Origin: Schaedlerella sp.
Lineage (GTDB): Bacteria > Bacillota > Clostridia > Lachnospirales > Lachnospiraceae
Length of the DNA: 64,000 nt
NCBI GenBank assembly: GCA_052272205.1
Contig: DAVZKO010000001.1
Span: 33,262 to 97,261 of the forward strand
Reading direction: 5' to 3'
A model generated the notes under the pieces. That model was not told the DNA's origin. It did not search any database and saw only the letters and a list, made by a program, of their open reading frames with translations. The translations under genes and the position numbers were made by a program. Of the stretch, positions 1 to 64,000 are shown one piece after another; within the stretch, counting starts at the first letter, position 1, and every line of letters begins with the position of its first letter.

Positions 1-198
1 GATCCAAGAATTTCAAAGTTGCATTGTGCAATCATTCACGAGGGTGACAAATTATATCTGAAAGATATGGAATCACGCAACGGTACATATTTGAACGGAC
101 AGCTTTTGGAGGAGCCTGTTGCGATCCAGAAAGAGGATGTAATCGGTCTTGGACAGACAAAGATTGAAGTGAAGAAGATTTTGCGCGAGCGCGATTAA
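1..198 (+). CDS. FHA domain-containing protein, C-terminal fragment (5' end outside window)
   Basis: Frame 1 is open from the window edge to TAA at 196-198. The translation ...LYLKDMESRNGTYLNGQLL...IEVKKILRERD carries the S-x-NGT-x-LNG core typical of FHA domains. It is absent from the ORF track because no start lies in the window. Confidence 0.7.
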   Translation, partial: DPRISKLHCAIIHEGDKLYLKDMESRNGTYLNGQLLEEPVAIQKEDVIGLGQTKIEVKKILRERD

Positions 199-338
199 CA
201 GAATAAGGAAAACGAGAAAAGCGTTGTTGTAAGATAGGAGGTAAGTATATGAAGTTATTCCTTTACAACAACGCTTTAGCATGCTAAAATGTTACGCAAA
301 GCGATTAAGACAAAAATGATAAAATCAGGAGGTCGTAC

Positions 339-2606
339 ATGATTAAGTTATATGAAAATGGAGTCTATTTATTAAATGGTACTGAGATAGTAGAAGATAA
401 TGGCGGTGCGCAGGTTCCTCTGACAAAAGAAGAGGCTGCGAAGAACACCATGGCTTACGGCATTTTGAATGCTCATAATACATCCGGTAATATGGAGAAT
501 CTGCAGATTAAGTTTGATAAACTGACATCGCATGATATCACATTTGTAGGAATTATCCAGACTGCAAGAGCTTCAGGACTTGAGAAATTCCCGATTCCAT
601 ATGTTTTGACAAACTGTCACAATTCACTGTGTGCAGTTGGCGGTACAATCAACGAAGATGACCATATGTTTGGACTTACATGTGCGAAGAAATACGGTGG
701 AGTCTATGTTCCACCTCATCAGGCAGTAATCCATCAGTTTGCCCGCGAGATGCTCGCTGGCGGAGGCAAGATGATCCTTGGTTCTGACAGTCATACTCGT
801 TATGGTGCACTTGGAACAATGGCAATGGGCGAAGGCGGTCCGGAGCTTGTAAAACAGTTGCTGAACAAGACTTATGATATTAAGATGCCGGGCGTGATCG
901 GAATCTATCTGGACGGCGAGCCGATGAAAGGTGTCGGACCTCAGGATGTGGCACTTGCCATTATTGGAGCTACATTTAAGAATGGTTATGTGAACAATAA
1001 AGTAATGGAATTTGTCGGACCTGGTGTTGCGAACTTAAGTGCTGATTTCCGTATCGGTATTGATGTTATGACAACTGAGACGACTTGTCTGTCATCTATC
1101 TGGAGAACGGACGAGAAGATTAAAGAGTTCTATGAGATTCACGGAAGAGTCGGTGATTACAAAGAACTGAATCCGGGAGCATGTTCATACTATGATGGTA
1201 TGGTTTATGTAAATTTGAGCGAGATCAAACCAATGATCGCGATGCCGTTCCATCCAAGTAATGTATATACAATTGACGAGGTGAATGCAAACCTGAAAGA
1301 CATTCTTCATGATGTAGAGCAGAAAGCTCTCGTAAGTCTGGATGGTGCTGTTGAGTATTCACTGCAGGATAAGATTCGTGATGGCAAATTCTATGTAGAA
1401 CAGGGAATTATTGCCGGATGTGCAGGTGGTGGATTTGAAAATATCTGTGCTGCGGCAGACATCATTAAAGGTAAGAATATCGGAGCAGATGAATTTACAT
1501 TCAGCGTATATCCTGCAAGTACACCGATTTACATGGAACTTGTGAAAAATGGTGCGGTAGCTGACTTGTTAGAGGCAGGTACAATTGTAAAAACAGCATT
1601 TTGCGGACCATGTTTCGGTGCCGGAGATACACCTGCTAACAATGCATTCTCTATCCGTCATTCTACAAGAAACTTCCCGAACAGAGAAGGTTCTAAGCTG
1701 CAGAGCGGACAGATTTCTTCCGTTGCACTTATGGATGCACGTTCCATTGCGGCAACAGCAGCAAACAAGGGATTCTTAACACCTGCAACAGCAATGGATG
1801 TAGAATACAAAGGACAGAAATATCATTTCGATTCCAGCATTTATGCCAATCGAGTATTTGACAGCAAGGGCGTAGCTGACCCATCTGTTGAGATTAAATT
1901 TGGTCCGAATATCAAAGACTGGCCGGCAATGTCAGCATTACCTGAAAACCTGATCTTGAAAGTAGTATCTGAGATTCACGATCCGGTTACAACAACAGAT
2001 GAGTTGATTCCATCAGGAGAGACTTCATCTTATCGTTCTAACCCGCTTGGACTTGCAGAGTTTGCATTATCAAGAAAAGATCCTGCATATGTAGGTCGTG
2101 CAAAAGAAGTACAGGCTGCACAGAAAGCAATCGAAGCCGGTGAATGCCCAATTGAAGTTTTGGAAGAACTGGAACCTGTTATGGATACAATTCAGAAAGA
2201 ATATCCGGAAGTCGGCAAAGGAAACATTGGCGTAGGAAGTACAATCTTCGCTGTAAAACCGGGAGATGGTTCTGCCCGTGAGCAGGCGGCATCCTGCCAG
2301 AAAGTACTTGGAGGATGGGCAAACATTGCGAATGAATACGCAACAAAACGCTATCGTTCAAACCTGATCAACTGGGGTATGCTTCCATTCCTGACAGATG
2401 CAGACCACGAAGCACTTCCATTCAAAAACGGAGATTATATTTTCGTACCGGATGTGAGAAAAGTGGTAGAAGAGAAACAGGCTACAGTGAAAGCGTATGT
2501 AGTTGGAGATGAACTGAAAGAGATTGAACTGAAACTCGGCGAGATGACTGATGCAGAGCGTGAGATTATCTTGAAGGGATGTTTGATTAATTATTATAGA
2601 GGATAA
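339..2606 (+). CDS. aconitate hydratase (aconitase family, ~755-aa clostridial type)
   Basis: Fe-S ligand motifs ILGSDSHT and FCGPCFG are present, plus [18 protein letters not shown] lies 6 nt upstream of the ATG. Confidence 0.9.
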
Positions 2607-2610
2607 AAAT

Positions 2611-2645
2611 GAGAGCTGTCGTAATTGATGCGATGGCTCTTTTTG
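2611..2645 (+). terminator. weak intrinsic terminator after the aconitase gene
   Basis: Imperfect hairpin AGAGCTGTCG...CGATGGCTCT followed by TTTTGT. Confidence 0.4.
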
Positions 2646-2734
2646 TATGGTAAAATAAAATTAGAAACCATGCAACAAATCAATGATTTTTTAACTCTAA
2701 TAGATATAAAAGGAAACGGAAAGGGGGCAGGTGC

Positions 2735-3265
2735 ATGAGTCGTTATGAATCGAGTTCCGAATTACAATTAATTCGAAAGGCAAAGCGTGGGGATGTGAAA
2801 GCATTTTCTGAACTATACGCACGAATTTATCAGGAACTATATAAATTTGCATTATATACGATGAAGCATCGACAAGATGCGGAAGATGTCGTGAGTGAGA
2901 CTGTCATTATTGCATATGAGAATATAAAGAAGTTAAAGAAAGAAGAATCTTTTCGTAGTTGGATTTTTACAATTTTGATGAATCAATGCCGAAAGCATTT
3001 TAAACAGCAGGGGAAAACAGAAGAACTAAAAGAAGAGATGGAGGCAGAACGGGTAACGTCAGAGGACAATCAAGATCTTTATCAGGCGTTTCAAACGTTG
3101 GTGGATGAGGAGAGGATTATTTTGTCCTGTTCCATATTAGAAGGTTATTCCAGTGAAGAGATTGGAGATATGTTGGAGATGAATTCAGCGACAGTGCGTT
3201 CAAAGAAGTTGAGAGCGTTGGAAAAACTTCGAAAAATCCTGAAAAGAGAGGAGTCGAAATTATGA
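2735..3265 (+). CDS. ECF-type RNA polymerase sigma-70 family factor
   Basis: 176 aa. Region 2-like DAEDVVSETVIIAYENI...SFRSWIFTILMNQC and region 4 HTH SSEEIGDMLEMNSATVRSKKLRALEKLR. The stop overlaps the next gene's start (ATGA). Confidence 0.85.
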   Translation: MSRYESSSELQLIRKAKRGDVKAFSELYARIYQELYKFALYTMKHRQDAEDVVSETVIIAYENIKKLKKEESFRSWIFTILMNQCRKHFKQQGKTEELKEEMEAERVTSEDNQDLYQAFQTLVDEERIILSCSILEGYSSEEIGDMLEMNSATVRSKKLRALEKLRKILKREESKL

Positions 3266-5310
3266 ATGAAAAAGAGTTGAAGAATCATATCGCAGATGAA
3301 CATCAAGAAGATGAGAAGAATAGAGAGCTTGAAAAGGATATTCGTGAAGAGGCAGATAAGGTAGAAGTTCCGGAAGCGTTAAGACCGGAACAAATAGAAG
3401 TTATGCTGTTAGAGCGTACAGAAAAGAAGATAAAAAGATGGAAACCAATTTACACAGCAGTTGCAGCGGCGTGTTGTGTGCTCGTGGTTGGAGGAGCTGT
3501 GTTTGGAACACAGCAGAATAGAACGAAAGATTCTGATTTGGTTTATACGGCGTCTTCAAAAGAGGATGCTGCAACAGAGAAGCAGAATAAGGCAGCAGAA
3601 AGCAATTTGATAGCGACGGCTAAAGATTATGATGAGGTTTATGACTATGTCAAAGCACAGGAAGACAGTCAGTCAGTGCAGGCAAGAAGTGGTGTTGCAA
3701 CTTATGGTGCTGAAGGAGCATCCACAACCAGTTCATCGGAAAAAGCAGTGGCATCCTCAGATACAGCTTCTATGCAAGCAGCAGACAGCGGTACAGCTGT
3801 AAATAATTATTCCGATACGAATGTCAGAGAAGACGGCGTTGGTGAAGGAGATATTGTCAAGACAGACGGAAAGAATCTGTATACATTGAACAATCAGAAG
3901 ATACAGATCGTGAATATCGAGAGTGATACAATGGAACAAGTTGGTACAATCAAGTTAGATGAGAATAAAAATGTGTCTGAATTCTATGTTAAAGACAATC
4001 AGTTGATAGTCGTTTATACGGATACGGATTATGGTGATGAGTCTAACGGATATCGTTATCAGTCTACAACAACTGCAGAAGTATATGATGTCAGCAATCC
4101 GGAAAAGCCGACCTCAAAGGGGAAAGTATCGCAGAGTGGAAGTTTTCATACGATGCGGGTGAATGGCAATTATGTATATCTGCTGAGTGACTTTTACGCA
4201 TCTGCTTCAAATGGCAAAAGTGAAGTGGCAGATTATGTTCCAAGTGTGCAGGGCAAATTAATTGGAGAGAGCAGCATCTGTATGCCACAGTATACGAGAG
4301 GGAATTACTACACAGTTATAAGCGCATTTTCACTGAATAATCCGGAAGAAAAGGTAGACAGCAAAGCGATATTCGGTGGTTCCGGGCTCGTATATGTCAG
4401 TCAGAATAACATTTATGTATGCGAGGCATATTATAATTCAGAAGATTCGGATGTGACGCAGACATGTATTCGTAAGCTTTCTTATAAAGATGGTAAGTTG
4501 GAGGCAGTAGGTCAGACAAAAATTGACGGCACATTAAATGATTCCTTCAGTCTGGATGAATATGATGGCAATCTCCGATTGGTGACAACAGTAAGTGCCA
4601 GTGGGAATTCCGGTGTTATGCCGTTGATATTATTTGGTGATACTGCAGATACTGATTTGGAGCAACAAAAGGATACCAATTATCTGTACGTGCTGGATGA
4701 AAATTTAAAAGAGTTATCCAAAATTGAAGATATTGCACAGGATGAACAGGTTTACTCAGCGAGATTTATCGGTAAGATGGGGTATGTTGTAACATACAAG
4801 CAGACAGATCCATTATTCTCAATTGACTTATCGGATCCGAAGAATCCAAATGTAGTAGGAGAATTAAAACTTCCTGGATTTTCGGAATATCTACATCCAT
4901 ATGGAGATGGGTTACTGTTAGGAGTCGGAATGGATGTAGATGAGACAGGAACTACGACCAATGGAGTGAAGTTATCGATGTTTGATATTTCGAATCCGGA
5001 AGAAGTTGAAGAGGTTCAGAAATATGTGTTAGAAGATTGTTACTCTACGGATATTGCATATAACTATAAAGCAGCAATGATTGATGTCGACAAGAATTTG
5101 ATTGGTTTTACAGCTTATAGCGGTAATTCGAAATATTATATTTTTTCTTATGACAAATCAGCTTTCAAATGTGTGTTTGAAAGAGAATTGTCAGGATATG
5201 GTGATGTGCGAGGATTATATGCCGGAAAGTATTTCTACTTAGTATCCGGGAATACTGTTGAAAAATATGAGTTAGATGGATTTAAGAAAGTGGATGATAT
5301 TGTACTGTAA
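3262..5310 (+). CDS. single-pass membrane protein with a large extracytoplasmic beta-propeller domain (Beta_propel/PF09826-like); possible ECF partner
   Basis: ~60-aa charged N-terminus, one TM segment (IYTAVAAACCVLVVGGAVFG), then ~600 aa. The stretch YSARFIGKMGYVVTYKQTDPLFSIDLSDPKNP...LPGFSEYLHPYGDGLLLGVG recalls the secreted beta-propeller family. It is translationally coupled to the sigma gene. Confidence 0.6.
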   Translation: MNEKELKNHIADEHQEDEKNRELEKDIREEADKVEVPEALRPEQIEVMLLERTEKKIKRWKPIYTAVAAACCVLVVGGAVFGTQQNRTKDSDLVYTASSKEDAATEKQNKAAESNLIATAKDYDEVYDYVKAQEDSQSVQARSGVATYGAEGASTTSSSEKAVASSDTASMQAADSGTAVNNYSDTNVREDGVGEGDIVKTDGKNLYTLNNQKIQIVNIESDTMEQVGTIKLDENKNVSEFYVKDNQLIVVYTDTDYGDESNGYRYQSTTTAEVYDVSNPEKPTSKGKVSQSGSFHTMRVNGNYVYLLSDFYASASNGKSEVADYVPSVQGKLIGESSICMPQYTRGNYYTVISAFSLNNPEEKVDSKAIFGGSGLVYVSQNNIYVCEAYYNSEDSDVTQTCIRKLSYKDGKLEAVGQTKIDGTLNDSFSLDEYDGNLRLVTTVSASGNSGVMPLILFGDTADTDLEQQKDTNYLYVLDENLKELSKIEDIAQDEQVYSARFIGKMGYVVTYKQTDPLFSIDLSDPKNPNVVGELKLPGFSEYLHPYGDGLLLGVGMDVDETGTTTNGVKLSMFDISNPEEVEEVQKYVLEDCYSTDIAYNYKAAMIDVDKNLIGFTAYSGNSKYYIFSYDKSAFKCVFERELSGYGDVRGLYAGKYFYLVSGNTVEKYELDGFKKVDDIVL

Positions 5311-5354
5311 GAAGTATAGATGATGCAATGTTTTATAATGACCGTCACTGCTAC

Positions 5355-5393
5355 TCTCATTGCTGTTCACAGATACTGTGAACAGCAATGAGA
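5355..5393 (+). terminator. perfect 16-bp inverted repeat downstream of the beta-propeller gene (no U-tract)
   Basis: TCTCATTGCTGTTCAC (5355-5370), loop AGATACT, GTGAACAGCAATGAGA (5378-5393). It is followed by ATCAGCAGCGG, not a T-run. Confidence 0.35.
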
Positions 5394-5536
5394 ATCAGCA
5401 GCGGCGGTTAAAATTTCCGTAATTGTCAAATGTGAATCTATCCGATATAATAGATACATTATAGATAATTGTTTCGTTCGTATATACATGGGATTAAGTA
5501 TATCGTAGAAAATACAAAGATTATCGGGAGGAAAAT

Positions 5537-6304
5537 ATGATTGAACAATCACAGTTTCGTAAGAAGTTAGAACAACTGCTGGAACAGGCAGATGCACAGG
5601 ATAAACGTTTGACAAACGATCAGATTAAAGAATTTTTTGCAGAAGATGGACTGACAGAAGAACAGATGTTATTGGTCTATGATTTTCTGATGTCTCAGAA
5701 GATTGTTGTATCGGGATATTATAAACAAGAATCAGCAGAAGCAAAAGATACAGTGTTGGAAAATAACTTTACAGATGAAGAGAAGCAATATCTGGAAGAG
5801 TATACCGAAGATTTGAAGGCGATGAAACAGGAGCAGACAGGAGAGCGCGAAGAACTTTTGAAGAAAGCGGTGGCGCAGGATGCACTTGCAAAAAGTCGAT
5901 TGATTGAACTGTATCTTCCGGAAGTAGTGGAAATTGCAAAAGAACTGCATGAGGAAGGAATCTATCTCGGAGATTGTGTACAGGAAGGCAATGTCAGTTT
6001 GATTCTCGCGTTGGATATGCTTCCGGAAACGGATGCCGATACATTTATCAAACAGGAGATCCGACAGGGAATTCTGGCGATGATGGAAGAGCACAAAGAA
6101 TTAAAACGTCGTGATAAAAAACTGGAGAATCAGGTGAATAATCTGGATGAAACCTTGCATAAGATGGCAGATGAAAAAGGTCGCGGAATTACGATGAGTG
6201 AGCTTGCGGAACATATGAAGATATCGGAAGACGAGATTTTGGATATCATTAAACTGGCAGGCGAAGAGATGTACGATAAGTTTAAGAAATATAAGGACAA
6301 TTAA
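5537..6304 (+). CDS. sigma-70 (SigA)-like protein lacking region 4 and with degenerate region 2.3/2.4
   Basis: 255 aa with an N-terminal region 1.1-like segment. RLIELYLPEVVEIAKELHEEGIYLGDCVQEGNVSLILAL aligns by eye to SigA region 2.1-2.2 (LAEANLRLVVSIAKRY..G..FLDLIQEGNMGLMKAV). GITMSELAEHMKISEDEILDIIKLAGEE aligns to region 3.0/3.1. The ORF stops 2 nt before tatD. Confidence 0.6.
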   Translation: MIEQSQFRKKLEQLLEQADAQDKRLTNDQIKEFFAEDGLTEEQMLLVYDFLMSQKIVVSGYYKQESAEAKDTVLENNFTDEEKQYLEEYTEDLKAMKQEQTGEREELLKKAVAQDALAKSRLIELYLPEVVEIAKELHEEGIYLGDCVQEGNVSLILALDMLPETDADTFIKQEIRQGILAMMEEHKELKRRDKKLENQVNNLDETLHKMADEKGRGITMSELAEHMKISEDEILDIIKLAGEEMYDKFKKYKDN

Positions 6305-6305
6305 C

Positions 6306-7073
6306 ATGATATTTGATACACATGCACATTATGATGATAAACAGTTTGATGAAGATAGAGAACAGATATTGGAATCTATGCAGGAGCAAGGCGTAGGAAC
6401 AATTGTCGATGCCAGTGCGACGGTGGAATCATGGGATAGGGTTCTGGAATTGACGGGGCAGTATTCCTTTCTGTATGGTATGATTGGAGTCCATCCGGAT
6501 GAAGTGGGTGATTTGAATGAGGATAACTTTGTACGAATGGAACAACTGCTTCAAGAAGAGAAAATCGTAGCAGTCGGCGAGATTGGACTGGATTATTACT
6601 GGGATAAAGAAAGTCACGAGATTCAAAAAGAATGGTTTATTCGTCAGTTACAATTGGCGAGAAAATTAAATATGCCGGTGAATATTCACAGCAGAGAATC
6701 CGCAGCAGATACCATGCAGATCATGAAGGAATATGCATCTGATATGAAAGCGATTATTCATTGCTATTCTTATTCAAAGGAAATGGCAGAAGAATATGTT
6801 AAGATGGGATATCTGCTTGGAATCGGTGGGGTTGTTACCTTTAAGAATGCGAAGAAGTTAAAAGAAGTTGTAAAGGCAGTGCCATTATCAAATCTTGTTT
6901 TGGAGACAGATTGTCCTTATCTTGCACCGGAGCCGAATCGTGGGAAACGCAATTCTTCGGCAAATTTGATTTATGTTGCACAGACAATTGCCCAGTTGAA
7001 AGGAACTGCGACAGAAGAAGTGATACGTGTGACAGAAGAGAATGCAAGAGCATTTTATGGATTAGTAAAATAG
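6306..7073 (+). CDS. tatD: TatD family metal-dependent hydrolase/DNase
   Basis: N-terminal FDTHAHY and C-terminal LVLETDCPYLAP motifs; 255 aa. Confidence 0.9.
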   Translation: MIFDTHAHYDDKQFDEDREQILESMQEQGVGTIVDASATVESWDRVLELTGQYSFLYGMIGVHPDEVGDLNEDNFVRMEQLLQEEKIVAVGEIGLDYYWDKESHEIQKEWFIRQLQLARKLNMPVNIHSRESAADTMQIMKEYASDMKAIIHCYSYSKEMAEEYVKMGYLLGIGGVVTFKNAKKLKEVVKAVPLSNLVLETDCPYLAPEPNRGKRNSSANLIYVAQTIAQLKGTATEEVIRVTEENARAFYGLVK

Positions 7074-7132
7074 TAATGGAATCCCTGCAAAAGTGAACAA
7101 AAAAGCAGGACAGATATAAGAGGAGAAAATGA

Positions 7133-8014
7133 ATGAAAGAACCTACATTAGGGAATCCGCAGAATACGATAGCTGTATTACAGAAATATAATTTTTCATT
7201 TCAGAAGAAATTTGGACAGAATTTTTTGATCGATACACATGTGTTGGACAAAATTATTGCTTCTGCGGAGATTACAAAAGACGATATGGTGCTGGAAATC
7301 GGACCTGGAATTGGAACGATGACACAGTATCTGGCATGTGCAGCAGGTAAAGTAGTTGCGGTTGAGATTGATAAGACATTGATTCCGATATTGGAAGATA
7401 CATTATCAGAATATGACAATGTTCAGATTATTAATCAAGATGTATTGAAGGTTGACCTGGCGAAGTTGGCAGAGGAAGAGAATGGTGGACGTCCGATCAA
7501 AGTGGTTGCGAATTTGCCATATTATATTACAACACCGATTATTATGGGCTTGTTTGAGAACCATGTACCATTAAAGAGTATTACAGTTATGGTGCAGAAA
7601 GAGGTCGCAGACCGTATGCAGGTGGGACCGGGAACAAAGGATTACGGGGCACTGTCATTGGCAGTACAATATTATGCAAAGCCTTACATTGTGGCGAATG
7701 TACCACCGAACTGTTTTATGCCGCGTCCAAAAGTAGGTTCTGCTGTGATTCGGTTAGAGCGATATGAGGAACCGCCGGTACAGGTTACAGACGAAAAATT
7801 AATGTTTCGTATTATTCGTGCATCATTTAATCAGCGAAGGAAAACACTTGTTAATGGGTTGAAGAATTCATCGGAACTTCAATTTACAAAAGAAGAAATT
7901 GAAGCAGCAATTGAAAAGCTGGGGAAAGGTGCGAGTGTACGTGGCGAGGCACTGACATTGGAAGAATTTGCAAAATTGAGTAATAGCTTAGCAGAGGGAG
8001 TTCGCGAAGCATAA
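7133..8014 (+). CDS. rsmA: 16S rRNA (adenine1518/1519-N6)-dimethyltransferase
   Basis: SAM motif VLEIGPGIGTMT, the KsgA signature VANLPYYITTPI and FGQNFL near the N-terminus. Confidence 0.95.
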   Translation: MKEPTLGNPQNTIAVLQKYNFSFQKKFGQNFLIDTHVLDKIIASAEITKDDMVLEIGPGIGTMTQYLACAAGKVVAVEIDKTLIPILEDTLSEYDNVQIINQDVLKVDLAKLAEEENGGRPIKVVANLPYYITTPIIMGLFENHVPLKSITVMVQKEVADRMQVGPGTKDYGALSLAVQYYAKPYIVANVPPNCFMPRPKVGSAVIRLERYEEPPVQVTDEKLMFRIIRASFNQRRKTLVNGLKNSSELQFTKEEIEAAIEKLGKGASVRGEALTLEEFAKLSNSLAEGVREA

Positions 8015-8120
8015 GATATTCGAATAAAATTAAGGGGGTTAAGCGCTGTAAAAGTGTGAGACAGATAGGAAAATATAAAAACTTTATAATCTAAAGAGAT
8101 AAAATTTAATATACAATTCA

Positions 8121-8149
8121 TTGTATAACAGGTGAAATTTTAGTATAAT
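8121..8149 (+). promoter_or_regulatory. sigma-A type promoter upstream of citrate synthase
   Basis: TTGTAT (8121-8126), 17-nt spacer, TATAAT (8144-8149). Confidence 0.55.
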
Positions 8150-8212
8150 GAAGTGAATACGATGTAACTGTTCAATACAGATACGATACGACATGAAGGA
8201 GGAGCAGCAACA

Positions 8213-9580
8213 ATGAGAGATGTAGACGACATTTTATTTAACAATACTCCTGCGATTCAGCAATTGGCATGTAAGTGTGAGGAGAATAACGCAATCGATA
8301 GAGACTTATATGAGAAGTATGAAGTCAAACGTGGATTACGTGATTTGAATGGTAAGGGTGTCTTAGCGGGATTGACAAACATATCCGATGTTTGTGCAAA
8401 GAAAATCGTGGATGGAGAAGAAGTGCCGTGTGCAGGTAATCTCTACTATCGAGGATACAATATCAAAGATCTGGTAAAAGGATTTTTGGATGCAAAGCAT
8501 CCTGGATTTGAGGAAACAGCTTACTTACTCCTCTTTGGAGAGCTGCCGAACAAGCAGGAACTGAAAGATTTTCAGCAGATGTTGGCACAGAGAAGAATGT
8601 TGCCTCCAAACTTTGTACGTGATGTTATCATGAAGGCTCCAAGCCGGGATATGATGAATAATATTTCACGTTGTATTTTACAGTTATATTCCTATGATGC
8701 AAAAGCGGATGATACAGATATTCCGAATGTTCTGCGTCAGTGTTTGAACTTAATTGCACAATTTCCAATGTTGATGGTATATGGTTATCATGCATATAAC
8801 TATCGCAGAGGGCAGGATTTATATATTTATGCACCGGATCCATCTTTGTCTACAGCAGAGAATATTCTGATGATGCTTCGAGAAGACCGCAAGTATACAG
8901 AGTTGGAGGCTGAGATTCTGGATATGGCACTGGTTCTGCACATGGATCATGGCGGTGGTAACAACTCTACATTTACAACTCATGTAGTTACTTCTTCAGG
9001 AACAGATACATATTCCACAATCTCCGCTGCGATGGCTTCCTTAAAAGGACCGAAGCATGGTGGTGCGAATATTAAAGTAACTCAGATGTTTGAAGATATG
9101 AAGTACAATGTAAAAGACTGGACGGATGATGATCAGGTTAGAGTTTATCTGGAAGCATTATTGAATAAAGAAGCGTTTGACCGCAAAGGTTTGATCTATG
9201 GAATGGGACATGCTATTTATTCTGTATCAGACCCGCGTGCGGAGATATTCAAAAAGTTCGTAAAGCGTCTTGCAATTGAGAAAGGCTGCGAGAAAGAATA
9301 TGCGTTGTATGAAAAGGTAGAGCATATGGCACCGGAAGTAATTGCGGGAAAACGCAAGATGTACAAGGGTGTTAATGCCAATGTCGATTTTTATAGTGGA
9401 TTGGTATATAGTATGTTGGACCTTCCACCGGCATTGTACACACCGATTTTTGCGGCAGCACGTATTGTTGGATGGAGTGCACATCGTCTTGAAGAGCTGA
9501 AGAATGTAGATAAGATTATTCGACCGGCATACAGACCGCTTGCACCGTATCGAGATTATATTAAATTAGATGACAGGTAG
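8213..9580 (+). CDS. citrate synthase (citrate/2-methylcitrate synthase family)
   Basis: 455 aa. GMGHAIYSVSDPRA matches the citrate synthase G-x-GH-x-x-Y-x-x-x-DPR signature. LHMDHGGGNNSTF is also present. RBS is GGAGG. Confidence 0.9.
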   Translation: MRDVDDILFNNTPAIQQLACKCEENNAIDRDLYEKYEVKRGLRDLNGKGVLAGLTNISDVCAKKIVDGEEVPCAGNLYYRGYNIKDLVKGFLDAKHPGFEETAYLLLFGELPNKQELKDFQQMLAQRRMLPPNFVRDVIMKAPSRDMMNNISRCILQLYSYDAKADDTDIPNVLRQCLNLIAQFPMLMVYGYHAYNYRRGQDLYIYAPDPSLSTAENILMMLREDRKYTELEAEILDMALVLHMDHGGGNNSTFTTHVVTSSGTDTYSTISAAMASLKGPKHGGANIKVTQMFEDMKYNVKDWTDDDQVRVYLEALLNKEAFDRKGLIYGMGHAIYSVSDPRAEIFKKFVKRLAIEKGCEKEYALYEKVEHMAPEVIAGKRKMYKGVNANVDFYSGLVYSMLDLPPALYTPIFAAARIVGWSAHRLEELKNVDKIIRPAYRPLAPYRDYIKLDDR

Positions 9581-9588
9581 AGATTAAC

Positions 9589-10515
9589 ATGAAAGATGAA
9601 TTTTACTTTCCATCAAAAGATGGCAATACTGAAATCCACACAATTGAATGGAAACCGGAAGGTGAAGTAAAAGCTGTGCTGCAGATTTGTCATGGCATGA
9701 TAGAGTATGTAGATCGTTATGATGAGTTTGCCAGTTTCTTAAGTGAACAGGGTATTTATGTAGTTGGCAATGACCATCTTGGACATGGAAAGTCTGTTCA
9801 GAGTAAGTCGGAGTATGGCTATTTTCAAAAAGAATATGGCAATGCATGTCTGCTTGCGGATATGCATATGCTCCGGACAAGAACAGCAAAGAAATATCCG
9901 GAAGTACCATACTTTATGTTGGGACATAGTATGGGGTCTATTCTCCTGCGCCAATATATTCAGATGTATGGGAATGGTCTCGCAGGTGCGATTTTGATTG
10001 GGGTAGTTGCAGAACAACCGGTTCCATTGTTGAATTTTGGTAAAGTATTATGCAAAAGTCTTGCGGTAGTAAAAGGCGACCATTACAGAAGCAAGTTGGT
10101 CGAAGACATGGTAATCGGAACATTTAATAAGAAATTCAAAAATCCAAAGACAAGAGCAGACTGGGTTACCAGTGATGAAGAAAAATTGCAGGAGTATGTC
10201 AATGATCCACTTTGTTCATTCCATTTCACTGTGAATGCATATGGTAACATGCTAGATGGTATGAAACGGATGGAGAAGAAAGAGAATGTCTTTATGATTC
10301 CAAAACATCTCCCGATTCTGATGGCAGCAGGTGTAGAAGATCCTGCCGGAAAATGTGGAAAAGGCGTTCGGAAAGTCTATGAGAAATATAAGGCATCAGG
10401 AATTAAAGATGTTACATTGCAATTGTATGCAGGAGACCGGCATGAATTGTTGAATGAGACAGACAGAGCTCAGGTTTATCTGGATATTCAGTCCTGGATG
10501 GAAAACAGAATGTAG
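9589..10515 (+). CDS. alpha/beta hydrolase (lysophospholipase / monoacylglycerol lipase-like)
   Basis: HGMIEYVDRYDEFA...GNDHLGHGKS followed by the nucleophile elbow GHSMGS; 308 aa. Confidence 0.8.
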   Translation: MKDEFYFPSKDGNTEIHTIEWKPEGEVKAVLQICHGMIEYVDRYDEFASFLSEQGIYVVGNDHLGHGKSVQSKSEYGYFQKEYGNACLLADMHMLRTRTAKKYPEVPYFMLGHSMGSILLRQYIQMYGNGLAGAILIGVVAEQPVPLLNFGKVLCKSLAVVKGDHYRSKLVEDMVIGTFNKKFKNPKTRADWVTSDEEKLQEYVNDPLCSFHFTVNAYGNMLDGMKRMEKKENVFMIPKHLPILMAAGVEDPAGKCGKGVRKVYEKYKASGIKDVTLQLYAGDRHELLNETDRAQVYLDIQSWMENRM

Positions 10516-10530
10516 AAATAGAAACAGCGA

Positions 10531-10570
10531 AAACCCGTTAACCTTACGGCTAACGGGTTTCGTTGTTTTT
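10531..10570. terminator. bidirectional intrinsic terminator (also the first element of repeat copy A)
   Basis: AAACCCGTTA (10531-10540) pairs with TAACGGGTTT (10551-10560). It is flanked by an A-run upstream and CGTTGTTTTT downstream. Confidence 0.75.
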
Positions 10571-10727
10571 ATAGTTATCTAAAGGAATGAGAGTAAAGTG
10601 TACATCGGGAAGTTACGCCCGATGTCTACTTTATGAGGGGGGAGATAGTTGTCTTATCAACTATCTGAGATTATTATATCCAGAAAATGTGTCTAAAATA
10701 TGTTGAATCTATAAAAGAAATCGAAAA
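10531..10727 (-). ncRNA. candidate structured small RNA, copy A (strand tentative)
   Basis: Two hairpins (10594-10633 and 10643-10666) flank a G-run, which reads CUCCCCCCUC on the minus strand. A terminator with a U-run lies at the minus-strand 3' end. The inner stem covaries with copy B. Confidence 0.3.
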
Positions 10728-10813
10728 TTTATAAACAAGTTCGAAACTAAATATTAAGAAAACTGTGATTGACAGAATAACAATAAATAGTAAATAGAAA
10801 ATAACAACAAAAC

Positions 10814-11016
10814 AAAAACCCGTCAGCCGGATTCGCTAACGGGGTTTCTGTTTCTTATTTAACTAAAAGGAATGAGAGTAAAGTGCGATATCTTGGATTT
10901 TCCAAGATATCTTAACTTTATGAGGGGGGAGATAGTTGCTGTATCAACTATCTGACGTTAGTATATCGAGAAAATGTGTCTAAAATATGTTAAATATCTA
11001 AAAGAAATCGAAAAAA
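10814..11016 (-). ncRNA. candidate structured small RNA, copy B (strand tentative)
   Basis: Same architecture as copy A, with hairpins at 10879-10920 and 10930-10953. The minus-strand terminator is followed by TTTTTGTTTTGTTGTT. Confidence 0.3.
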
Positions 11017-11154
11017 TCTTATGAAAGTATGAAATCCACAAGAATTGCAGAAAAGTACGCGATAAATGGAAACATTAATAAAATCCTAAGATTTCCCCTA
11101 ATCCTTTTTAATTTTTGTATTCTATCATGTATACTGTAAAGGAGGTGATGAACA

Positions 11155-11850
11155 ATGTACAACATCGTAGTATGTGATGACGATAAAGAAATCGTAGAAG
11201 CAATAGATATATATTTGACTCAGGAAGGGTACCATGTCCTGAAAGCATATGACGGAGAACAGGCATTGAAGCTGTTGGAGACGGAGGACGTACATTTGCT
11301 GATATTGGATGTGATGATGCCAAGACTGGATGGAATTCATGCAACATTAAAGATCAGAGAGAAACACAGTATTCCGATTATTATTTTGTCTGCAAAATCA
11401 GAAGATGTAGATAAGATTCTGGGATTGAATGTGGGAGCAGATGATTATGTGACGAAACCATTTAATCCGTTGGAGCTGATTGCGCGAGTAAAATCACAGA
11501 TTCGCCGCTATACACAGTTCGGTGGAACTGCGAAAGAGGAGAAGGATACCATCTACGAGACCGGAGGTCTTCAGATGAATGATGATCTGAAGCAGGTTAC
11601 GGTCGATGGCGAACTTGTGAAGTTGACACCGATTGAGTACAACATTTTAAAATTACTAATGAAAAATCAAGGTAGAGTATTTTCAATCAATCAGATTTAT
11701 GAATCTATCTGGAATGAAGAAGCAATTGGCGCGGACAATACTGTGGCGGTACATATTCGTCATATCCGAGAGAAAATTGAAATCAACCCGAGAGATCCAC
11801 GTTATTTGAAAGTCGTGTGGGGAGTCGGGTACAAAGTGGAGAAACTGTAA
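11155..11850 (+). CDS. OmpR-family two-component response regulator
   Basis: Receiver motifs VVCDDD, LILDVMMP and TKPF. C-terminal winged helix ends in LKVVWGVGYK. RBS is AAAGGAGG. Confidence 0.9.
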   Translation: MYNIVVCDDDKEIVEAIDIYLTQEGYHVLKAYDGEQALKLLETEDVHLLILDVMMPRLDGIHATLKIREKHSIPIIILSAKSEDVDKILGLNVGADDYVTKPFNPLELIARVKSQIRRYTQFGGTAKEEKDTIYETGGLQMNDDLKQVTVDGELVKLTPIEYNILKLLMKNQGRVFSINQIYESIWNEEAIGADNTVAVHIRHIREKIEINPRDPRYLKVVWGVGYKVEKL

Positions 11851-11909
11851 ATAGGGAGCATGATTCCAAGAACAGCGTTTCTCAAGTCAAAAAGTAAGGA
11901 TGTGATTAT

Positions 11910-14576
11910 ATGAAGAAATGGTATAGAATGCCGATTACAAAGGCGCTACTGGTTATCGTAGCAATTATCACGGCGATGGTAACCGGAGTCAGTGCAGTCA
12001 TTCTGTTCGGAATGAGGGGAGACCTGTATGGTACGAATCTGCAACAGGAGAAAAAATATGAAGATTCAGAATCTTTTGAATCGACGATGTATCAGACTGC
12101 ATCTTATATCGCAGACCAGATTCGTATACGAAATGAATTTGAGTTGGATGGAACGTATGACCCGGAGAAAATCGTAGATATCATGGAATATGCAAAAAAT
12201 GGAACCATTTCTGGAAAGAATGATTCTGGGATTGCGTATAAGTTAGGGAATTTGGTTGAATGGGCCAAGGTAGGACAATCGGGAAATACAGACGAGCAAG
12301 GTAATATTATTGTGTGCAAGAAGAAAGATGGCACATATTATTATTACTATTATGATGAGTTCAGAAATCTGATTGATGATGGAAAGCTTCAGATTATCGT
12401 GAATGGAGCTCAGCTTCGTTCAGATGAAACCGCAGAGAACACAAGCCAGCTTCAGGAGTTTTATGACAATCTTGATTATAATGCTGCGTATGGAGAAGGA
12501 TTAAGTAATTTTTATGACAGTCTTCGGATAGAAAATACAGAGAATGATTCTGTTTATACAGACTGTTGGATATATGCCGATAATACAAGTTATACAGACT
12601 ATGGGGCACAAGAAGTTGCGGCACCGATTGGAGCAAAAAATCTACTCGCTTTAATAAATGAAAATGAAGATTTGAACGGAAAATTAACAGAGATATGCAG
12701 TAGTCTGGGTAGTACGCTGGATGATATCAGCTATGATGCAGAGCAGTATGACGAATATAAGCAGGGAGCAGATGAATGGGCAGAAGGGAATACAAACTTT
12801 GCATATTTGTTGGTGGATCAGCAGACAAAACAAGTGTATACCAACAATAGTGCATGGACGAAATATGCAGATGTTGAGAAGAACATAGATGCAATAAAAT
12901 CAGCGGAGCACAGCAAATATGTTGTAGTAGAACCGAAACTTTCAGACTTTGAATCCAATCTGAAAGATGTTAATGCGAAAAAGTGGCAGCAGATATTTCA
13001 TACTTTGAATAGCAAGGATAAATCTTCTGAACGGTACATTTTTGCAGCAAAAGTGGATACTACCTACCCGATTCAGGATGTATTTTACACATATAATCAG
13101 AGCTACCAGAAATATGCACCATATGCGAGAAGCGCGATCGTGCTTACGATTCTTGGCAGCATCGTATGTCTGGTTGTGTTATTCTGGCTGACTTGGGTTG
13201 CGGGAAGAAATACAGAAGATGATGCACTGCATCTTACAGCATATGATCATTGGAAGACGGAACTGGGAGCGGCCGTTGTAATTGTTCCGTGGTTATTCTT
13301 CACGGGAATGATAAGCGCATCGTGGAATGGATTCGGCTATCAGGCTATGGATGTGGACAGTTCATATTATCAGCATTTTTATGTATTCTCTATCTCCAAA
13401 GGAGATATGCTGATCTGGGCGGTCTATATGGGAGTCAGCATGGCATTGTTCCTTATCGGATATCTCAGTCTGGTGCGAAGAATCAAAGGAAAGAATTTCT
13501 GGAAAAACAGTATTCTCTACATCGTTTTAAAATGGTGTGTAAAAGTGTTGAAAGGATTCTGTAGATTCTGCAGAACGTTCTGGAAAAATCGAAGTATTAC
13601 CTGGCGTGCAGTGTCACTGTTCATCATTTTTGTATTGATTCATTGGCTTGGATTGACATCGGGAGCCGGATTGTTCATTCTTATCATGTTTGGAGCGGAA
13701 ATTGCAGGGCTATATTATATTGTGCAAAATGCAATCGCAAAGGATAAAGTTCGCAAAGGAATCCAACAAATTGCATCCGGTGATCTGGAATATCAGATTC
13801 CAACAGAGCATCTGAAAGGGGAATACAAACAGACCGCGGAGATGGTCAATGACATTGGAAATGGGCTGAATCGTGCGGTCGATGAAAAAATCAAGAGTGA
13901 ACGACTTAAAACAGATTTGATCACCAATGTGTCCCATGATATTAAAACACCGCTTACTTCTATTATCAATTATGTGGATTTGTTGAAGCGGGAGGAGATT
14001 GATAATCCGAAAATCCAGGGATATCTCGAGGTGCTGGATGCGAAGTCACAACGATTGAAAACACTGACGGAGGATGTAGTTGAGGCTTCCAAAGTCAGCA
14101 GTGGAAATATCAATCTGCAAATGATGGATGTCAACTTTGTGGAAATGTTGAACCAGACAATCGGTGAGACGGAGGAGAAGATGGCTGCAAATAATCTGGA
14201 GGTCATTGCGACAGTTCCGGAGAAACCGGTGATCGTACATGTGGACGGACGCAGAATGTGGAGAGTACTGGAAAATATTTTCAACAATGCGGCAAAATAC
14301 GCGATGCCGGGAACCCGTGTTTATGCAGATCTGCAGACCAAAGAAGGCAATCTGGAGTTTACATTAAAAAATATTTCGGCACAGAAACTGAATATCAAAG
14401 CGGAAGAGTTGACAGAGCGATTCATTCGCGGAGATATTTCGAGAAGTACGGAAGGAAGCGGACTTGGTCTTTCGATTGCAAGTACGTTGACAGAGATGCA
14501 GGGTGGAAACTTTGAGCTATATCTGGATGGAGATTTGTTTAAAGTAACAATTACGCTGCCTCTTGCAGAAAAATAA
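11910..14576 (+). CDS. sensor histidine kinase with a large extracytoplasmic domain and a multi-TM core
   Basis: H-box NVSHDIKTPLTSI, N-box NIFNNAAKYA and G-box GSGLGLSIA. There is a ~370-aa segment between TM1 and TM2, followed by about four more hydrophobic helices. Confidence 0.9.
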   Translation: MKKWYRMPITKALLVIVAIITAMVTGVSAVILFGMRGDLYGTNLQQEKKYEDSESFESTMYQTASYIADQIRIRNEFELDGTYDPEKIVDIMEYAKNGTISGKNDSGIAYKLGNLVEWAKVGQSGNTDEQGNIIVCKKKDGTYYYYYYDEFRNLIDDGKLQIIVNGAQLRSDETAENTSQLQEFYDNLDYNAAYGEGLSNFYDSLRIENTENDSVYTDCWIYADNTSYTDYGAQEVAAPIGAKNLLALINENEDLNGKLTEICSSLGSTLDDISYDAEQYDEYKQGADEWAEGNTNFAYLLVDQQTKQVYTNNSAWTKYADVEKNIDAIKSAEHSKYVVVEPKLSDFESNLKDVNAKKWQQIFHTLNSKDKSSERYIFAAKVDTTYPIQDVFYTYNQSYQKYAPYARSAIVLTILGSIVCLVVLFWLTWVAGRNTEDDALHLTAYDHWKTELGAAVVIVPWLFFTGMISASWNGFGYQAMDVDSSYYQHFYVFSISKGDMLIWAVYMGVSMALFLIGYLSLVRRIKGKNFWKNSILYIVLKWCVKVLKGFCRFCRTFWKNRSITWRAVSLFIIFVLIHWLGLTSGAGLFILIMFGAEIAGLYYIVQNAIAKDKVRKGIQQIASGDLEYQIPTEHLKGEYKQTAEMVNDIGNGLNRAVDEKIKSERLKTDLITNVSHDIKTPLTSIINYVDLLKREEIDNPKIQGYLEVLDAKSQRLKTLTEDVVEASKVSSGNINLQMMDVNFVEMLNQTIGETEEKMAANNLEVIATVPEKPVIVHVDGRRMWRVLENIFNNAAKYAMPGTRVYADLQTKEGNLEFTLKNISAQKLNIKAEELTERFIRGDISRSTEGSGLGLSIASTLTEMQGGNFELYLDGDLFKVTITLPLAEK

Positions 14577-14589
14577 TAAATTTTATAAG

Positions 14590-14645
14590 AGAAGTTTGTT
14601 CCATAATGACTGAGGTGTTATGGAGCAAACTTCTTTGTTCATTTT
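14590..14645 (+). terminator. intrinsic terminator after the kinase gene
   Basis: 17-bp stem AGAAGTTTGTTCCATAA / TTATGGAGCAAACTTCT (one G-U pair) followed by TTGTTCATTTTGT. Confidence 0.75.
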
Positions 14646-14765
14646 GTAATTTTTTACAGTTTGTATGTAAAATCAAAGAAAAAATTTGGCTTTTACAGAA
14701 AATACTTCTGTGATAAAATAAATCCGATAGTATGAGTAAACCTATTCGATAAAGAAAGAGTTAAT

Positions 14766-15914
14766 ATGGAAAATATAAAAAAATTATTGTGTGAGACATT
14801 AAATATAGATTTTATACAGGCAATATTAAGTAATCCGCGTACAAAAGAAGGGATTATCAAGGTAAAAGTCAGACCGGTAATGATGAAAGACCGGTTCTTT
14901 TTGCAGTTAGAGTCTTTTTCAAAGACTCAGGCATTTCATGAGAATCTGGAGCCGGAGGCGGCAGTTGAGAAAATTTTTTCTTATATGAAAGAGTTTAAGC
15001 AGCTCCAGATGGCAACCAGAACAGCAGATTACACTGTTTTGGTCAGTAAGAAGGGCAAAGTGACGATTCAGAAGAAAGCGGTAAAGACAAGCAGAAGTGC
15101 TAAGATACAGGCACATAACCGAAGTAAGAAATACATTTTGCAGGAGGGGATGAAAGTACCTTTTTTGCAGGATTTGGGTGTTATGACACAGGATGGCAAG
15201 ATTGTGAGAACACGATTTGACAAGTTCCGTCAGATCAATCGTTTTCTGGAATTTATAGAAGACATTCTGCCACAGTTGGATAAGAAAAGAGAAATTACGA
15301 TTCTTGATTTTGGATGTGGGAAGTCATATCTGACCTTTGCAATGTACTATTATCTTCATGAGTTGAAGCAGTATGATATCCGTATCATCGGGTTAGACTT
15401 AAAATCAGAAGTCATAGCACACTGCAATGCGTTGAGCAAAGAATACGGTTACGAAAAGCTGACATTCTTAGAAGGTGATATTGCAGATTATGAAGGCGTC
15501 AATGAAGTTGATATGGTCGTGACACTGCATGCCTGTGATACGGCGACAGATTATGCGTTGGCAAAGGCTGTAGGATGGAATGCAAAAGTGATTCTTTCGG
15601 TTCCATGTTGTCAGCATGAACTGAATAGTCAGATTAACAATGAAGTACTGGCACCGATCATGAAGTATGGCTTGTTAAAAGAGCGTTTTGCGGCACTTGT
15701 GACAGATGGTCTGCGCGCGACGTATCTGGAAAGTATGGGATACGATACACAAGTGTTGGAATTTATTGATATGGAGCACACTCCGAAGAATATATTGCTT
15801 CGGGCTGTGAAATCAAAAGAGAAGCATACAAAGAAACAGGAACAATGCAGGAAAGAGATTCAGGCGTGTGAAGAATTTCTGCATGCTGCACCGACATTGG
15901 GGAGATTGCTTTAG
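14766..15914 (+). CDS. class I SAM-dependent methyltransferase with an N-terminal extension
   Basis: Motif I ILDFGCGKSYLT and an acidic motif II IIGLDL; 382 aa. The substrate is unknown. Confidence 0.7.
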   Translation: MENIKKLLCETLNIDFIQAILSNPRTKEGIIKVKVRPVMMKDRFFLQLESFSKTQAFHENLEPEAAVEKIFSYMKEFKQLQMATRTADYTVLVSKKGKVTIQKKAVKTSRSAKIQAHNRSKKYILQEGMKVPFLQDLGVMTQDGKIVRTRFDKFRQINRFLEFIEDILPQLDKKREITILDFGCGKSYLTFAMYYYLHELKQYDIRIIGLDLKSEVIAHCNALSKEYGYEKLTFLEGDIADYEGVNEVDMVVTLHACDTATDYALAKAVGWNAKVILSVPCCQHELNSQINNEVLAPIMKYGLLKERFAALVTDGLRATYLESMGYDTQVLEFIDMEHTPKNILLRAVKSKEKHTKKQEQCRKEIQACEEFLHAAPTLGRLL

Positions 15915-16001
15915 AAGGCAAGATGCCGGTGTAAACCACGAAAGAGAAGTTAGGATATATCAAAATGAAATGAATCTGGACATAAGGGGTTTGAACAGAC
16001 T

Positions 16002-18467
16002 ATGAAAAGAAGAAAAAGATCAAGGAAATGGATGAAAATCGGTATTCTTATCCTGATATTTTTAGCGGCTGTTATTGTGAGCAGTCTGGTTATGAATAAA
16101 GGAACCGAAGACCAGACGGTTAGTTTAGGTGAGCCGACATTACCGGTGGTATCGGCAATTGTGGATGATAATGAAGTCAATATGCTGGCGGGATATACAA
16201 CGGAGATGAATATCACGGCGATGCGTGATACCATCACACCGGTTGCAGCAACCCGAACATTGCAGATGAATATTTACAGTTATGGTAAGACGATAACAGG
16301 GATCTCGTATGAAGCATATTCACTGAATGGGGAAGACTGTTATATAAAAGAGTCAGTAACAGATTGGGAGCAGGATCAAAACAGTGAATCTCAGCAGGTG
16401 ACGTTGAATTTAAGCAGAGCGGTGGACGATTCGATTCAGGAAGCTGTTTTGAAAGTAACGTTAAGTTTAGAAGATAAAGATGTTTATTATTACACAAGAG
16501 TTGAGCAGAATTTCAATCGCTCTGCAAAAGAATGTCTGAACTTTGCAAAAGATATTCACACGAAAACATTTGATAGGCAGTATGCAGAAGAATTGGAAAC
16601 TTATCTTGAGCCAAATGAAGAGAGTGACAATACAACATTACAGACGGTCAATATTCATTCGGATATCTCACATTTACAATGGGGCGATCTGAACCCGGAA
16701 GTATCGACGGATATAGATTGGAGTATCAAAGAATGTAATACGGTATACACCTCTTTGCTGGCACGTTATCAAGTGACGTGTAAAGGTGATGGCGATGAGG
16801 TCGAGACGTATAACGTAAAGGAATTCTTCCGTGTACGTTGCAATGCAGGACAGATGTATCTGTTGGATTATTCCAGAACGATGAATCAGGTGTTTAATGG
16901 CAATAAACAAGTTATGGATGCGGATGGGATCCAGCTTGGTGTGACCGGTTCGGATGTCGCGTATGAGACAAATAAAAAGGGCAATATCGTGGCATTTGTG
17001 CAGGAACGAGATTTGTGGGCTTATAATCAGGAGACAAATGAATTGTCACAGGTGTTCAGCTTTGCCAATATGGAGGGGCAGGATGTCCGTTCCAGAAATG
17101 ACCAGCATGCGGTACGAATCATACGCATGGACAACAAAGGCAATGTAACTTTTGCAGTGTATGGCTACATGAATCGTGGAGAGTATGAGGGACAGGTCGG
17201 AGTTGCAGTTTATTATTTTGAAGCAGATAAAAATGCAGTGAGAGAGAAAGCCTTTCTTCCAAGTACGAAATCATTTGCAATTGCAGCAGATGAACTCGGC
17301 AAGATGGTTTACTTTAATGAAGACCAGCAGATGCTTTATGCCCTTGCCGGAGGTACTTTGTATCAGGTATCCATGGAAGATTATGAGCAGACAAAACTGG
17401 CTGAGAATCTGGATGAAGGACAGTATGTTGTTTCTGAAGACGGACATCTGCTCGCTTATGAAAAAGACGGTGCGCTGAATACGTCTACGGAAGTGGAAGT
17501 TCTGAATCTGGCAAATGGCAAATCCTATACGGTAAAGGCAGCCGACGGCGAGGCAGTACGCCCGCTTGGATTTGTTGCAGGGGATTTTATCGTGGGTCAT
17601 ATTCGTGAAACCGATAAAGGTGCGATGGTTACGGGGCAGGAGATTCTGCCGATGTATCAGATTGAAATCCGGGATTCCAAAAATCAGGTGTTGAAGACCT
17701 ATGCACAGGATGGTGTTTATATTTCTGATGTTTTGGTTGATTCCAATATGGTGACATTGAATCGTCTGACAAGAAATGAAAATACCTACACAACAGCATC
17801 GCAGGATTATATTACAAGTAACGAAGAGCGCAAGGAAAATAATATTACACTTGAGAAAACATCCTCAGATTTGAAAGAGGCACAGATGCGGTTTACATTT
17901 GCAGATGGAATCAAAGATACATCTCCGAAGATTCTCAGACCAAAGCAGGTGGTATCTTCCAAATCGATTACCATTGCGTTTGATGACCAGATCCGTTCGG
18001 ATAAATATTATGTCTACGGAATGGGTGAACTGGTAGGAATCTATGACAAAGCAGCTTATGCAATTCAGAAAGCTGAGCAGGTATCGGGAGTTGTGATTTC
18101 TTCCGAACAAGCATATGTCTGGGAGAAAGGAAATCGTGATCTGGAATACAGCACCGATGTCGGTGCATTTAAGAAAGCGGATGATCAGACTTCACTGGAA
18201 GCATGTACAGAATATATGAAACAGTATGATGCAAAACGGATGGATCTGACAGGATGCTCATTGAACCAGATTCTCTATATTATCAACAAGGGAAGACCGG
18301 TCATTGCAATGACTGATGCAAGTCATGCGATTCTGTTGGTTGGTTATACAACAGAAAATGTTACCTATATCGATCCGGATACAGGTGAGGGCAAGACAGT
18401 GGATACAGCTACGATGGAGGCCATGGTAGCTGGAAGCGGAAATACATTTATAGGATATGTAAAGTAA
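16002..18467 (+). CDS. membrane-anchored hypothetical protein with a possible C-terminal papain-like (C39-like) cysteine peptidase fold
   Basis: N-terminal basic stretch plus TM (IGILILIFLAAVIVSSLV). The C-terminal ~110 aa has an ordered Cys (LTGCSLNQ), His (DASHAILLVGY) and Asp (IDPDTG). I recognise no domain in the middle ~650 aa. Confidence 0.4.
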   Translation: MKRRKRSRKWMKIGILILIFLAAVIVSSLVMNKGTEDQTVSLGEPTLPVVSAIVDDNEVNMLAGYTTEMNITAMRDTITPVAATRTLQMNIYSYGKTITGISYEAYSLNGEDCYIKESVTDWEQDQNSESQQVTLNLSRAVDDSIQEAVLKVTLSLEDKDVYYYTRVEQNFNRSAKECLNFAKDIHTKTFDRQYAEELETYLEPNEESDNTTLQTVNIHSDISHLQWGDLNPEVSTDIDWSIKECNTVYTSLLARYQVTCKGDGDEVETYNVKEFFRVRCNAGQMYLLDYSRTMNQVFNGNKQVMDADGIQLGVTGSDVAYETNKKGNIVAFVQERDLWAYNQETNELSQVFSFANMEGQDVRSRNDQHAVRIIRMDNKGNVTFAVYGYMNRGEYEGQVGVAVYYFEADKNAVREKAFLPSTKSFAIAADELGKMVYFNEDQQMLYALAGGTLYQVSMEDYEQTKLAENLDEGQYVVSEDGHLLAYEKDGALNTSTEVEVLNLANGKSYTVKAADGEAVRPLGFVAGDFIVGHIRETDKGAMVTGQEILPMYQIEIRDSKNQVLKTYAQDGVYISDVLVDSNMVTLNRLTRNENTYTTASQDYITSNEERKENNITLEKTSSDLKEAQMRFTFADGIKDTSPKILRPKQVVSSKSITIAFDDQIRSDKYYVYGMGELVGIYDKAAYAIQKAEQVSGVVISSEQAYVWEKGNRDLEYSTDVGAFKKADDQTSLEACTEYMKQYDAKRMDLTGCSLNQILYIINKGRPVIAMTDASHAILLVGYTTENVTYIDPDTGEGKTVDTATMEAMVAGSGNTFIGYVK

Positions 18468-18470
18468 AAT

Positions 18471-19322
18471 ATGTCTAAGAAGCACAAGAGAAAAAAGAAG
18501 AATCAGAAAATCGGCAGAGTCATTTCGATTATTGTGCTAATTCTGATTTTGTCCGGAGCGGCGTATGTGCGTCTCGGTGGAGACACTGCGTGGGAGCAGG
18601 GCAATCAACTGCAACAAAATCTTCGGCAGACAACACATGCGTTGGGCGAGAAAACCGGGTATATGGATACCTTTGATAAAATCGGTGGAGTCATTCAAAA
18701 TATATGGGAATTGATTTCACCGAGGAAAAGCAATATTCAACTTGCGGATATTCCGGAATATGCAGGATCGCCGTTTGTGGAGATTAATCAGAATATCCCG
18801 GAATTTGATGAAGCAGATATGTCAACGACCTCTTTTGAACGATATAGCTCGTTGGATTTCCGAGGAAGATGCGGGGTGGCGTATGCCAATATCGGGCAGG
18901 ACTTGATGCCGACGGAGGAACGTGGAAGTATCAGTTCGGTTACACCTTCCGGATGGAACAACAAGAAGTATGATAATGTGGATCAGGGGTGTCTATATAA
19001 TCGATGTCACCTGATTGGATATCAGTTGTCCGGTGAAAATGCAAATGAGAAGAATCTAATCACAGGAACCAGATACCTGAATGTAGATGGAATGCTGCCG
19101 CTGGAAAATATGGTGGCGGAATATGTAAAAGAGACGGGCAATCATGTACTGTATCGAGTGACACCAATCTTTGAAGGAAATAATTTGGTGGCATCCGGTG
19201 TGCAGATGGAGGCGAAGTCGGTAGAAGATGATGGAGCCGGCGTACAATTCAATGTATATTGCTATAATGTACAGCCGGGAATCGAGATTGATTATGCGAC
19301 CGGCGAGAGTTGGAGCAAATAA
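18471..19322 (+). CDS. membrane-anchored secreted DNA/RNA non-specific endonuclease (EndA / DNA-entry nuclease-like)
   Basis: N-terminal TM IGRVISIIVLILILSGAAYV. The core RCHLIGYQLSGENANEKNLITGTRYLNVDGMLPLEN...YRVTPIF is typical of the beta-beta-alpha-metal nuclease family. Confidence 0.75.
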   Translation: MSKKHKRKKKNQKIGRVISIIVLILILSGAAYVRLGGDTAWEQGNQLQQNLRQTTHALGEKTGYMDTFDKIGGVIQNIWELISPRKSNIQLADIPEYAGSPFVEINQNIPEFDEADMSTTSFERYSSLDFRGRCGVAYANIGQDLMPTEERGSISSVTPSGWNNKKYDNVDQGCLYNRCHLIGYQLSGENANEKNLITGTRYLNVDGMLPLENMVAEYVKETGNHVLYRVTPIFEGNNLVASGVQMEAKSVEDDGAGVQFNVYCYNVQPGIEIDYATGESWSK

Positions 19323-19335
19323 TATGTTGAAAGCA

Positions 19336-19365
19336 TTGCACATTAGAATCGAGCAGTGTTATAAT
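19336..19365 (+). promoter_or_regulatory. sigma-A promoter with an extended -10, upstream of asnS
   Basis: TTGCAC (19336-19341), 18-nt spacer, TGtTATAAT (19357-19365). It lies inside the 5' extension of the tracked ORF. Confidence 0.55.
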
Positions 19366-19432
19366 GTTGGTATTGCGTAACTGTTCGGTGCGGGGCAGAA
19401 CAGATATGAGAGATGAAAAGGAGTATTTTGGT

Positions 19433-20824
19433 ATGAATTTGATAACAGTAAAAGAGTTATTTAAAAACAGAGAACAATATCTGGATAAGAAAGTAACAGT
19501 GGGAGGATGGATTCGTAGTATTCGTGACTCCAAGACTTTTGGATTTATCGTAGTAAATGATGGTTCTTATTTTGAACCACTTCAGATTGTATATCATGAT
19601 AAGATGGAGAATTTCCAGGAGATCTCCAAACAGAATGTCGGAGCTGCAATCGTTGTGACAGGAACACTGGTTGCGACACCACAGGCAAAACAGCCATTTG
19701 AGATCCAGGCAGACGAGATTACAGTAGAAGGGGCATCTGCACCGGATTATCCGCTGCAGAAGAAACGTCACAGTTTTGAATATCTCAGAACAATCTCACA
19801 TCTTCGTCCGAGAACAAATACATTTCAGGCGGTATTCCGTGTACGTTCATTGGCTGCATATGCCATTCATCAGTTCTTCCAGGAGAGAGGATTTGTATAT
19901 GTGCATACTCCATTGATCACAGGAAGTGACTGTGAGGGTGCAGGTGAGATGTTCCGTGTAACAACACTGGATATGGACAACCTTCCGAAGAACGAGGACG
20001 GAAGTGTAGATTACAGTCAGGATTTCTTTGGTAAGGAGACAAGCCTTACGGTAAGTGGCCAGCTCAATGGTGAGACTTACGCACAGGCATTCCGTAATAT
20101 CTATACATTTGGACCTACATTCAGAGCAGAGAATTCGAACACAACAAGACATGCAGCAGAGTTCTGGATGATCGAGCCTGAGATTGCATTTGCAGATTTG
20201 GAAGATGATATGGAACTGGCAGAAGCAATGTTAAAATATGTCATCAACTATGTAATGGAGCAGGCACCGGAAGAGATGAACTTCTTCAATTCATTTGTGG
20301 ATAAAGGTCTGATCGAACGTCTGAAGAACGTAGTAGAATCTGATTTCGCAAGAGTGACATACACAGAGGCGGTAGAGATTCTTGAAAAGAACAATGACAA
20401 ATTTGATTATAAAGTATCATGGGGATGCGATCTGCAGACAGAGCATGAGCGCTATCTGACAGAACAGGTTTACAAACGTCCTGTATTTGTTACAGATTAT
20501 CCAAAGGAGATCAAAGCATTCTACATGAAATTGAATGAAGATGGTAAGACAGTAGCAGCAGTAGACTGTCTGGTACCGGGAATCGGTGAGATTATCGGAG
20601 GAAGCCAGAGAGAGGATGATTACGATAAACTTCTTGCAAGAATGAACGAGCTTGGTTTGGAAGAGAAGGATTATCAGTTCTATCTTGACCTTAGAAAATA
20701 TGGTTCTACCCGTCATGCGGGATTTGGACTTGGATTTGAACGTTGCGTGATGTATCTGACAGGTATGTCCAATATCCGTGACGTGATTCCGTTCCCAAGA
20801 ACAGTAAACAACTGCGAGCTGTAG
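19433..20824 (+). CDS. asnS: asparagine--tRNA ligase
   Basis: Class IIb aaRS. OB-fold N-terminus [25 protein letters not shown], then [21 protein letters not shown] and [13 protein letters not shown] place the start at the internal ATG preceded by AAAGGAG. The tracked start at 19364 sits in the promoter. Confidence 0.93.
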
Positions 20825-20875
20825 GAAGAGAATACTTGCGAGACATAGGAGTCTAAAAGGGAGAGCAGAAGTTAT

Positions 20876-22210
20876 ATGAAGATTACGTTGCCGAACAAAG
20901 TAACAGAGATTATTGAGAATTTACAGATGCATGGATATGAAGCATATGCAGTCGGAGGCTGTGTAAGAGATTCGATTCTTGCAAAGGAACCACAAGACTG
21001 GGATATCACGACGTCTGCAAAGCCGGAAGAGATCAAGAAGCTTTTTCCGAGAACAGTAGATACTGGGATTGAACACGGGACGGTAACGGTTCTTATGGGA
21101 AAAGATATGTTTGAAGTAACAACATATCGAATTGATGGAATTTATGAAGACAGCCGTCATCCAAAAGAGGTAATCTTTACTAATAAACTGGAAGAAGATT
21201 TAAAACGCCGGGATTTTACGATCAATGCGATGGCATATAATGATGATGTTCGATTGGTTGATGTTTTTGGCGGAATGAAAGATTTGAATTATCATTTGAT
21301 TCGCTGTGTAGGGAATCCGAAAGAACGTTTTGAGGAAGATGCGCTTCGCATTCTTCGTGCGGTAAGATTCTCGGCACAGTTGGATTTCCCGATAGAGGAG
21401 CATACAGCGGATGCGATCCGTGAACTGGCACCGACGCTTAAGAATATCAGTGCGGAGCGAATTCAGGCAGAACTGTTGAAGCTTCTTATGTCAGACCATC
21501 CGGAACGCATCAAAGATGCCTATGAACTGGGGATTACGCGTGTGATCCTGCCGGAGTGGAATCGCATGGTAGGGGTAGAGCAGAATACACCGCATCATAT
21601 GTATGATGTGGCAGAACATACACTGCATGCGATTATGAATGTCAAGAAAGACAAGGTCCTTCGTCTGACGATGTTGTTCCATGATATGGGTAAACCGTCC
21701 ATGAAAACAACAGATGAAAATGGGCGGGATCATTTTAAAGAACATGCAATTGAAAGTGAAGATAAAGCTCGCGCAATTATGCAACGCTTAAAGATGGACA
21801 ATGATACGATCAAGAAAGTAACGAAACTGGTATGCTATCATGATTATCGTATCGAGGCGACAGGGCCGAATGTCCGTCGTGCCATGAACCGGATCGGGGT
21901 GGATTTATTCCCATATTATCTCGCTGTTCGTATGGCAGATGTGAAGGCACAGAGTCCATATCAGCGTAGAGCGAAGATAGAGAATATCATTGCGATGCGA
22001 GAGATATATCAGGAGACGCTGATCAAAGAACATTGCGTGACACTTAGGGATCTGGCAGTGACAGGCAAGGATTTGATGGAAATCGGTATGAAGCCGGGAA
22101 GAGAACTTGGCAATATGCTCAATGAATTGCTGGAGTGGGTAATTGATGATCCGCAGTGCAATAAAAAAGAGCTGCTTTGTGAGTATGTAAAAGAAAGACT
22201 TGGACTTTAA
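20876..22210 (+). CDS. cca: CCA-adding tRNA nucleotidyltransferase with an HD domain
   Basis: GGCVRD and RRDFTINAMA polymerase-beta motifs, with HD-domain FHDMGKP downstream. Confidence 0.9.
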   Translation: MKITLPNKVTEIIENLQMHGYEAYAVGGCVRDSILAKEPQDWDITTSAKPEEIKKLFPRTVDTGIEHGTVTVLMGKDMFEVTTYRIDGIYEDSRHPKEVIFTNKLEEDLKRRDFTINAMAYNDDVRLVDVFGGMKDLNYHLIRCVGNPKERFEEDALRILRAVRFSAQLDFPIEEHTADAIRELAPTLKNISAERIQAELLKLLMSDHPERIKDAYELGITRVILPEWNRMVGVEQNTPHHMYDVAEHTLHAIMNVKKDKVLRLTMLFHDMGKPSMKTTDENGRDHFKEHAIESEDKARAIMQRLKMDNDTIKKVTKLVCYHDYRIEATGPNVRRAMNRIGVDLFPYYLAVRMADVKAQSPYQRRAKIENIIAMREIYQETLIKEHCVTLRDLAVTGKDLMEIGMKPGRELGNMLNELLEWVIDDPQCNKKELLCEYVKERLGL

Positions 22211-22276
22211 GCATACTTTCGCTGCCTCTTACATAGATTAAAAAGAGTTATGAATCGTGTAATGTAGGGGGCAGCA

Positions 22277-23284
22277 ATGAGAGAAAGTGAATTAGAGGTT
22301 TTAGAACAATATCCGATTGAGGTAGAAAGCACCCGCAAGATAAGGGGTGCGTTTTTTATCAACACAAAAGAGGGAACGATGCTGTTAAAAGAGACAACAA
22401 TCTCAGACAGACGTGCCCTCTTATTTTATACGCTGTTGTGTCAGCTTGAGTCGAATGGAAAGTATGTGGATACGCCGATATTGAATTCGGATAATAAGTT
22501 GATAAGTACGTCAAGAGATGGTAGTAAATATCTGTTAAAGAAATGGTATGACGGAAAAGAGTGTGAAGTCCGGCGGGAGATGGATGTACTTGCAGCGGTA
22601 GAAAATCTGGCACGTCTGCATCATGAAATGGAATGGAAAGAGCTCTGCAGTGTGGAGGAAAAACAAGTGATACGTCCTCCGGTGGGGAGACATTTGAAAG
22701 AAGAAATGTTGTGCCATAACCGCGAGTTGAAAAAGGTGCGTTCCTTTGTGCGCGCCCGTGTAAATAAAGGTCCGTTCGAATATTTGTATTTACAGTCTTT
22801 TGAGCAAATGTACCGGCTTGGGAAAGCGGTGGAAGAGAAGTTGGAGACTTCCACATATGACACACTGTATCAGGAAAGCATAGAAAAAGGCAGACTGATA
22901 CACGGAGATTACAATTATCATAATGTCCTTTTACTTCCGCAAAAGGTTGTTACGACAAACTTTGAACATTTCCGAATCGATGTACAGGTGTTGGATTTGT
23001 ATTATTTTCTGCGAAAGGTAATGGAAAAACATCATTGGAGTGTGATACTCGGAAATTCGATTTTGAGCCGCTATAGTAGAATCCGGACGCTGAGTTCAGA
23101 AGAACTGGAGTATCTTGCGCTTAAAATTGCTTACCCGGAGAAATTCTGGAAAACTGCAAATTCGTATTATCATTCGAATAAAGCATGGATACCGGAAAAA
23201 AGTGTCGAGAAGCTCCGGTTGGCAGTGTCACAAAACGAGGAAAAATTACGGTTTTTGGAGACGATATTCTCTTTTCATTTATAG
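22277..23284 (+). CDS. CotS-family spore coat protein / aminoglycoside-phosphotransferase-like kinase fold
   Basis: 335 aa. The kinase-like catalytic loop IHGDYNYHNVLL is typical of the CotS/YutH family. Confidence 0.7.
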   Translation: MRESELEVLEQYPIEVESTRKIRGAFFINTKEGTMLLKETTISDRRALLFYTLLCQLESNGKYVDTPILNSDNKLISTSRDGSKYLLKKWYDGKECEVRREMDVLAAVENLARLHHEMEWKELCSVEEKQVIRPPVGRHLKEEMLCHNRELKKVRSFVRARVNKGPFEYLYLQSFEQMYRLGKAVEEKLETSTYDTLYQESIEKGRLIHGDYNYHNVLLLPQKVVTTNFEHFRIDVQVLDLYYFLRKVMEKHHWSVILGNSILSRYSRIRTLSSEELEYLALKIAYPEKFWKTANSYYHSNKAWIPEKSVEKLRLAVSQNEEKLRFLETIFSFHL

Positions 23285-23373
23285 GTGGCTGTTGTATAAT
23301 GAAAACAGCAACGGAGAATATTCGTAAACAGTAACAAAACCTTGAATTTTCGCTGTTTTTCGGGCTTTTATGC

Positions 23374-23402
23374 TTGACAAATACTAGGGGAAATTGTATA
23401 AC
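23374..23402 (+). promoter_or_regulatory. sigma-A promoter of the HU gene
   Basis: TTGACA (23374-23379), 17-nt spacer, TATAAC (23397-23402). A ~95-nt leader with a GCCGGGGAAGCCGGC hairpin follows. Confidence 0.65.
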
Positions 23403-23499
23403 AGTATCTAAGGGCAAAGCCGGGGAAGCCGGCGAACGAAAGCCTTTACCCTATTAGGATTAGAATATTCTACTACAATTAAGAGGAGGAAATATCCAT

Positions 23500-23772
23500 A
23501 TGAACAAAACAGAATTAGTTGCAGCAATTGCAGAAAGAGCAGAGATTTCTAAAAAAGACTCAGAAAAAGCAGTAAAGGCTTTTATTGATGTTGTTACAGA
23601 AGAACTGAAAAAAGAAGAGAAAGTTCAGTTAGTTGGATTCGGAACATTTGAAGTAAGCAAGAGAGCTGCAAGAACAGGTAAAAACCCACAGACAGGTGAG
23701 CCTATGACAATCAGCGCTTGCAACGCACCAAAATTCAAAGCTGGAAAAGCTCTGAAAGATGCTGTAAACTAA
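23500..23772 (+). CDS. hup: HU family DNA-binding protein
   Basis: MNKTELV...VQLVGFGTFEVSKRAARTGKNPQTGEPM is a canonical HU sequence. RBS is AGGAGG. Confidence 0.97.
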   Translation: MNKTELVAAIAERAEISKKDSEKAVKAFIDVVTEELKKEEKVQLVGFGTFEVSKRAARTGKNPQTGEPMTISACNAPKFKAGKALKDAVN

Positions 23773-23820
23773 GGCGAACAGGAAGTTGAAGGACGTCGAA
23801 AGATGACCTTGTGTAATACA

Positions 23821-23864
23821 GAAGAAAGGCAGGGGCTTACGAACCTCTGCCTTTCTTCTTTTGC
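23821..23864 (+). terminator. intrinsic terminator after hup
   Basis: GAAGAAAGGCAGGGG / CCTCTGCCTTTCTTC (one mismatch) followed by TTTT. Confidence 0.85.
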
Positions 23865-23930
23865 AGTTTACATGAGTAATCGAGAAAGATATGATGTGAT
23901 TGAGAAAATCAATAAGAAAGGGAAAATATA

Positions 23931-24170
23931 ATGAGATTAGATAAGTTTTTAAAAGTATCCCGTCTGATCAAACGAAGAACTGTTGCCAATGAAGCGTGTG
24001 ATGCAGGACGTGTTCTGGTGAACGGAACAGTGGCTAAGGCTTCAGTGAAGGTAAAGGTCGGAGATATTATCGAGATTCAATTTGGAACAAAGACAGTAAA
24101 AGTAGAAGTTCTGGACATTCAGGATACAACGAAGAAAGAAGAAGCCAAAGATTTATTCCGATATTTATAA
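23931..24170 (+). CDS. S4-domain RNA-binding protein (YabO/Hsp15-like)
   Basis: MRLDKFLKVSRLIKRRTVANEA... is an S4 domain. 79 aa, in the conserved position before yabP. Confidence 0.85.
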   Translation: MRLDKFLKVSRLIKRRTVANEACDAGRVLVNGTVAKASVKVKVGDIIEIQFGTKTVKVEVLDIQDTTKKEEAKDLFRYL

Positions 24171-24294
24171 AGAGAAGCACATAAAATTCCAATTCCCCTC
24201 ATATATATCTGAATGGAGATATTTGTTACTGTCAAAGGTAACACATCTCGCTGTGGAGAATCACCTAAGCCGATAAGCGAGAGGGGGAGTTAAC

Positions 24295-24579
24295 ATGGAA
24301 GAAAGACAGATTGCAAAGGCACATAAACTGGTTATCAACAATCGAAAGACAAGTACAGTGACCGGTGTGCTGGATGTATTATCGTTTGATCTAAATGAGG
24401 TCGTGCTGGAGACCGAGCAGGGAATGCTGTTGGTCAAAGGGACGGATTTGCATGTCAATCGTCTGAGTGTGGAAAAAGGTGAAGTAGATTTGGCAGGAAA
24501 TATTGACAGCGTCATTTATTCGGATACCAATCAGACCGGGCGGCAGAATGAAAATTTGTTCACAAAGCTGTTTAAATAG
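24295..24579 (+). CDS. yabP: sporulation protein YabP
   Basis: 94 aa. VTGVLDVLSFDLNEVVLETEQGMLLVKGTDLHVNRL is typical of YabP, and the synteny is yabO-yabP-yabQ-divIC. Confidence 0.85.
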   Translation: MEERQIAKAHKLVINNRKTSTVTGVLDVLSFDLNEVVLETEQGMLLVKGTDLHVNRLSVEKGEVDLAGNIDSVIYSDTNQTGRQNENLFTKLFK

Positions 24580-24588
24580 GGTTCGCCT

Positions 24589-24888
24589 ATGATGCTTGGA
24601 ATCGGAATAGAAACTGCGATTTTTTTCTATGCATGGCTGTCAGGATGCATTATATTTATTTTTTATCAAGTATTAGTTCAGATACGGAAATTGGTAAAAC
24701 ATTCTATTACAATGGTAAATGTAGAAGATTTTTTCTTCTGGATCGGTGTTGGGATTTATCTGTTTCGACAAATGTATCGAACTACATATGGTACAATACG
24801 ATGGTTTTTTGTACTCGGAGTGATACTTGGAAGTGTCAGTGCCTGGTTGATAAAGCGTGTATTTAACAATTTGTTAAAGAATATGTAA
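24589..24888 (+). CDS. yabQ: spore cortex biosynthesis membrane protein YabQ
   Basis: 99-aa protein with three hydrophobic helices, immediately after yabP. Confidence 0.7.
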   Translation: MMLGIGIETAIFFYAWLSGCIIFIFYQVLVQIRKLVKHSITMVNVEDFFFWIGVGIYLFRQMYRTTYGTIRWFFVLGVILGSVSAWLIKRVFNNLLKNM

Positions 24889-25032
24889 AAATTACTTGAA
24901 AATGAGTGTAAAACCATATATCATGAATATATTGAGCAGTAGTGCGTATTGAGATATTGTTTATATAATCATGAGTGGTAACGATATTGTTACAGAGACG
25001 CAGGCAATTCACAAAGTTAGGTGAGTACAGAT

Positions 25033-25368
25033 ATGAATAGAAGACAAACAGCGGAAGCGGATAAGCAGAAGCGAAGGAAGAAAAGAGCTGTCCGTCCTCA
25101 TAAGAGAAGTATTCAGATAATTTGTGTGGGATTAGCAGTGCTGACTGTGGTATTTGGTGTAAACTCCATTTCAATTTACTCGAAGAACCAGAACTATAAG
25201 CAGCAAGAGGCTGAGCTGGAAGCACAGATTAAGCAAGAGAAAGAGCGGGCAAGAGAAGTCGAAGCGTATCAGGAATATGTGAAGACGGATGATTACATAA
25301 AAGAAGCTGCAGAAGAAAAATTAGGCTTAGTGGATCCAAACGAGGTTCTGTTTAAGCAGGCAAATTAG
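25033..25368 (+). CDS. divIC: septum formation initiator (DivIC/FtsB family)
   Basis: Basic N-terminus, one TM (IICVGLAVLTVVFGV) and a coiled coil ending in EEKLGLVDPNEVLF. ATG at 25033 follows AGGTGA. The tracked GTG at 25021 is less likely. Confidence 0.8.
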   Translation: MNRRQTAEADKQKRRKKRAVRPHKRSIQIICVGLAVLTVVFGVNSISIYSKNQNYKQQEAELEAQIKQEKERAREVEAYQEYVKTDDYIKEAAEEKLGLVDPNEVLFKQAN

Positions 25369-25393
25369 ATAATATGAGGAAACACGATAAGAT

Positions 25394-25424
25394 AAACTCC
25401 GGAGAGAAATCCGGAGTTTTTTTC
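25394..25424 (+). terminator. intrinsic terminator after divIC
   Basis: AAACTCCGG / CCGGAGTTT stem, 8-nt loop, then TTTTTTT. Confidence 0.85.
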
Positions 25425-25469
25425 AATTTATAGGACAAGATTGGAGGGGTTACTGTGGAGGAAGGACAG

Positions 25470-26852
25470 ATGCTTCATACAAGTCCATATGTGGCACAGA
25501 TTGAAAAGTTTGCGGATTCTTTGACGCAACTGGCAAATATATTTCTGCGGATGGAAAATAAGAAAAAAACATTTACCAACGATGAGATTGATGCGATGTT
25601 TATTCGGGTGAAAGAACACGTATGTGCAAAATGTGAAAAGAGAGACTGGTGTTGGGGAGAAAATTATGTTCATACATGTCAGATGGGATATGAGATCTTA
25701 TCAGCGGTAGATAATTACGGAGATGAGATGAATGTGGAGACAAAGCGGAAACTAAAGCAGTGTTGTCTTCGTGCTCCGCGGTTTTTACGGGAAATGTTAG
25801 AGGCATTTCAGGAGGCACGCCAGAATATGATGTGGATAAATCGGATGGCCCAGAGCCGAGAGGGATGCGCGATTCAAATGGATACATTTGCCGAGATGAT
25901 CCGACAGTCGGCGAAGGAGATGGAGGATAGCATTTTCCATGATGAGAGAATGGAAAAGAGAATTATCGAGGCGTTGAAACGGAAAGGTGTACGCGTGTTG
26001 AACACCAACTTTTTCATGAATTCAGAAGGAAAATATGAATTGCATGTAACTGCAAGAGCAATGTATGAGCAGTGTTTTACTGTGCGTGAGATTGTGAAAG
26101 AGATATCCGTGGCATCCGGAAGACAACTTGCACCTGCCAAAGAACAGGCACAGATACTCGGACGGGAATATATTACCATTGTATGTATGGAAGGTCCGGA
26201 ATATTATACCCTTCAGGGAGTTGCGAAGGTTGGAAAGGGGAGCAGTGAAATCTCCGGAGACAACTTTATGATGATGGATTTGCCGGGCGGAAAACAAGGC
26301 ATCGCGCTGTCGGACGGAATGGGCTTCGGTGAGCGGGCATGCAGGGAGAGTACGTTGGTTATCGAGCTTTTGGAGGAGCTTTTGGAAGCAGGATTTCCGG
26401 AAAAGATGGCGATTCAGATGATCAATACGACACTTGTGATGGGACGGGAAGAAATCCATTATTCCACAGTGGATATGAGTATTTTTGATTTGTACAGTGG
26501 TGTATGCGAAATCTTAAAAGCCGGAGCATCGTCTACATTTATTAAGAAAAAAGATGGAATTGAACATTTACGCTCGACCAGTCTGCCAATCGGGGTGGTT
26601 CATAAGATTGATGTGGATTATGCGAAACGCCAATTGGAGGATGGCGATTTCGTGATTATGATCACAGATGGGATTATGGATGCATTGCCGGTCGGGGAAC
26701 AGGATGTATTGTTAGAGACGATCATTAATGGTACTGCGATTGTCAATCCAAAAGAATTGGCACAGCACATTTTAAAACAGGTGTTAAACTGGACAGGCAG
26801 GCCGCCGGAAGACGATATGACTGTACTTGTCATTGGAATCTGGAAATATTGA
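25470..26852 (+). CDS. spoIIE: SpoIIE-like PP2C protein phosphatase lacking the N-terminal polytopic membrane domain
   Basis: It sits in the conserved spoIIE position (divIC ... tilS-hpt-ftsH). PP2C core SGDNFMMMDLPGGKQGIALSDGMGFGERA ... VIMITDGIMD ... DDMTVLVI. No hydrophobic helices. ATG at 25470 follows GGAGGAAGG. Confidence 0.75.
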   Translation: MLHTSPYVAQIEKFADSLTQLANIFLRMENKKKTFTNDEIDAMFIRVKEHVCAKCEKRDWCWGENYVHTCQMGYEILSAVDNYGDEMNVETKRKLKQCCLRAPRFLREMLEAFQEARQNMMWINRMAQSREGCAIQMDTFAEMIRQSAKEMEDSIFHDERMEKRIIEALKRKGVRVLNTNFFMNSEGKYELHVTARAMYEQCFTVREIVKEISVASGRQLAPAKEQAQILGREYITIVCMEGPEYYTLQGVAKVGKGSSEISGDNFMMMDLPGGKQGIALSDGMGFGERACRESTLVIELLEELLEAGFPEKMAIQMINTTLVMGREEIHYSTVDMSIFDLYSGVCEILKAGASSTFIKKKDGIEHLRSTSLPIGVVHKIDVDYAKRQLEDGDFVIMITDGIMDALPVGEQDVLLETIINGTAIVNPKELAQHILKQVLNWTGRPPEDDMTVLVIGIWKY

Positions 26853-26912
26853 TTTTGCCGTAAATGGTAACGTATTGTTGCATTTTTTTAGGAGATTGAG
26901 TATAGTTTACTT

Positions 26913-28397
26913 ATGAAACGAGTAGAAGATTTTATAGAAAAATATCATATGATTGCCCGGGGAGACAGGGTGATTGCAGGTGTATCGGGAGGAGCAGATT
27001 CGGTATGCCTGTTTTTCATGCTGTTGGAATTGAAGGAAAAAATGGGATTTGATATGACGGCGGTGCATGTCCATCATGGATTGCGGGGAGAATCTGCAGA
27101 CCGGGATGAACAGTTTGTGAGAACACTGTGCAGTCAGTATCAGATTCCGCTGGAAGTTTTCCGGGTCGATCTGGAATCAATTGCAAAAAAACGGAAACAA
27201 TCTCTGGAAGAAGCAGGAAGAATCGTGCGTCGGGAGGCATTTGAATCGGTGTGTCAGAAGTATGGAGGCAATAAAATCGCACTGGCACATCATCAGAATG
27301 ACAATGCCGAGACGATGCTGTGGAATCTGGCAAGGGGGACAGGACTGGATGGATTGGGAGGAATCCGCCCGGTCAATGGGAAATTTATTCGTCCTCTGTT
27401 GTGCATGAGCAGAAAAGAGATTGAGGCGTATTTAGATGAACGAAAGCAGTCTTACTGTACAGATGAGACAAATGCTGAGACGGATTACACAAGAAATAAG
27501 CTGCGACATCTGGTACTGCCGATTTTGGAAGAACAGGTCAATTCTGCAGCCATCCGGCATATGAATGAAACAATGGAGCAGATGTGGGAGCTTCAGGAAT
27601 ATATGCAGAAACAGACGGGGCATGCATACAGGCAATGTGTGCAGGAACATTTTCCAAAGGAAGAAAAGGAAGAGCACTGGATTCAGATAAGGCAGGACAG
27701 CTTTGAAGAGTTACCGGGATTGATCAAGAAAATGGTAATTCGAAAAGGTCTTGAGGAAGTTGGCGGACGGAAGAAAGATTTGAGTCATATTCATGTAGAT
27801 GTGGTACTGGAATTGATGGGTAAGCAAGTCGGACGCAGCCTGGATCTGCCTTATGATATGTGTGCAGAGCGTAATTATGAAGGGATTCGGTTAAAAAAGG
27901 CCGGGCGGCATAAACATATGGATTGCGGCGAGAAAACAATATCCAGGGAAGAGGAAAACAGATTGCCGATGGAGCTTATCATTCCGGGAGAGCAGGTCTT
28001 GGAAGCGCAGAATCTAGTGATTCGGTGTAAAATACTGGAAAAGCCGGAGGATTTTTTGATAAATGATATCCCGCAAAAAGTATACACGAAATGGTTTGAT
28101 TATGATATAATAAAGAGCAGTCTGTTTATTAGAACGAGACAGACGGGCGACAATATCGTAATTGATGAAAAAGGTCATCAAAAGAAACTAAAGAACTGGT
28201 TTGTAGATGAGAAAATCCCCAAAGAGTCCCGAGACAGTCAATTATTGATTGCGGATGGCAGTCAGATTGTGTGGATATTGGGGCGCCGGATGAGCAGTGC
28301 TTATCAGGTGAGAGAGTCAACCAAGAGAATTCTGCAAATGGAAGTAGAATCATACAAAAGCGATGGAGGAAAAGAAAATGGCAGAAACAATTCGTGA
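26913..28397 (+). CDS. tilS: tRNA(Ile)-lysidine synthetase
   Basis: PP-loop GVSGGADSVCL, with AHHQNDNAETMLWNLARG downstream. Confidence 0.92.
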   Translation: MKRVEDFIEKYHMIARGDRVIAGVSGGADSVCLFFMLLELKEKMGFDMTAVHVHHGLRGESADRDEQFVRTLCSQYQIPLEVFRVDLESIAKKRKQSLEEAGRIVRREAFESVCQKYGGNKIALAHHQNDNAETMLWNLARGTGLDGLGGIRPVNGKFIRPLLCMSRKEIEAYLDERKQSYCTDETNAETDYTRNKLRHLVLPILEEQVNSAAIRHMNETMEQMWELQEYMQKQTGHAYRQCVQEHFPKEEKEEHWIQIRQDSFEELPGLIKKMVIRKGLEEVGGRKKDLSHIHVDVVLELMGKQVGRSLDLPYDMCAERNYEGIRLKKAGRHKHMDCGEKTISREEENRLPMELIIPGEQVLEAQNLVIRCKILEKPEDFLINDIPQKVYTKWFDYDIIKSSLFIRTRQTGDNIVIDEKGHQKKLKNWFVDEKIPKESRDSQLLIADGSQIVWILGRRMSSAYQVRESTKRILQMEVESYKSDGGKENGRNNS

Positions 28398-28905
28398 GTT
28401 AGTATCTGAAAAAGACGTAGACGAAAGAATCGTAGAACTGGGAAGACAGATCAGCAAGGATTATGAAGGAAAACAGGTACATTTGATTTGTGTACTCAAA
28501 GGTGGAGTATTCTTCATGTGTGAACTGGCAAAGAGAATTTCCGTTCCTGTATCTATGGACTTTATGAGCGTGAGCAGCTACGGAGATGATACAAAGTCCA
28601 GCGGAGTTGTAAAAATCGTGAAAGATCTAGATGAAGCGATTGCAGGAAAAGATGTATTGATCGTAGAAGATATCATCGATTCCGGACGTACATTATATTA
28701 TCTGATTGATATTTTGAAAAAGAGAAATCCAAACAGTATTCATCTGTGTACACTGTTGGATAAACCGGAGCGCCGCGTGAAAGACGTCAAAGTGGATTAT
28801 GTCGGATTCAACATTCCGGATGAGTTCGTAGTCGGATATGGTCTGGACTATGCACAGAAATATAGAAACCTGCCTTTCATCGGAGTAGTGGAAGGTCTGG
28901 AGTAG
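28378..28905 (+). CDS. hpt: hypoxanthine phosphoribosyltransferase
   Basis: PRPP-binding VLIVEDIIDSGRTL and YGLDYAQKYRNLPFIG. ATG at 28378 lies 8 nt after GGAGG. It overlaps the tilS 3' end. Confidence 0.93.
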   Translation: MAETIRELVSEKDVDERIVELGRQISKDYEGKQVHLICVLKGGVFFMCELAKRISVPVSMDFMSVSSYGDDTKSSGVVKIVKDLDEAIAGKDVLIVEDIIDSGRTLYYLIDILKKRNPNSIHLCTLLDKPERRVKDVKVDYVGFNIPDEFVVGYGLDYAQKYRNLPFIGVVEGLE

Positions 28906-28921
28906 AGAGGAGCATATTGAA

Positions 28922-30751
28922 TTGAATAATGACAGCAAGAAGTATAAAGGCACTGGTGCAACGTTCTTTGTAGTCATCATCGCAGTGCTTTTTGCACTTT
29001 GGTTTGCAAGCCGGATTCAGGCCCAGGGACAGGAAGTGACTTACACAAGATTTGTACAGGAAGTCCAGGACAGTAACATCAGTGACGTGACAATTAATCA
29101 GAATCGGACCGTACCGACCGGCTCGGTGTCATTTACGTTAAAGGACAGCGGTGCTGTCGGAACAGTGAATGTATCGGATGTTAATACCGTACAGGAACTG
29201 CTCAGCAAATATGATGTGGACTATAAGATGCCGGACGTACCGGAATCAGGGATTTTTGAGACAACCGTATTACCGGTTATGCTGACAGCGCTGGTTGTGA
29301 TGTTCTTGTTCATGTTGATGAACAGACAGGCAGGTGGCGGTTCCAATGCAAAGGCAATGAATTTTGGTAAGAGTCGCGCAAGGATGAGTTCTCCAAACGA
29401 TAAGAAAGTGACATTTGATGATGTTGCCGGATTGAAAGAGGAGAAAGAAGAACTTGAAGAAATTGTAGATTTCTTAAAAGACCCGAAGAAATACGTTCAG
29501 GTCGGAGCAAGAATTCCGAAAGGCGTACTGCTTGAAGGCCCTCCGGGAACCGGTAAGACATTGCTGGCCAAAGCAGTTGCGGGAGAAGCGGGAGTTCCGT
29601 TTTTCACAATTTCGGGTTCTGACTTTGTAGAGATGTTTGTCGGTGTCGGTGCATCACGAGTACGTGATCTGTTCCAGGATGCGAAGAAGAACGCACCATG
29701 TATCATCTTTATCGATGAGATCGATGCAGTGGCAAGACGACGTGGAAGCGGTCTTGGCGGAGGACATGATGAGAGAGAGCAGACATTGAACCAGATGCTC
29801 GTAGAGATGGATGGTTTTGGTGTGAATGAAGGAATCATCGTGATGGCTGCGACAAACCGAAAAGATATTCTGGATCCGGCAATTCTTCGTCCGGGAAGAT
29901 TTGACCGTGACGTTATTGTAGGACGACCGGATGTCAGAGGACGAGAGGAGATCCTTCAAGTCCATGCGAAAAACAAACCATTGGGTGATGATGTGGATCT
30001 CAAACAGATTGCCCAGACAACAGCAGGATTCACCGGAGCAGATCTGGAGAACCTGTTAAATGAAGCGGCAATTCTTGCAGCCAAAGAAAACCGCGTATAT
30101 ATCCAGCAGTCTGATATTCGACATGCATTTGTAAAAGTTGGAATCGGACCGGAGAAGAAGAGCCGTATCGTATCTGAGAAGGAACGTCGAATTACTGCAT
30201 ATCACGAAGCCGGACATGCGATTTTATTCCATGTACTGCCGGATGTAGGTCCTGTATACAGTGTATCTATCGTACCGACAGGAGGGGCAGGCGGTTATAC
30301 CATGCCACTTCCGGAGAAAGACGATATGTTTAATACAAAAGGTCATATGCTGCAGGAGATTATCGTATCTCTTGGAGGACGTGTGGCAGAAGAACAGATA
30401 TTTGATGATATCACAACCGGGGCATCCCAGGATATCAAACAGGCAACTGCGATTGCAAAATCAATGATTACAAAATTTGGTATGTCGGAAAAACTTGGTC
30501 TGATAAATTATGATAATGACAGTGATGAAGTATTTGTCGGAAGAGATTTCGGACACGCCACATCAAGAGGTTATGGCGAAAAAGTTGCTGCAACAATTGA
30601 TGATGAGGTAAAAAGAATCATTGACGATTGTTATGAGAAAGCGAAAGCTCTGTTGAATGAGTACCATCCGGTACTGGAATCCTGTGCTCAGTTACTGTTA
30701 GAAAAAGAAAAAATTACAAGAAGTGAGTTTGAAGCACTTTTCGAAGAATAA
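28922..30751 (+). CDS. ftsH: ATP-dependent zinc metalloprotease FtsH
   Basis: Walker [14 protein letters not shown], second region of homology, zinc site HEAGHA and two N-terminal TM helices. TTG start as tracked. Confidence 0.95.
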
Positions 30752-30834
30752 TTTTTATTATGGTGTTACAGTTTGCAGGAATTCTGTGAACTGTAACATT
30801 GTAGTTATTGCAGTAGTTGAGAGGAGTTTTAGTT

Positions 30835-32892
30835 ATGAGGAGAGACGCATTGTTCTGTGATGGAACTTCGTCTTATGTGATGCCTGCCGAGCCAAAGGCA
30901 GGGGAAAACATTACATTACGGTTTCGAACAGCAGAAAATGATGTTGCGGATGTAATTCTGCTCGTTGGTGAAGAGAAAGCCAGATATACGATGCAGAAAG
31001 CAAACAGCACAGAGAATTTTGATTATTGGGAAATTCAATGGACACTGGATGAACAGCCATTGGTTTATTGTTTTGAAATCCAGCGAGGCGGGGAAATCTG
31101 CTATTACAACCGCTGTGGTGTATCGGATAGAATTGTCGATTATTATGCCTTTAAAATTGTACCGGGATTTTCTACACCGGATTGGGCAAAAGGTGCAGTG
31201 ATGTACCAGATTTTCGTGGATCGTTTCTATAACGGTGATCCGAGTAATGATGTGGAAGACCGAGAGTACATTTATATCGGAGCACCTTGTGAGCAGGTCA
31301 AGGACTGGAGTTCAATGCCGGCTACACCGGATATCCGCAGATTCTATGGCGGAGACTTGCAGGGTGTTATGGATAAATTAGATTACCTTCAGGATTTAGG
31401 CGTGGAGGTCATTTACTTTAATCCATTGTTTGTATCCCCATCCAATCATAAATATGACATTCAGGATTATGATTACATCGATCCGCATTACGGAAAGATT
31501 GTAAAAGATGGCGGAGAAGTATTGGCTGAGGGGGATATGGATAACACCCATGCCACAAAATATCAGATTCGTACAGGTGATAAGGAGAATCTGGAAGCCA
31601 GTAATGCACTGTTTGCAAAACTGGTGGATGAGATGCACAAGAGAGGCATGAAGGTCATTCTGGACGGAGTATTTAATCACTGTGGTTCATTTAATAAATG
31701 GATGGACAGAGAGCGCATTTATGAGCAGCAGGAAGCATATCAGGACAGACAGGGAGCGTTTGTAAGCTCCAAGAGTCCGTATCGCAGCTTTTTCCACTTC
31801 TTCAAAGAAGAGGAACAGGCATGGCCGTATAATTACAATTATGATGGCTGGTGGGGACATGATACACTTCCAAAACTGAATTATGAAGATTCACCGAAGC
31901 TGGTTCAGTATATCATGGATATCGGTAAGAAATGGGTATCCCCTCCGTACAATATCGACGGATGGAGACTGGATGTGGCAGCAGACCTGGGATATTCCAA
32001 TGAATATAATCACATGTTCTGGAAAGAATTCCGTAAACAGGTAAAAAGTGTAAACCCGGACGTATTGATTCTTGCAGAGCATTATGGTGACCCGGGAGAG
32101 TGGCTGCAGGGAGACGAATGGGACAGCGTTATGAACTACGATGCATTCATGGAGCCGTTGACTTGGTTCCTGACCGGTATGGAGAAACACAGTAATGAGC
32201 GCCGTACCGACTTGTGGGGCAACGCAGAGATATTTGTCAATTCAATGGAGCATTTCATGGCATGTATGCTGACACCATCTTTGCAGGTTGCGATGAATGA
32301 ATTGTCTAATCATGACCATTCTCGTTTCCTGACAAGAACAAATCACATTGCCGGTCGAGTAGAGCAACTTGGCTATAAGGCAGCCGAGGAAGGCATCAAT
32401 GAAGCAGTGTTCTGTGAGGCGGTTGCAGTACAGATGACCTGGGTTGGTGCACCGACCGTATATTATGGCGATGAAGTTGGAGTTGTTGGATTTACGGATC
32501 CTGATAACCGACGTACATTCCCTTGGGGCAATGAGAATCAGCGGTTATTGAATTTCCACAAAGAGATGATTCGGATTCATAAAGAGCAGGATGTTCTTCG
32601 CACCGGTTCGATCAAGATGCTTACCTGGACCAATAACATATTGGCATACGGACGTTTTCAGGATGATGAGCAGATTGTTGTAATCCTGAATAACAGCAAA
32701 GAACTCAAAGAAGTGACCGTTCCGGTATGGCTTGCGGAGGTTCCGCAGAATGCACGAATGAGTCGTTTGATGTACACATATGAAGAAGGTTTTACAACCG
32801 AGTACGATGAATATATTGTGCAGGACGGAGAAGTTGTTGTGAATATGGGACGACATTCCGTATTGATTTTAAAAACATTGAAAGACTGTTAA
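30835..32892 (+). CDS. GH13 alpha-amylase family enzyme (neopullulanase/cyclomaltodextrinase-like, intracellular)
   Basis: GH13 regions I DGVFNH, II GWRLDVAADL, III LAEHYG and IV SNHDHSRF. No signal peptide. ATG at 30835 follows GAGAGGAG. Confidence 0.88.
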   Translation: MRRDALFCDGTSSYVMPAEPKAGENITLRFRTAENDVADVILLVGEEKARYTMQKANSTENFDYWEIQWTLDEQPLVYCFEIQRGGEICYYNRCGVSDRIVDYYAFKIVPGFSTPDWAKGAVMYQIFVDRFYNGDPSNDVEDREYIYIGAPCEQVKDWSSMPATPDIRRFYGGDLQGVMDKLDYLQDLGVEVIYFNPLFVSPSNHKYDIQDYDYIDPHYGKIVKDGGEVLAEGDMDNTHATKYQIRTGDKENLEASNALFAKLVDEMHKRGMKVILDGVFNHCGSFNKWMDRERIYEQQEAYQDRQGAFVSSKSPYRSFFHFFKEEEQAWPYNYNYDGWWGHDTLPKLNYEDSPKLVQYIMDIGKKWVSPPYNIDGWRLDVAADLGYSNEYNHMFWKEFRKQVKSVNPDVLILAEHYGDPGEWLQGDEWDSVMNYDAFMEPLTWFLTGMEKHSNERRTDLWGNAEIFVNSMEHFMACMLTPSLQVAMNELSNHDHSRFLTRTNHIAGRVEQLGYKAAEEGINEAVFCEAVAVQMTWVGAPTVYYGDEVGVVGFTDPDNRRTFPWGNENQRLLNFHKEMIRIHKEQDVLRTGSIKMLTWTNNILAYGRFQDDEQIVVILNNSKELKEVTVPVWLAEVPQNARMSRLMYTYEEGFTTEYDEYIVQDGEVVVNMGRHSVLILKTLKDC

Positions 32893-32936
32893 GATAGTGA
32901 ACAGTTACAGCGTTTAAATAAAAAGGAGAGAGCACG

Positions 32937-34844
32937 ATGGCAGATAAACAGAAATATTATATTACAACTGCGATTGCCTATACATCAGGTAAACCGCATA
33001 TTGGAAACACATATGAGATTGTACTTGCAGATGCAATTGCAAGATATAAGAGAAGTCAGGGATACGATGTATTCTTCCAGACAGGAACTGACGAGCATGG
33101 ACAGAAGATCGAACTGAAGGCGGAAGAAGCCGGAATTACACCAAAGGAATTCGTAGATAACGTATCTGGTGAGATTAAGAGAATCTGGGATCTGATGGAT
33201 ACTTCTTATGACAAATTCATCCGTACAACAGATGCAGATCATGAGAAACAGGTTCAGAAGATCTTCAAGAAACTGTATGATCAGGGAGACATTTACAAAG
33301 GTCATTATGAAGGAATGTACTGTACACCATGTGAGTCTTTCTTCACAGAGTCACAGCTTGTAGACGGTAAATGTCCGGACTGCGGACGCCCGGTTCAGCC
33401 GGCAAAAGAAGAGGCATATTTCTTCAAGATGAGCAAATATGCAGACAGACTGATCGAGCATATCAACACACATCCGGAATTTATTCAGCCGGTATCTCGT
33501 AAAAATGAGATGATGAATAACTTCCTTCTTCCGGGACTTCAGGATCTGTGTGTATCCAGAACTTCTTTCAAATGGGGAATCCCGGTAGATTTTGATCCAA
33601 AACATGTTGTATATGTATGGTTAGATGCATTGACAAACTATATCACAGGAATCGGATATGATTGTGATGGAGAGAATACAGAGCAGTTCAAGAAAGACTG
33701 GCCTGCAGACTTACATCTGATCGGTAAAGATATCATTCGTTTCCATACAATTTACTGGCCAATCTTCCTGATGGCACTTGACCTTCCACTTCCAAAACAG
33801 GTATTTGGTCATCCATGGCTGTTGCAGGGAGACGGCAAGATGAGTAAATCCAAAGGAAATGTACTTTATGCGGATGAGTTGGTTGATTTCTTCGGTGTTG
33901 ATGCGGTTCGTTACTTTGTACTTCATGAGATGCCATTCGAGAACGATGGTGTCATTTCATGGGAACTGATGGTAGAGCGTATGAATTCTGATCTGGCCAA
34001 CACACTTGGAAACCTGGTTAACCGTACTGTATCTATGACAAATAAATACTTCGGCGGTTCTGTAACAGACAAGGGTGTAGCAGGAGATGTAGATGCAGAC
34101 CTCAAAGCAGTGATGGAAGCAACACCAAAAGCAGTCGATGCCAAAATGGACGAACTGCGTGTGGCAGATGCGATTACAGAGATCTTCAATCTGTTCAAAC
34201 GTTGCAACAAATATATCGACGAGACAATGCCTTGGGTACTTGCCAAAGATGAAGCTCAGAAAGACCGTCTGGAGACAGTTCTGTGGAACCTGATCCAGGG
34301 AATTTCTGCCGGAGCAAAACTTCTGGAATCTTTCATGCCTTCTACAAGCAAGAAGATTTTAGAGCAGCTTGGTAATGGTAATGTAACAGACAAACCGGAA
34401 ATCCTTTTCCAGAGACTGGACTTAGAAGAAGTGATGAAGAAAGTTGCAGAACTTCATCCACCGGTAGAAGAAAAGGCAGAAAAAGAGGAAGAGGCTGTTA
34501 TCGATATTGAAGCAAAACCGGAGATTACATTTGATGATTTCGGAGCAATGCAGTTCCAGGTAGGAGAAATCATTGCCTGCGAAGAAGTGAAGAAATCAAA
34601 GAAACTCCTTTGCTCACAGGTTAAGATCGGAAGCGAAGTAAAACAGATTGTGTCAGGAATTAAAGCACATTACTCGGCAGAAGAGATGGTCGGCAAGAAA
34701 GTTATGGTTCTTGTAAACCTGAAACCTGCAAAACTGGCAGGTGTGCTGTCAGAAGGTATGCTTCTGTGTGCAGAAGATGCAGAAGGTAATCTCGCGCTGA
34801 TGGTACCGGAGAAAGAGATGCCGGCAGGAGCAGAGATCTGCTAG
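32937..34844 (+). CDS. metG: methionine--tRNA ligase with a C-terminal tRNA-binding (EMAP-like) domain
   Basis: HIGH-type motif GKPHIGN, KMSKS motif GKMSKSKGN and zinc knuckles CTPCESF / CPDCG. Confidence 0.95.
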   Translation: MADKQKYYITTAIAYTSGKPHIGNTYEIVLADAIARYKRSQGYDVFFQTGTDEHGQKIELKAEEAGITPKEFVDNVSGEIKRIWDLMDTSYDKFIRTTDADHEKQVQKIFKKLYDQGDIYKGHYEGMYCTPCESFFTESQLVDGKCPDCGRPVQPAKEEAYFFKMSKYADRLIEHINTHPEFIQPVSRKNEMMNNFLLPGLQDLCVSRTSFKWGIPVDFDPKHVVYVWLDALTNYITGIGYDCDGENTEQFKKDWPADLHLIGKDIIRFHTIYWPIFLMALDLPLPKQVFGHPWLLQGDGKMSKSKGNVLYADELVDFFGVDAVRYFVLHEMPFENDGVISWELMVERMNSDLANTLGNLVNRTVSMTNKYFGGSVTDKGVAGDVDADLKAVMEATPKAVDAKMDELRVADAITEIFNLFKRCNKYIDETMPWVLAKDEAQKDRLETVLWNLIQGISAGAKLLESFMPSTSKKILEQLGNGNVTDKPEILFQRLDLEEVMKKVAELHPPVEEKAEKEEEAVIDIEAKPEITFDDFGAMQFQVGEIIACEEVKKSKKLLCSQVKIGSEVKQIVSGIKAHYSAEEMVGKKVMVLVNLKPAKLAGVLSEGMLLCAEDAEGNLALMVPEKEMPAGAEIC

Positions 34845-34865
34845 GAGATATATAATTGAGATACG

Positions 34866-34912
34866 AAAGAAGTTATTATTACAGAAGTTCTGTGATGGTA
34901 ACTTCTTTTTTG
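34866..34912 (+). terminator. intrinsic terminator after metG
   Basis: AAAGAAGTTA (34866-34875) pairs with TAACTTCTTT (34899-34908). There is an inner ACAGA/TCTGT hairpin, followed by a T-run. Confidence 0.6.
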
Positions 34913-34982
34913 TATTAAGAATTTGGTTAATTTCAATATATACAGCCACATTATCTGTAAAGTTTTGTAAAACATCTGTCTT

Positions 34983-35019
34983 GTCACATGTAAACTTAGA
35001 TGATATAATGACAACAATA
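34983..35019 (+). promoter_or_regulatory. nadB promoter with an overlapping candidate NiaR operator
   Basis: TTGTCA (34991-34996), 17-nt spacer, TGaTATAAT (35011-35019). The 20-bp imperfect palindrome ACATCTGTCTTGTCACATGT (34983-35002) has 7 of 10 positions complementary and covers the -35. Confidence 0.5.
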
Positions 35020-35146
35020 TGCGTGATAGGTTACTGTAAATCAAGTGAACAGCAATTCATATGCGGAAAGTAAACCGGAATGACTGCCGGTTAGGGCATA
35101 ATAAATTTGAGAGATGAAATTCAGCATATTAGAAAGAGGTTTCGTG

Positions 35147-36373
35147 ATGAGAATAGATGCAGATGTTGTAATCGTAGGAACGGGAGTCGCAGGATTGTTC
35201 AGTGCGTTAAGTCTGCCAAGAGATAAGAAAATCGTGATGATCACAAAGGCAGATTTGGAGAGCAGTGATTCTTTTTTAGCTCAAGGAGGAATCTGTGTGC
35301 TTCATGACAAAGATGATTATGACAGTTATTTTGAAGATACAATGAAGGCAGGACATTATGAGAATCGTAAAGAGTCGGTTGATATTATGATTCGAAGCTC
35401 TCGCCAAATCGTTGAAGAACTGGTAAAATATGGAGTGGATTTTGAACGTGAAGAAGATGGTGCATTTGCTTATACAAGAGAAGGTGCACATTCCAAGCCG
35501 CGTATTCTGTTTCATGAGGATGTGACAGGAAAAGAGATTACGAGTAAGCTTCTCGCACAAGTAAAATTGTTAGATAATGTGACGATATATGAATATACGA
35601 CGATGACAGATATTCTGGTAGAAGGTGGAAAATGTAAAGGAATCCTTGCCAAGAAAGACGGAGAAAACCTTGAAATCTATGCACCGAATACAATTTGGGC
35701 AAGCGGCGGAATCGGAGGATTATATCAGCATTCTACGAATTTCCCACATTTGACCGGGGATGCATTGGAGATATCGAAAAAACATGGAATCCGTCTGGAA
35801 CATTTGGATTATGTTCAGATACATCCGACTACATTGTACTCTAAGAAGCCGGGAAGAAGATTCTTGATATCCGAGTCTGTGCGAGGCGAGGGTGCTGTTT
35901 TATATAATAAGAATATGGAACGTTTTGTAAATGAATTACTTCCGCGTGATGTAGTGACAAAAGCAATCCGTGAGCAGATGGAGAAAGACGGAACAGATTA
36001 TGTATGGTTGTCTATGGAGAATATCGATAAAGAGACAATCTTAAAACATTTTCCAAATATCTACCATCACTGTCTGGAAGAGGGATATGATGTTACAAAA
36101 GAATGTATCCCGGTTGTTCCGGCACAGCATTACTTTATGGGAGGCGTTTGGGTGGACTCTGATAGTAGAACATCGATGCCACATCTGTATGCGGTTGGTG
36201 AGACAAGTTGTAATGGTGTACATGGAGCTAATCGTCTGGCAAGTAATTCACTGTTGGAAAGCCTTGTGTTTGCACAGAGAGCAGCAACGAAGATCTGCGG
36301 AGGAGTGAATCCGTATGCGCCGTATGTAGAGAAAGAAATAGAAGAGACTGAGGATGAAAAAATCAGAGCATAA
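35147..36373 (+). CDS. nadB: L-aspartate oxidase (short clostridial form)
   Basis: FAD motif DVVIVGTGVAGL, then HPTTL and ETSCNGVHGANRLASNSLLE. ATG at 35147 follows AGAGG. Confidence 0.9.
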   Translation: MRIDADVVIVGTGVAGLFSALSLPRDKKIVMITKADLESSDSFLAQGGICVLHDKDDYDSYFEDTMKAGHYENRKESVDIMIRSSRQIVEELVKYGVDFEREEDGAFAYTREGAHSKPRILFHEDVTGKEITSKLLAQVKLLDNVTIYEYTTMTDILVEGGKCKGILAKKDGENLEIYAPNTIWASGGIGGLYQHSTNFPHLTGDALEISKKHGIRLEHLDYVQIHPTTLYSKKPGRRFLISESVRGEGAVLYNKNMERFVNELLPRDVVTKAIREQMEKDGTDYVWLSMENIDKETILKHFPNIYHHCLEEGYDVTKECIPVVPAQHYFMGGVWVDSDSRTSMPHLYAVGETSCNGVHGANRLASNSLLESLVFAQRAATKICGGVNPYAPYVEKEIEETEDEKIRA

Positions 36374-36473
36374 GAAAAGTTTTGAATCGAGTAAAAATCG
36401 GCATAAGATAAATTTGACAATTGAAGTAAGAGTCAGTGGAAGACAATTTTAACAGAAGAAATGGAGAAATGAT

Positions 36474-37331
36474 ATGAATAAGATTACAACAACATTACAG
36501 GTAGATCATTTGATTCTGGAAGCACTTCGCGAAGACATTTCCAGTGAAGATGTGACAACCAATGCGGTTATGCGTGAAGCGGTAGACGGAGAGGTGGATC
36601 TGATCTGTAAGCAGGATGGTGTCATTGCAGGTCTGGACGTTTTCAAACGAGTATTTGAACTTCTGGATGAGAATGTAAAAGTAGAATTTTACTGTAAAGA
36701 CGGAGATGAAGTGAAAAATAAACAGTTGATGGGGAAAGTCTATGGAGACATCCGTGTGTTGTTGTCAGGTGAACGTGTTGCATTGAATTATCTGCAGCGA
36801 ATGAGCGGAATTGCAACTTATACACATTCTGTTGCAGGCCTGCTCAAAGGAAGCAAGACAAAATTATTGGATACAAGAAAAACAACACCGAATATGCGTA
36901 TCTTTGAGAAATATGCAGTTCGTGTAGGTGGTGGTTATAATCATCGCTATAACCTGTCTGACGGAGTGTTGCTCAAAGATAATCATATCGGAGCAGCAGG
37001 AAGTGTAACGAAGGCAGTGGAGATGGCAAAAGAATACGCACCATTTGTTCGCAAGATTGAAGTAGAAGTGGAAAATCTGGATATGGTAAAAGAGGCTGTC
37101 GAAGCCGGAGCTGATATCATCATGCTGGATAATATGTCAACCGAAGAGATGCAGGAGGCAATCAAGATCATCGACGGAAGAGCTGAGACAGAGTGCTCAG
37201 GAAATGTAACAAAAGAAAATATCGGCAGATTGACAGCACTCGGCGTGGATTACATTTCCAGTGGTGCGTTGACACATTCTGCACCAATCCTTGACATTTC
37301 ACTGAAAAACCTGCATGCTATAGATAAATAG
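36474..37331 (+). CDS. nadC: nicotinate-nucleotide pyrophosphorylase (carboxylating)
   Basis: LLDTRKTTPNMR, GGGYNHRYNLSD, IMLDNM and GVDYISSGALTHS are typical QPRTase blocks. Confidence 0.92.
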   Translation: MNKITTTLQVDHLILEALREDISSEDVTTNAVMREAVDGEVDLICKQDGVIAGLDVFKRVFELLDENVKVEFYCKDGDEVKNKQLMGKVYGDIRVLLSGERVALNYLQRMSGIATYTHSVAGLLKGSKTKLLDTRKTTPNMRIFEKYAVRVGGGYNHRYNLSDGVLLKDNHIGAAGSVTKAVEMAKEYAPFVRKIEVEVENLDMVKEAVEAGADIIMLDNMSTEEMQEAIKIIDGRAETECSGNVTKENIGRLTALGVDYISSGALTHSAPILDISLKNLHAIDK

Positions 37332-37422
37332 GCTTTCCTACAGAGCAGAGTTGTGGAAAGTGGTTTTGAAGTGCATGTTATACTATGGAAAGTAGGATAA
37401 CAAATTGGTCTTGGAGGATGTT

Positions 37423-37938
37423 ATGACAGGAACGGAGCGCAGGAATCAAATTGTCGAACGAATCAGAGAAAGCGCAGTACCGATGTCGGGAACCGCATTG
37501 GCAAAAGAATGCGAAGTGAGCCGACAGGTGATCGTGCAGGATATCGCTTTGATCCGGGCGGCGGGATATGATATTATATCGACACATAAAGGATATGTAT
37601 TGAATGAACCAACCAGTGTGAATCGCGTGTTTAAAGTGCAGCATACCGATGAACAGACAGAAGAAGAGCTGTATTCAATCGTGGATCTTGGTGGTACTGT
37701 AGAAAACGTGGTGGTGAACCATAAAGTATATGGCCGGATGGAAGCGGAGTTAAATATCAGTTCCAGAAAAAAGGCGAAAGATTTCATCGATGATATTAAA
37801 AGTGGAAAATCCAGCCCGCTGAAAAACATCACATCGAACTATCATTATCATAAAGTCGTTGCGGACAGTGAAGAAACATTGAGTATGATAGAAGAGATGT
37901 TGAGAGAAAAAGGATTTTTGGTTGAGACACAGGCATAA
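37423..37938 (+). CDS. niaR: NAD-biosynthesis transcriptional repressor NiaR (HTH plus 3H domain)
   Basis: ERRNQIVERI...MSGTALAKECEVSRQVIVQDIALIR forms the HTH. The C-terminal part carries the histidines (VNHKVYG..., NYHYHKV) of the 3H domain. ATG at 37423 follows GGAGG. Confidence 0.85.
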   Translation: MTGTERRNQIVERIRESAVPMSGTALAKECEVSRQVIVQDIALIRAAGYDIISTHKGYVLNEPTSVNRVFKVQHTDEQTEEELYSIVDLGGTVENVVVNHKVYGRMEAELNISSRKKAKDFIDDIKSGKSSPLKNITSNYHYHKVVADSEETLSMIEEMLREKGFLVETQA

Positions 37939-38027
37939 ACATAGCCGGATTTCCTTATTTTAGAAAAAGAGTTATTAACAATATGTGGATAAGAAAATAA
38001 AAATGTGAATAACTTTGTAAAAGTATG

Positions 38028-38066
38028 ACAGATGTGTGAAAAAGCACATCTGTTTTTGCTTTTTTA
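38028..38066 (+). terminator. intrinsic terminator after niaR
   Basis: ACAGATGTG / CACATCTGT stem followed by TTTTTGCTTTTTT. Confidence 0.85.
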
Positions 38067-38191
38067 AAGGAAATGTGATATTCTGTTAAAGTATATGTAA
38101 AAAAGTATTCAGTTAGAATATGCAGGAGTTATGAGCTGCGTTGTGCTGAAATACAGAACTTAATGTAAGTATAAAGAAAGAGGATGAAAAC

Positions 38192-38452
38192 ATGAAGTAC
38201 GTATCAGGAGATATTTGCTACATATTAGAAGAAAATAAATACGCTACCAAAGTAAAAGTAATGGGGCGTCAGGGTGAGGAATGTATTGTTCAACGTATCG
38301 GTGCATGCGGAGCGCTGAGATTTAAAGACAGTGAGTTGTTTAAGACGGAAGAGGAAGCTTTGGATAGCAGAGAGACAACATTTGCAAAGGTGAGTCCGCA
38401 GTTGTCGATGTTCCCGGATGGGGATAATATTCCGAGTATAGAGATTGGGTAA
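38192..38452 (+). CDS. hypothetical small protein (86 aa)
   Basis: Good RBS (AAGAGGA, 8 nt before the ATG). I recognise no motif. Confidence 0.45.
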   Translation: MKYVSGDICYILEENKYATKVKVMGRQGEECIVQRIGACGALRFKDSELFKTEEEALDSRETTFAKVSPQLSMFPDGDNIPSIEIG

Positions 38453-38483
38453 GAAAGGGAAAAGATAGGGAAGAATTCAGAAG

Positions 38484-40328
38484 ATGAAAGTGGAGATTCG
38501 AGAAAAGGTAAAGAAAATATTATTAATAATGGGAGCTGTTTTAGGAGCATTACTATCGACTATAGGAACATTGTTATATTTTAGTATTAAATGGATGTTT
38601 AAAACATGGACAAATCTAACAATGGATGAATTAGTATACCATATGACAGCTCCATTAGAGGGAACAAATGATGGAATGATTCAGGAATATCTGGATGTAT
38701 GTGCAGTACCGGCTATTTTGATGTTGTTATTAGTCGTAATTTTATTTATTGCATGGAGAACAAAAAAACGTTGGTATATTGTTATGGGGGCATCTATCAT
38801 TGTTCCGATAATTGTAAGTGGAGTTTCAGTGCATGGAGCATGGAATGAATTAGATGTTGGAAGTTTTGTGGATGGACAAAGCACATATTCATCGTTTATT
38901 GATGATAATTATGTTGACCCGGCCGATGTAGCATTGACATTTCCAGAGCAAAAGAGAAATTTAATTTATATCTTCCTAGAATCAGTGGAAATGACATACG
39001 CAGATAAAGAAAATGGTGGTGCATTTGATAAAAACGTAATTCCGGAACTTACAGAGTTAGCACAGGCGAACGAAGATTTTTCAGGGGAAGATAAAGAACT
39101 GAATGGCGGTTATGCAATGACAGGTGCAACATGGACAATGGGTGCTATGTTTGCACAAACGTCAGGTATACCATTGAGTATTTCCATTGATGGAAATGAT
39201 ATGAATACACAGGAACATTTTTTTGCAGGAGCAGTTACTTTAGGTGATATTCTGGAGAGCGCAGGGTATTGCCAGAATCTTATGATTGGTTCAGATGCAA
39301 CCTTTGGAGGAAGAAGATTATATTTTACAGAGCATGGAAATTATAATATTTATGATTATAACTATGCAAATGAAAATGGTCTGATTCCACCGGATTACCG
39401 TGTGTGGTGGGGCTATGAAGATGAGAAGCTATTTAGCTTTGCAAAAGATAAATTAACAGAGTTATCACAGCAAAGCGTCCCATTTAATTTAACGTTGTTG
39501 ACGGTCGATACACATTTTGAAGATGGATACCCATGTGAATTGTGTACAGATGAATTTGGAGATAATCAGTATGCGAATGTTATGGCATGTTCAAGCAGAC
39601 AGGTGAAAGAATTGGTTGACTGGATTCAACAACAAGATTTTTATGAAAATACAACAATTGTGATTTCAGGAGATCATCCGACGATGGATAAAGATTTTTG
39701 TGAAGATGTAGACGAAGATTATACAAGAAAAGTTTATACTACATATATTAATCCGGCAGCGGAACTTGAAACAACAGAGAAAAGAAATTATACAACATTT
39801 GATAATTTCCCAACAACGTTGGCTGCATTGGGAGTTAAAATTGATGGAAATCGTCTCGGTCTGGGTACAAATTTATTTTCATCAACTCAGACATTAACAG
39901 AACGTTTTGGAATCGATAAGATGGAGTCAGAGTTAAAGAAAAAATCCAAAATGATGGAGAAGCTGGGAGATATACGAGAAGTAGAGACTGATATAGGAAC
40001 TCAGACAGTTCAGGAAGAAAATATTCCGGCAGCAGAGTTGTCGATAGGTGATTATGATTATAATTATAGCAGTTTACCGATATCTGTAACTAACATAAGT
40101 AATGTACCAGGGAATATTCAGTCTGTTATGGCAGCAGTATGGAAAGAAGCAGATCAGAGTGATTTACAGTGGGTGGAATTATATCAATTAGAAGATGGAA
40201 GCTATTACGCAGATTTGTATGTAGCAGATTATGGAGAAAATCCAGGAGATTATAATGTTCATATATATGTAATAGATGAATCGGGAACTCCAACCATAGT
40301 TAATGGGCAGATAAAAACTATTAATTAG
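38484..40328 (+). CDS. LtaS/GacH-like sulfatase-family polyol-phosphate transferase with an extra C-terminal beta-rich module
   Basis: Hydrophobic N-terminal helices precede an extracellular alkaline-phosphatase-superfamily domain (IYIFLES..., LLTVDTHFEDGYPC, ISGDHP). The last ~100 aa (VMAAVWKEADQSDLQWVEL...YNVHIYVIDESG) resemble a Bsp-like repeat, which is a tentative call. Confidence 0.7.
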   Translation: MKVEIREKVKKILLIMGAVLGALLSTIGTLLYFSIKWMFKTWTNLTMDELVYHMTAPLEGTNDGMIQEYLDVCAVPAILMLLLVVILFIAWRTKKRWYIVMGASIIVPIIVSGVSVHGAWNELDVGSFVDGQSTYSSFIDDNYVDPADVALTFPEQKRNLIYIFLESVEMTYADKENGGAFDKNVIPELTELAQANEDFSGEDKELNGGYAMTGATWTMGAMFAQTSGIPLSISIDGNDMNTQEHFFAGAVTLGDILESAGYCQNLMIGSDATFGGRRLYFTEHGNYNIYDYNYANENGLIPPDYRVWWGYEDEKLFSFAKDKLTELSQQSVPFNLTLLTVDTHFEDGYPCELCTDEFGDNQYANVMACSSRQVKELVDWIQQQDFYENTTIVISGDHPTMDKDFCEDVDEDYTRKVYTTYINPAAELETTEKRNYTTFDNFPTTLAALGVKIDGNRLGLGTNLFSSTQTLTERFGIDKMESELKKKSKMMEKLGDIREVETDIGTQTVQEENIPAAELSIGDYDYNYSSLPISVTNISNVPGNIQSVMAAVWKEADQSDLQWVELYQLEDGSYYADLYVADYGENPGDYNVHIYVIDESGTPTIVNGQIKTIN

Positions 40329-40333
40329 CATTT

Positions 40334-40372
40334 AAAAGAACAGTTCCGATGATGAAACTGTTCTTTTATTGC
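40334..40372 (+). terminator. intrinsic terminator after the LtaS-like gene
   Basis: AAAAGAACAGTT / AACTGTTCTTTT perfect 12-bp stem followed by a T-rich tail. Confidence 0.85.
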
Positions 40373-40392
40373 CTTTACAGATGACGAAAAAG

Positions 40393-40421
40393 TTGAATTA
40401 TGTTAAGATGAAAATTAGAAT
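40393..40421 (+). promoter_or_regulatory. sigma-A type promoter of the GH73-ChW gene
   Basis: TTGAAT (40393-40398), 17-nt spacer, TAGAAT (40416-40421). Confidence 0.5.
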
Positions 40422-40453
40422 AAATATTGTAGGAAAGTGGAAGGAGGAAGTTA

Positions 40454-43400
40454 ATGAAACACAAAAGAAGAATAAGTTGGATATTGAGCGTATGTATGTT
40501 GATACTAACTGTTATGACCAGTGGAATAGATGTCTGCGCAGTTGATTTTGATCAAGAATCAGTCCAAGCAACTGAGGATAGTAGTTTGGAAAAAACGGAA
40601 AACGAGGCAACAAAAGAAACAGAAGATATTACTGATGAATTTACAAATTCAGGAGAACCCAACACAGAAGAGTTTGAAGTACGAGAAGACGAAACGATAA
40701 CAAGTATGGATGAAGAAGGTAATGTTTCGGAAGCACCGGATGAGTCGGGACTGCTTGAGATTGATTTATTGAGTAATGATGGAAAGATAGTTAACTTTAA
40801 TACAAAAGGAGCAGTGGTAACAACATACACCGAAGTTGGAACCGGTAACGCCGGGTATACTTGTGGGGCATATGGTGCTGATGCAGCATATCTTGGGACA
40901 GAAAATGGAAAAGTGAAATTTTTGTTATCAGGAGTGACAGGGCTTGTTGATGCAAAAGATGTGCAGGTTGTAAGTGTGGACAGTGCAGCATCTGTTAGTT
41001 ATTATTCTGTTAGTTCAGGACGATTAATACATAATATTACAACAAATATTACACAGGGAAATTATATCACATCATTAGATAACGGACCGGCACCATCGTA
41101 TTTGTCAGAAGGTGTACAATATTATAGTTATGACGGACATTATTTCTATACAAGAGACAGATTTTCAAATATGTTGGATGATTATAAGGCAGGAGTAAGA
41201 ACAAATTCGATTAACAGTTCTTCGCCATATTATAATTATTATCAATATCTTCCTTTGCGAAGCAAAACAGTATATTCAGCAGCTCAATTAAATGAAATTA
41301 TAAATAGCAAAGCAGCCGGATATAAAATGAGTAATACAGGAGATTTGTTTACAAATTATCAAAATACATACGGAGTAAATGCATTAATCGCAGTTGGAAT
41401 TGCAGCAAATGAAAGTGCGTGGGGAAAGAGCAGCATTGCACAGGAAAAAAACAATCTGTTTGGCTTAAATGCTGTGGACGCAGCTCCGGGACAGAGTGCA
41501 AACGCATATGAAAATATTGATGCATGTATTAAAACATTTACAGAGACATATATGTCAAAGAGATATCTAAACCCTAAAAACTGGGTATATTCAGGCGGAT
41601 ATCTTGGTAATAAGGGAAGTGGAATGAATGTAAGATATGCATCAGATCCATATTGGGGAGAAAAGAATGCGAATGTTGCTTGGATGATTGATAAAACGTG
41701 TGGAAATAAAGACAGTAATCGTTATACCATAGGGATAAAAGATGTGATAGGAAATGAACATACAGAGTTAAACGTACGGACAGAGGCAAGTGTTTCATCT
41801 ACTGTAATTCACACAACAAAGGATTATTCAAATCAGGCATTTATTGTTTTAGATTCAAGCCAAGGAAATTTTTATAAGGTACAAAGTGATGCCGCGTTAA
41901 CAGCAAATCGTACCGCTGTTTCGGATGCAGGAAATTATGATTTTTCCAATATGTATGCATATGTTAGTTCAGGGTACGTCAAGAATGTCTTAACAGGTTC
42001 CGGAAATTCAGGTGGCTCAGGAGAATCAGGTGGAAATGAAAATAAACCGGATAATTCCTTAGGTAGTGGAGCAATAGCGGTACCAACGGAACTGGCAGGA
42101 GCAATAGAATACAATGCTCATGTCCGTGACCTCGGTTGGATGGATACAAAGCAAAACGGACAGATGATGGGAACTGTAGGAAAAAATCTTCCGATGGAGG
42201 CAATAACAATTAACATACAAGGTATTGCAGACTTAGGGATTGAATATCAAGTACATGCACAAGATATTGGTTGGATGAAAAGTGTATCTAATGGAGATTT
42301 AGGTGGAACTGTCGGACAGGCAAAAAAATTAGAGGCAATTAAATTTAAATTAACGGGTAATGCTGCATCAAATTATGATTTATATTATAGAGCGCATGTG
42401 ACGAATATTGGCTGGATGGATTGGGCTAAAAATGGAGAATTAGCTGGAACACAAGGATATAATTATGCATTACAGGCGGTTCAGATTGCATTATTGCCAA
42501 AAGGATCAGCAGCACCAGGTGGAACAGAGACACCATATCAGATTAATACAGTCAAAATTGGATATTCTGCACATGTACAGGATGTTGGATGGCAAAACGA
42601 AGTTCTGGGAAGCAAGATTGCAGGAACAACTGGTCAGAATAAAAAAATAGAAGCAATGATTTTGAATGTCAAATCTGATTTGTTAGGAGTGAAATATCGT
42701 TCATATTTGCAGGATACTGGCTGGCAAAATTATCATAAGGATGGTGAAATTGCAGGAACAACAGGGCAGAACCGTCGTATGGAAGCAATTGAAATAGAGC
42801 TTACAGGAAAACAGAAAGATAATTATGATATATATTATCGCGTGCATGTACAAGATTTAGGGTGGCTTGGTTGGGCAAAAAATGGAGAGACAGCCGGAAC
42901 AATGAACTATGCTCTTAAAGTGGAAGCAATTCAGATGTTAATTGTGCCAAAGGGAACGCCAACAATAGAAAATGAACAGAGTTCGTTTAAAAAGAAAAGT
43001 ACAAATATAGAATATAGCACGCATGTGCAAGATATTGGATGGCAAGATGCAGTACAAAATGGAGAGCTGGCAGGTACAACCGGTCAAAATAAACAGGTAG
43101 AAGCAATAAGGATAAATTTGCAATATCCAGAATATTCGGGCGAAATCAAGTATAAAAGTCATATTCAAGATATCGGCTGGCAAAATTACGTGTCAAATGG
43201 TGCTATAAGTGGAACTGTAGGCAGAAATAAAGAAATGGAAGCAATCTGTATTGAGCTTACAGGAGAAATGGCTGAAAAATATGATGTGTATTATCAAGTG
43301 CATGCTAGTGAATTTGGTTGGCTTGGCTGGGCAAAGAATGGAGAAAAAGCAGGAAGTGAAGGATATGCGCGTCAGGTAGAGGCAATTCGTATTCAATTAG

Positions 43401-43456
43401 TAGAAAAAGGTGGAAAAGCACCAGAAGATATCGGAAAAGCATTCTATAAAAAATAA
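40454..43456 (+). CDS. secreted GH73 N-acetylglucosaminidase with an SH3-like module and nine ChW cell-wall-binding repeats
   Basis: Signal peptide present. GH73 core IAANESAWGKSSIAQEKNNLFGLNA. There are nine repeats of the Y-x-x-H-V-Q-D-x-GW-Q...G-x-x-x-GT-x-G-x-x-x-x-x-EA-I type (clostridial hydrophobic W domain). Confidence 0.85.
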   Translation: MKHKRRISWILSVCMLILTVMTSGIDVCAVDFDQESVQATEDSSLEKTENEATKETEDITDEFTNSGEPNTEEFEVREDETITSMDEEGNVSEAPDESGLLEIDLLSNDGKIVNFNTKGAVVTTYTEVGTGNAGYTCGAYGADAAYLGTENGKVKFLLSGVTGLVDAKDVQVVSVDSAASVSYYSVSSGRLIHNITTNITQGNYITSLDNGPAPSYLSEGVQYYSYDGHYFYTRDRFSNMLDDYKAGVRTNSINSSSPYYNYYQYLPLRSKTVYSAAQLNEIINSKAAGYKMSNTGDLFTNYQNTYGVNALIAVGIAANESAWGKSSIAQEKNNLFGLNAVDAAPGQSANAYENIDACIKTFTETYMSKRYLNPKNWVYSGGYLGNKGSGMNVRYASDPYWGEKNANVAWMIDKTCGNKDSNRYTIGIKDVIGNEHTELNVRTEASVSSTVIHTTKDYSNQAFIVLDSSQGNFYKVQSDAALTANRTAVSDAGNYDFSNMYAYVSSGYVKNVLTGSGNSGGSGESGGNENKPDNSLGSGAIAVPTELAGAIEYNAHVRDLGWMDTKQNGQMMGTVGKNLPMEAITINIQGIADLGIEYQVHAQDIGWMKSVSNGDLGGTVGQAKKLEAIKFKLTGNAASNYDLYYRAHVTNIGWMDWAKNGELAGTQGYNYALQAVQIALLPKGSAAPGGTETPYQINTVKIGYSAHVQDVGWQNEVLGSKIAGTTGQNKKIEAMILNVKSDLLGVKYRSYLQDTGWQNYHKDGEIAGTTGQNRRMEAIEIELTGKQKDNYDIYYRVHVQDLGWLGWAKNGETAGTMNYALKVEAIQMLIVPKGTPTIENEQSSFKKKSTNIEYSTHVQDIGWQDAVQNGELAGTTGQNKQVEAIRINLQYPEYSGEIKYKSHIQDIGWQNYVSNGAISGTVGRNKEMEAICIELTGEMAEKYDVYYQVHASEFGWLGWAKNGEKAGSEGYARQVEAIRIQLVEKGGKAPEDIGKAFYKK
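42101..43405 (+). repeat. coding tandem repeats: 9 ChW units organised as 3 triplets
   Basis: Units start YNAHVRDLGW, YQVHAQDIGW, YRAHVTNIGWMDW, YSAHVQDVGW, YRSYLQDTGW, YRVHVQDLGWLGW, YSTHVQDIGW, YKSHIQDIGW and YQVHASEFGWLGW. Confidence 0.85.
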
Positions 43457-43503
43457 AAAAATATAGCATATGTTCGATAAAGGAACATATGCTATATTTT
43501 TTA
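43455..43503. terminator. bidirectional terminator between convergent genes
   Basis: Perfect 15-bp stem ATATAGCATATGTTC / GAACATATGCTATAT with a 7-nt loop, an A-run on the left and a T-run on the right. Confidence 0.9.
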
Positions 43504-44760
43504 TTTATTTTTCTTTTTTTCAAGATATAAAAATATAAAAATCATAAATGCTAATACAAGAAATAGTGCTCCGGCAGAAATGGTATATGCATATGCAGCA
43601 CCTAAAAGGGCGAACTTCTTAACGAGAATTCCAGAGATAAACATGGCAATAGCACTGGCAATTCCGAATCCGACTAATAAATATACCTGTCTGCGCATTA
43701 CAGTCAATATAACTTGTTCAATAACTGCAAAAGCAAAGAAAGCACCGCCAATCAATAATACCACCAATACTTGTGTATATGATGATAAGGAGACACCAAA
43801 TACAATGGATAATATTGGACATCCAAGGATTGCTCCGGCAATGATAATCAATGCAGAGATGAACAGTGCTCCGGCAAAAATTAAACCGCACAAATTTATG
43901 AATTTGCGATATTCTTTATGGACCCAGGATTTAGATAAACGAACTAATAAAGGCTGCAAAGCAAAACCTACAAATAAATTGGTCACAAAGCAAGGCATAA
44001 ATAGATAAGTGTAGTAAGCTTGATCTTTTGCAGTAAGGTAAGTATCGATTGCATATTTTGGTGCATTACCCATGTAAATAAGTAAAAAAGCACTAATACA
44101 CAATGGGAAACATTCTGTTAACAGATTCCAAATTTTATTCCATTGAAAAGAAGGCTTTTCTAAAGGAATAATAATTTTCGTTGAATGAATAAGTACAATT
44201 AATACGATACTTGAAATTATAATGGAAATCAAACAACTTAAAATCAGGCTGTGTGTAAAAATAAGAGTAAGTATAAACCCAAGAACATATGCGCCAATTC
44301 GAATACTCATGATTTTTCCGGAAATATCCAGTCGACCTTTTACCTGATAATATCCACCATAAACATCATCAAATGCATCTGTAACTTTAAGTAAACACAG
44401 CAGAATAGTAATCAGTGCCTTCTCGAAGTAATAACCCTCAAACCATACAAAGCCTAATACAGATACCATCATAATGATATTTGTTACGATTCGGGAAGCT
44501 TCATAAACTTTTATGGAATATTTATTTGTCACATCAGTTGCCTGATAGTTTCGCATTCCATAATTACCAATTGTCAACATCATCTGTGAAGTAGAAAATC
44601 CCAAAGAAAATATCCCGGCATCGGATACACCATTCAGCAAAGTTACGACCCAGAGCAATAGCATTGATACAATAGAGTTCAAACCGCTGGACATCATGTT
44701 CCAAAATACACTTTGTTTTCCAATGTCATCTTCTTTTATCAACCAAAATTTCTTAAACAT
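43501..44760 (-). CDS. polysaccharide/oligosaccharide flippase (MOP superfamily, Wzx-like)
   Basis: 419 aa and almost entirely hydrophobic helices (about 12). The N-terminus ...SVFWNMMSSGLNSIVSMLLLWVV is typical of the polysaccharide biosynthesis protein family. It is the only minus-strand gene. Confidence 0.65.
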   Translation of the reverse strand: MFKKFWLIKEDDIGKQSVFWNMMSSGLNSIVSMLLLWVVTLLNGVSDAGIFSLGFSTSQMMLTIGNYGMRNYQATDVTNKYSIKVYEASRIVTNIIMMVSVLGFVWFEGYYFEKALITILLCLLKVTDAFDDVYGGYYQVKGRLDISGKIMSIRIGAYVLGFILTLIFTHSLILSCLISIIISSIVLIVLIHSTKIIIPLEKPSFQWNKIWNLLTECFPLCISAFLLIYMGNAPKYAIDTYLTAKDQAYYTYLFMPCFVTNLFVGFALQPLLVRLSKSWVHKEYRKFINLCGLIFAGALFISALIIIAGAILGCPILSIVFGVSLSSYTQVLVVLLIGGAFFAFAVIEQVILTVMRRQVYLLVGFGIASAIAMFISGILVKKFALLGAAYAYTISAGALFLVLAFMIFIFLYLEKKKNK

Positions 44761-44930
44761 AATTTACCCCTGTTCTTTATTAAATAAGTGGATTTTATTA
44801 TAACATGAAATAGCAGGTACATAATAATTTATTTAGTAAACCTACTTAGATTTTGATGAACTTACAATAAAATTCTAAATTTTGTTTTGGGAAGGGAAAT
44901 TTTCTGGTGTAAATTCTAATGTAGAAGGGA

Positions 44931-44960
44931 TTGACAAAAAAATGCGGGGGGGGGTATAAT
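44931..44960 (+). promoter_or_regulatory. strong sigma-A promoter of the dlt-like operon
   Basis: TTGACA (44931-44936), 18-nt spacer containing a G9 run, TATAAT (44955-44960). Confidence 0.7.
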
Positions 44961-45017
44961 GGTATGCGTATATTTGTATTTATATACAAGAAATTACAAG
45001 AGGGAGGAAAAACTTCA

Positions 45018-46553
45018 GTGGAAGTAGTTGGATTTGAAAATAAGAAAAATGCAAGTAACGTATTAGAGTATTTAGAAAATTCTGCAATATATTTTCCGGA
45101 TAAGGAAGTGTATGAAGATAAAAATGTCAGTATGACATTTAAGCAGGTAGAAGAAACAGCACAAAGAATTGGTACGTCGCTGGCAATGAAACTTGGAAGA
45201 CATAGAGAGCCTATTGCTGTATTTATGGATAAGTCAGTAAAAGCTATCGTGTCTTTTTTTGGTGTTTTATATAGTGGTAATTTTTACTGTCCGTTGGATG
45301 TGAAAATGCCAATTGAACGTATACAAATTATCATGGATGTACTTTTGCCGGAAATTATTGTTACGGATAAAGAACATAAAGAACTTGCAGAAAGCTTTGC
45401 TAAAAATAGTCAAATTGTTCTTTGGGAAGATATATCAGAACAGGAAATCGATAAAGATATGCTTGGAAATATAAGGATGGATATGACAGAACTAGATCCG
45501 TTATATGTGTTATTTACAAGTGGTTCGACAGGTGTGCCAAAGGGGGTTTTACTTAATCATAGAGTTGTAATAAATTATATGCAATGGTTAGAGCAGACCT
45601 TTGAAATTGATAGTACATCGGTTTTTGGAAATCAAGCCCCGTTTTATTTTGATGTATCAATACATGATATTTATGGAGCAATTTATTTTGGCGCTAAAAT
45701 GGTTATTATCCCACAAAGTTTTTTTGGATTCCCAGTTCGATTAATTGAATATATGAACGAAAAAAGGATATCTACATTTTTATGGGTCCCATCCGCAATG
45801 GCGATTGTTGCAAATCTTCAGACATTTGATGTTGTAGTTCCTCAATATTTAAAACAAATTATGTTTGCAGGAGAGGTATTACAAAGAAAACAATTAGATT
45901 ACTGGGTCAAATATTTACCAGACGCTGTGTATGCAAATCTGTATGGACCAACAGAAACATTTGTATGTACGGCATATATAAGAAATGGAAATGAGCCAGA
46001 GGGACAGCCATTACCAATAGGCGTTCCGGTAGCTAATTCACAGGCACTTCTTTTGAACGAAGAAGGTAATGAAGTTGAGTATGGTGAAGTTGGAGAATTA
46101 TGTATGAGAGGCTCTTGTCTGGCATTAGGATACTATAATAATCCAGAAAGAACAAAGTTGGCATTTGTGCAGAATCCGTTACATCAACGTTATCCAGAAC
46201 GCATCTATCATACTGGAGATTTAGTCCGATATGATGAAACTGGTAACCTGATTTATATTTCCAGAAAAGACTTTCAAATTAAACATATGGGATACCGCAT
46301 TGAGTTAGGTGAGATTGAATCTGCCGGGAATGCAATAGAAGGAATTCGCGATTGTGCATGTATGTATAATACAAAAAGAAAAAAAATAGTATTCTTTTAT
46401 GATGGAATAGAAATGGAAACTAAAAAAATCACAGATGCGTTGGCAACCAGAGTTCCTCAGTATATGATTCCTGGAAAAGTTGTATATATGAAAGTAATGC
46501 CACATAACGCAAATGGAAAAATAGATAGGGCAAAACTGAAAGAATTAGTATAG
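45018..46553 (+). CDS. dltA: DltA-like carrier-protein ligase (adenylate-forming enzyme)
   Basis: Adenylation cores LFTSGSTGVPKG, YGPTE, GELCMRG, YHTGDL, GYRIELGEIE and NGKIDR. I place the start at GTG 45018, 10 nt after GGAGG, which gives 511 aa (typical DltA length). The tracked TTG at 44931 is the -35 box. Confidence 0.75.
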   Translation: MEVVGFENKKNASNVLEYLENSAIYFPDKEVYEDKNVSMTFKQVEETAQRIGTSLAMKLGRHREPIAVFMDKSVKAIVSFFGVLYSGNFYCPLDVKMPIERIQIIMDVLLPEIIVTDKEHKELAESFAKNSQIVLWEDISEQEIDKDMLGNIRMDMTELDPLYVLFTSGSTGVPKGVLLNHRVVINYMQWLEQTFEIDSTSVFGNQAPFYFDVSIHDIYGAIYFGAKMVIIPQSFFGFPVRLIEYMNEKRISTFLWVPSAMAIVANLQTFDVVVPQYLKQIMFAGEVLQRKQLDYWVKYLPDAVYANLYGPTETFVCTAYIRNGNEPEGQPLPIGVPVANSQALLLNEEGNEVEYGEVGELCMRGSCLALGYYNNPERTKLAFVQNPLHQRYPERIYHTGDLVRYDETGNLIYISRKDFQIKHMGYRIELGEIESAGNAIEGIRDCACMYNTKRKKIVFFYDGIEMETKKITDALATRVPQYMIPGKVVYMKVMPHNANGKIDRAKLKELV

Positions 46554-46592
46554 TCTAAAACGAATGGTGCTTAAGAGGAAAGAGGAAAATAC

Positions 46593-49217
46593 ATGAAGAA
46601 AAATATAAAAAGTGTGGGAGTACTTCTACTTAGTTCTATTATGTTGATGTCAAGTCCATTAACAGTGCTTGCAGAGGAAAACGAAACTGTACAAACACAA
46701 GAAAATGGTTCTATTGATCAGCCTGAAAATAATGGAGAAAGTGAGTCACAGGCTTCTGAAAATAGTAGTGAAGACAATACAATTAAAGAGGAAAGACAAC
46801 AGGAAATATTAGAGCAGGAGGAGGGGCAAGAAAATATAGCATCAACAACTGTTCAGGATATACAGGAAGAACCGGAGGCTGTTGCAGAAAATGGCGAGCA
46901 GATCCAGTTAAAATATCGTGCATATTTACACGGTGGATTCTGGCAGGAAGAAAAACAAAATGGAGAAATGGCTGGAACGACAGGGCAGAATCGTGCAATG
47001 AGAGCACTGCAGATAAAAATAGACAATCAAACAAATGTGACAGGTGGGGTTGAGTACAGTGCACATGTGCAAAATATTGGCTGGCAGGACGCTGTAAAAG
47101 ATGGAGAAACAGCGGGTATTGAAGAAAAAAATCTTCCGATAGAAGCAATTAGAATGAATCTTACAGGGGATTTAAAAGAACAGTATGATATCTATTATCG
47201 TGTTCATGCTACAAATGTTGGCTGGCTTGGCTGGGCGAAGAATGGTGAAGATGCCGGAACTGCTGGATACGCATATGCTGTACAGGCAATTGAAATTAAA
47301 TTATATAATAAAAATGCAGAGGATAAACCAGTACAGACAGAACGCAGCTTTTTGTCAGAAGAGACACGTGGTTTGTTGATGTATAAGACCCATGTGCAAA
47401 ACATTGGTTGGCAAGATAAAGTTTATGATGGAGAAACAGCAGGAACAACAGGAAGAAACCTGAATTTGGAAGCACTTCAGTTAAAAGTGACAGATGCCGG
47501 AAGAAAAAATATGTCGGGCTCTATTAGTTACGAAGCCCATGTACAGGATATTGGATGGCAGAATGCAGTTTCTGATTGGGGTACAGCAGGAACAACAGGA
47601 AGAAATAAGAAAATAGAAGCGTTAAAAATAAGCCTGACAGGAGAGTTGGCACAAGCATATGATATTTATTATCGTGTTCATTCAGCAGAGTATGGCTGGT
47701 TAGGCTGGGCAAAAAATGGTGAACAGGCAGGCACTATAGGACTTAACCTGGGAGCACAGGCTATTGAAGTAAAATTATATGCAAAAGGTGCAACAGATAA
47801 ACCAGAACAAAGTGGCAGAAGTTATATTTCACAAGATAATTTAGGGGCAATTCTTTATAAAGCCCATGTACAGAATATTGGCTGGCAATCAAATGTGTAT
47901 GATGGAAAAACGGCCGGAACGACAGGAAGAAATTTGAGTGTAGAAGCTCTGAACATTAAAGTTACTGATTGGGGAAGACAAAATGGGCTGAATGGGTCTG
48001 TTATTTATCAAACACACGTACAGGATATTGGCTGGCAGGATGAAGTTGCGGATGGAGAGACTTCCGGAACAACAGGGAAAAATAAAAAAGTTGAGGCCAT
48101 AAAAGTTCGTTTGTCAGGTGAACTGGAAGAAAAATATGATATCTATTATCGTGTTCATAGTGCAAGATTTGGCTGGCTTGGCTGGACGAAAAATGGAGAG
48201 ACAGCTGGAACTGTCGGTTACAATGCGGGAGTAGAGGCTATTGAAATCAAACTTTATGAAAAAAATGATACAAACGTACCTGATACAACAGCAAGAAGCT
48301 ATCTGGCAACAGAAAATATAGGCGAAATTAATTTTACGGCAAATGTTGAAAATTCTGGCTGGCAGACGACAAAAACAAATGGGCAGATTGCAGGAACAAC
48401 AGGAGAAAATAAAGCAATTCAGCAGCTGACGATGAGTACATCTGATTCTACGGGCAAAAATGTATTTAATGGAACAATTGAATATCGCTTGCATGTAAGT
48501 AATGTTGGCTGGATGGATTGGAAAAATAATGGAGAAATAGCTGGAGACGGAAAAAATCAGGCAGAAGCGGTTCAAATTCGTTTAACGGGTGAGTTGGCAC
48601 AATATGCAGATATCTATTACCGCACTCATGTGTCAAATTATGGATGGCTTGGCTGGGCAAAGAATGGTCAGGAAGCCGGAACTACAAAACTTGGAAACAA
48701 ATTGCAGGCTATTCAAGTGAAAATTGTCCCAAAGGGAGCAGCAGCACCGGGAAGTAATAGTAATTATTATATAACGATGACACCACAACAGATGCGTATT
48801 AATAATGGAATCCAAAATGTATATAATCAGGTGGGACGGAATTTGTATAGTTGTTTTATGTGGTGCGTTAATAATATCAAATATCGTACGCTTGGAGATA
48901 ACCCAGGAACTGGTTATACAAATCCACAGTGGTTTGCACTGTACGGATTAGAGCAGCAAATAGGAGATTGTCGTACTTATGCAGCAACTTTTTATCAGTT
49001 AGCAAAGGGACTGGGCTATAATGCAAGATATGTATATGGTTATGTTCCAAGAGCCGGAGGTGGAATGGTTGATCATGCATGGGTAGAAATTGATATCAAT
49101 GGAGTAACCTATGTATATGATACAGATTTTCAATATGAGACGGGTCGTAATGGATATCAGTTCAGATACAGGACTTCCGGTACATGGGTATATACAAATT
49201 ATCACTATGAAAGTTAA
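46593..49217 (+). CDS. secreted protein with 12 ChW repeats and a C-terminal transglutaminase-like cysteine protease domain
   Basis: Signal peptide, an acidic linker and 12 ChW units. The C-terminus GDCRTYAATFYQLAKGLGYNARYVYGYV...DHAWVEIDINGVTYVYDTD shows the Cys-His-Asp transglutaminase-core pattern. Confidence 0.85.
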   Translation: MKKNIKSVGVLLLSSIMLMSSPLTVLAEENETVQTQENGSIDQPENNGESESQASENSSEDNTIKEERQQEILEQEEGQENIASTTVQDIQEEPEAVAENGEQIQLKYRAYLHGGFWQEEKQNGEMAGTTGQNRAMRALQIKIDNQTNVTGGVEYSAHVQNIGWQDAVKDGETAGIEEKNLPIEAIRMNLTGDLKEQYDIYYRVHATNVGWLGWAKNGEDAGTAGYAYAVQAIEIKLYNKNAEDKPVQTERSFLSEETRGLLMYKTHVQNIGWQDKVYDGETAGTTGRNLNLEALQLKVTDAGRKNMSGSISYEAHVQDIGWQNAVSDWGTAGTTGRNKKIEALKISLTGELAQAYDIYYRVHSAEYGWLGWAKNGEQAGTIGLNLGAQAIEVKLYAKGATDKPEQSGRSYISQDNLGAILYKAHVQNIGWQSNVYDGKTAGTTGRNLSVEALNIKVTDWGRQNGLNGSVIYQTHVQDIGWQDEVADGETSGTTGKNKKVEAIKVRLSGELEEKYDIYYRVHSARFGWLGWTKNGETAGTVGYNAGVEAIEIKLYEKNDTNVPDTTARSYLATENIGEINFTANVENSGWQTTKTNGQIAGTTGENKAIQQLTMSTSDSTGKNVFNGTIEYRLHVSNVGWMDWKNNGEIAGDGKNQAEAVQIRLTGELAQYADIYYRTHVSNYGWLGWAKNGQEAGTTKLGNKLQAIQVKIVPKGAAAPGSNSNYYITMTPQQMRINNGIQNVYNQVGRNLYSCFMWCVNNIKYRTLGDNPGTGYTNPQWFALYGLEQQIGDCRTYAATFYQLAKGLGYNARYVYGYVPRAGGGMVDHAWVEIDINGVTYVYDTDFQYETGRNGYQFRYRTSGTWVYTNYHYES
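46905..48737 (+). repeat. coding tandem repeats: 12 ChW units organised as 4 triplets (~470-nt period)
   Basis: The recurrent DNA block TATTATCGTGTTCAT...GGCTGGCTTGGCTGGGC appears near 47195, 47665, 48140 and 48610. Every third unit carries the GWLGWAKNGE variant. Confidence 0.85.
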
Positions 49218-49248
49218 AAAATAGAAGAAAACAGAGGGAAAGATACAA

Positions 49249-50049
49249 ATGAAACGTAAAGTATTAACAATATTTTTAGTAGGAATGTTAGCAATTACAG
49301 CAGTTACAGGATGTGGAAATAAAAATACAACAGATACGAAAAAAGAGACAACTGCTACAACAAAAACAGAAAAAGAAGAATACAAAACAATAGGAGAAGA
49401 GGATAAAGATGCTTATAAAGTAACTCTTAAAAATGAAACAGGTCAGGATATTGTTTCTGTTAGTGTAAAATCTTCTTCAGAGGAAAATTATCCAGATAGT
49501 TTTTTGAAAGAGGCAGATACTTACAAGAAAGACGAGACAAGAGTTTTGTATTATAAACCATCAGAAGATGCTGCTAAGGAAACTGCGACAGAAAGTGGAA
49601 AAGTATTGCCGGTAGAATATACTATACAATTAACATTGGCAGATAAGACAATTGTTGAATTGCATGCATTTCCATTTGATGATATGGAAAAAGGAAAAAT
49701 TAAAATTCAGGATGGTGTGGCTTATCTGACATATGAGAAAGACGGAGCAGAGGTTAGTACATTGGATGCTGAATTGGCTACAAAAGCTCAAAAAGAGCAA
49801 GATGAAAAAGCAAAAGCGGAAGCAGAAGCTGCAGCACAGGCACAGGCAGAGGCCGCAGCACAGGCTCAGGCAGAAGCCGCAGCACAGGCAGAGGCTGCTG
49901 CAGCTCAGGCACAAACGAATCAATCAACATATACAGAATCATCAGATTGGGGTTCACAAAACTATACAGAACCGGCACCAGCGCCAGCACCATCAGCAGG
50001 CACATCATCTTCTGATGATGGCTGCATCGGAGATGGATTGACATATTAA
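49249..50049 (+). CDS. lipoprotein with a C-terminal Ala/Gln/Glu low-complexity repeat
   Basis: Lipobox LAITAVTGC, and a C-terminal AEAEAAAQAQAEAAAQAQAEAAAQAEAAAAQAQ tract. Confidence 0.7.
   Translation: MKRKVLTIFLVGMLAITAVTGCGNKNTTDTKKETTATTKTEKEEYKTIGEEDKDAYKVTLKNETGQDIVSVSVKSSSEENYPDSFLKEADTYKKDETRVLYYKPSEDAAKETATESGKVLPVEYTIQLTLADKTIVELHAFPFDDMEKGKIKIQDGVAYLTYEKDGAEVSTLDAELATKAQKEQDEKAKAEAEAAAQAQAEAAAQAQAEAAAQAEAAAAQAQTNQSTYTESSDWGSQNYTEPAPAPAPSAGTSSSDDGCIGDGLTY
49815..49913 (+). repeat. short in-frame tandem repeat (GCAGCACAGGC(A/T)CAGGCAGA(G/A)GCC-type)
   Basis: Directly visible reiteration that encodes (A-Q-A-E-A-A)n. Confidence 0.8.
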
Positions 50050-50068
50050 TTAAGAGGGGAATGGAAAA

Positions 50069-51595
50069 ATGTCGTTAACATCGAATTTGTTTTTCCTGTT
50101 TACCGCAATGGGACTATGTATTTATTATATAGTCCCAAAGCGTTTACAATGGGTTGTTTTATTAATATGCAGTTATTGTTATTATATGATAATTAGCATA
50201 CCGGCAGTATTTTTTCTACTATTTTCAACTCTTGTGACATATGGGTGTGCTTTATGGATAAAACATATTGATAATATTCAAGTAGAAGAAAAAGTAGATG
50301 TAAAAAAGAAAAAAAGAGTTGTTACTTATGGAATAATCATGGATTTAGGGATGTTAGCATTTCTGAAATATTCCAATTTTTTGATTTTAAATATTAATAC
50401 AATAACAAAAGGTCATATTGGTCTATTGCACTTGATATTACCACTTGGAATTTCTTATTACACATTCCAAACGCTGGGATATTTATTGGATGTATATTGG
50501 GGGAGAACAGAAGCGGAAATAAATTTGGGTAAATATGCATTATTTGTTTCGTTCTTTCCGCAGCTTGTACAAGGGCCAATAGGAAGATACGGAAGGCTTG
50601 CAGAGCAATTGACAAGTTCACATAAATTTGAGTTACATCAGATAAAGTATGGTGTTGAAAGAATTGTATGGGGACTATTCAAAAAGATGATTGTGGCAGA
50701 ATGGGCTTCAGTATATCGGATTGCAATTTTTTCTAATCCAGAACAATATTCAGGAATTGCAGTATTCGGTGTGTTGCTATATACAATAGAGCTGTATGGT
50801 GATTTCGCAGGAGGGATAGATATTGTATTAGGTGTAGCTGCAATGTTTGGAATTCGACTAGATGAAAACTTCCGTCAGCCACTGTTTTCTGTTTCAATTA
50901 GTGACTTTTGGAGAAGATGGCATATATCACTTGGAACATGGATGAAAGATTATGTGTTTTATCCCCTAACTTTGTCAAAAGCAATGTGCAAACTTCAAAA
51001 AAAGGCGAAAGTCAAATGGGGACGAAAAAAAGGAAGATTCGTGACGATTGCTGTTTCAGATTTGATAGTATTTGTACTTGTTGGTTTATGGCATGGCCCA
51101 AGCTGGAACAATATAGGATGGGGATTTTATAATGGAATCATTATTGCAACAAGTGGATTTATGGCAGATACATATAAGGTATGGAAAACAAAATTACATA
51201 TTAAAGATCAAAGCAGGGGATATCATCTGTTTATGATACTCAGGACGTTTATACTGTTTAATCTTGGACAATATTTCGATTGTGTTAGCTCAATTGGTGA
51301 AGCGTTGAAAATGATGAAATATTCTGTTACGAGTTTTCAGCCATCACAATTTTTAATGATATCATCCGGGAAACTCGGAGTGGAATATACACCATATGCA
51401 TTATTAACATTACTTATCGGATGTGTTATTTGGTTTATTGTGAGTGTATTAAAAGAAAAGGGCATAAATATGGAAGAAGTGGCGGTAAAAACACCAATAG
51501 CTTTAGAGTTTTTAATATGTATTCTTTTGCTTATCAGTATTCCACTGTTTAGTCCAATGTCGGTAGCTAGGGGGTTCATCTATGCACAATTTTAA
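50069..51595 (+). CDS. dltB: MBOAT family membrane O-acyltransferase (DltB/AlgI-like)
   Basis: Polytopic protein. The conserved-His block is FWRRWHISLGTWMKDYVFYPL, and FPQLVQGPI lies upstream. Confidence 0.8.
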   Translation: MSLTSNLFFLFTAMGLCIYYIVPKRLQWVVLLICSYCYYMIISIPAVFFLLFSTLVTYGCALWIKHIDNIQVEEKVDVKKKKRVVTYGIIMDLGMLAFLKYSNFLILNINTITKGHIGLLHLILPLGISYYTFQTLGYLLDVYWGRTEAEINLGKYALFVSFFPQLVQGPIGRYGRLAEQLTSSHKFELHQIKYGVERIVWGLFKKMIVAEWASVYRIAIFSNPEQYSGIAVFGVLLYTIELYGDFAGGIDIVLGVAAMFGIRLDENFRQPLFSVSISDFWRRWHISLGTWMKDYVFYPLTLSKAMCKLQKKAKVKWGRKKGRFVTIAVSDLIVFVLVGLWHGPSWNNIGWGFYNGIIIATSGFMADTYKVWKTKLHIKDQSRGYHLFMILRTFILFNLGQYFDCVSSIGEALKMMKYSVTSFQPSQFLMISSGKLGVEYTPYALLTLLIGCVIWFIVSVLKEKGINMEEVAVKTPIALEFLICILLLISIPLFSPMSVARGFIYAQF

Positions 51596-52562
51596 AAAAG
51601 GAATAAAGTTAGTTATATGTCTGCTGATTTGTGCATTGGTGATAAAAGCATTGGATATCCTGTTGTATCCATGCACCTTTGTAAGAAATGATATTCATAC
51701 AGTTACTAATGAGCAGAAAGATGTTGTTATATTAGGAACATCGAATGGAATGTCAGATTTAGATCCGGATAGCATGCTGGAAGGAAGAAAAATGACAGGA
51801 CACAATTTGTGTGTAGGAGGAGAATATCCGGTTGATGCATACTATTTGACAAAACTCGTTATTGAAAAACAACATCCTAAAACAATTATATTTGAATTGT
51901 CTCCGGGATATTTTACGACGGAAAAAGAAAAAGGAAATAATTATTTATTATTTTATCATGAATTCCCAATGTCTATTACAAAAGCAGAATATTATACAGA
52001 TACAATGTTAGATTGTGATTTCCGTTCACCTTTATTTGCATTTCATGAGTATTCATTGCAATATGAGCTTTCTAAAATAAAGGACACTGTTTATCAGAAA
52101 ATGACAAATAATTACGATGTATCATATTTGAGAGGACAAGCACAGGAATATCATGAAAATGGATTTATTGAGAAATATCCGGTGGCGATAGAGAATTTTC
52201 CATCATATTCACCAACTTTGTTTTCAAAGGATGAAGTGAAAGCAACTAATATGGAATATTTGGATAAGTTGATTCGATTATGCAAAGAGAATGATATTGA
52301 GTTTATTGCGACGACAATGCCTTTAGCAGCAACAATGTTAGTTCAAGAAGAGGAAAGTTATCGTGATGCATGGGATTATTTTTCAGAGTATTTTCGTGAA
52401 AAGGGTGTAGAATATTATAACTTCAACAGAGAATATTATAAAAGTTATAATCATGAGCTGGCAAATTATGTAGATTATGATGGGCATATGAATGGTGATA
52501 GTGCTAGGGCATTTTCAAAAGTGTTTGGAGATATTGTATTTGGTGACGAAGCATTAAATTAG
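51582..52562 (+). CDS. membrane-anchored SGNH-like protein, functional analogue of DltD (tentative)
   Basis: N-terminal TM. Candidate block I VVILGTSNG and block V YVDYDGHMNGDSA (Asp/His). It sits between the MBOAT and carrier-protein genes and overlaps the MBOAT gene by 14 nt. Confidence 0.5.
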   Translation: MHNFKKGIKLVICLLICALVIKALDILLYPCTFVRNDIHTVTNEQKDVVILGTSNGMSDLDPDSMLEGRKMTGHNLCVGGEYPVDAYYLTKLVIEKQHPKTIIFELSPGYFTTEKEKGNNYLLFYHEFPMSITKAEYYTDTMLDCDFRSPLFAFHEYSLQYELSKIKDTVYQKMTNNYDVSYLRGQAQEYHENGFIEKYPVAIENFPSYSPTLFSKDEVKATNMEYLDKLIRLCKENDIEFIATTMPLAATMLVQEEESYRDAWDYFSEYFREKGVEYYNFNREYYKSYNHELANYVDYDGHMNGDSARAFSKVFGDIVFGDEALN

Positions 52563-52613
52563 AGAGAAACCTGCAAAATAAAAAGATTAAAAAAGAAGGA
52601 GAAGAAATATTTT

Positions 52614-52838
52614 ATGGAAACATTATTGGAAATTTTAAGTGATTTAGTACCGGGAGTACAGTTTGAAGGAAGAACAGATTTGGTGGAGAGTGGAGATTTG
52701 GATTCACTTAAAATTTTAAATCTGATTTCGGATATCTCAGATGAATTTGATGTGACAATTCCAGTAGGTGAGGTTGTTCCAGAAAATTTTGATTCGCCAG
52801 AGGCAATTATGGCATTGATTAATAGACTTCAGAAATAA
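52614..52838 (+). CDS. dltC: D-alanyl carrier protein-like small acyl carrier protein
   Basis: 74 aa. The phosphopantetheine attachment site is GDLDSLKILNLISDISDEFDVTIP, and overall it resembles DltC. Confidence 0.75.
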   Translation: METLLEILSDLVPGVQFEGRTDLVESGDLDSLKILNLISDISDEFDVTIPVGEVVPENFDSPEAIMALINRLQK

Positions 52839-52852
52839 GGACATAAGTTAAA

Positions 52853-52888
52853 AAAGCGGTGTGGTATAGATTTTTGCCATGCCGCTTT
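52853..52888 (+). terminator. weak terminator-like hairpin after the carrier protein gene
   Basis: AAAGCGGTGTGG / CCATGCCGCTTT (two mismatches) with only a short T-run. Confidence 0.4.
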
Positions 52889-52931
52889 AACATTCTAAAA
52901 GAAAATAGCATTAATAGAAAAATGGCTATAA

Positions 52932-52960
52932 TTGACAGAAAAAGTAAGACGAAGTATACT
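52932..52960 (+). promoter_or_regulatory. sigma-A promoter of the GT2 operon
   Basis: TTGACA (52932-52937), 17-nt spacer, TATACT (52955-52960). Confidence 0.65.
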
Positions 52961-52996
52961 ACTATAGATAAAGAAAATTAGAAGAGGAATCGGAAA

Positions 52997-53797
52997 ATGA
53001 GAGATATGAGTGCGAAGCATACATTTGTAATATGTGCATATAAAGAAAGTGCTTATTTGGAAGAGTGTATTCTTTCGTTAAAACAACAAACTGTAAAATC
53101 AAATATTATCATGATAACATCTACACCGAATGATTATATTCGGGAACTCGCAGAAAAATATGAGATACCATTGAAAGTGAATGAAGGAGAGGGAGGAATC
53201 GTTCAAGACTGGAATTTTGGATATGCACAATGTAGAACACCGTATATAACAATCGCTCATCAAGACGATGTATATTTTTCAGAGTATGCGGAGCATGCTG
53301 TGAATATGTTAGAATCTGCAAAAAAACCATTGATTTATTTTTCGGATTACTGTGAAATTAGAAATGGGGAAAAGGTTGAAAATAATCAACTGTTAAAAGT
53401 AAAGAGGATGTTATTGTTACCTCTAAAATTAAAGAAATTTCAAACTAGCCGTTTTATTAGAAGACGCAGTTTAGCATTTGGATGTGGAATTTGTTGTCCA
53501 TCTGTTACATTTGCAGTGGAGAATCTGCCTAATCCTGTTTTTACAGTGCACTTCCGTTCATGCGAAGATTGGGAAGCATGGGAAAGACTTTCAAAATTAA
53601 AAGGTACGTTTGCTTATGATGCAACAATTCAAATGGGACATCGTATTCATGAAGAGTCAGAAACATCAATTATCATAGGAGATAATGCAAGAAGCACGGA
53701 AGATTATGAGATGTATTGTAGATTTTGGCCAAAATGGATTGCAAAGATATTGATAAAGTTATATTCAAAAAGCCAGCAATCAAATAATATAGACTAA
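52997..53797 (+). CDS. family 2 glycosyltransferase
   Basis: N-terminal FVICAYKESAYLEECILSLKQQT and an acidic IAHQDDVY motif. Confidence 0.75.
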   Translation: MRDMSAKHTFVICAYKESAYLEECILSLKQQTVKSNIIMITSTPNDYIRELAEKYEIPLKVNEGEGGIVQDWNFGYAQCRTPYITIAHQDDVYFSEYAEHAVNMLESAKKPLIYFSDYCEIRNGEKVENNQLLKVKRMLLLPLKLKKFQTSRFIRRRSLAFGCGICCPSVTFAVENLPNPVFTVHFRSCEDWEAWERLSKLKGTFAYDATIQMGHRIHEESETSIIIGDNARSTEDYEMYCRFWPKWIAKILIKLYSKSQQSNNID

Positions 53798-53806
53798 GGA
53801 GTATAT

Positions 53807-54496
53807 ATGAAAAAGCTAATTATTATACCGGCATATAATGAGAGTGCAAATATTGAAAAAACAATTAAAATGATTCAGGAAAATGCTCCGGAATTTGATT
53901 ATGTAATTATAAATGATTGTTCTACGGATGATACTAAAAAAATTTGTGAAAAGAATGGTTATAATTATATAGACTTACCAATTAATCTAGGAATTGGCGG
54001 GGCCGTGCAAACAGGCTATCGATATGGTTATGAAGAAGATTATGATATGGCTGTGCAGGTGGACGGAGATGGTCAGCATGACCCAAAGTTTTTGGCAACA
54101 ATGGCAGATTATCTTGAAGAACATGGATTAGATATGGTAATTGGTTCTCGTTTTATTAATAAAGAAGGATTTCAGTCATCCGGAGCAAGAAGAATGGGTA
54201 TCAAATATTTTACAGTGCTTATTCAGTTGTTGACCGGAAAGAAAATTACAGATCCAACATCAGGATTGAGGATGGTTAATCGCGACGTTATGAAAATATT
54301 TGCATATGATTACCCGAAAGATTATCCGGAACCTGAGAGTGTGGTTGCAATTTTGAGACAGAAAAAGAATGTTGAAGAAATTCCTGTTATTATGAAAGCT
54401 CGTGAAGGAGGAGTTTCCTCCATATCGCCGAAAAAGTCAGTTTATTATATGATAAAGGTGACCTTAGCAATTTTAATTGAGCGAATTAGAAAGTAA
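53807..54496 (+). CDS. GT2 polyprenol-phosphate glycosyltransferase (GtrB/CsbB/GacI-like, soluble-length form)
   Basis: IIIPAYNESANIEKTI, INDCSTDDT, VQVDGDGQHDP and GSRF. 229 aa without C-terminal TM helices. Confidence 0.8.
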   Translation: MKKLIIIPAYNESANIEKTIKMIQENAPEFDYVIINDCSTDDTKKICEKNGYNYIDLPINLGIGGAVQTGYRYGYEEDYDMAVQVDGDGQHDPKFLATMADYLEEHGLDMVIGSRFINKEGFQSSGARRMGIKYFTVLIQLLTGKKITDPTSGLRMVNRDVMKIFAYDYPKDYPEPESVVAILRQKKNVEEIPVIMKAREGGVSSISPKKSVYYMIKVTLAILIERIRK

Positions 54497-54504
54497 GAGG
54501 TGAG

Positions 54505-54855
54505 ATGATGAATATTCGAATTCAGGTAATTGTTGCAATCGTGATTGTGCTGGCATTGTGTGTGATTATAAATATGATCAGAAAAAAAGCACTTGAGTTA
54601 AGATATGCACTTGCATGGCTTTTGGTAGGATTTGGTACGTTGATTTTAGATTTATTCCCAGGCGTAATGATGGGACTTGCAAAATTTATGGGAATAGAAG
54701 TTCCGAGTAACATGTTGTTCTTCTTAGGATTTTGCTTTGCGCTGATTATTATTTTCGTGTTGACAATAGCAGTTTCAAGAATGTCAATCCGAATTAAAAA
54801 TTTAACTCAGGAGATGGCATTGTACGAGAAGAGAATGAAAGACAATGAGGGGTAA
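54505..54855 (+). CDS. small membrane protein of the DUF2304 type (GacJ-like partner of the GT2)
   Basis: 116 aa with about four hydrophobic helices, immediately downstream of the GtrB-like GT2. This is the recurrent GT2-DUF2304 pairing. Confidence 0.6.
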   Translation: MMNIRIQVIVAIVIVLALCVIINMIRKKALELRYALAWLLVGFGTLILDLFPGVMMGLAKFMGIEVPSNMLFFLGFCFALIIIFVLTIAVSRMSIRIKNLTQEMALYEKRMKDNEG

Positions 54856-54856
54856 C

Positions 54857-54885
54857 TTGTCAAATATAGAAAAAGGTGTTATACT
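54857..54885 (+). promoter_or_regulatory. candidate sigma-A promoter for the ABC-transporter operon
   Basis: TTGTCA (54857-54862), 17-nt spacer, TATACT (54880-54885). Confidence 0.45.
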
Positions 54886-54925
54886 GCAAATGGTTGTTAT
54901 GTATGTGATATAACGCCTTTTTTCT
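54872..54925 (+). terminator. terminator-like hairpin overlapping that promoter
   Basis: AAAGGTGTTATA (54872-54883) pairs with TATAACGCCTTT (54909-54920; one G-U pair), with a 25-nt loop and then TTTTTTC. Confidence 0.4.
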
Positions 54926-54934
54926 TGTATAAAA

Positions 54935-55747
54935 ATGTATAGAAAAATAATGGATGATGGAGGTATGAGTGTGACTCAATATATACAAAATTTTGTGAAA
55001 TTCCAGCCACTATTACGAGAGTTGGTTGCACGAGACATTAAGATTAAATATAGACGTTCTGCATTGGGAGTTCTGTGGACACTATTAAACCCATTGTTTA
55101 TGATGATTGTGTTATCGGTAGTTTTTTCAAATCTTTTTAAGTTTGATATTGAAAATTTTCCATTATATTTATTGAGTGGACAAGTGATTTTTAACTTCTT
55201 TAATGATACGACAACAACATCAATGGGAGCAATTATAAGTAACTCATCATTGATAAAAAAAATATATGTACCAAAATATCTTTTCGTTTTATCAAGAGTT
55301 TTTTCAAGTTTTATTAATTTGATGGCTTCATTTACTGCATTAATGCTTGTGATGATAGCTATGCGTGTTGAAATGCATTGGACAGTTATTTTGTCGCCAA
55401 TTCCATTGTTATTTTTAGTTGTATTTTCATTAGGAATAGGCTTGATATTAGCAGCAATAACTGTAAGATTTAGAGATATCATGCATTTGTATTCTGTATT
55501 TACAACAGCGTTGATGTATTTGACACCAGTTATTTATCCAATGTCAATCCTTCCAAAATGGTTATCGCCGATTGTTAGAGCTAATCCAGTTACAAATATA
55601 TTGATTATGTTCCGTGATGTTATGCTAAACGGAAATTTGCCAAGTATTTCTGGGATTATTATAGCTTTGATTGAAACTGTGCTGGCATTGGGAATTGGAT
55701 TATATGTATTCTATAAAAATCAGGATCAATTTATTTTAAATATATAA
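54935..55747 (+). CDS. ABC-2 type polysaccharide/teichoic acid export permease (TagG/Wzm-like)
   Basis: N-terminal LLRELVARDIKIKYRRSALGVLWTLLNPL signature of ABC-2 permeases and six hydrophobic helices. The start codon is ambiguous (54935, 54950 or 54965). Confidence 0.85.
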   Translation: MYRKIMDDGGMSVTQYIQNFVKFQPLLRELVARDIKIKYRRSALGVLWTLLNPLFMMIVLSVVFSNLFKFDIENFPLYLLSGQVIFNFFNDTTTTSMGAIISNSSLIKKIYVPKYLFVLSRVFSSFINLMASFTALMLVMIAMRVEMHWTVILSPIPLLFLVVFSLGIGLILAAITVRFRDIMHLYSVFTTALMYLTPVIYPMSILPKWLSPIVRANPVTNILIMFRDVMLNGNLPSISGIIIALIETVLALGIGLYVFYKNQDQFILNI

Positions 55748-55762
55748 TATTAGGAGAAAAAT

Positions 55763-56497
55763 ATGGAAAAACCAATAATGATTCAAGCAGATCATGTGTA
55801 TATGAAATTCAGTTTGTCATCGGAGAAGTTTGATAGTTTTAAAGAGTACGTGATAAAAAGTATTAAAAAACAGGTGTCATATGATGAATTCTGGGCATTA
55901 AAGGATGTATCATTTGAGTTAAGAAAAGGTGATGCATTGGGATTAATTGGTTTAAACGGTAGTGGGAAAAGTACAATGTTGAAAACGATTGCCGGAGTGT
56001 TAAAACCAACGAAGGGAAGTGTCACTGTAAATGGCTCAATTGCTCCGTTGATTGAATTGGGAGCTGGTTTCGATATGGATTTGACAGCACGTGAAAATGT
56101 ATTTCTTAATGGAGCACTTTTAGGATATTCGCGTAAACAGATGCAGGAATATTATGATGATATAGTAGAATTTTCGGAATTAAAAGATTTTATGGATGTA
56201 CCGGTTAAGAATTTCTCTTCTGGTATGGTTTCGAGATTAGCATTTGCGATTGCAACAATCGGAACGCCGGATATTCTTATTGTAGACGAAGTGCTTTCTG
56301 TTGGGGACTTTCGATTCCAAGAGAAATGCGAACAACGTATACAGAAGATGATGAATGGAGAAACGACAATTCTTTTTGTTTCGCATAATATTAATCAGGT
56401 AGAAAAGTTATGTAATAAAATTGTGTGGTTAGAAAAAGGAGTTGTTAAAGCATTTGGTGATGCCAAAGAAATTGCAGAGGAATATAGAAATTCTTAA
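55763..56497 (+). CDS. polysaccharide/teichoic acid export ATP-binding protein (TagH/Wzt-like, no C-terminal extension)
   Basis: Walker A GLNGSGKST, signature FSSGMVSRLAFA and Walker B ILIVDEVLS. Confidence 0.9.
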   Translation: MEKPIMIQADHVYMKFSLSSEKFDSFKEYVIKSIKKQVSYDEFWALKDVSFELRKGDALGLIGLNGSGKSTMLKTIAGVLKPTKGSVTVNGSIAPLIELGAGFDMDLTARENVFLNGALLGYSRKQMQEYYDDIVEFSELKDFMDVPVKNFSSGMVSRLAFAIATIGTPDILIVDEVLSVGDFRFQEKCEQRIQKMMNGETTILFVSHNINQVEKLCNKIVWLEKGVVKAFGDAKEIAEEYRNS

Positions 56498-56511
56498 TCA
56501 GAGGTAAAAAG

Positions 56512-57114
56512 ATGAAGAAAAAAGTTATAAGAGTATTAGAAAGTATAGTAGTGATTGCACTGGTGTTTTTATATGCGCACATAGCAAAGCCTCATGCGAT
56601 TTATGATAAAACAATAGACCCAAGTGCATATGGAACAGTTACGGAAAGTAAGAATGCTATATTGGAACAGGAATTTGAAGTAAACGAGGATACTTTAGAC
56701 GGAATTCGTGTAAAAGGTGCGGAGAGTGGAGATATTAGTAAAGTGTTTCTCAACTATACATTAGAAGAGGTAGATACAAATGAAGTTGTGGCTGAAGGTG
56801 AGATAAATGCTAAAAAGGCATTAAAAAGTCGATTTTATGAATTACCTTTTGATACGATTGAGGACTGTAATGGAAAGCAATATCGCTTATCCTTGACACA
56901 GAATGCAGAAGATAATGAAAGTGCAGTGCAGTTCTCGTTTGAGAAACAAGAAGAATCTAATACCGCTTTTTATGTTGATGGGGAAAAAATAGACGGAACG
57001 ATGATTTTAAAAACGCTGACGAATAGATTCGATTTGGAAACTTTCTTTGTAGTAATGATATTTGTGATTTATATCGTTGCATTCATGAAATTGTTGTATA
57101 AGTTATTTAAATAA
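56512..57114 (+). CDS. hypothetical bitopic membrane protein
   Basis: Hydrophobic helices at both ends (VVIALVFLYAHIA; FFVVMIFVIYIVAFMKLL) around a ~150-aa acidic domain. I recognise no motif. Confidence 0.5.
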   Translation: MKKKVIRVLESIVVIALVFLYAHIAKPHAIYDKTIDPSAYGTVTESKNAILEQEFEVNEDTLDGIRVKGAESGDISKVFLNYTLEEVDTNEVVAEGEINAKKALKSRFYELPFDTIEDCNGKQYRLSLTQNAEDNESAVQFSFEKQEESNTAFYVDGEKIDGTMILKTLTNRFDLETFFVVMIFVIYIVAFMKLLYKLFK

Positions 57115-57129
57115 TGAGGGATATCTAAT

Positions 57130-59307
57130 ATGCAGGAAATATTAAGGAAAGTTACAAAGACATTAAAAGATGAGGGAATTGCATCAGTTGGGAAAAAGGC
57201 ACGTTCTTATATAAAAACAAAAAGTATTGAAAAAAAATTGAAAACAAGTCAAGTATTCCAGGATGTGTTATTTATAAATGGGTGTGGACCAGAAGTGCCA
57301 CACCCTGCTCGTTATAGGGTATCACATCAGAGAGAACAGTTGACTTATTATAATATTTCGAGTAATGAAGTCTTCTATCAACATTTATCAATGGATATGG
57401 TAAGGTTATATAGAGGCTTCATTTTTTTTCGGTGTCCGTATAATGAACAAATAGGAGAATTTATAAAACTTGCAAAGAAATTGAACAAAGTTGTTTTATA
57501 TGATATTGATGATTTAGTAATTGATACAAAGTATACGGATATGATTCCCTATTTGGATACAATGAAATTAGAAGATAGAAAAGCTTACAATCAGAATGTA
57601 ATGGAGATGGGACATTTACTCAGATTGTGTGATGCTGGAATTACAACAACGACACATTTACAACAAGAAATGCTTCATTACGTTCCGGAGGTTTTGATAA
57701 ATCGTAATACTGCATCAGAAGAGATGGAAAAGCTTTCTGATAAGGCTTTACAAAGCAAAAAAGAATTAGATCATATTCATATTGGTTATTTTAGCGGCAG
57801 TATTACGCATAATGATGATTTTAATATGATTATGCCAGTGATAATAGAACTTATGAAGACATATCATCATTTGAAACTGCATATAGTCGGAGAATTAGAA
57901 CTGCCGGGAGAACTAAATGAATACAAAGAACAGATAATACAGCATCCGTTTGTTGATTGGAGAAAATTACCTGAATTAATAGCACAGGTGGATATAAATC
58001 TAGCACCATTAACAGATACATTATTTAATGCTGCAAAATCAGAAAACAAATGGATGGAAGCTGCATTGGTGCAGGTTCCAACAATTGCTAGTAATCTTGG
58101 AGCATTTGAAGAATGTATAGAATCTGGTGAAACTGGAATTTTATGTTCTTCAGTAGAAGACTGGAAAGAAGCACTTGTTGATTTGATAGAAAATCCAGAT
58201 AAGCGAAATCGTATTGCAAGGAACGCTTGGTATGTATGTAGAGAACGCTGGCTTGCCTATAAGACTGGATATAAGTTAGCAGAGTTCCTAAAGAAAAAAT
58301 TCCATAAGAATATTATTTTTGTGTTACCATCACTTGAGATTAGTGGCGGGGTAATGGTTACATTGAATCATGCTGCTATAATGCAAAAACGTGGATACGA
58401 TGTGTCAGTGGCATATTTGAATGCAAAAGAAAATTGGTGTACTGTAAAGGCACAGAAAATACCGGTGTTACATGCAAATGAAGGTGTGCTAGAAGGAAGT
58501 ATAGATGCTGCGGTAGCTACAATGTGGACGACCGTACAAATACTAAATAGAAATTCGAAAATAAAGAATAAATATTATTTAGTACAAAATTATGAGACCA
58601 ATTTTTATCAGTCAGGTGACCCATTGAGAATTCAAGCAAATAGAACGTATTCTGAAAATAAAAATATAAAATATCTTACAATATCTAAATGGTGTGAATC
58701 GTGGTTAAAAACGGAATTTGGTAAAACATGTAAATACGCACCGAACGGAATTGAGTTTGACAGATTTCATGATACTGCGGAAGAGAGAACATTATCTGGA
58801 AAAATTCGAATACTAATAGAAGGCGATTGTGCATCTTACTATAAAAATGTTGATGAAAGTTTTGAAATTGTAAACAAGTTAGAAAAAGAAAAGTTTGAGA
58901 TATGGTACATGTCTTATAATGCACAACCGAAAGAATGGTATCGGGTAGACAAATTTTTTCATAAAGTTCCGTATGCGAAAGTAGCACAAATATATAGAGA
59001 GTGCGATATTTTAATTAAGACGAGTGTTTTGGAAAGTTTTTCGTATCCACCATTAGAGATGATGGCGACAGGAGGTCTTGTGTTGGCTGTGCCAAATGGT
59101 GGCAATGTGGAATATTTAGAAGACGGAAAAAACTGTATATTATATGAACAGGGTGATATAGAGCAGGCTGTTTCTAAAATCAATCAATTATGCACAGAGA
59201 AAGAATTAAGACACAAATTATATATAGAAGGATTAAAGACTGCAAAAGAACGAGATTGGAATAACATAGAGTCTGCGATAGAAAGTCTGTATATGGAGGA
59301 ATCATAA
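57130..59307 (+). CDS. two-module GT-B glycosyltransferase (candidate glycopolymer polymerase), paralogue 1
   Basis: 725 aa. The N-terminal module has DIDDLVID, GYFSGSITHNDDF and AKSENKWMEAALVQVPTIAS. The C-terminal GT4-like module has the E-x7-E motif ESFSYPPLEMMATGG. Confidence 0.7.
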   Translation: MQEILRKVTKTLKDEGIASVGKKARSYIKTKSIEKKLKTSQVFQDVLFINGCGPEVPHPARYRVSHQREQLTYYNISSNEVFYQHLSMDMVRLYRGFIFFRCPYNEQIGEFIKLAKKLNKVVLYDIDDLVIDTKYTDMIPYLDTMKLEDRKAYNQNVMEMGHLLRLCDAGITTTTHLQQEMLHYVPEVLINRNTASEEMEKLSDKALQSKKELDHIHIGYFSGSITHNDDFNMIMPVIIELMKTYHHLKLHIVGELELPGELNEYKEQIIQHPFVDWRKLPELIAQVDINLAPLTDTLFNAAKSENKWMEAALVQVPTIASNLGAFEECIESGETGILCSSVEDWKEALVDLIENPDKRNRIARNAWYVCRERWLAYKTGYKLAEFLKKKFHKNIIFVLPSLEISGGVMVTLNHAAIMQKRGYDVSVAYLNAKENWCTVKAQKIPVLHANEGVLEGSIDAAVATMWTTVQILNRNSKIKNKYYLVQNYETNFYQSGDPLRIQANRTYSENKNIKYLTISKWCESWLKTEFGKTCKYAPNGIEFDRFHDTAEERTLSGKIRILIEGDCASYYKNVDESFEIVNKLEKEKFEIWYMSYNAQPKEWYRVDKFFHKVPYAKVAQIYRECDILIKTSVLESFSYPPLEMMATGGLVLAVPNGGNVEYLEDGKNCILYEQGDIEQAVSKINQLCTEKELRHKLYIEGLKTAKERDWNNIESAIESLYMEES

Positions 59308-59308
59308 G

Positions 59309-61495
59309 ATGAGTAAAACGGAAAATTTACAACAAAAATTAGTTAGAATAGTAAGAGAAGAGGGGGTTAAGACTGCATATAGAAAGGGAAAAAATTATAT
59401 AAAATTGCGTGTATCAGGAGACCCTATTCGTCATTGTTATAAAGATGTATTGTTTATAAATGGATGTTATTTGCCGCATCCGTCAAGATATCGAGTGGAT
59501 CATCAGGTAGAGCAGTTACAAGCTTTTGGTTTGACAGTAGATAGCATGTTTTATGAACGTGTCAATTTGGAGATATTGAAATATTATCGTGCATTCGTAT
59601 TTTTTAGATGTCCGATTACGACAGAAATAGAGGAATTTATTGATAGAGCTAAATATTATAATAAACCGGTTATATTTGATATTGATGATTTAGTAATTGA
59701 TAGAAAATATACGGATATGATTCCGTATTTAAAAACGATGTCTGAAAATGATAAGAAAGTATATGATGATGGTGTTGAGAGAACGAAGCAGACATTATTA
59801 AAATGCGATTGTGCGATAACAACGACAAGTGTGTTGGCAAATGAACTGAAAAATTATGTTGATGATGTTTATATAAATCGTAATGTCGCATCGGAGAAGA
59901 TGTTGAAATACTCAAAAAGAGCATATAGTAATGCTGTAAAAGATGAAGAGAAAATTATTATGGGCTATTTTAGCGGGAGTATTACACATAATGCCGATTT
60001 TGAATTAATTATGCCTGTAATTAAAGAAATTATGGAAAGCAATAATCAGGTTTATCTTAAGATTGTTGGAGAGTTAGACTTACCAAAAGAGTTGGACAGT
60101 GTTCGAGAGCGAGTGATTGCGGAACCATTTGTAGAGTGGAAAAAACTACCGGAGTTAATAGCTTCTGTAGATATTAATCTGGCGCCATTAGAAGAGTCTA
60201 TTTTCAATGCTGCGAAATCAGAAAATAAATGGCTCGAGGCAGGACTTGTTCATGTGCCGACAATTGCAAGTAAGGTCGGAGCCTTTGAAGAAATGATTCA
60301 GGATGGACAAGATGGTATTTTATGTGCGAATATACATGAGTGGCAAGAAAAATTACAGCTTCTTATAGATGATAAAATGTACAGAGAAGAAATTGGAAGT
60401 AATGCATATGCAATTACAAGAAAGAAAATTACAACTTATACAGGTCGAGGTATAGCCGAGTATGTGATTTCAAAGATGCCAAAAAATTTCGGATTTGTTT
60501 TGCCAACTACTAATATTAGTGGTGGAGTAAATGTAATTATAAAGCATTGTAATATGCTTAGAGATCATGGGTACGATGTGTTTATAGTAAACGAAGACAG
60601 AAAATCTGATGATATTATAAATAAAGATGGATGTATTCCGGTTGTACAAAGTTATGATACACGTTTTGAGGCATATGTGGATACTTTAGTTGCAAGTTTA
60701 TGGAGTACACTTACATTTGTGAAAGTATATCCGAATGTTTTGCATAGAGCATATTTGGTTCAGAATTTTGAAACCAATTTTAGTCCGGACGGATACTTTG
60801 AGAAAACAATGGCAAATGCAACATATAATTCTCTTATTCCAATTCATTATCTTACAATATCAAAATGGTGTCAGGATTGGTTAAAAGAAAAATTTGGAAA
60901 AGATAGTATTTATGTACCAAATGGAATTGATTTAAGTGTTTTCTCTTATAAAGAAAGAGATTTTGAAGGGAAAATTAAAATTCTTATTGAAGGAAATAGT
61001 GATGACCACTATAAAAATGTAGATGAAAGCTTTAAGATTGCTGAAAAACTAGACAAAGATAAATATGAAATCTATTATTTGTCATATCAAGGAGGAGCAA
61101 AATCATGGTATCGTGTAGACAAATTCTTACAAAGAGTTCCACATGACGAAGTTGGAAAAATTTATCAGTCGTGCGATATTTTGTTAAAAACAAGTATTTT
61201 GGAAAGTTTTTCGTATCCACCATTAGAAATGATGGCAACTGGTGGGCTGGCTGTTGTAGCACCAAATGGAGGAAATATTGAGTATTTACGTGACGAAGAA
61301 AATTGTCTAATGTATAAACTTGGTGACATAGATAAGGCAGTTGAACAAATTGACAGACTTGCTGAAGATGCTTTATTAAGAGAAAGATTGATTGCAGGAG
61401 GATTAGAGACTGCCAAAAAACGTGAATGGAGTAAGATTGAGGAGCAAATAGTTACAATGTATCGAGACTTGAAGGAGAATGACGATGAATACTAA
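59309..61495 (+). CDS. two-module GT-B glycosyltransferase, paralogue 2 (tandem duplicate)
   Basis: 728 aa and colinear with the preceding protein. By eye, roughly half of aligned residues are identical, and the motif blocks match (VLFINGC, FFRCP, DIDDLVID.KYTDMIPYL, ESFSYPPLEMMATGG). Confidence 0.7.
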   Translation: MSKTENLQQKLVRIVREEGVKTAYRKGKNYIKLRVSGDPIRHCYKDVLFINGCYLPHPSRYRVDHQVEQLQAFGLTVDSMFYERVNLEILKYYRAFVFFRCPITTEIEEFIDRAKYYNKPVIFDIDDLVIDRKYTDMIPYLKTMSENDKKVYDDGVERTKQTLLKCDCAITTTSVLANELKNYVDDVYINRNVASEKMLKYSKRAYSNAVKDEEKIIMGYFSGSITHNADFELIMPVIKEIMESNNQVYLKIVGELDLPKELDSVRERVIAEPFVEWKKLPELIASVDINLAPLEESIFNAAKSENKWLEAGLVHVPTIASKVGAFEEMIQDGQDGILCANIHEWQEKLQLLIDDKMYREEIGSNAYAITRKKITTYTGRGIAEYVISKMPKNFGFVLPTTNISGGVNVIIKHCNMLRDHGYDVFIVNEDRKSDDIINKDGCIPVVQSYDTRFEAYVDTLVASLWSTLTFVKVYPNVLHRAYLVQNFETNFSPDGYFEKTMANATYNSLIPIHYLTISKWCQDWLKEKFGKDSIYVPNGIDLSVFSYKERDFEGKIKILIEGNSDDHYKNVDESFKIAEKLDKDKYEIYYLSYQGGAKSWYRVDKFLQRVPHDEVGKIYQSCDILLKTSILESFSYPPLEMMATGGLAVVAPNGGNIEYLRDEENCLMYKLGDIDKAVEQIDRLAEDALLRERLIAGGLETAKKREWSKIEEQIVTMYRDLKENDDEY

Positions 61496-62903
61496 TAGTA
61501 TTGCAAAAAAATTTGTTTATCTTTCACTCATATTTGGTATATTATTTATGGTTTTAACACCGCCTTTTCAGGCGCCAGACGAAGATAGCCACTTTAAGAA
61601 GGCCTATGTATTATCAAAAGGAAATTTATTTCCAGATGTGCAGGATGGGAAAGTGGGATATATGCTGCCAAAGGGAATGTTAGATTATATCACTATGCAA
61701 AATAATAAAGGTGGTAATCTCGATGAAAAATTTAACTATAAAGACATGTATTTGACAGAACGATTACCAGGAGAATATGGAGAACAAAAGTTTGATGGAT
61801 TCTCGACAGTAAAAACAAATCCAGTAGGGCATATTGTACAAGCAACAGGAATTGTTTTTGGCAATGTAGTGGCGAAAATATTAGATATTGATAATCCTTC
61901 AGTATTATATTTTTTATATTTTGCAAGATTTTTCAATTTGTTATTTTACGTAACAATAGTGGCAATTAGTATCTCTATTACACCAATATTAAAAAGAACG
62001 ATGGCAATGATTGGAATTATGCCGATGTCGTTATTTTTGGCAGCTACAGTATCGTATGATCCAATATTAATTTCACTTGCGTTTCTAGCATGTGCAATGA
62101 TATTCAGAATTTCTTTTGGCGAAAATCAAAAAGAGCTAACTACTGCATACATAGTTATTTTAAGTGTGATAGCGTATGTGTTTGTTGTTATAAAAATTGT
62201 ATATGTACCAATATTTTTGTTGATGTTATTTTTGCCAAAATTTGAATTCAAAAATAAAAAGATCTATGCTAAGAAATTGATAAGTATGGGAATTATTGTG
62301 ATAGCTTTGTATTTTATTACAAAGCTGACTATGCCAAGTGGAGACACAAGTGTTATTACAGAAGATGCCAAATTGGCATCACAGCAGATGCAGTTTGTAA
62401 TTCATAATCCAGTAAAGTATCTGCAAATATATTTTAATACATTATCAAGTATGAAACTATTTTTTGTTTCAACAACAATTGGTACCTTTGGATTAATTGA
62501 TACAAATTTGTATTGTGTATTTTTGGGGGCATATTTATTTATCATGCCAATTATTGGAATTGCAGAAACAAGTTTAGATAATATAAAAGTAAAGGTTATA
62601 GATAGGATTATAGTGTTTATAAGTGTCTCAGCCGCAATTTTTGGATGTTTTCTGGCAATGTATATATACTGGACATCCATATTGGATAATTATGGAGTGG
62701 GAGCAGGGGCTATTACGGGAGTGCAAGGACGATATTTCATACCAGTAATACCATTAATATTTTTAATATTTGCGAATACAAAATTGCAAAAAGTAGAAAA
62801 ATTAAACAAAATTATGAAAACCATAGTAGATAATTTTATATTGCCAAGCAGTATAATGCTTTGCGCATCTGTCGTTGCTATATTATTGCGATTCTGGTGT
62901 TAG
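61485..62903 (+). CDS. polytopic membrane protein of the DUF2142 type (possible GT-C fold glycosyltransferase)
   Basis: About 12 hydrophobic helices. The acidic motif PPFQAPDEDSHFKKAY lies right after TM1, as in DUF2142 and GT-C first-loop motifs. ATG at 61485 is 7 nt after AAGGAG and overlaps the upstream gene. Confidence 0.6.
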   Translation: MNTNSIAKKFVYLSLIFGILFMVLTPPFQAPDEDSHFKKAYVLSKGNLFPDVQDGKVGYMLPKGMLDYITMQNNKGGNLDEKFNYKDMYLTERLPGEYGEQKFDGFSTVKTNPVGHIVQATGIVFGNVVAKILDIDNPSVLYFLYFARFFNLLFYVTIVAISISITPILKRTMAMIGIMPMSLFLAATVSYDPILISLAFLACAMIFRISFGENQKELTTAYIVILSVIAYVFVVIKIVYVPIFLLMLFLPKFEFKNKKIYAKKLISMGIIVIALYFITKLTMPSGDTSVITEDAKLASQQMQFVIHNPVKYLQIYFNTLSSMKLFFVSTTIGTFGLIDTNLYCVFLGAYLFIMPIIGIAETSLDNIKVKVIDRIIVFISVSAAIFGCFLAMYIYWTSILDNYGVGAGAITGVQGRYFIPVIPLIFLIFANTKLQKVEKLNKIMKTIVDNFILPSSIMLCASVVAILLRFWC

Positions 62904-62921
62904 AAAAGTGAGAGGAAAGAG

Positions 62922-64000
62922 ATGAAAACCGAAAAAATATGTATATACACTTGTATAACTGGAGATTATGACAATCTTCATGATGTGGAAAAAGATGAAG
63001 ATATTGATTATATATGTTTTACAAATAACCATACGTTAAAGTCAGATTGCTGGCAGTTTGTCTATATTCAAGATGAAGAGAATATAGGTGATATGTTATT
63101 ATCAAGAAAAATTAAAATATTGGGCCATCCGCTTTTGGAAAAATACGATATAAGTATATGGGTAGATGGAGCTCTCCAGGTAAAGAAAGATATACGTAAA
63201 CTACTTACGACATTTTGTGATTTGGAAAATTACTCAATGGCATGTTTTCGTCATAGATTACGTAATTGTGTTTATCAAGAAGCAACGGCATGTGTTATTC
63301 ATAGAAAAGCAAATAGGGAAGAGATTATTCAATATTTGGACTTTATAAAAAAAGAGCAGTTTCCGGAGGATTATGGATTAGCGGAATGTACGGTTTTGAT
63401 ACGAAGAGAAAATCAACAAGATGTAAAAGATACGATGCATCTTTGGTATGATTTACTTTGTAAATATGTGAAAAGAGACCAGTTATCATTTCCGTACAGT
63501 ATATGGAAAACAGGATTAAAGATTTGTTGGATTGATTTAAACGTATTTGATAATCCGTGGTTTTTCTGGTATGCACATAAACAGAAGACAGAGAAGAAAA
63601 CTGCAAGGATATTTTTCGGAAATTATCAAAACGTGTATACAGATGTATATGTAGAGAAGAAAATGGAGTTGGATGGAAATATCTGCAAGATTAAATTTGT
63701 ATTTCCTAGAGACTACTCGAAGATATCAATCAATATTGGGCAACATTTTGGTAAAGTAATTACTTCATTGAAAACATCCATTCCAGTAAAAAGGATATCA
63801 GCATTTCCTGGGATTTCACATTCAGGTTATACAGTTTTTGATTATGATGATATGGTTCTTTATTTTGAAGGAAAATTCCAAAAAAATCAAAAATTCGAGG
63901 TATCATTTGATATACGGAAGTTTGGGGAGACTAAGATACAAGAAGTGTTGGAAGGAATTGTAAGTGAATACTATTATGATAAGATAATTCGAGATAATAT
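62922..64000 (+). CDS. DUF616-type glycosyltransferase-like protein, 3' end outside window
   Basis: ATG at 62922 follows GAGAGGAAAGAG and the frame stays open to the window edge. The N-terminus MKTEKICIYTCITGDYDNLHD...ICFTN is characteristic of the DUF616 (TOD1/MUCI70-like) family. It is not in the ORF track because no stop lies in the window. Confidence 0.6.
   Translation, partial: MKTEKICIYTCITGDYDNLHDVEKDEDIDYICFTNNHTLKSDCWQFVYIQDEENIGDMLLSRKIKILGHPLLEKYDISIWVDGALQVKKDIRKLLTTFCDLENYSMACFRHRLRNCVYQEATACVIHRKANREEIIQYLDFIKKEQFPEDYGLAECTVLIRRENQQDVKDTMHLWYDLLCKYVKRDQLSFPYSIWKTGLKICWIDLNVFDNPWFFWYAHKQKTEKKTARIFFGNYQNVYTDVYVEKKMELDGNICKIKFVFPRDYSKISINIGQHFGKVITSLKTSIPVKRISAFPGISHSGYTVFDYDDMVLYFEGKFQKNQKFEVSFDIRKFGETKIQEVLEGIVSEYYYDKIIRDN

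Follow-up and report, generated by a model that had tools for sequence, protein, structure and literature searches.

Two tandem genes of a predicted multicopy structured RNA family in Lachnospiraceae

Introduction

Lachnospiraceae (Mediterraneibacter/[Ruminococcus] torques, Dorea, Coprococcus comes, Faecalimonas, and other members) are among the most abundant bacteria of human and animal guts, and the literature searched holds no characterized regulatory RNA for them. Here, we ask what occupies a 640-nt gap between an alpha/beta-hydrolase gene and an OmpR-family response regulator (RR) gene in a 64-kb stretch of Schaedlerella sp. DNA (the window), in which an original prediction, made from the letters alone, had placed a duplicated, structured small RNA (sRNA) with C-rich seeds. 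The gap is two tandem minus-strand genes, each one paralogue of a ~150-nt structured RNA, with transcription predicted. The anatomy of the genes, their strand, structure, family, conservation, and noncoding nature are established computationally.

Results

Two copies of one structured module

The claim of a two-copy module is borne out part by part and position by position (Table 1). When aligned, the two modules are 81% identical overall, and the blocks AAAGGAATGAGAGTAAAGTG, ACTTTATGAGGGGGGAGATAGTTG, TATCAACTATCTGA, GAAAATGTGTCTAAAATATGTT, and AAAAGAAATCGAAAA are identical between copies A and B; the second half of the module (100 nt; repeat family D8) has 90% identity between copies 287 nt apart. 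The 20-mer TATGAGGGGGGAGATAGTTG is found at two places in the window and no others, with no matches expected in shuffles, even when three mismatches are allowed. Also confirmed are the swap of an inner stem, which reads ACATCGGG/CCCGATGT at 10602-10625 in copy A and GATATCTTGG/CCAAGATATC at 10887-10911 in copy B, and the two GC-rich terminator hairpins, both of which have terminator-like scores in the minus-strand reading (the region contains five sites of this kind, versus 0.6 expected). Each gene, read on that strand, runs promoter, hairpin P1, CRR1 (UCUCCCCCCUCAU), hairpin P2, CRR2 (CUCUCAUUCCUUUAGAUAACUAUAA), and intrinsic terminator. The minus-strand folds have z-scores of -8.1 (copy A) and -6.8 (copy B), and CRR1 and CRR2 are unpaired in the minimum-free-energy (MFE) folds of both copies.

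TABLE 1 Window positions of the two RNA genes, their parts, and neighboring genes
Feature	Positions	Strand	Remarks
sRNA gene, copy A	10520-10666	-	~147 nt predicted; TSS inferred at 10666 (A of AGAUAG)
Transcript 3' end, copy A	U-tract after terminator	-	predicted
Hairpin P1, copy A	10643-10666	-	AGAUAGUUG / CAACUAUCU, loop 6 nt
CRR1, copy A	10629-10645	-	UCUCCCCCCUCAUAAAG; unpaired in MFE fold, ~10634-10642 single-stranded; span overlaps final 3 nt of P1 3' arm and 5' arm of P2 base
Hairpin P2, copy A	10594-10633	-	base UAAAGU/ACUUUA, inner stem ACAUCGGG/CCCGAUGU
CRR2, copy A	10574-10593	-	CUCUCAUUCCUUUAGAUAAC; single-stranded, unpaired in fold
Intrinsic terminator, copy A	10520-10566	-	terminator-like site 10561-10530; also serves convergent hydrolase gene
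-10 box, copy A	10673-10678	-	TATAAT
Direct-repeat boxes, copy A	10685-10706	-	TCAACAtatttTAGACAcattt; -40 to -19, candidate activator site
Upstream conserved block, copy A	10713-10732	-	ATAAATTTTCGATTTCTTTT; -66 to -47
sRNA gene, copy B	10806-10953	-	~148 nt predicted; TSS inferred at 10953
Hairpin P1, copy B	10930-10953	-	
CRR1, copy B	10916-10932	-	UCUCCCCCCUCAUAAAG
Hairpin P2, copy B	10879-10920	-	base as copy A, inner stem GAUAUCUUGG/CCAAGAUAUC
CRR2, copy B	10850-10878	-	CUCUCAUUCCUUUUAGUUAAAUAAGAAAC
Intrinsic terminator, copy B	10806-10856	-	site 10843-10819, then TTTTTGTTTT; long U-tract, minus strand only
-10 box, copy B	10960-10965	-	TATACT
Direct-repeat boxes, copy B	10972-10993	-	TTAACAtatttTAGACAcattt; -40 to -19
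Upstream conserved block, copy B	11000-11022	-	-69 to -47
RR, OmpR family	11155-11850	+	Pfam Response_reg + Trans_reg_C; divergent from sRNA pair
Histidine kinase (HK), 888 aa	11910-14576	+	Pfam HisKA + HATPase_c
Alpha/beta-hydrolase gene	9589-10515	+	Pfam Hydrolase_4; convergent, copy A terminator in common

Structure, strand, and coding potential

MAFFT with RNAalifold on all 142 copies recovered P1 alone, because P2 and the terminator differ in length, and was replaced by a structure specified by hand for a subset of 28 sequences, together with a covariance model (R1) and model-based realignment. R1 scores copy A at 156 bits (10512-10666; copy A was in the seed alignment) and copy B at 135 bits (10797-10953). 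Among 150 model-aligned sequences, counts that lean towards structure because the alignment was fitted to the model give 94.7% paired cells (versus 80.5% when shuffled and 34 to 46% with slid partners), double-sided changes in 39 of 43 pairs, and a covariation score of 0.320 (versus 0.110), a value reached by none of 500 shuffles. P1 is 97 to 99% paired in the family, with at least one double change at all nine pairs, and the terminator helix is 92% paired; P2 combines an invariant base with a hypervariable inner stem, all nine pairs of which covary with four to six pair types each across 116 distinct inner sequences. Compensatory changes in relatives keep three helices, as selection on structure, proposed from the two copies alone, had implied.

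In the minus-strand reading, G-U pairs outnumber A-C mismatches by 56:15 in P2 (P2b) and by 171:78 in the terminator, an excess that fixes the minus strand as the functional one; two further features agree with this assignment, namely, the -10 box, which is conserved, and the U-tract, which is better on this strand.

The family is also noncoding, as had been claimed: no open reading frame (ORF) is conserved across it, the offset of the conserved blocks modulo 3 is evenly spread (53/47/47), ORFs are anything between 4 and 30 codons long, P1 loops vary from ~3 to 16 nt, and P2 length is likewise free to vary. Two plus-strand candidates were rejected on this variation in frame and length, namely, a 39-codon ORF (10587-10706), present in copy A only, as originally noted, and a 15-codon TTG ORF that lies in frame in both copies behind the Shine-Dalgarno (SD)-like GAGGGGGGAG.

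A shared promoter architecture

The original reading, which saw no convincing sigma-A promoter on either strand, needs one correction. Both copies carry a minus-strand -10 box six nt before the A of AGATAG, whereas no sigma-A -35 element lies at the 17-bp spacing or anywhere from 16 to 18 bp, the only TTGACA-like box being 11 bp from the -10. Across the family, the -10 reads TATACT in 118 and TATAAT in 23 (together, 141 of 145 promoters), 6 to 7 nt before AGATAG or the first base of P1, and it is from this position, conserved in 145 promoters, that the start of copy A was inferred. Further upstream are two 11-bp-phased direct repeats (-40 to -19) and a conserved block (-69 to -47; family consensus TtAAGAAnTTTTCnnTTTCTTTtA), with ~19 nt between the -10 and the ACATA box. 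All copies share this one architecture, and a position weight matrix (PWM) of the -40 to -6 interval recovers 165 sRNA promoters and five other sites in ~0.9 Mb, one of which is a divergent sRNA copy and four of which lie at other units. Near the RR operon and elsewhere in the window, promoter-box copies do not exceed chance.

Judged by eye, the promoter does not seem to match the consensus elements of sigma-54, SigB, SigD, ECF, or sporulation sigma factors, and its consensus -10, TATACTA, is without the upstream G or CAT of sporulation elements (compared by eye with descriptions from Clostridioides difficile; PMC3789822). Its near-consensus -10 without a -35 suggests that the promoter is probably activator dependent through the two direct repeats. 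These have the form TTAACA-N5-TAGACA, which we take, from the PhoP boxes of Bacillus subtilis, to be what OmpR/PhoB-family regulators bind. Each gene has its own promoter, which probably needs an activator at the -40 to -19 repeats, and each unit has the generic attributes of a trans-encoded sRNA gene: its own promoter, its own terminator, covarying structure, and no conserved ORF.

A multicopy family in Lachnospiraceae

One pattern scan of species-representative genomes found the module in at least 119 DNA stretches, whose carriers, among the matches listed, are all Lachnospiraceae or unclassified Clostridia-type MAGs and include Mediterraneibacter (with [Ruminococcus] torques ATCC 27756 among them), Dorea, Faecalimonas, and Coprococcus comes. 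In ATCC 27756, the unit is at ~86.3 kb of NZ_DS264382.1 (locus L140, 6343-6498, minus strand). The covariance model finds ~180 copies at 45 to 175 bits in the collected DNA, some of them missed by the pattern scan. Several genomes have two to four or more copies, in tandem in some: Faecalicatena fissicatena has four within 4 kb (locus L127), Bariatricus massiliensis has at least four, and loci L101, L063, L065, and L121 have three each.

Conservation of the module across genera is far above that of the flanking DNA; in locus L001, the upstream flank has been replaced, and the unit is still identical. Within CRR1, CCCCUCAUAAAG does not vary among the 142 copies aligned (part of it had been fixed by the search pattern), and TTCCTTTAGATAACTATAA of CRR2 is kept across genera, though the search pattern did not demand it. 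Altogether, ~45 nt, including the sequence of the P1 stem, are near invariant across genera in which the linked kinase is only 45 to 55% identical. Variation takes the form of a Dorea subtype that is without CRR2 entirely and of a C-run in copy B CRR1 that is 6, 7, or 8 nt long among near-identical strains.

That the module was not a recognized RNA family holds up against Rfam 15, which, at gathering thresholds, matches nothing in the whole window and gives only scattered subthreshold matches in relaxed searches (E up to 10 over 10400-11250; E up to 5 in eight related loci). Exact-sequence and keyword searches of the literature turned up no account of the module. This multicopy Lachnospiraceae RNA family is new relative to Rfam 15 and the literature searched.

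Recurrent neighbors and a candidate regulator

Two neighbors of the sRNA recur: a lysozyme gene of the GH25-LysM type and a divergent OmpR-type two-component system. Of nine orthologous HK loci collected independently, six have the sRNA no more than 3 kb upstream of the RR, at HK identities down to 48%; conversely, among the matches listed, 21 of 119 sRNA loci contain an RR with an identity of 55% or more. The RR is the divergent neighbor in 12 cases. On the terminator side, the alpha/beta-hydrolase gene is the commonest neighbor (25 convergent cases). The adjoining OmpR-type system is the most likely activator; as most family copies are not adjacent to the two-component system and the promoter boxes do not recur upstream of the RR operon, the link to this regulator is one of synteny and site architecture.

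Predicted pairing with translation-initiation regions

Duplex energies of the two CRRs with start regions track the pairing of those regions with the 16S anti-SD (slopes of 0.54 and 0.41). Target prediction with the C-rich seed, as originally proposed, yielded no specific target. Among 50 window genes, the best candidate is the ORF at 22277-23284, with AAUGAGAGAAAGUG at its start (-23.6 kcal/mol; z, -2.6), which is not significant for 50 genes. In a test across families of neighboring genes, the RR start region gave the only family-level signal (enrichment, p ~1e-5) and was rejected as a target: its signal is explained by a perfect SD (GGGAGGUGAU), the residual p values after correction for SD strength are 0.97 and 0.94, and shuffled seeds equal the real seeds in 18 and 52 of 100 trials.

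Discussion

A model of mRNA silencing and its alternatives

With moderate confidence, we read the locus as two independent minus-strand genes of an undescribed Lachnospiraceae RNA family that would repress mRNAs through CU-rich stretches and be activated by an OmpR-type system. The P1, P2, and terminator hairpins keep the invariant C/U-rich stretches CRR1 (CUCCCCCCUCAU) and CRR2 (CUCUCAUUCCUUUAGAUAAC) single-stranded, and these could then pair with purine-rich translation-initiation regions (SD and AUG) and block translation, a mode of action likened to that of the CU-rich sRNAs LhrC, RsaE/RoxS, and FsrA. The RNA probably silences mRNAs through its C/U-rich single-stranded stretches. Multiple copies could provide dosage or additive control, and activation by the OmpR-type system would define an envelope- or stress-responsive regulon that may, in many relatives, include the GH25-LysM lysozyme gene.

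The ~45 near-invariant nt far exceed the usual need of an mRNA seed, a degree of conservation that hints that the partner is itself conserved and is not a diverse set of mRNAs. The transcript might instead bind a conserved protein or the ribosome, as a sponge, decoy, or RNP component, such that the CUCAU stretches on either side of P2 and the sequence-invariant P1 form a protein- or rRNA-recognition surface. A multicopy layout is typical of titrating RNAs, prediction singled out no specific mRNA, and repeated CU-rich motifs have been discussed as resembling Rsm/Csr-type RNAs (PMC4132741). However, the single-stranded parts are without GGA motifs, which makes CsrA an unlikely ligand, the loci have no linked, conserved gene for an RNA-binding protein, and SD-complementary, unpaired C/U-rich stretches are a hallmark of base-pairing sRNAs in Firmicutes (PMC4132741, PMC4409812). 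We regard this alternative as unlikely, if the most serious of those considered.

We place less credence in a more far-reaching proposal, namely, that the RNA is a subunit or ligand of a conserved machine and globally retunes translation initiation. It could do so as a mimic of the 16S 3' end (UCAUUCCUUUAGA of CRR2 resembles UCACCUCCUUUCUA) or as a two-point clamp in which CRR2 (UUCCUUU) would hold the SD, CRR1 (CUCAU) would hold AUGAG, and P2 would span the spacer. If true, dosage (2 to 6 or more copies under one dedicated activator-dependent promoter) would retune translation in Lachnospiraceae under one stress signal.

Could the units simply be 3'-untranslated region or terminator modules of an upstream co-directional gene, processed from its transcript or acting in cis? 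The promoter-side gene is co-directional in 86 of 147 cases, and in 26 it is a GH25-LysM gene that ends ~80 nt upstream without an obvious terminator of its own. Nonetheless, the window and 61 other cases have a divergent gene or a further sRNA copy upstream, and hence no precursor transcript to process; moreover, the -10 and upstream boxes occur in every copy at a fixed distance from P1, and the full promoter is repeated in each tandem copy. This origin is very improbable.

The family is multicopy and dispersed, tyrosine-integrase genes lie ~70 nt beyond the terminator in six Faecalimonas-type loci, and eight IMG/VR contigs carry the unit, mostly near a contig end, all of which might suggest a dispersed repeat, the end of a mobile element, or an integration site with incidental hairpins. 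We find this scarcely plausible: the unit has neither terminal inverted repeats nor target duplications of the sort that would mark the end of a known element (a possibility raised at the outset), compensatory changes maintain three helices, an oriented promoter and terminator are always kept, and conservation between genera is far higher in the unit than in its flanks, as in L001. The sRNA genes appear to be used as prophage integration sites, and such use as att sites is a consequence of the conservation of small-RNA genes, not an alternative to function.

Least credible of all is a functional plus strand, as an RR-operon leader or riboswitch or as a small ORF: the SD-like GAGGGGGGAG would suit a TTG that lies 4 nt behind it, the reading from either copy runs to a common TAA, and the plus-strand fold of copy A is stable too (z, -6.9), but the module would open with a terminator and no promoter, minus-strand G-U pairs would become A-C mismatches, frame, ORF, and loop lengths drift as described above, and most loci are without a downstream gene on that strand.

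Significance

This is a sharply defined and highly conserved multicopy family with a dedicated promoter, a candidate regulator, and a linked cell-wall hydrolase gene, one that opens up post-transcriptional control in gut Lachnospiraceae, probably in envelope or stress responses. The family is a candidate for a new Rfam entry, and the sRNA could be useful as an annotation marker because its genes seem to be prophage integration sites. Cultured strains carry the sRNA, with [Ruminococcus] torques ATCC 27756, Coprococcus comes, Extibacter muris DSM 28560, and Faecalicatena fissicatena as suitable hosts, making the predictions directly testable.

Comparison with known sRNAs

In Listeria monocytogenes, the multicopy LhrC sRNAs (Rfam RF00616) use CU-rich motifs to bind their targets at the G-rich SD region, and all copies depend on the OmpR-type system LisRK, which responds to cell-envelope stress (PMC4132741). 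LhrC and the present family are both multicopy sRNAs of ~110 to 150 nt, with several copies in tandem, and both are G-poor, with redundant CU-rich motifs in single-stranded stretches; the recurrent neighbors here are a gene for a cell-wall hydrolase and an OmpR-type system. The present family differs from LhrC in sequence and covariance model (searches at E up to 10 gave no LhrC match), in the placement of its CU-rich sites between helices (P1, CRR1, P2, CRR2, terminator) rather than in loops, in its far longer invariant stretches, and in its clade (Lachnospiraceae versus Listeria).

RsaE/RoxS (RF01820) is the only Rfam near-match to the module. RoxS has C-rich regions and depends on ResDE, and RsaE/RoxS is activated by the OmpR-family ResD/SrrA at a conserved upstream site (PMC4409812). 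Unpaired C-rich segments are common to both, here in the CRRs, with SD pairing predicted, as is a terminator hairpin at the end; here, an OmpR-type gene adjoins and the promoter has direct repeats. The resemblance is functional only. On the minus strand, the RsaE/RoxS model reaches 18.0 bits at 10814-10905 (E, 2.8), and it reaches 28.2 bits in L127, so far under the gathering score of 79 that analogy, not homology, as first proposed, is the right wording. In addition, RsaE is single-copy, ~100 nt long, and found in Bacillales, and its motif is CCCCUUUGUUU, as opposed to CCCCCCUCAU or CUCUCAUUCC in the present family.

Spore-forming Firmicutes have a highly conserved sRNA, CsfG, which corresponds to the ylbH motif read on its reverse strand (PMC3574147, PMC4409812). 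It resembles the present RNA in having CU-rich stretches in loops and interhelical regions, and the window organism also forms spores, as it has YabP and SpoIIE. CsfG is single-copy and is transcribed by sigma-F/sigma-G. The -10 of the present promoter is sigma-A-like, and by inspection the promoter does not seem to fit forespore or mother-cell consensus elements. The ylbH covariance model has no match on either strand, in the whole window or in the relaxed searches.

Vibrio has several Qrr sRNAs, paralogues that are nearly identical to one another, share an invariant single-stranded core, and act additively or redundantly; each copy has its own activator-dependent promoter, and one response regulator is in control. 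Qrr is Proteobacterial, sigma-54/LuxO dependent, and Hfq dependent; its sequence and structure are unrelated to those of the present family, which it resembles in its paralogues and single-stranded core.

A duplicated structured RNA gene on the minus strand

The gap between the alpha/beta-hydrolase and response-regulator genes (see the table) consists of two copies of a single module, which very probably are minus-strand structured noncoding RNA genes. All blocks that the original prediction had listed for the module are found where it had placed them. Copies A and B share identical stretches of 14 to 24 nt and are 90% identical over their final 100 nt, and the 64-kb window contains exactly two occurrences of a 20-nt core of the module (chance expectation, none). 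The exchange of the inner stem is real: ACATCGGG/CCCGATGT in copy A versus GATATCTTGG/CCAAGATATC in copy B.

A gapped pattern made from the two purine-rich plus-strand blocks was searched for in one genome of each bacterial species and matched at least 119 DNA stretches. The order of elements in the reverse complement (minus strand) is the same for every copy: a promoter region conserved to about -68, with its -10 box six or seven nt ahead of the first base of hairpin P1 (AGAUAGUUG, loop, CAACUAUCU); the unpaired C/U-rich stretch CRR1 (CCCCCCUCAU); hairpin P2, in which an invariant base (UAAAGU/ACUUUA) is followed by a small internal loop and a hypervariable inner stem; a second unpaired stretch, CRR2 (CUCUCAUUCCUUUAGAUAACUAUAA); and the terminator, a long hairpin with a U-tract. 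The portion of CRR2 outside the search-pattern constraint (UUCCUUUAGAUAACUAUAA) is conserved all the same, as is a large part of the terminator.

Since P2 and the terminator differ in length among copies, P1 was the only helix that MAFFT plus RNAalifold recovered from the full set. A structure was written on a well-aligned 28-sequence subset, converted into a covariance model, and used to realign all matches. In the 150 aligned matches, standard pairs occupy 94.7% of cells (80.5% when shuffled; 34 to 46% when 3′ partners are slid by 1 to 3 columns), 39 of 43 pairs show changes on both sides, each of the nine P2 inner-stem pairs displays 4 to 6 pair types, and the covariation score is 0.320 versus 0.110 shuffled (none of 500 shuffles reached the observed value), although all of these counts come from an alignment fitted to the covariance model and so are biased towards structure. 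Visible without any model are 116 distinct P2 inner sequences, each forming a hairpin. G-U pairs outnumber A-C mismatches by 56:15 in P2b and by 171:78 in the terminator; this places the RNA on the minus strand of the window, as do the -10 box and the U-tract of copy B (minus strand only). Covariation, strand counts, promoter, and family accordingly uphold the predicted pair of minus-strand structured sRNAs. The analysis shows copies A and B to be complete sRNA genes and establishes their strand, fold, family, and conservation. A coding role, which the original prediction had also discounted, is out: offsets between the two conserved blocks are spread evenly over reading frames (53/47/47), the plus-strand ATG ORF ranges from 4 to 30 codons among copies, and the P1 loop ranges from ~3 to 16 nt.

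Positions of features in the window and in related loci (L numbers)
Feature	Location	Strand	Remark
Citrate-synthase start	8193-8222		Shares a motif with the 335-aa ORF start
Alpha/beta-hydrolase gene	9589-10515	+	One border of the gap
sRNA copy A	10520-10666	-	
sRNA copy B	10806-10953	-	
CRR1 C-run of copy B	10922-10927	-	Variable length
ATATCATGTATACTGTAAGGGAGGTGATGAAAATG	11117-11157		Almost invariant, also in 22 related loci
Response-regulator gene	11155-11850	+	Other border of the gap
335-aa ORF start region	22250-22290		ORF unannotated, no Pfam match
YabP and SpoIIE homologues	24295-26852		
Two large repeat-bearing genes	42137-43355; 46941-48681		Repeat families D1-D4, D6
Ala/Gln/Glu-rich repeat	49809-49904		12-nt period
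Similar segments, 2.17 kb apart	58672-59080; 60848-61250		72-74% identical (repeat families D5, D9)
CRR2-less sRNA copies	L092:1653-1789; L085:6050-6139; L034:5024-5116; L054:1303-1430; L104:3694-3821		Dorea and Coprococcus comes
Related-promoter sites	L024:5286; L082:4921; L114:2984; L115:4327	-; +; -; +	Different, short unit

Distribution of the family

Among the matches listed, every named record belongs to the Lachnospiraceae, the remainder being unclassified MAGs. These carriers comprise Mediterraneibacter (including [Ruminococcus] torques ATCC 27756 and [R.] faecis), Dorea, Faecalimonas, Faecalicatena, Sellimonas, Coprococcus comes, Extibacter muris, Schaedlerella, Bariatricus, Claveliimonas, Drancourtella, Hespellia, Sporofaciens, Aequitasia, and Suipraeoptans, and several genomes contain more than one sRNA copy, arranged in tandem or located at separate loci.

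Contigs encoding an exactly identical response regulator keep both copies at ~97% identity. One of them (L001) has a different upstream gene and a different terminator hairpin, with the module unchanged from the first base past the terminator; hence, the unit and the regulator side travel together. This replaceable flank, together with the lack of terminal repeats on the module, makes a repeat element very unlikely. Orthologues of the 888-aa histidine kinase extend down to 45% identity, and of the nine distinct loci compared, six have the module at most 3 kb upstream of the regulator (kinase identity 89, 74, 55, 51, 50, and 48%), and three lack it (48, 46, and 45%). The locus with 55% kinase identity holds just one copy, whose inner stem is a third version, GACAUCCCGGGG/CCCCUGGAUGUC (RNA sense), and both purine-rich plus-strand blocks are still 100% identical.

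Several variants occur within the family. The CRR1 C-run of copy B has 6, 7, or 8 C in near-identical strains (L002-L004, L011) and 5 to 8 across the family, which could reflect true length polymorphism in the seed or homopolymer assembly error. A subtype keeps the promoter, P1, CRR1, and P2 but is entirely missing CRR2; its copies each have a canonical one a few hundred nt away. At Faecalimonas-type loci (L129, L041, L060, L068, L089, and L105), a convergent tyrosine-integrase gene lies ~70 nt past the sRNA terminator, whose sequence is replaced, and the unit is also present on eight viral or prophage contigs from IMG/VR (L141-L148), in most of them no more than ~1 kb from where the contig ends. 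Prophages probably use the 3′ end of the sRNA gene as an attachment site.

Promoter and candidate regulator

Of 145 promoters anchored on the -10 box, 118 have TATACT as this hexamer and 23 have TATAAT, within the consensus tTaAgAattTTTC.ttTTCTTTtAta.ttt.aaCATA.TTT.GaCAcATTTt....tTATACTaa. The original prediction had seen no convincing sigma-A promoter: the conserved -10 box contradicts this, but the family promoters indeed lack a sigma-A -35 at 16 to 18 bp, a TTGACA-like hexamer being just 11 bp from the -10. Between -40 and -19 are two direct repeats in 11-bp phase, TTAACAtattt and TAGACAcattt. OmpR/PhoB-family regulators bind such layouts, the PhoP boxes of Bacillus subtilis being TT(A/T/C)ACA-N5 repeats. 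A weight matrix of -40 to -6 applied to ~0.9 Mb returned 165 sRNA promoters and only five further sites (one driving a divergent sRNA copy, four a different short unit); hence, the promoter is all but exclusive to the sRNA family. We infer that it is of an activator-dependent sigma-A type.

The four related promoters (TCACA-N6-ATCACATTT-N6/7-TATAGTA) precede a unit of ~60 to 100 nt, absent from the window, that ends with a conserved CU-rich UUUUCUUUUUCAUAACUUUUCCUU and a terminator. In L082, it lies directly upstream of a GH25-LysM lysozyme gene (as leader, attenuator, or second sRNA), and in L024 and L115, immediately upstream of a main-sRNA copy. This short unit may belong to the same regulon as a second member.

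The terminator-side gene is convergent in 113 of 143 cases, most commonly the same hydrolase as in the window. The commonest promoter-side neighbors are a GH25-LysM lysozyme gene on the sRNA strand, ending ~80 nt upstream (26 cases, 23 loci), a small Spo0A-C-like protein (13 cases; assigned by sequence resemblance, not Pfam), and a divergent OmpR-type regulator (12 cases). By tblastn, a regulator at least 55% identical to that of the window is present in 21, and the kinase sensor domain in 17, of the 119 sRNA loci listed. The ancestral order appears to have run from citrate synthase and hydrolase through sRNA(s) on the opposite strand and GH25-LysM on the sRNA strand to forward response regulator, histidine kinase, and methyltransferase; the window has no lysozyme gene, so its sRNA promoters abut the regulator gene. 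Conserved divergent linkage and direct-repeat architecture make the neighboring two-component system a tentative candidate for driving the sRNA genes.

Ahead of the response-regulator gene, a perfect extended Shine-Dalgarno sequence (GGGAGGUGAU) follows a -10-like TATACT at a distance of only 5 to 6 nt, implying a very short leader or an operator there.

Putative mode of action

Unpaired and C/U-rich, CRR1 and CRR2 would pair with purine-rich translation-initiation regions of mRNAs, and action at start regions is, on balance, the somewhat likelier mode. CU-rich sRNAs of other Firmicutes pair at such regions, namely, LhrC (PMC4132741) and RoxS/RsaE (PMC4409812). Predicted duplex energies of the CRRs with the start regions of 761 neighboring genes track 16S anti-Shine-Dalgarno pairing (slopes, 0.54 and 0.41). 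No specific target was identified among these or the window genes, where the best match was not significant; the regulator's own start region seemed enriched, but its perfect Shine-Dalgarno sequence accounts for this. Unusually long invariant stretches, including the P1 stem sequence, would suit a conserved non-mRNA partner, an alternative that we consider unlikely.

The citrate-synthase and 335-aa ORF starts share GG(A/G)GG-CAGCA(AC)-AAUGAGAG, complementary to parts of CRR1 and CRR2 but not statistically significant within the window.

Other features of the window

Homologues of YabP and SpoIIE mark the organism as a spore former, which bears on a possible sporulation link of the sRNA, as with CsfG. 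Two large genes contain many diverged coding-repeat copies at spacings of ~141 to 477 nt, probably cell-wall-binding or similar repeat domains. An Ala/Gln/Glu-rich repeat lies farther along. The two similar segments are a tandem duplication of adjacent two-domain glycosyltransferase genes (Pfam run on 57130-59307 only).

Relation to known RNA families

The original prediction had recognized no known RNA family in the module. Rfam 15 yields no match at gathering thresholds anywhere in the window; across the window and related loci, RsaE scores 18 to 28 bits (cut-off, 79), and the LhrC and ylbH/CsfG covariance models give no match. Literature searched by exact sequence and keywords, with a large gut structured-RNA catalogue outside motif-by-motif comparison, held no description. 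The sRNAs form a real and well-supported new family within a known class of regulators. Its closest functional analogue is LhrC: multicopy, partly tandem, and poor in G, LhrC has redundant CU-rich sites and is under the control of an envelope-stress OmpR-type system. RsaE/RoxS and CsfG resemble the new family in their C-rich unpaired regions, and Qrr does so in having several paralogues behind one activator-dependent promoter.
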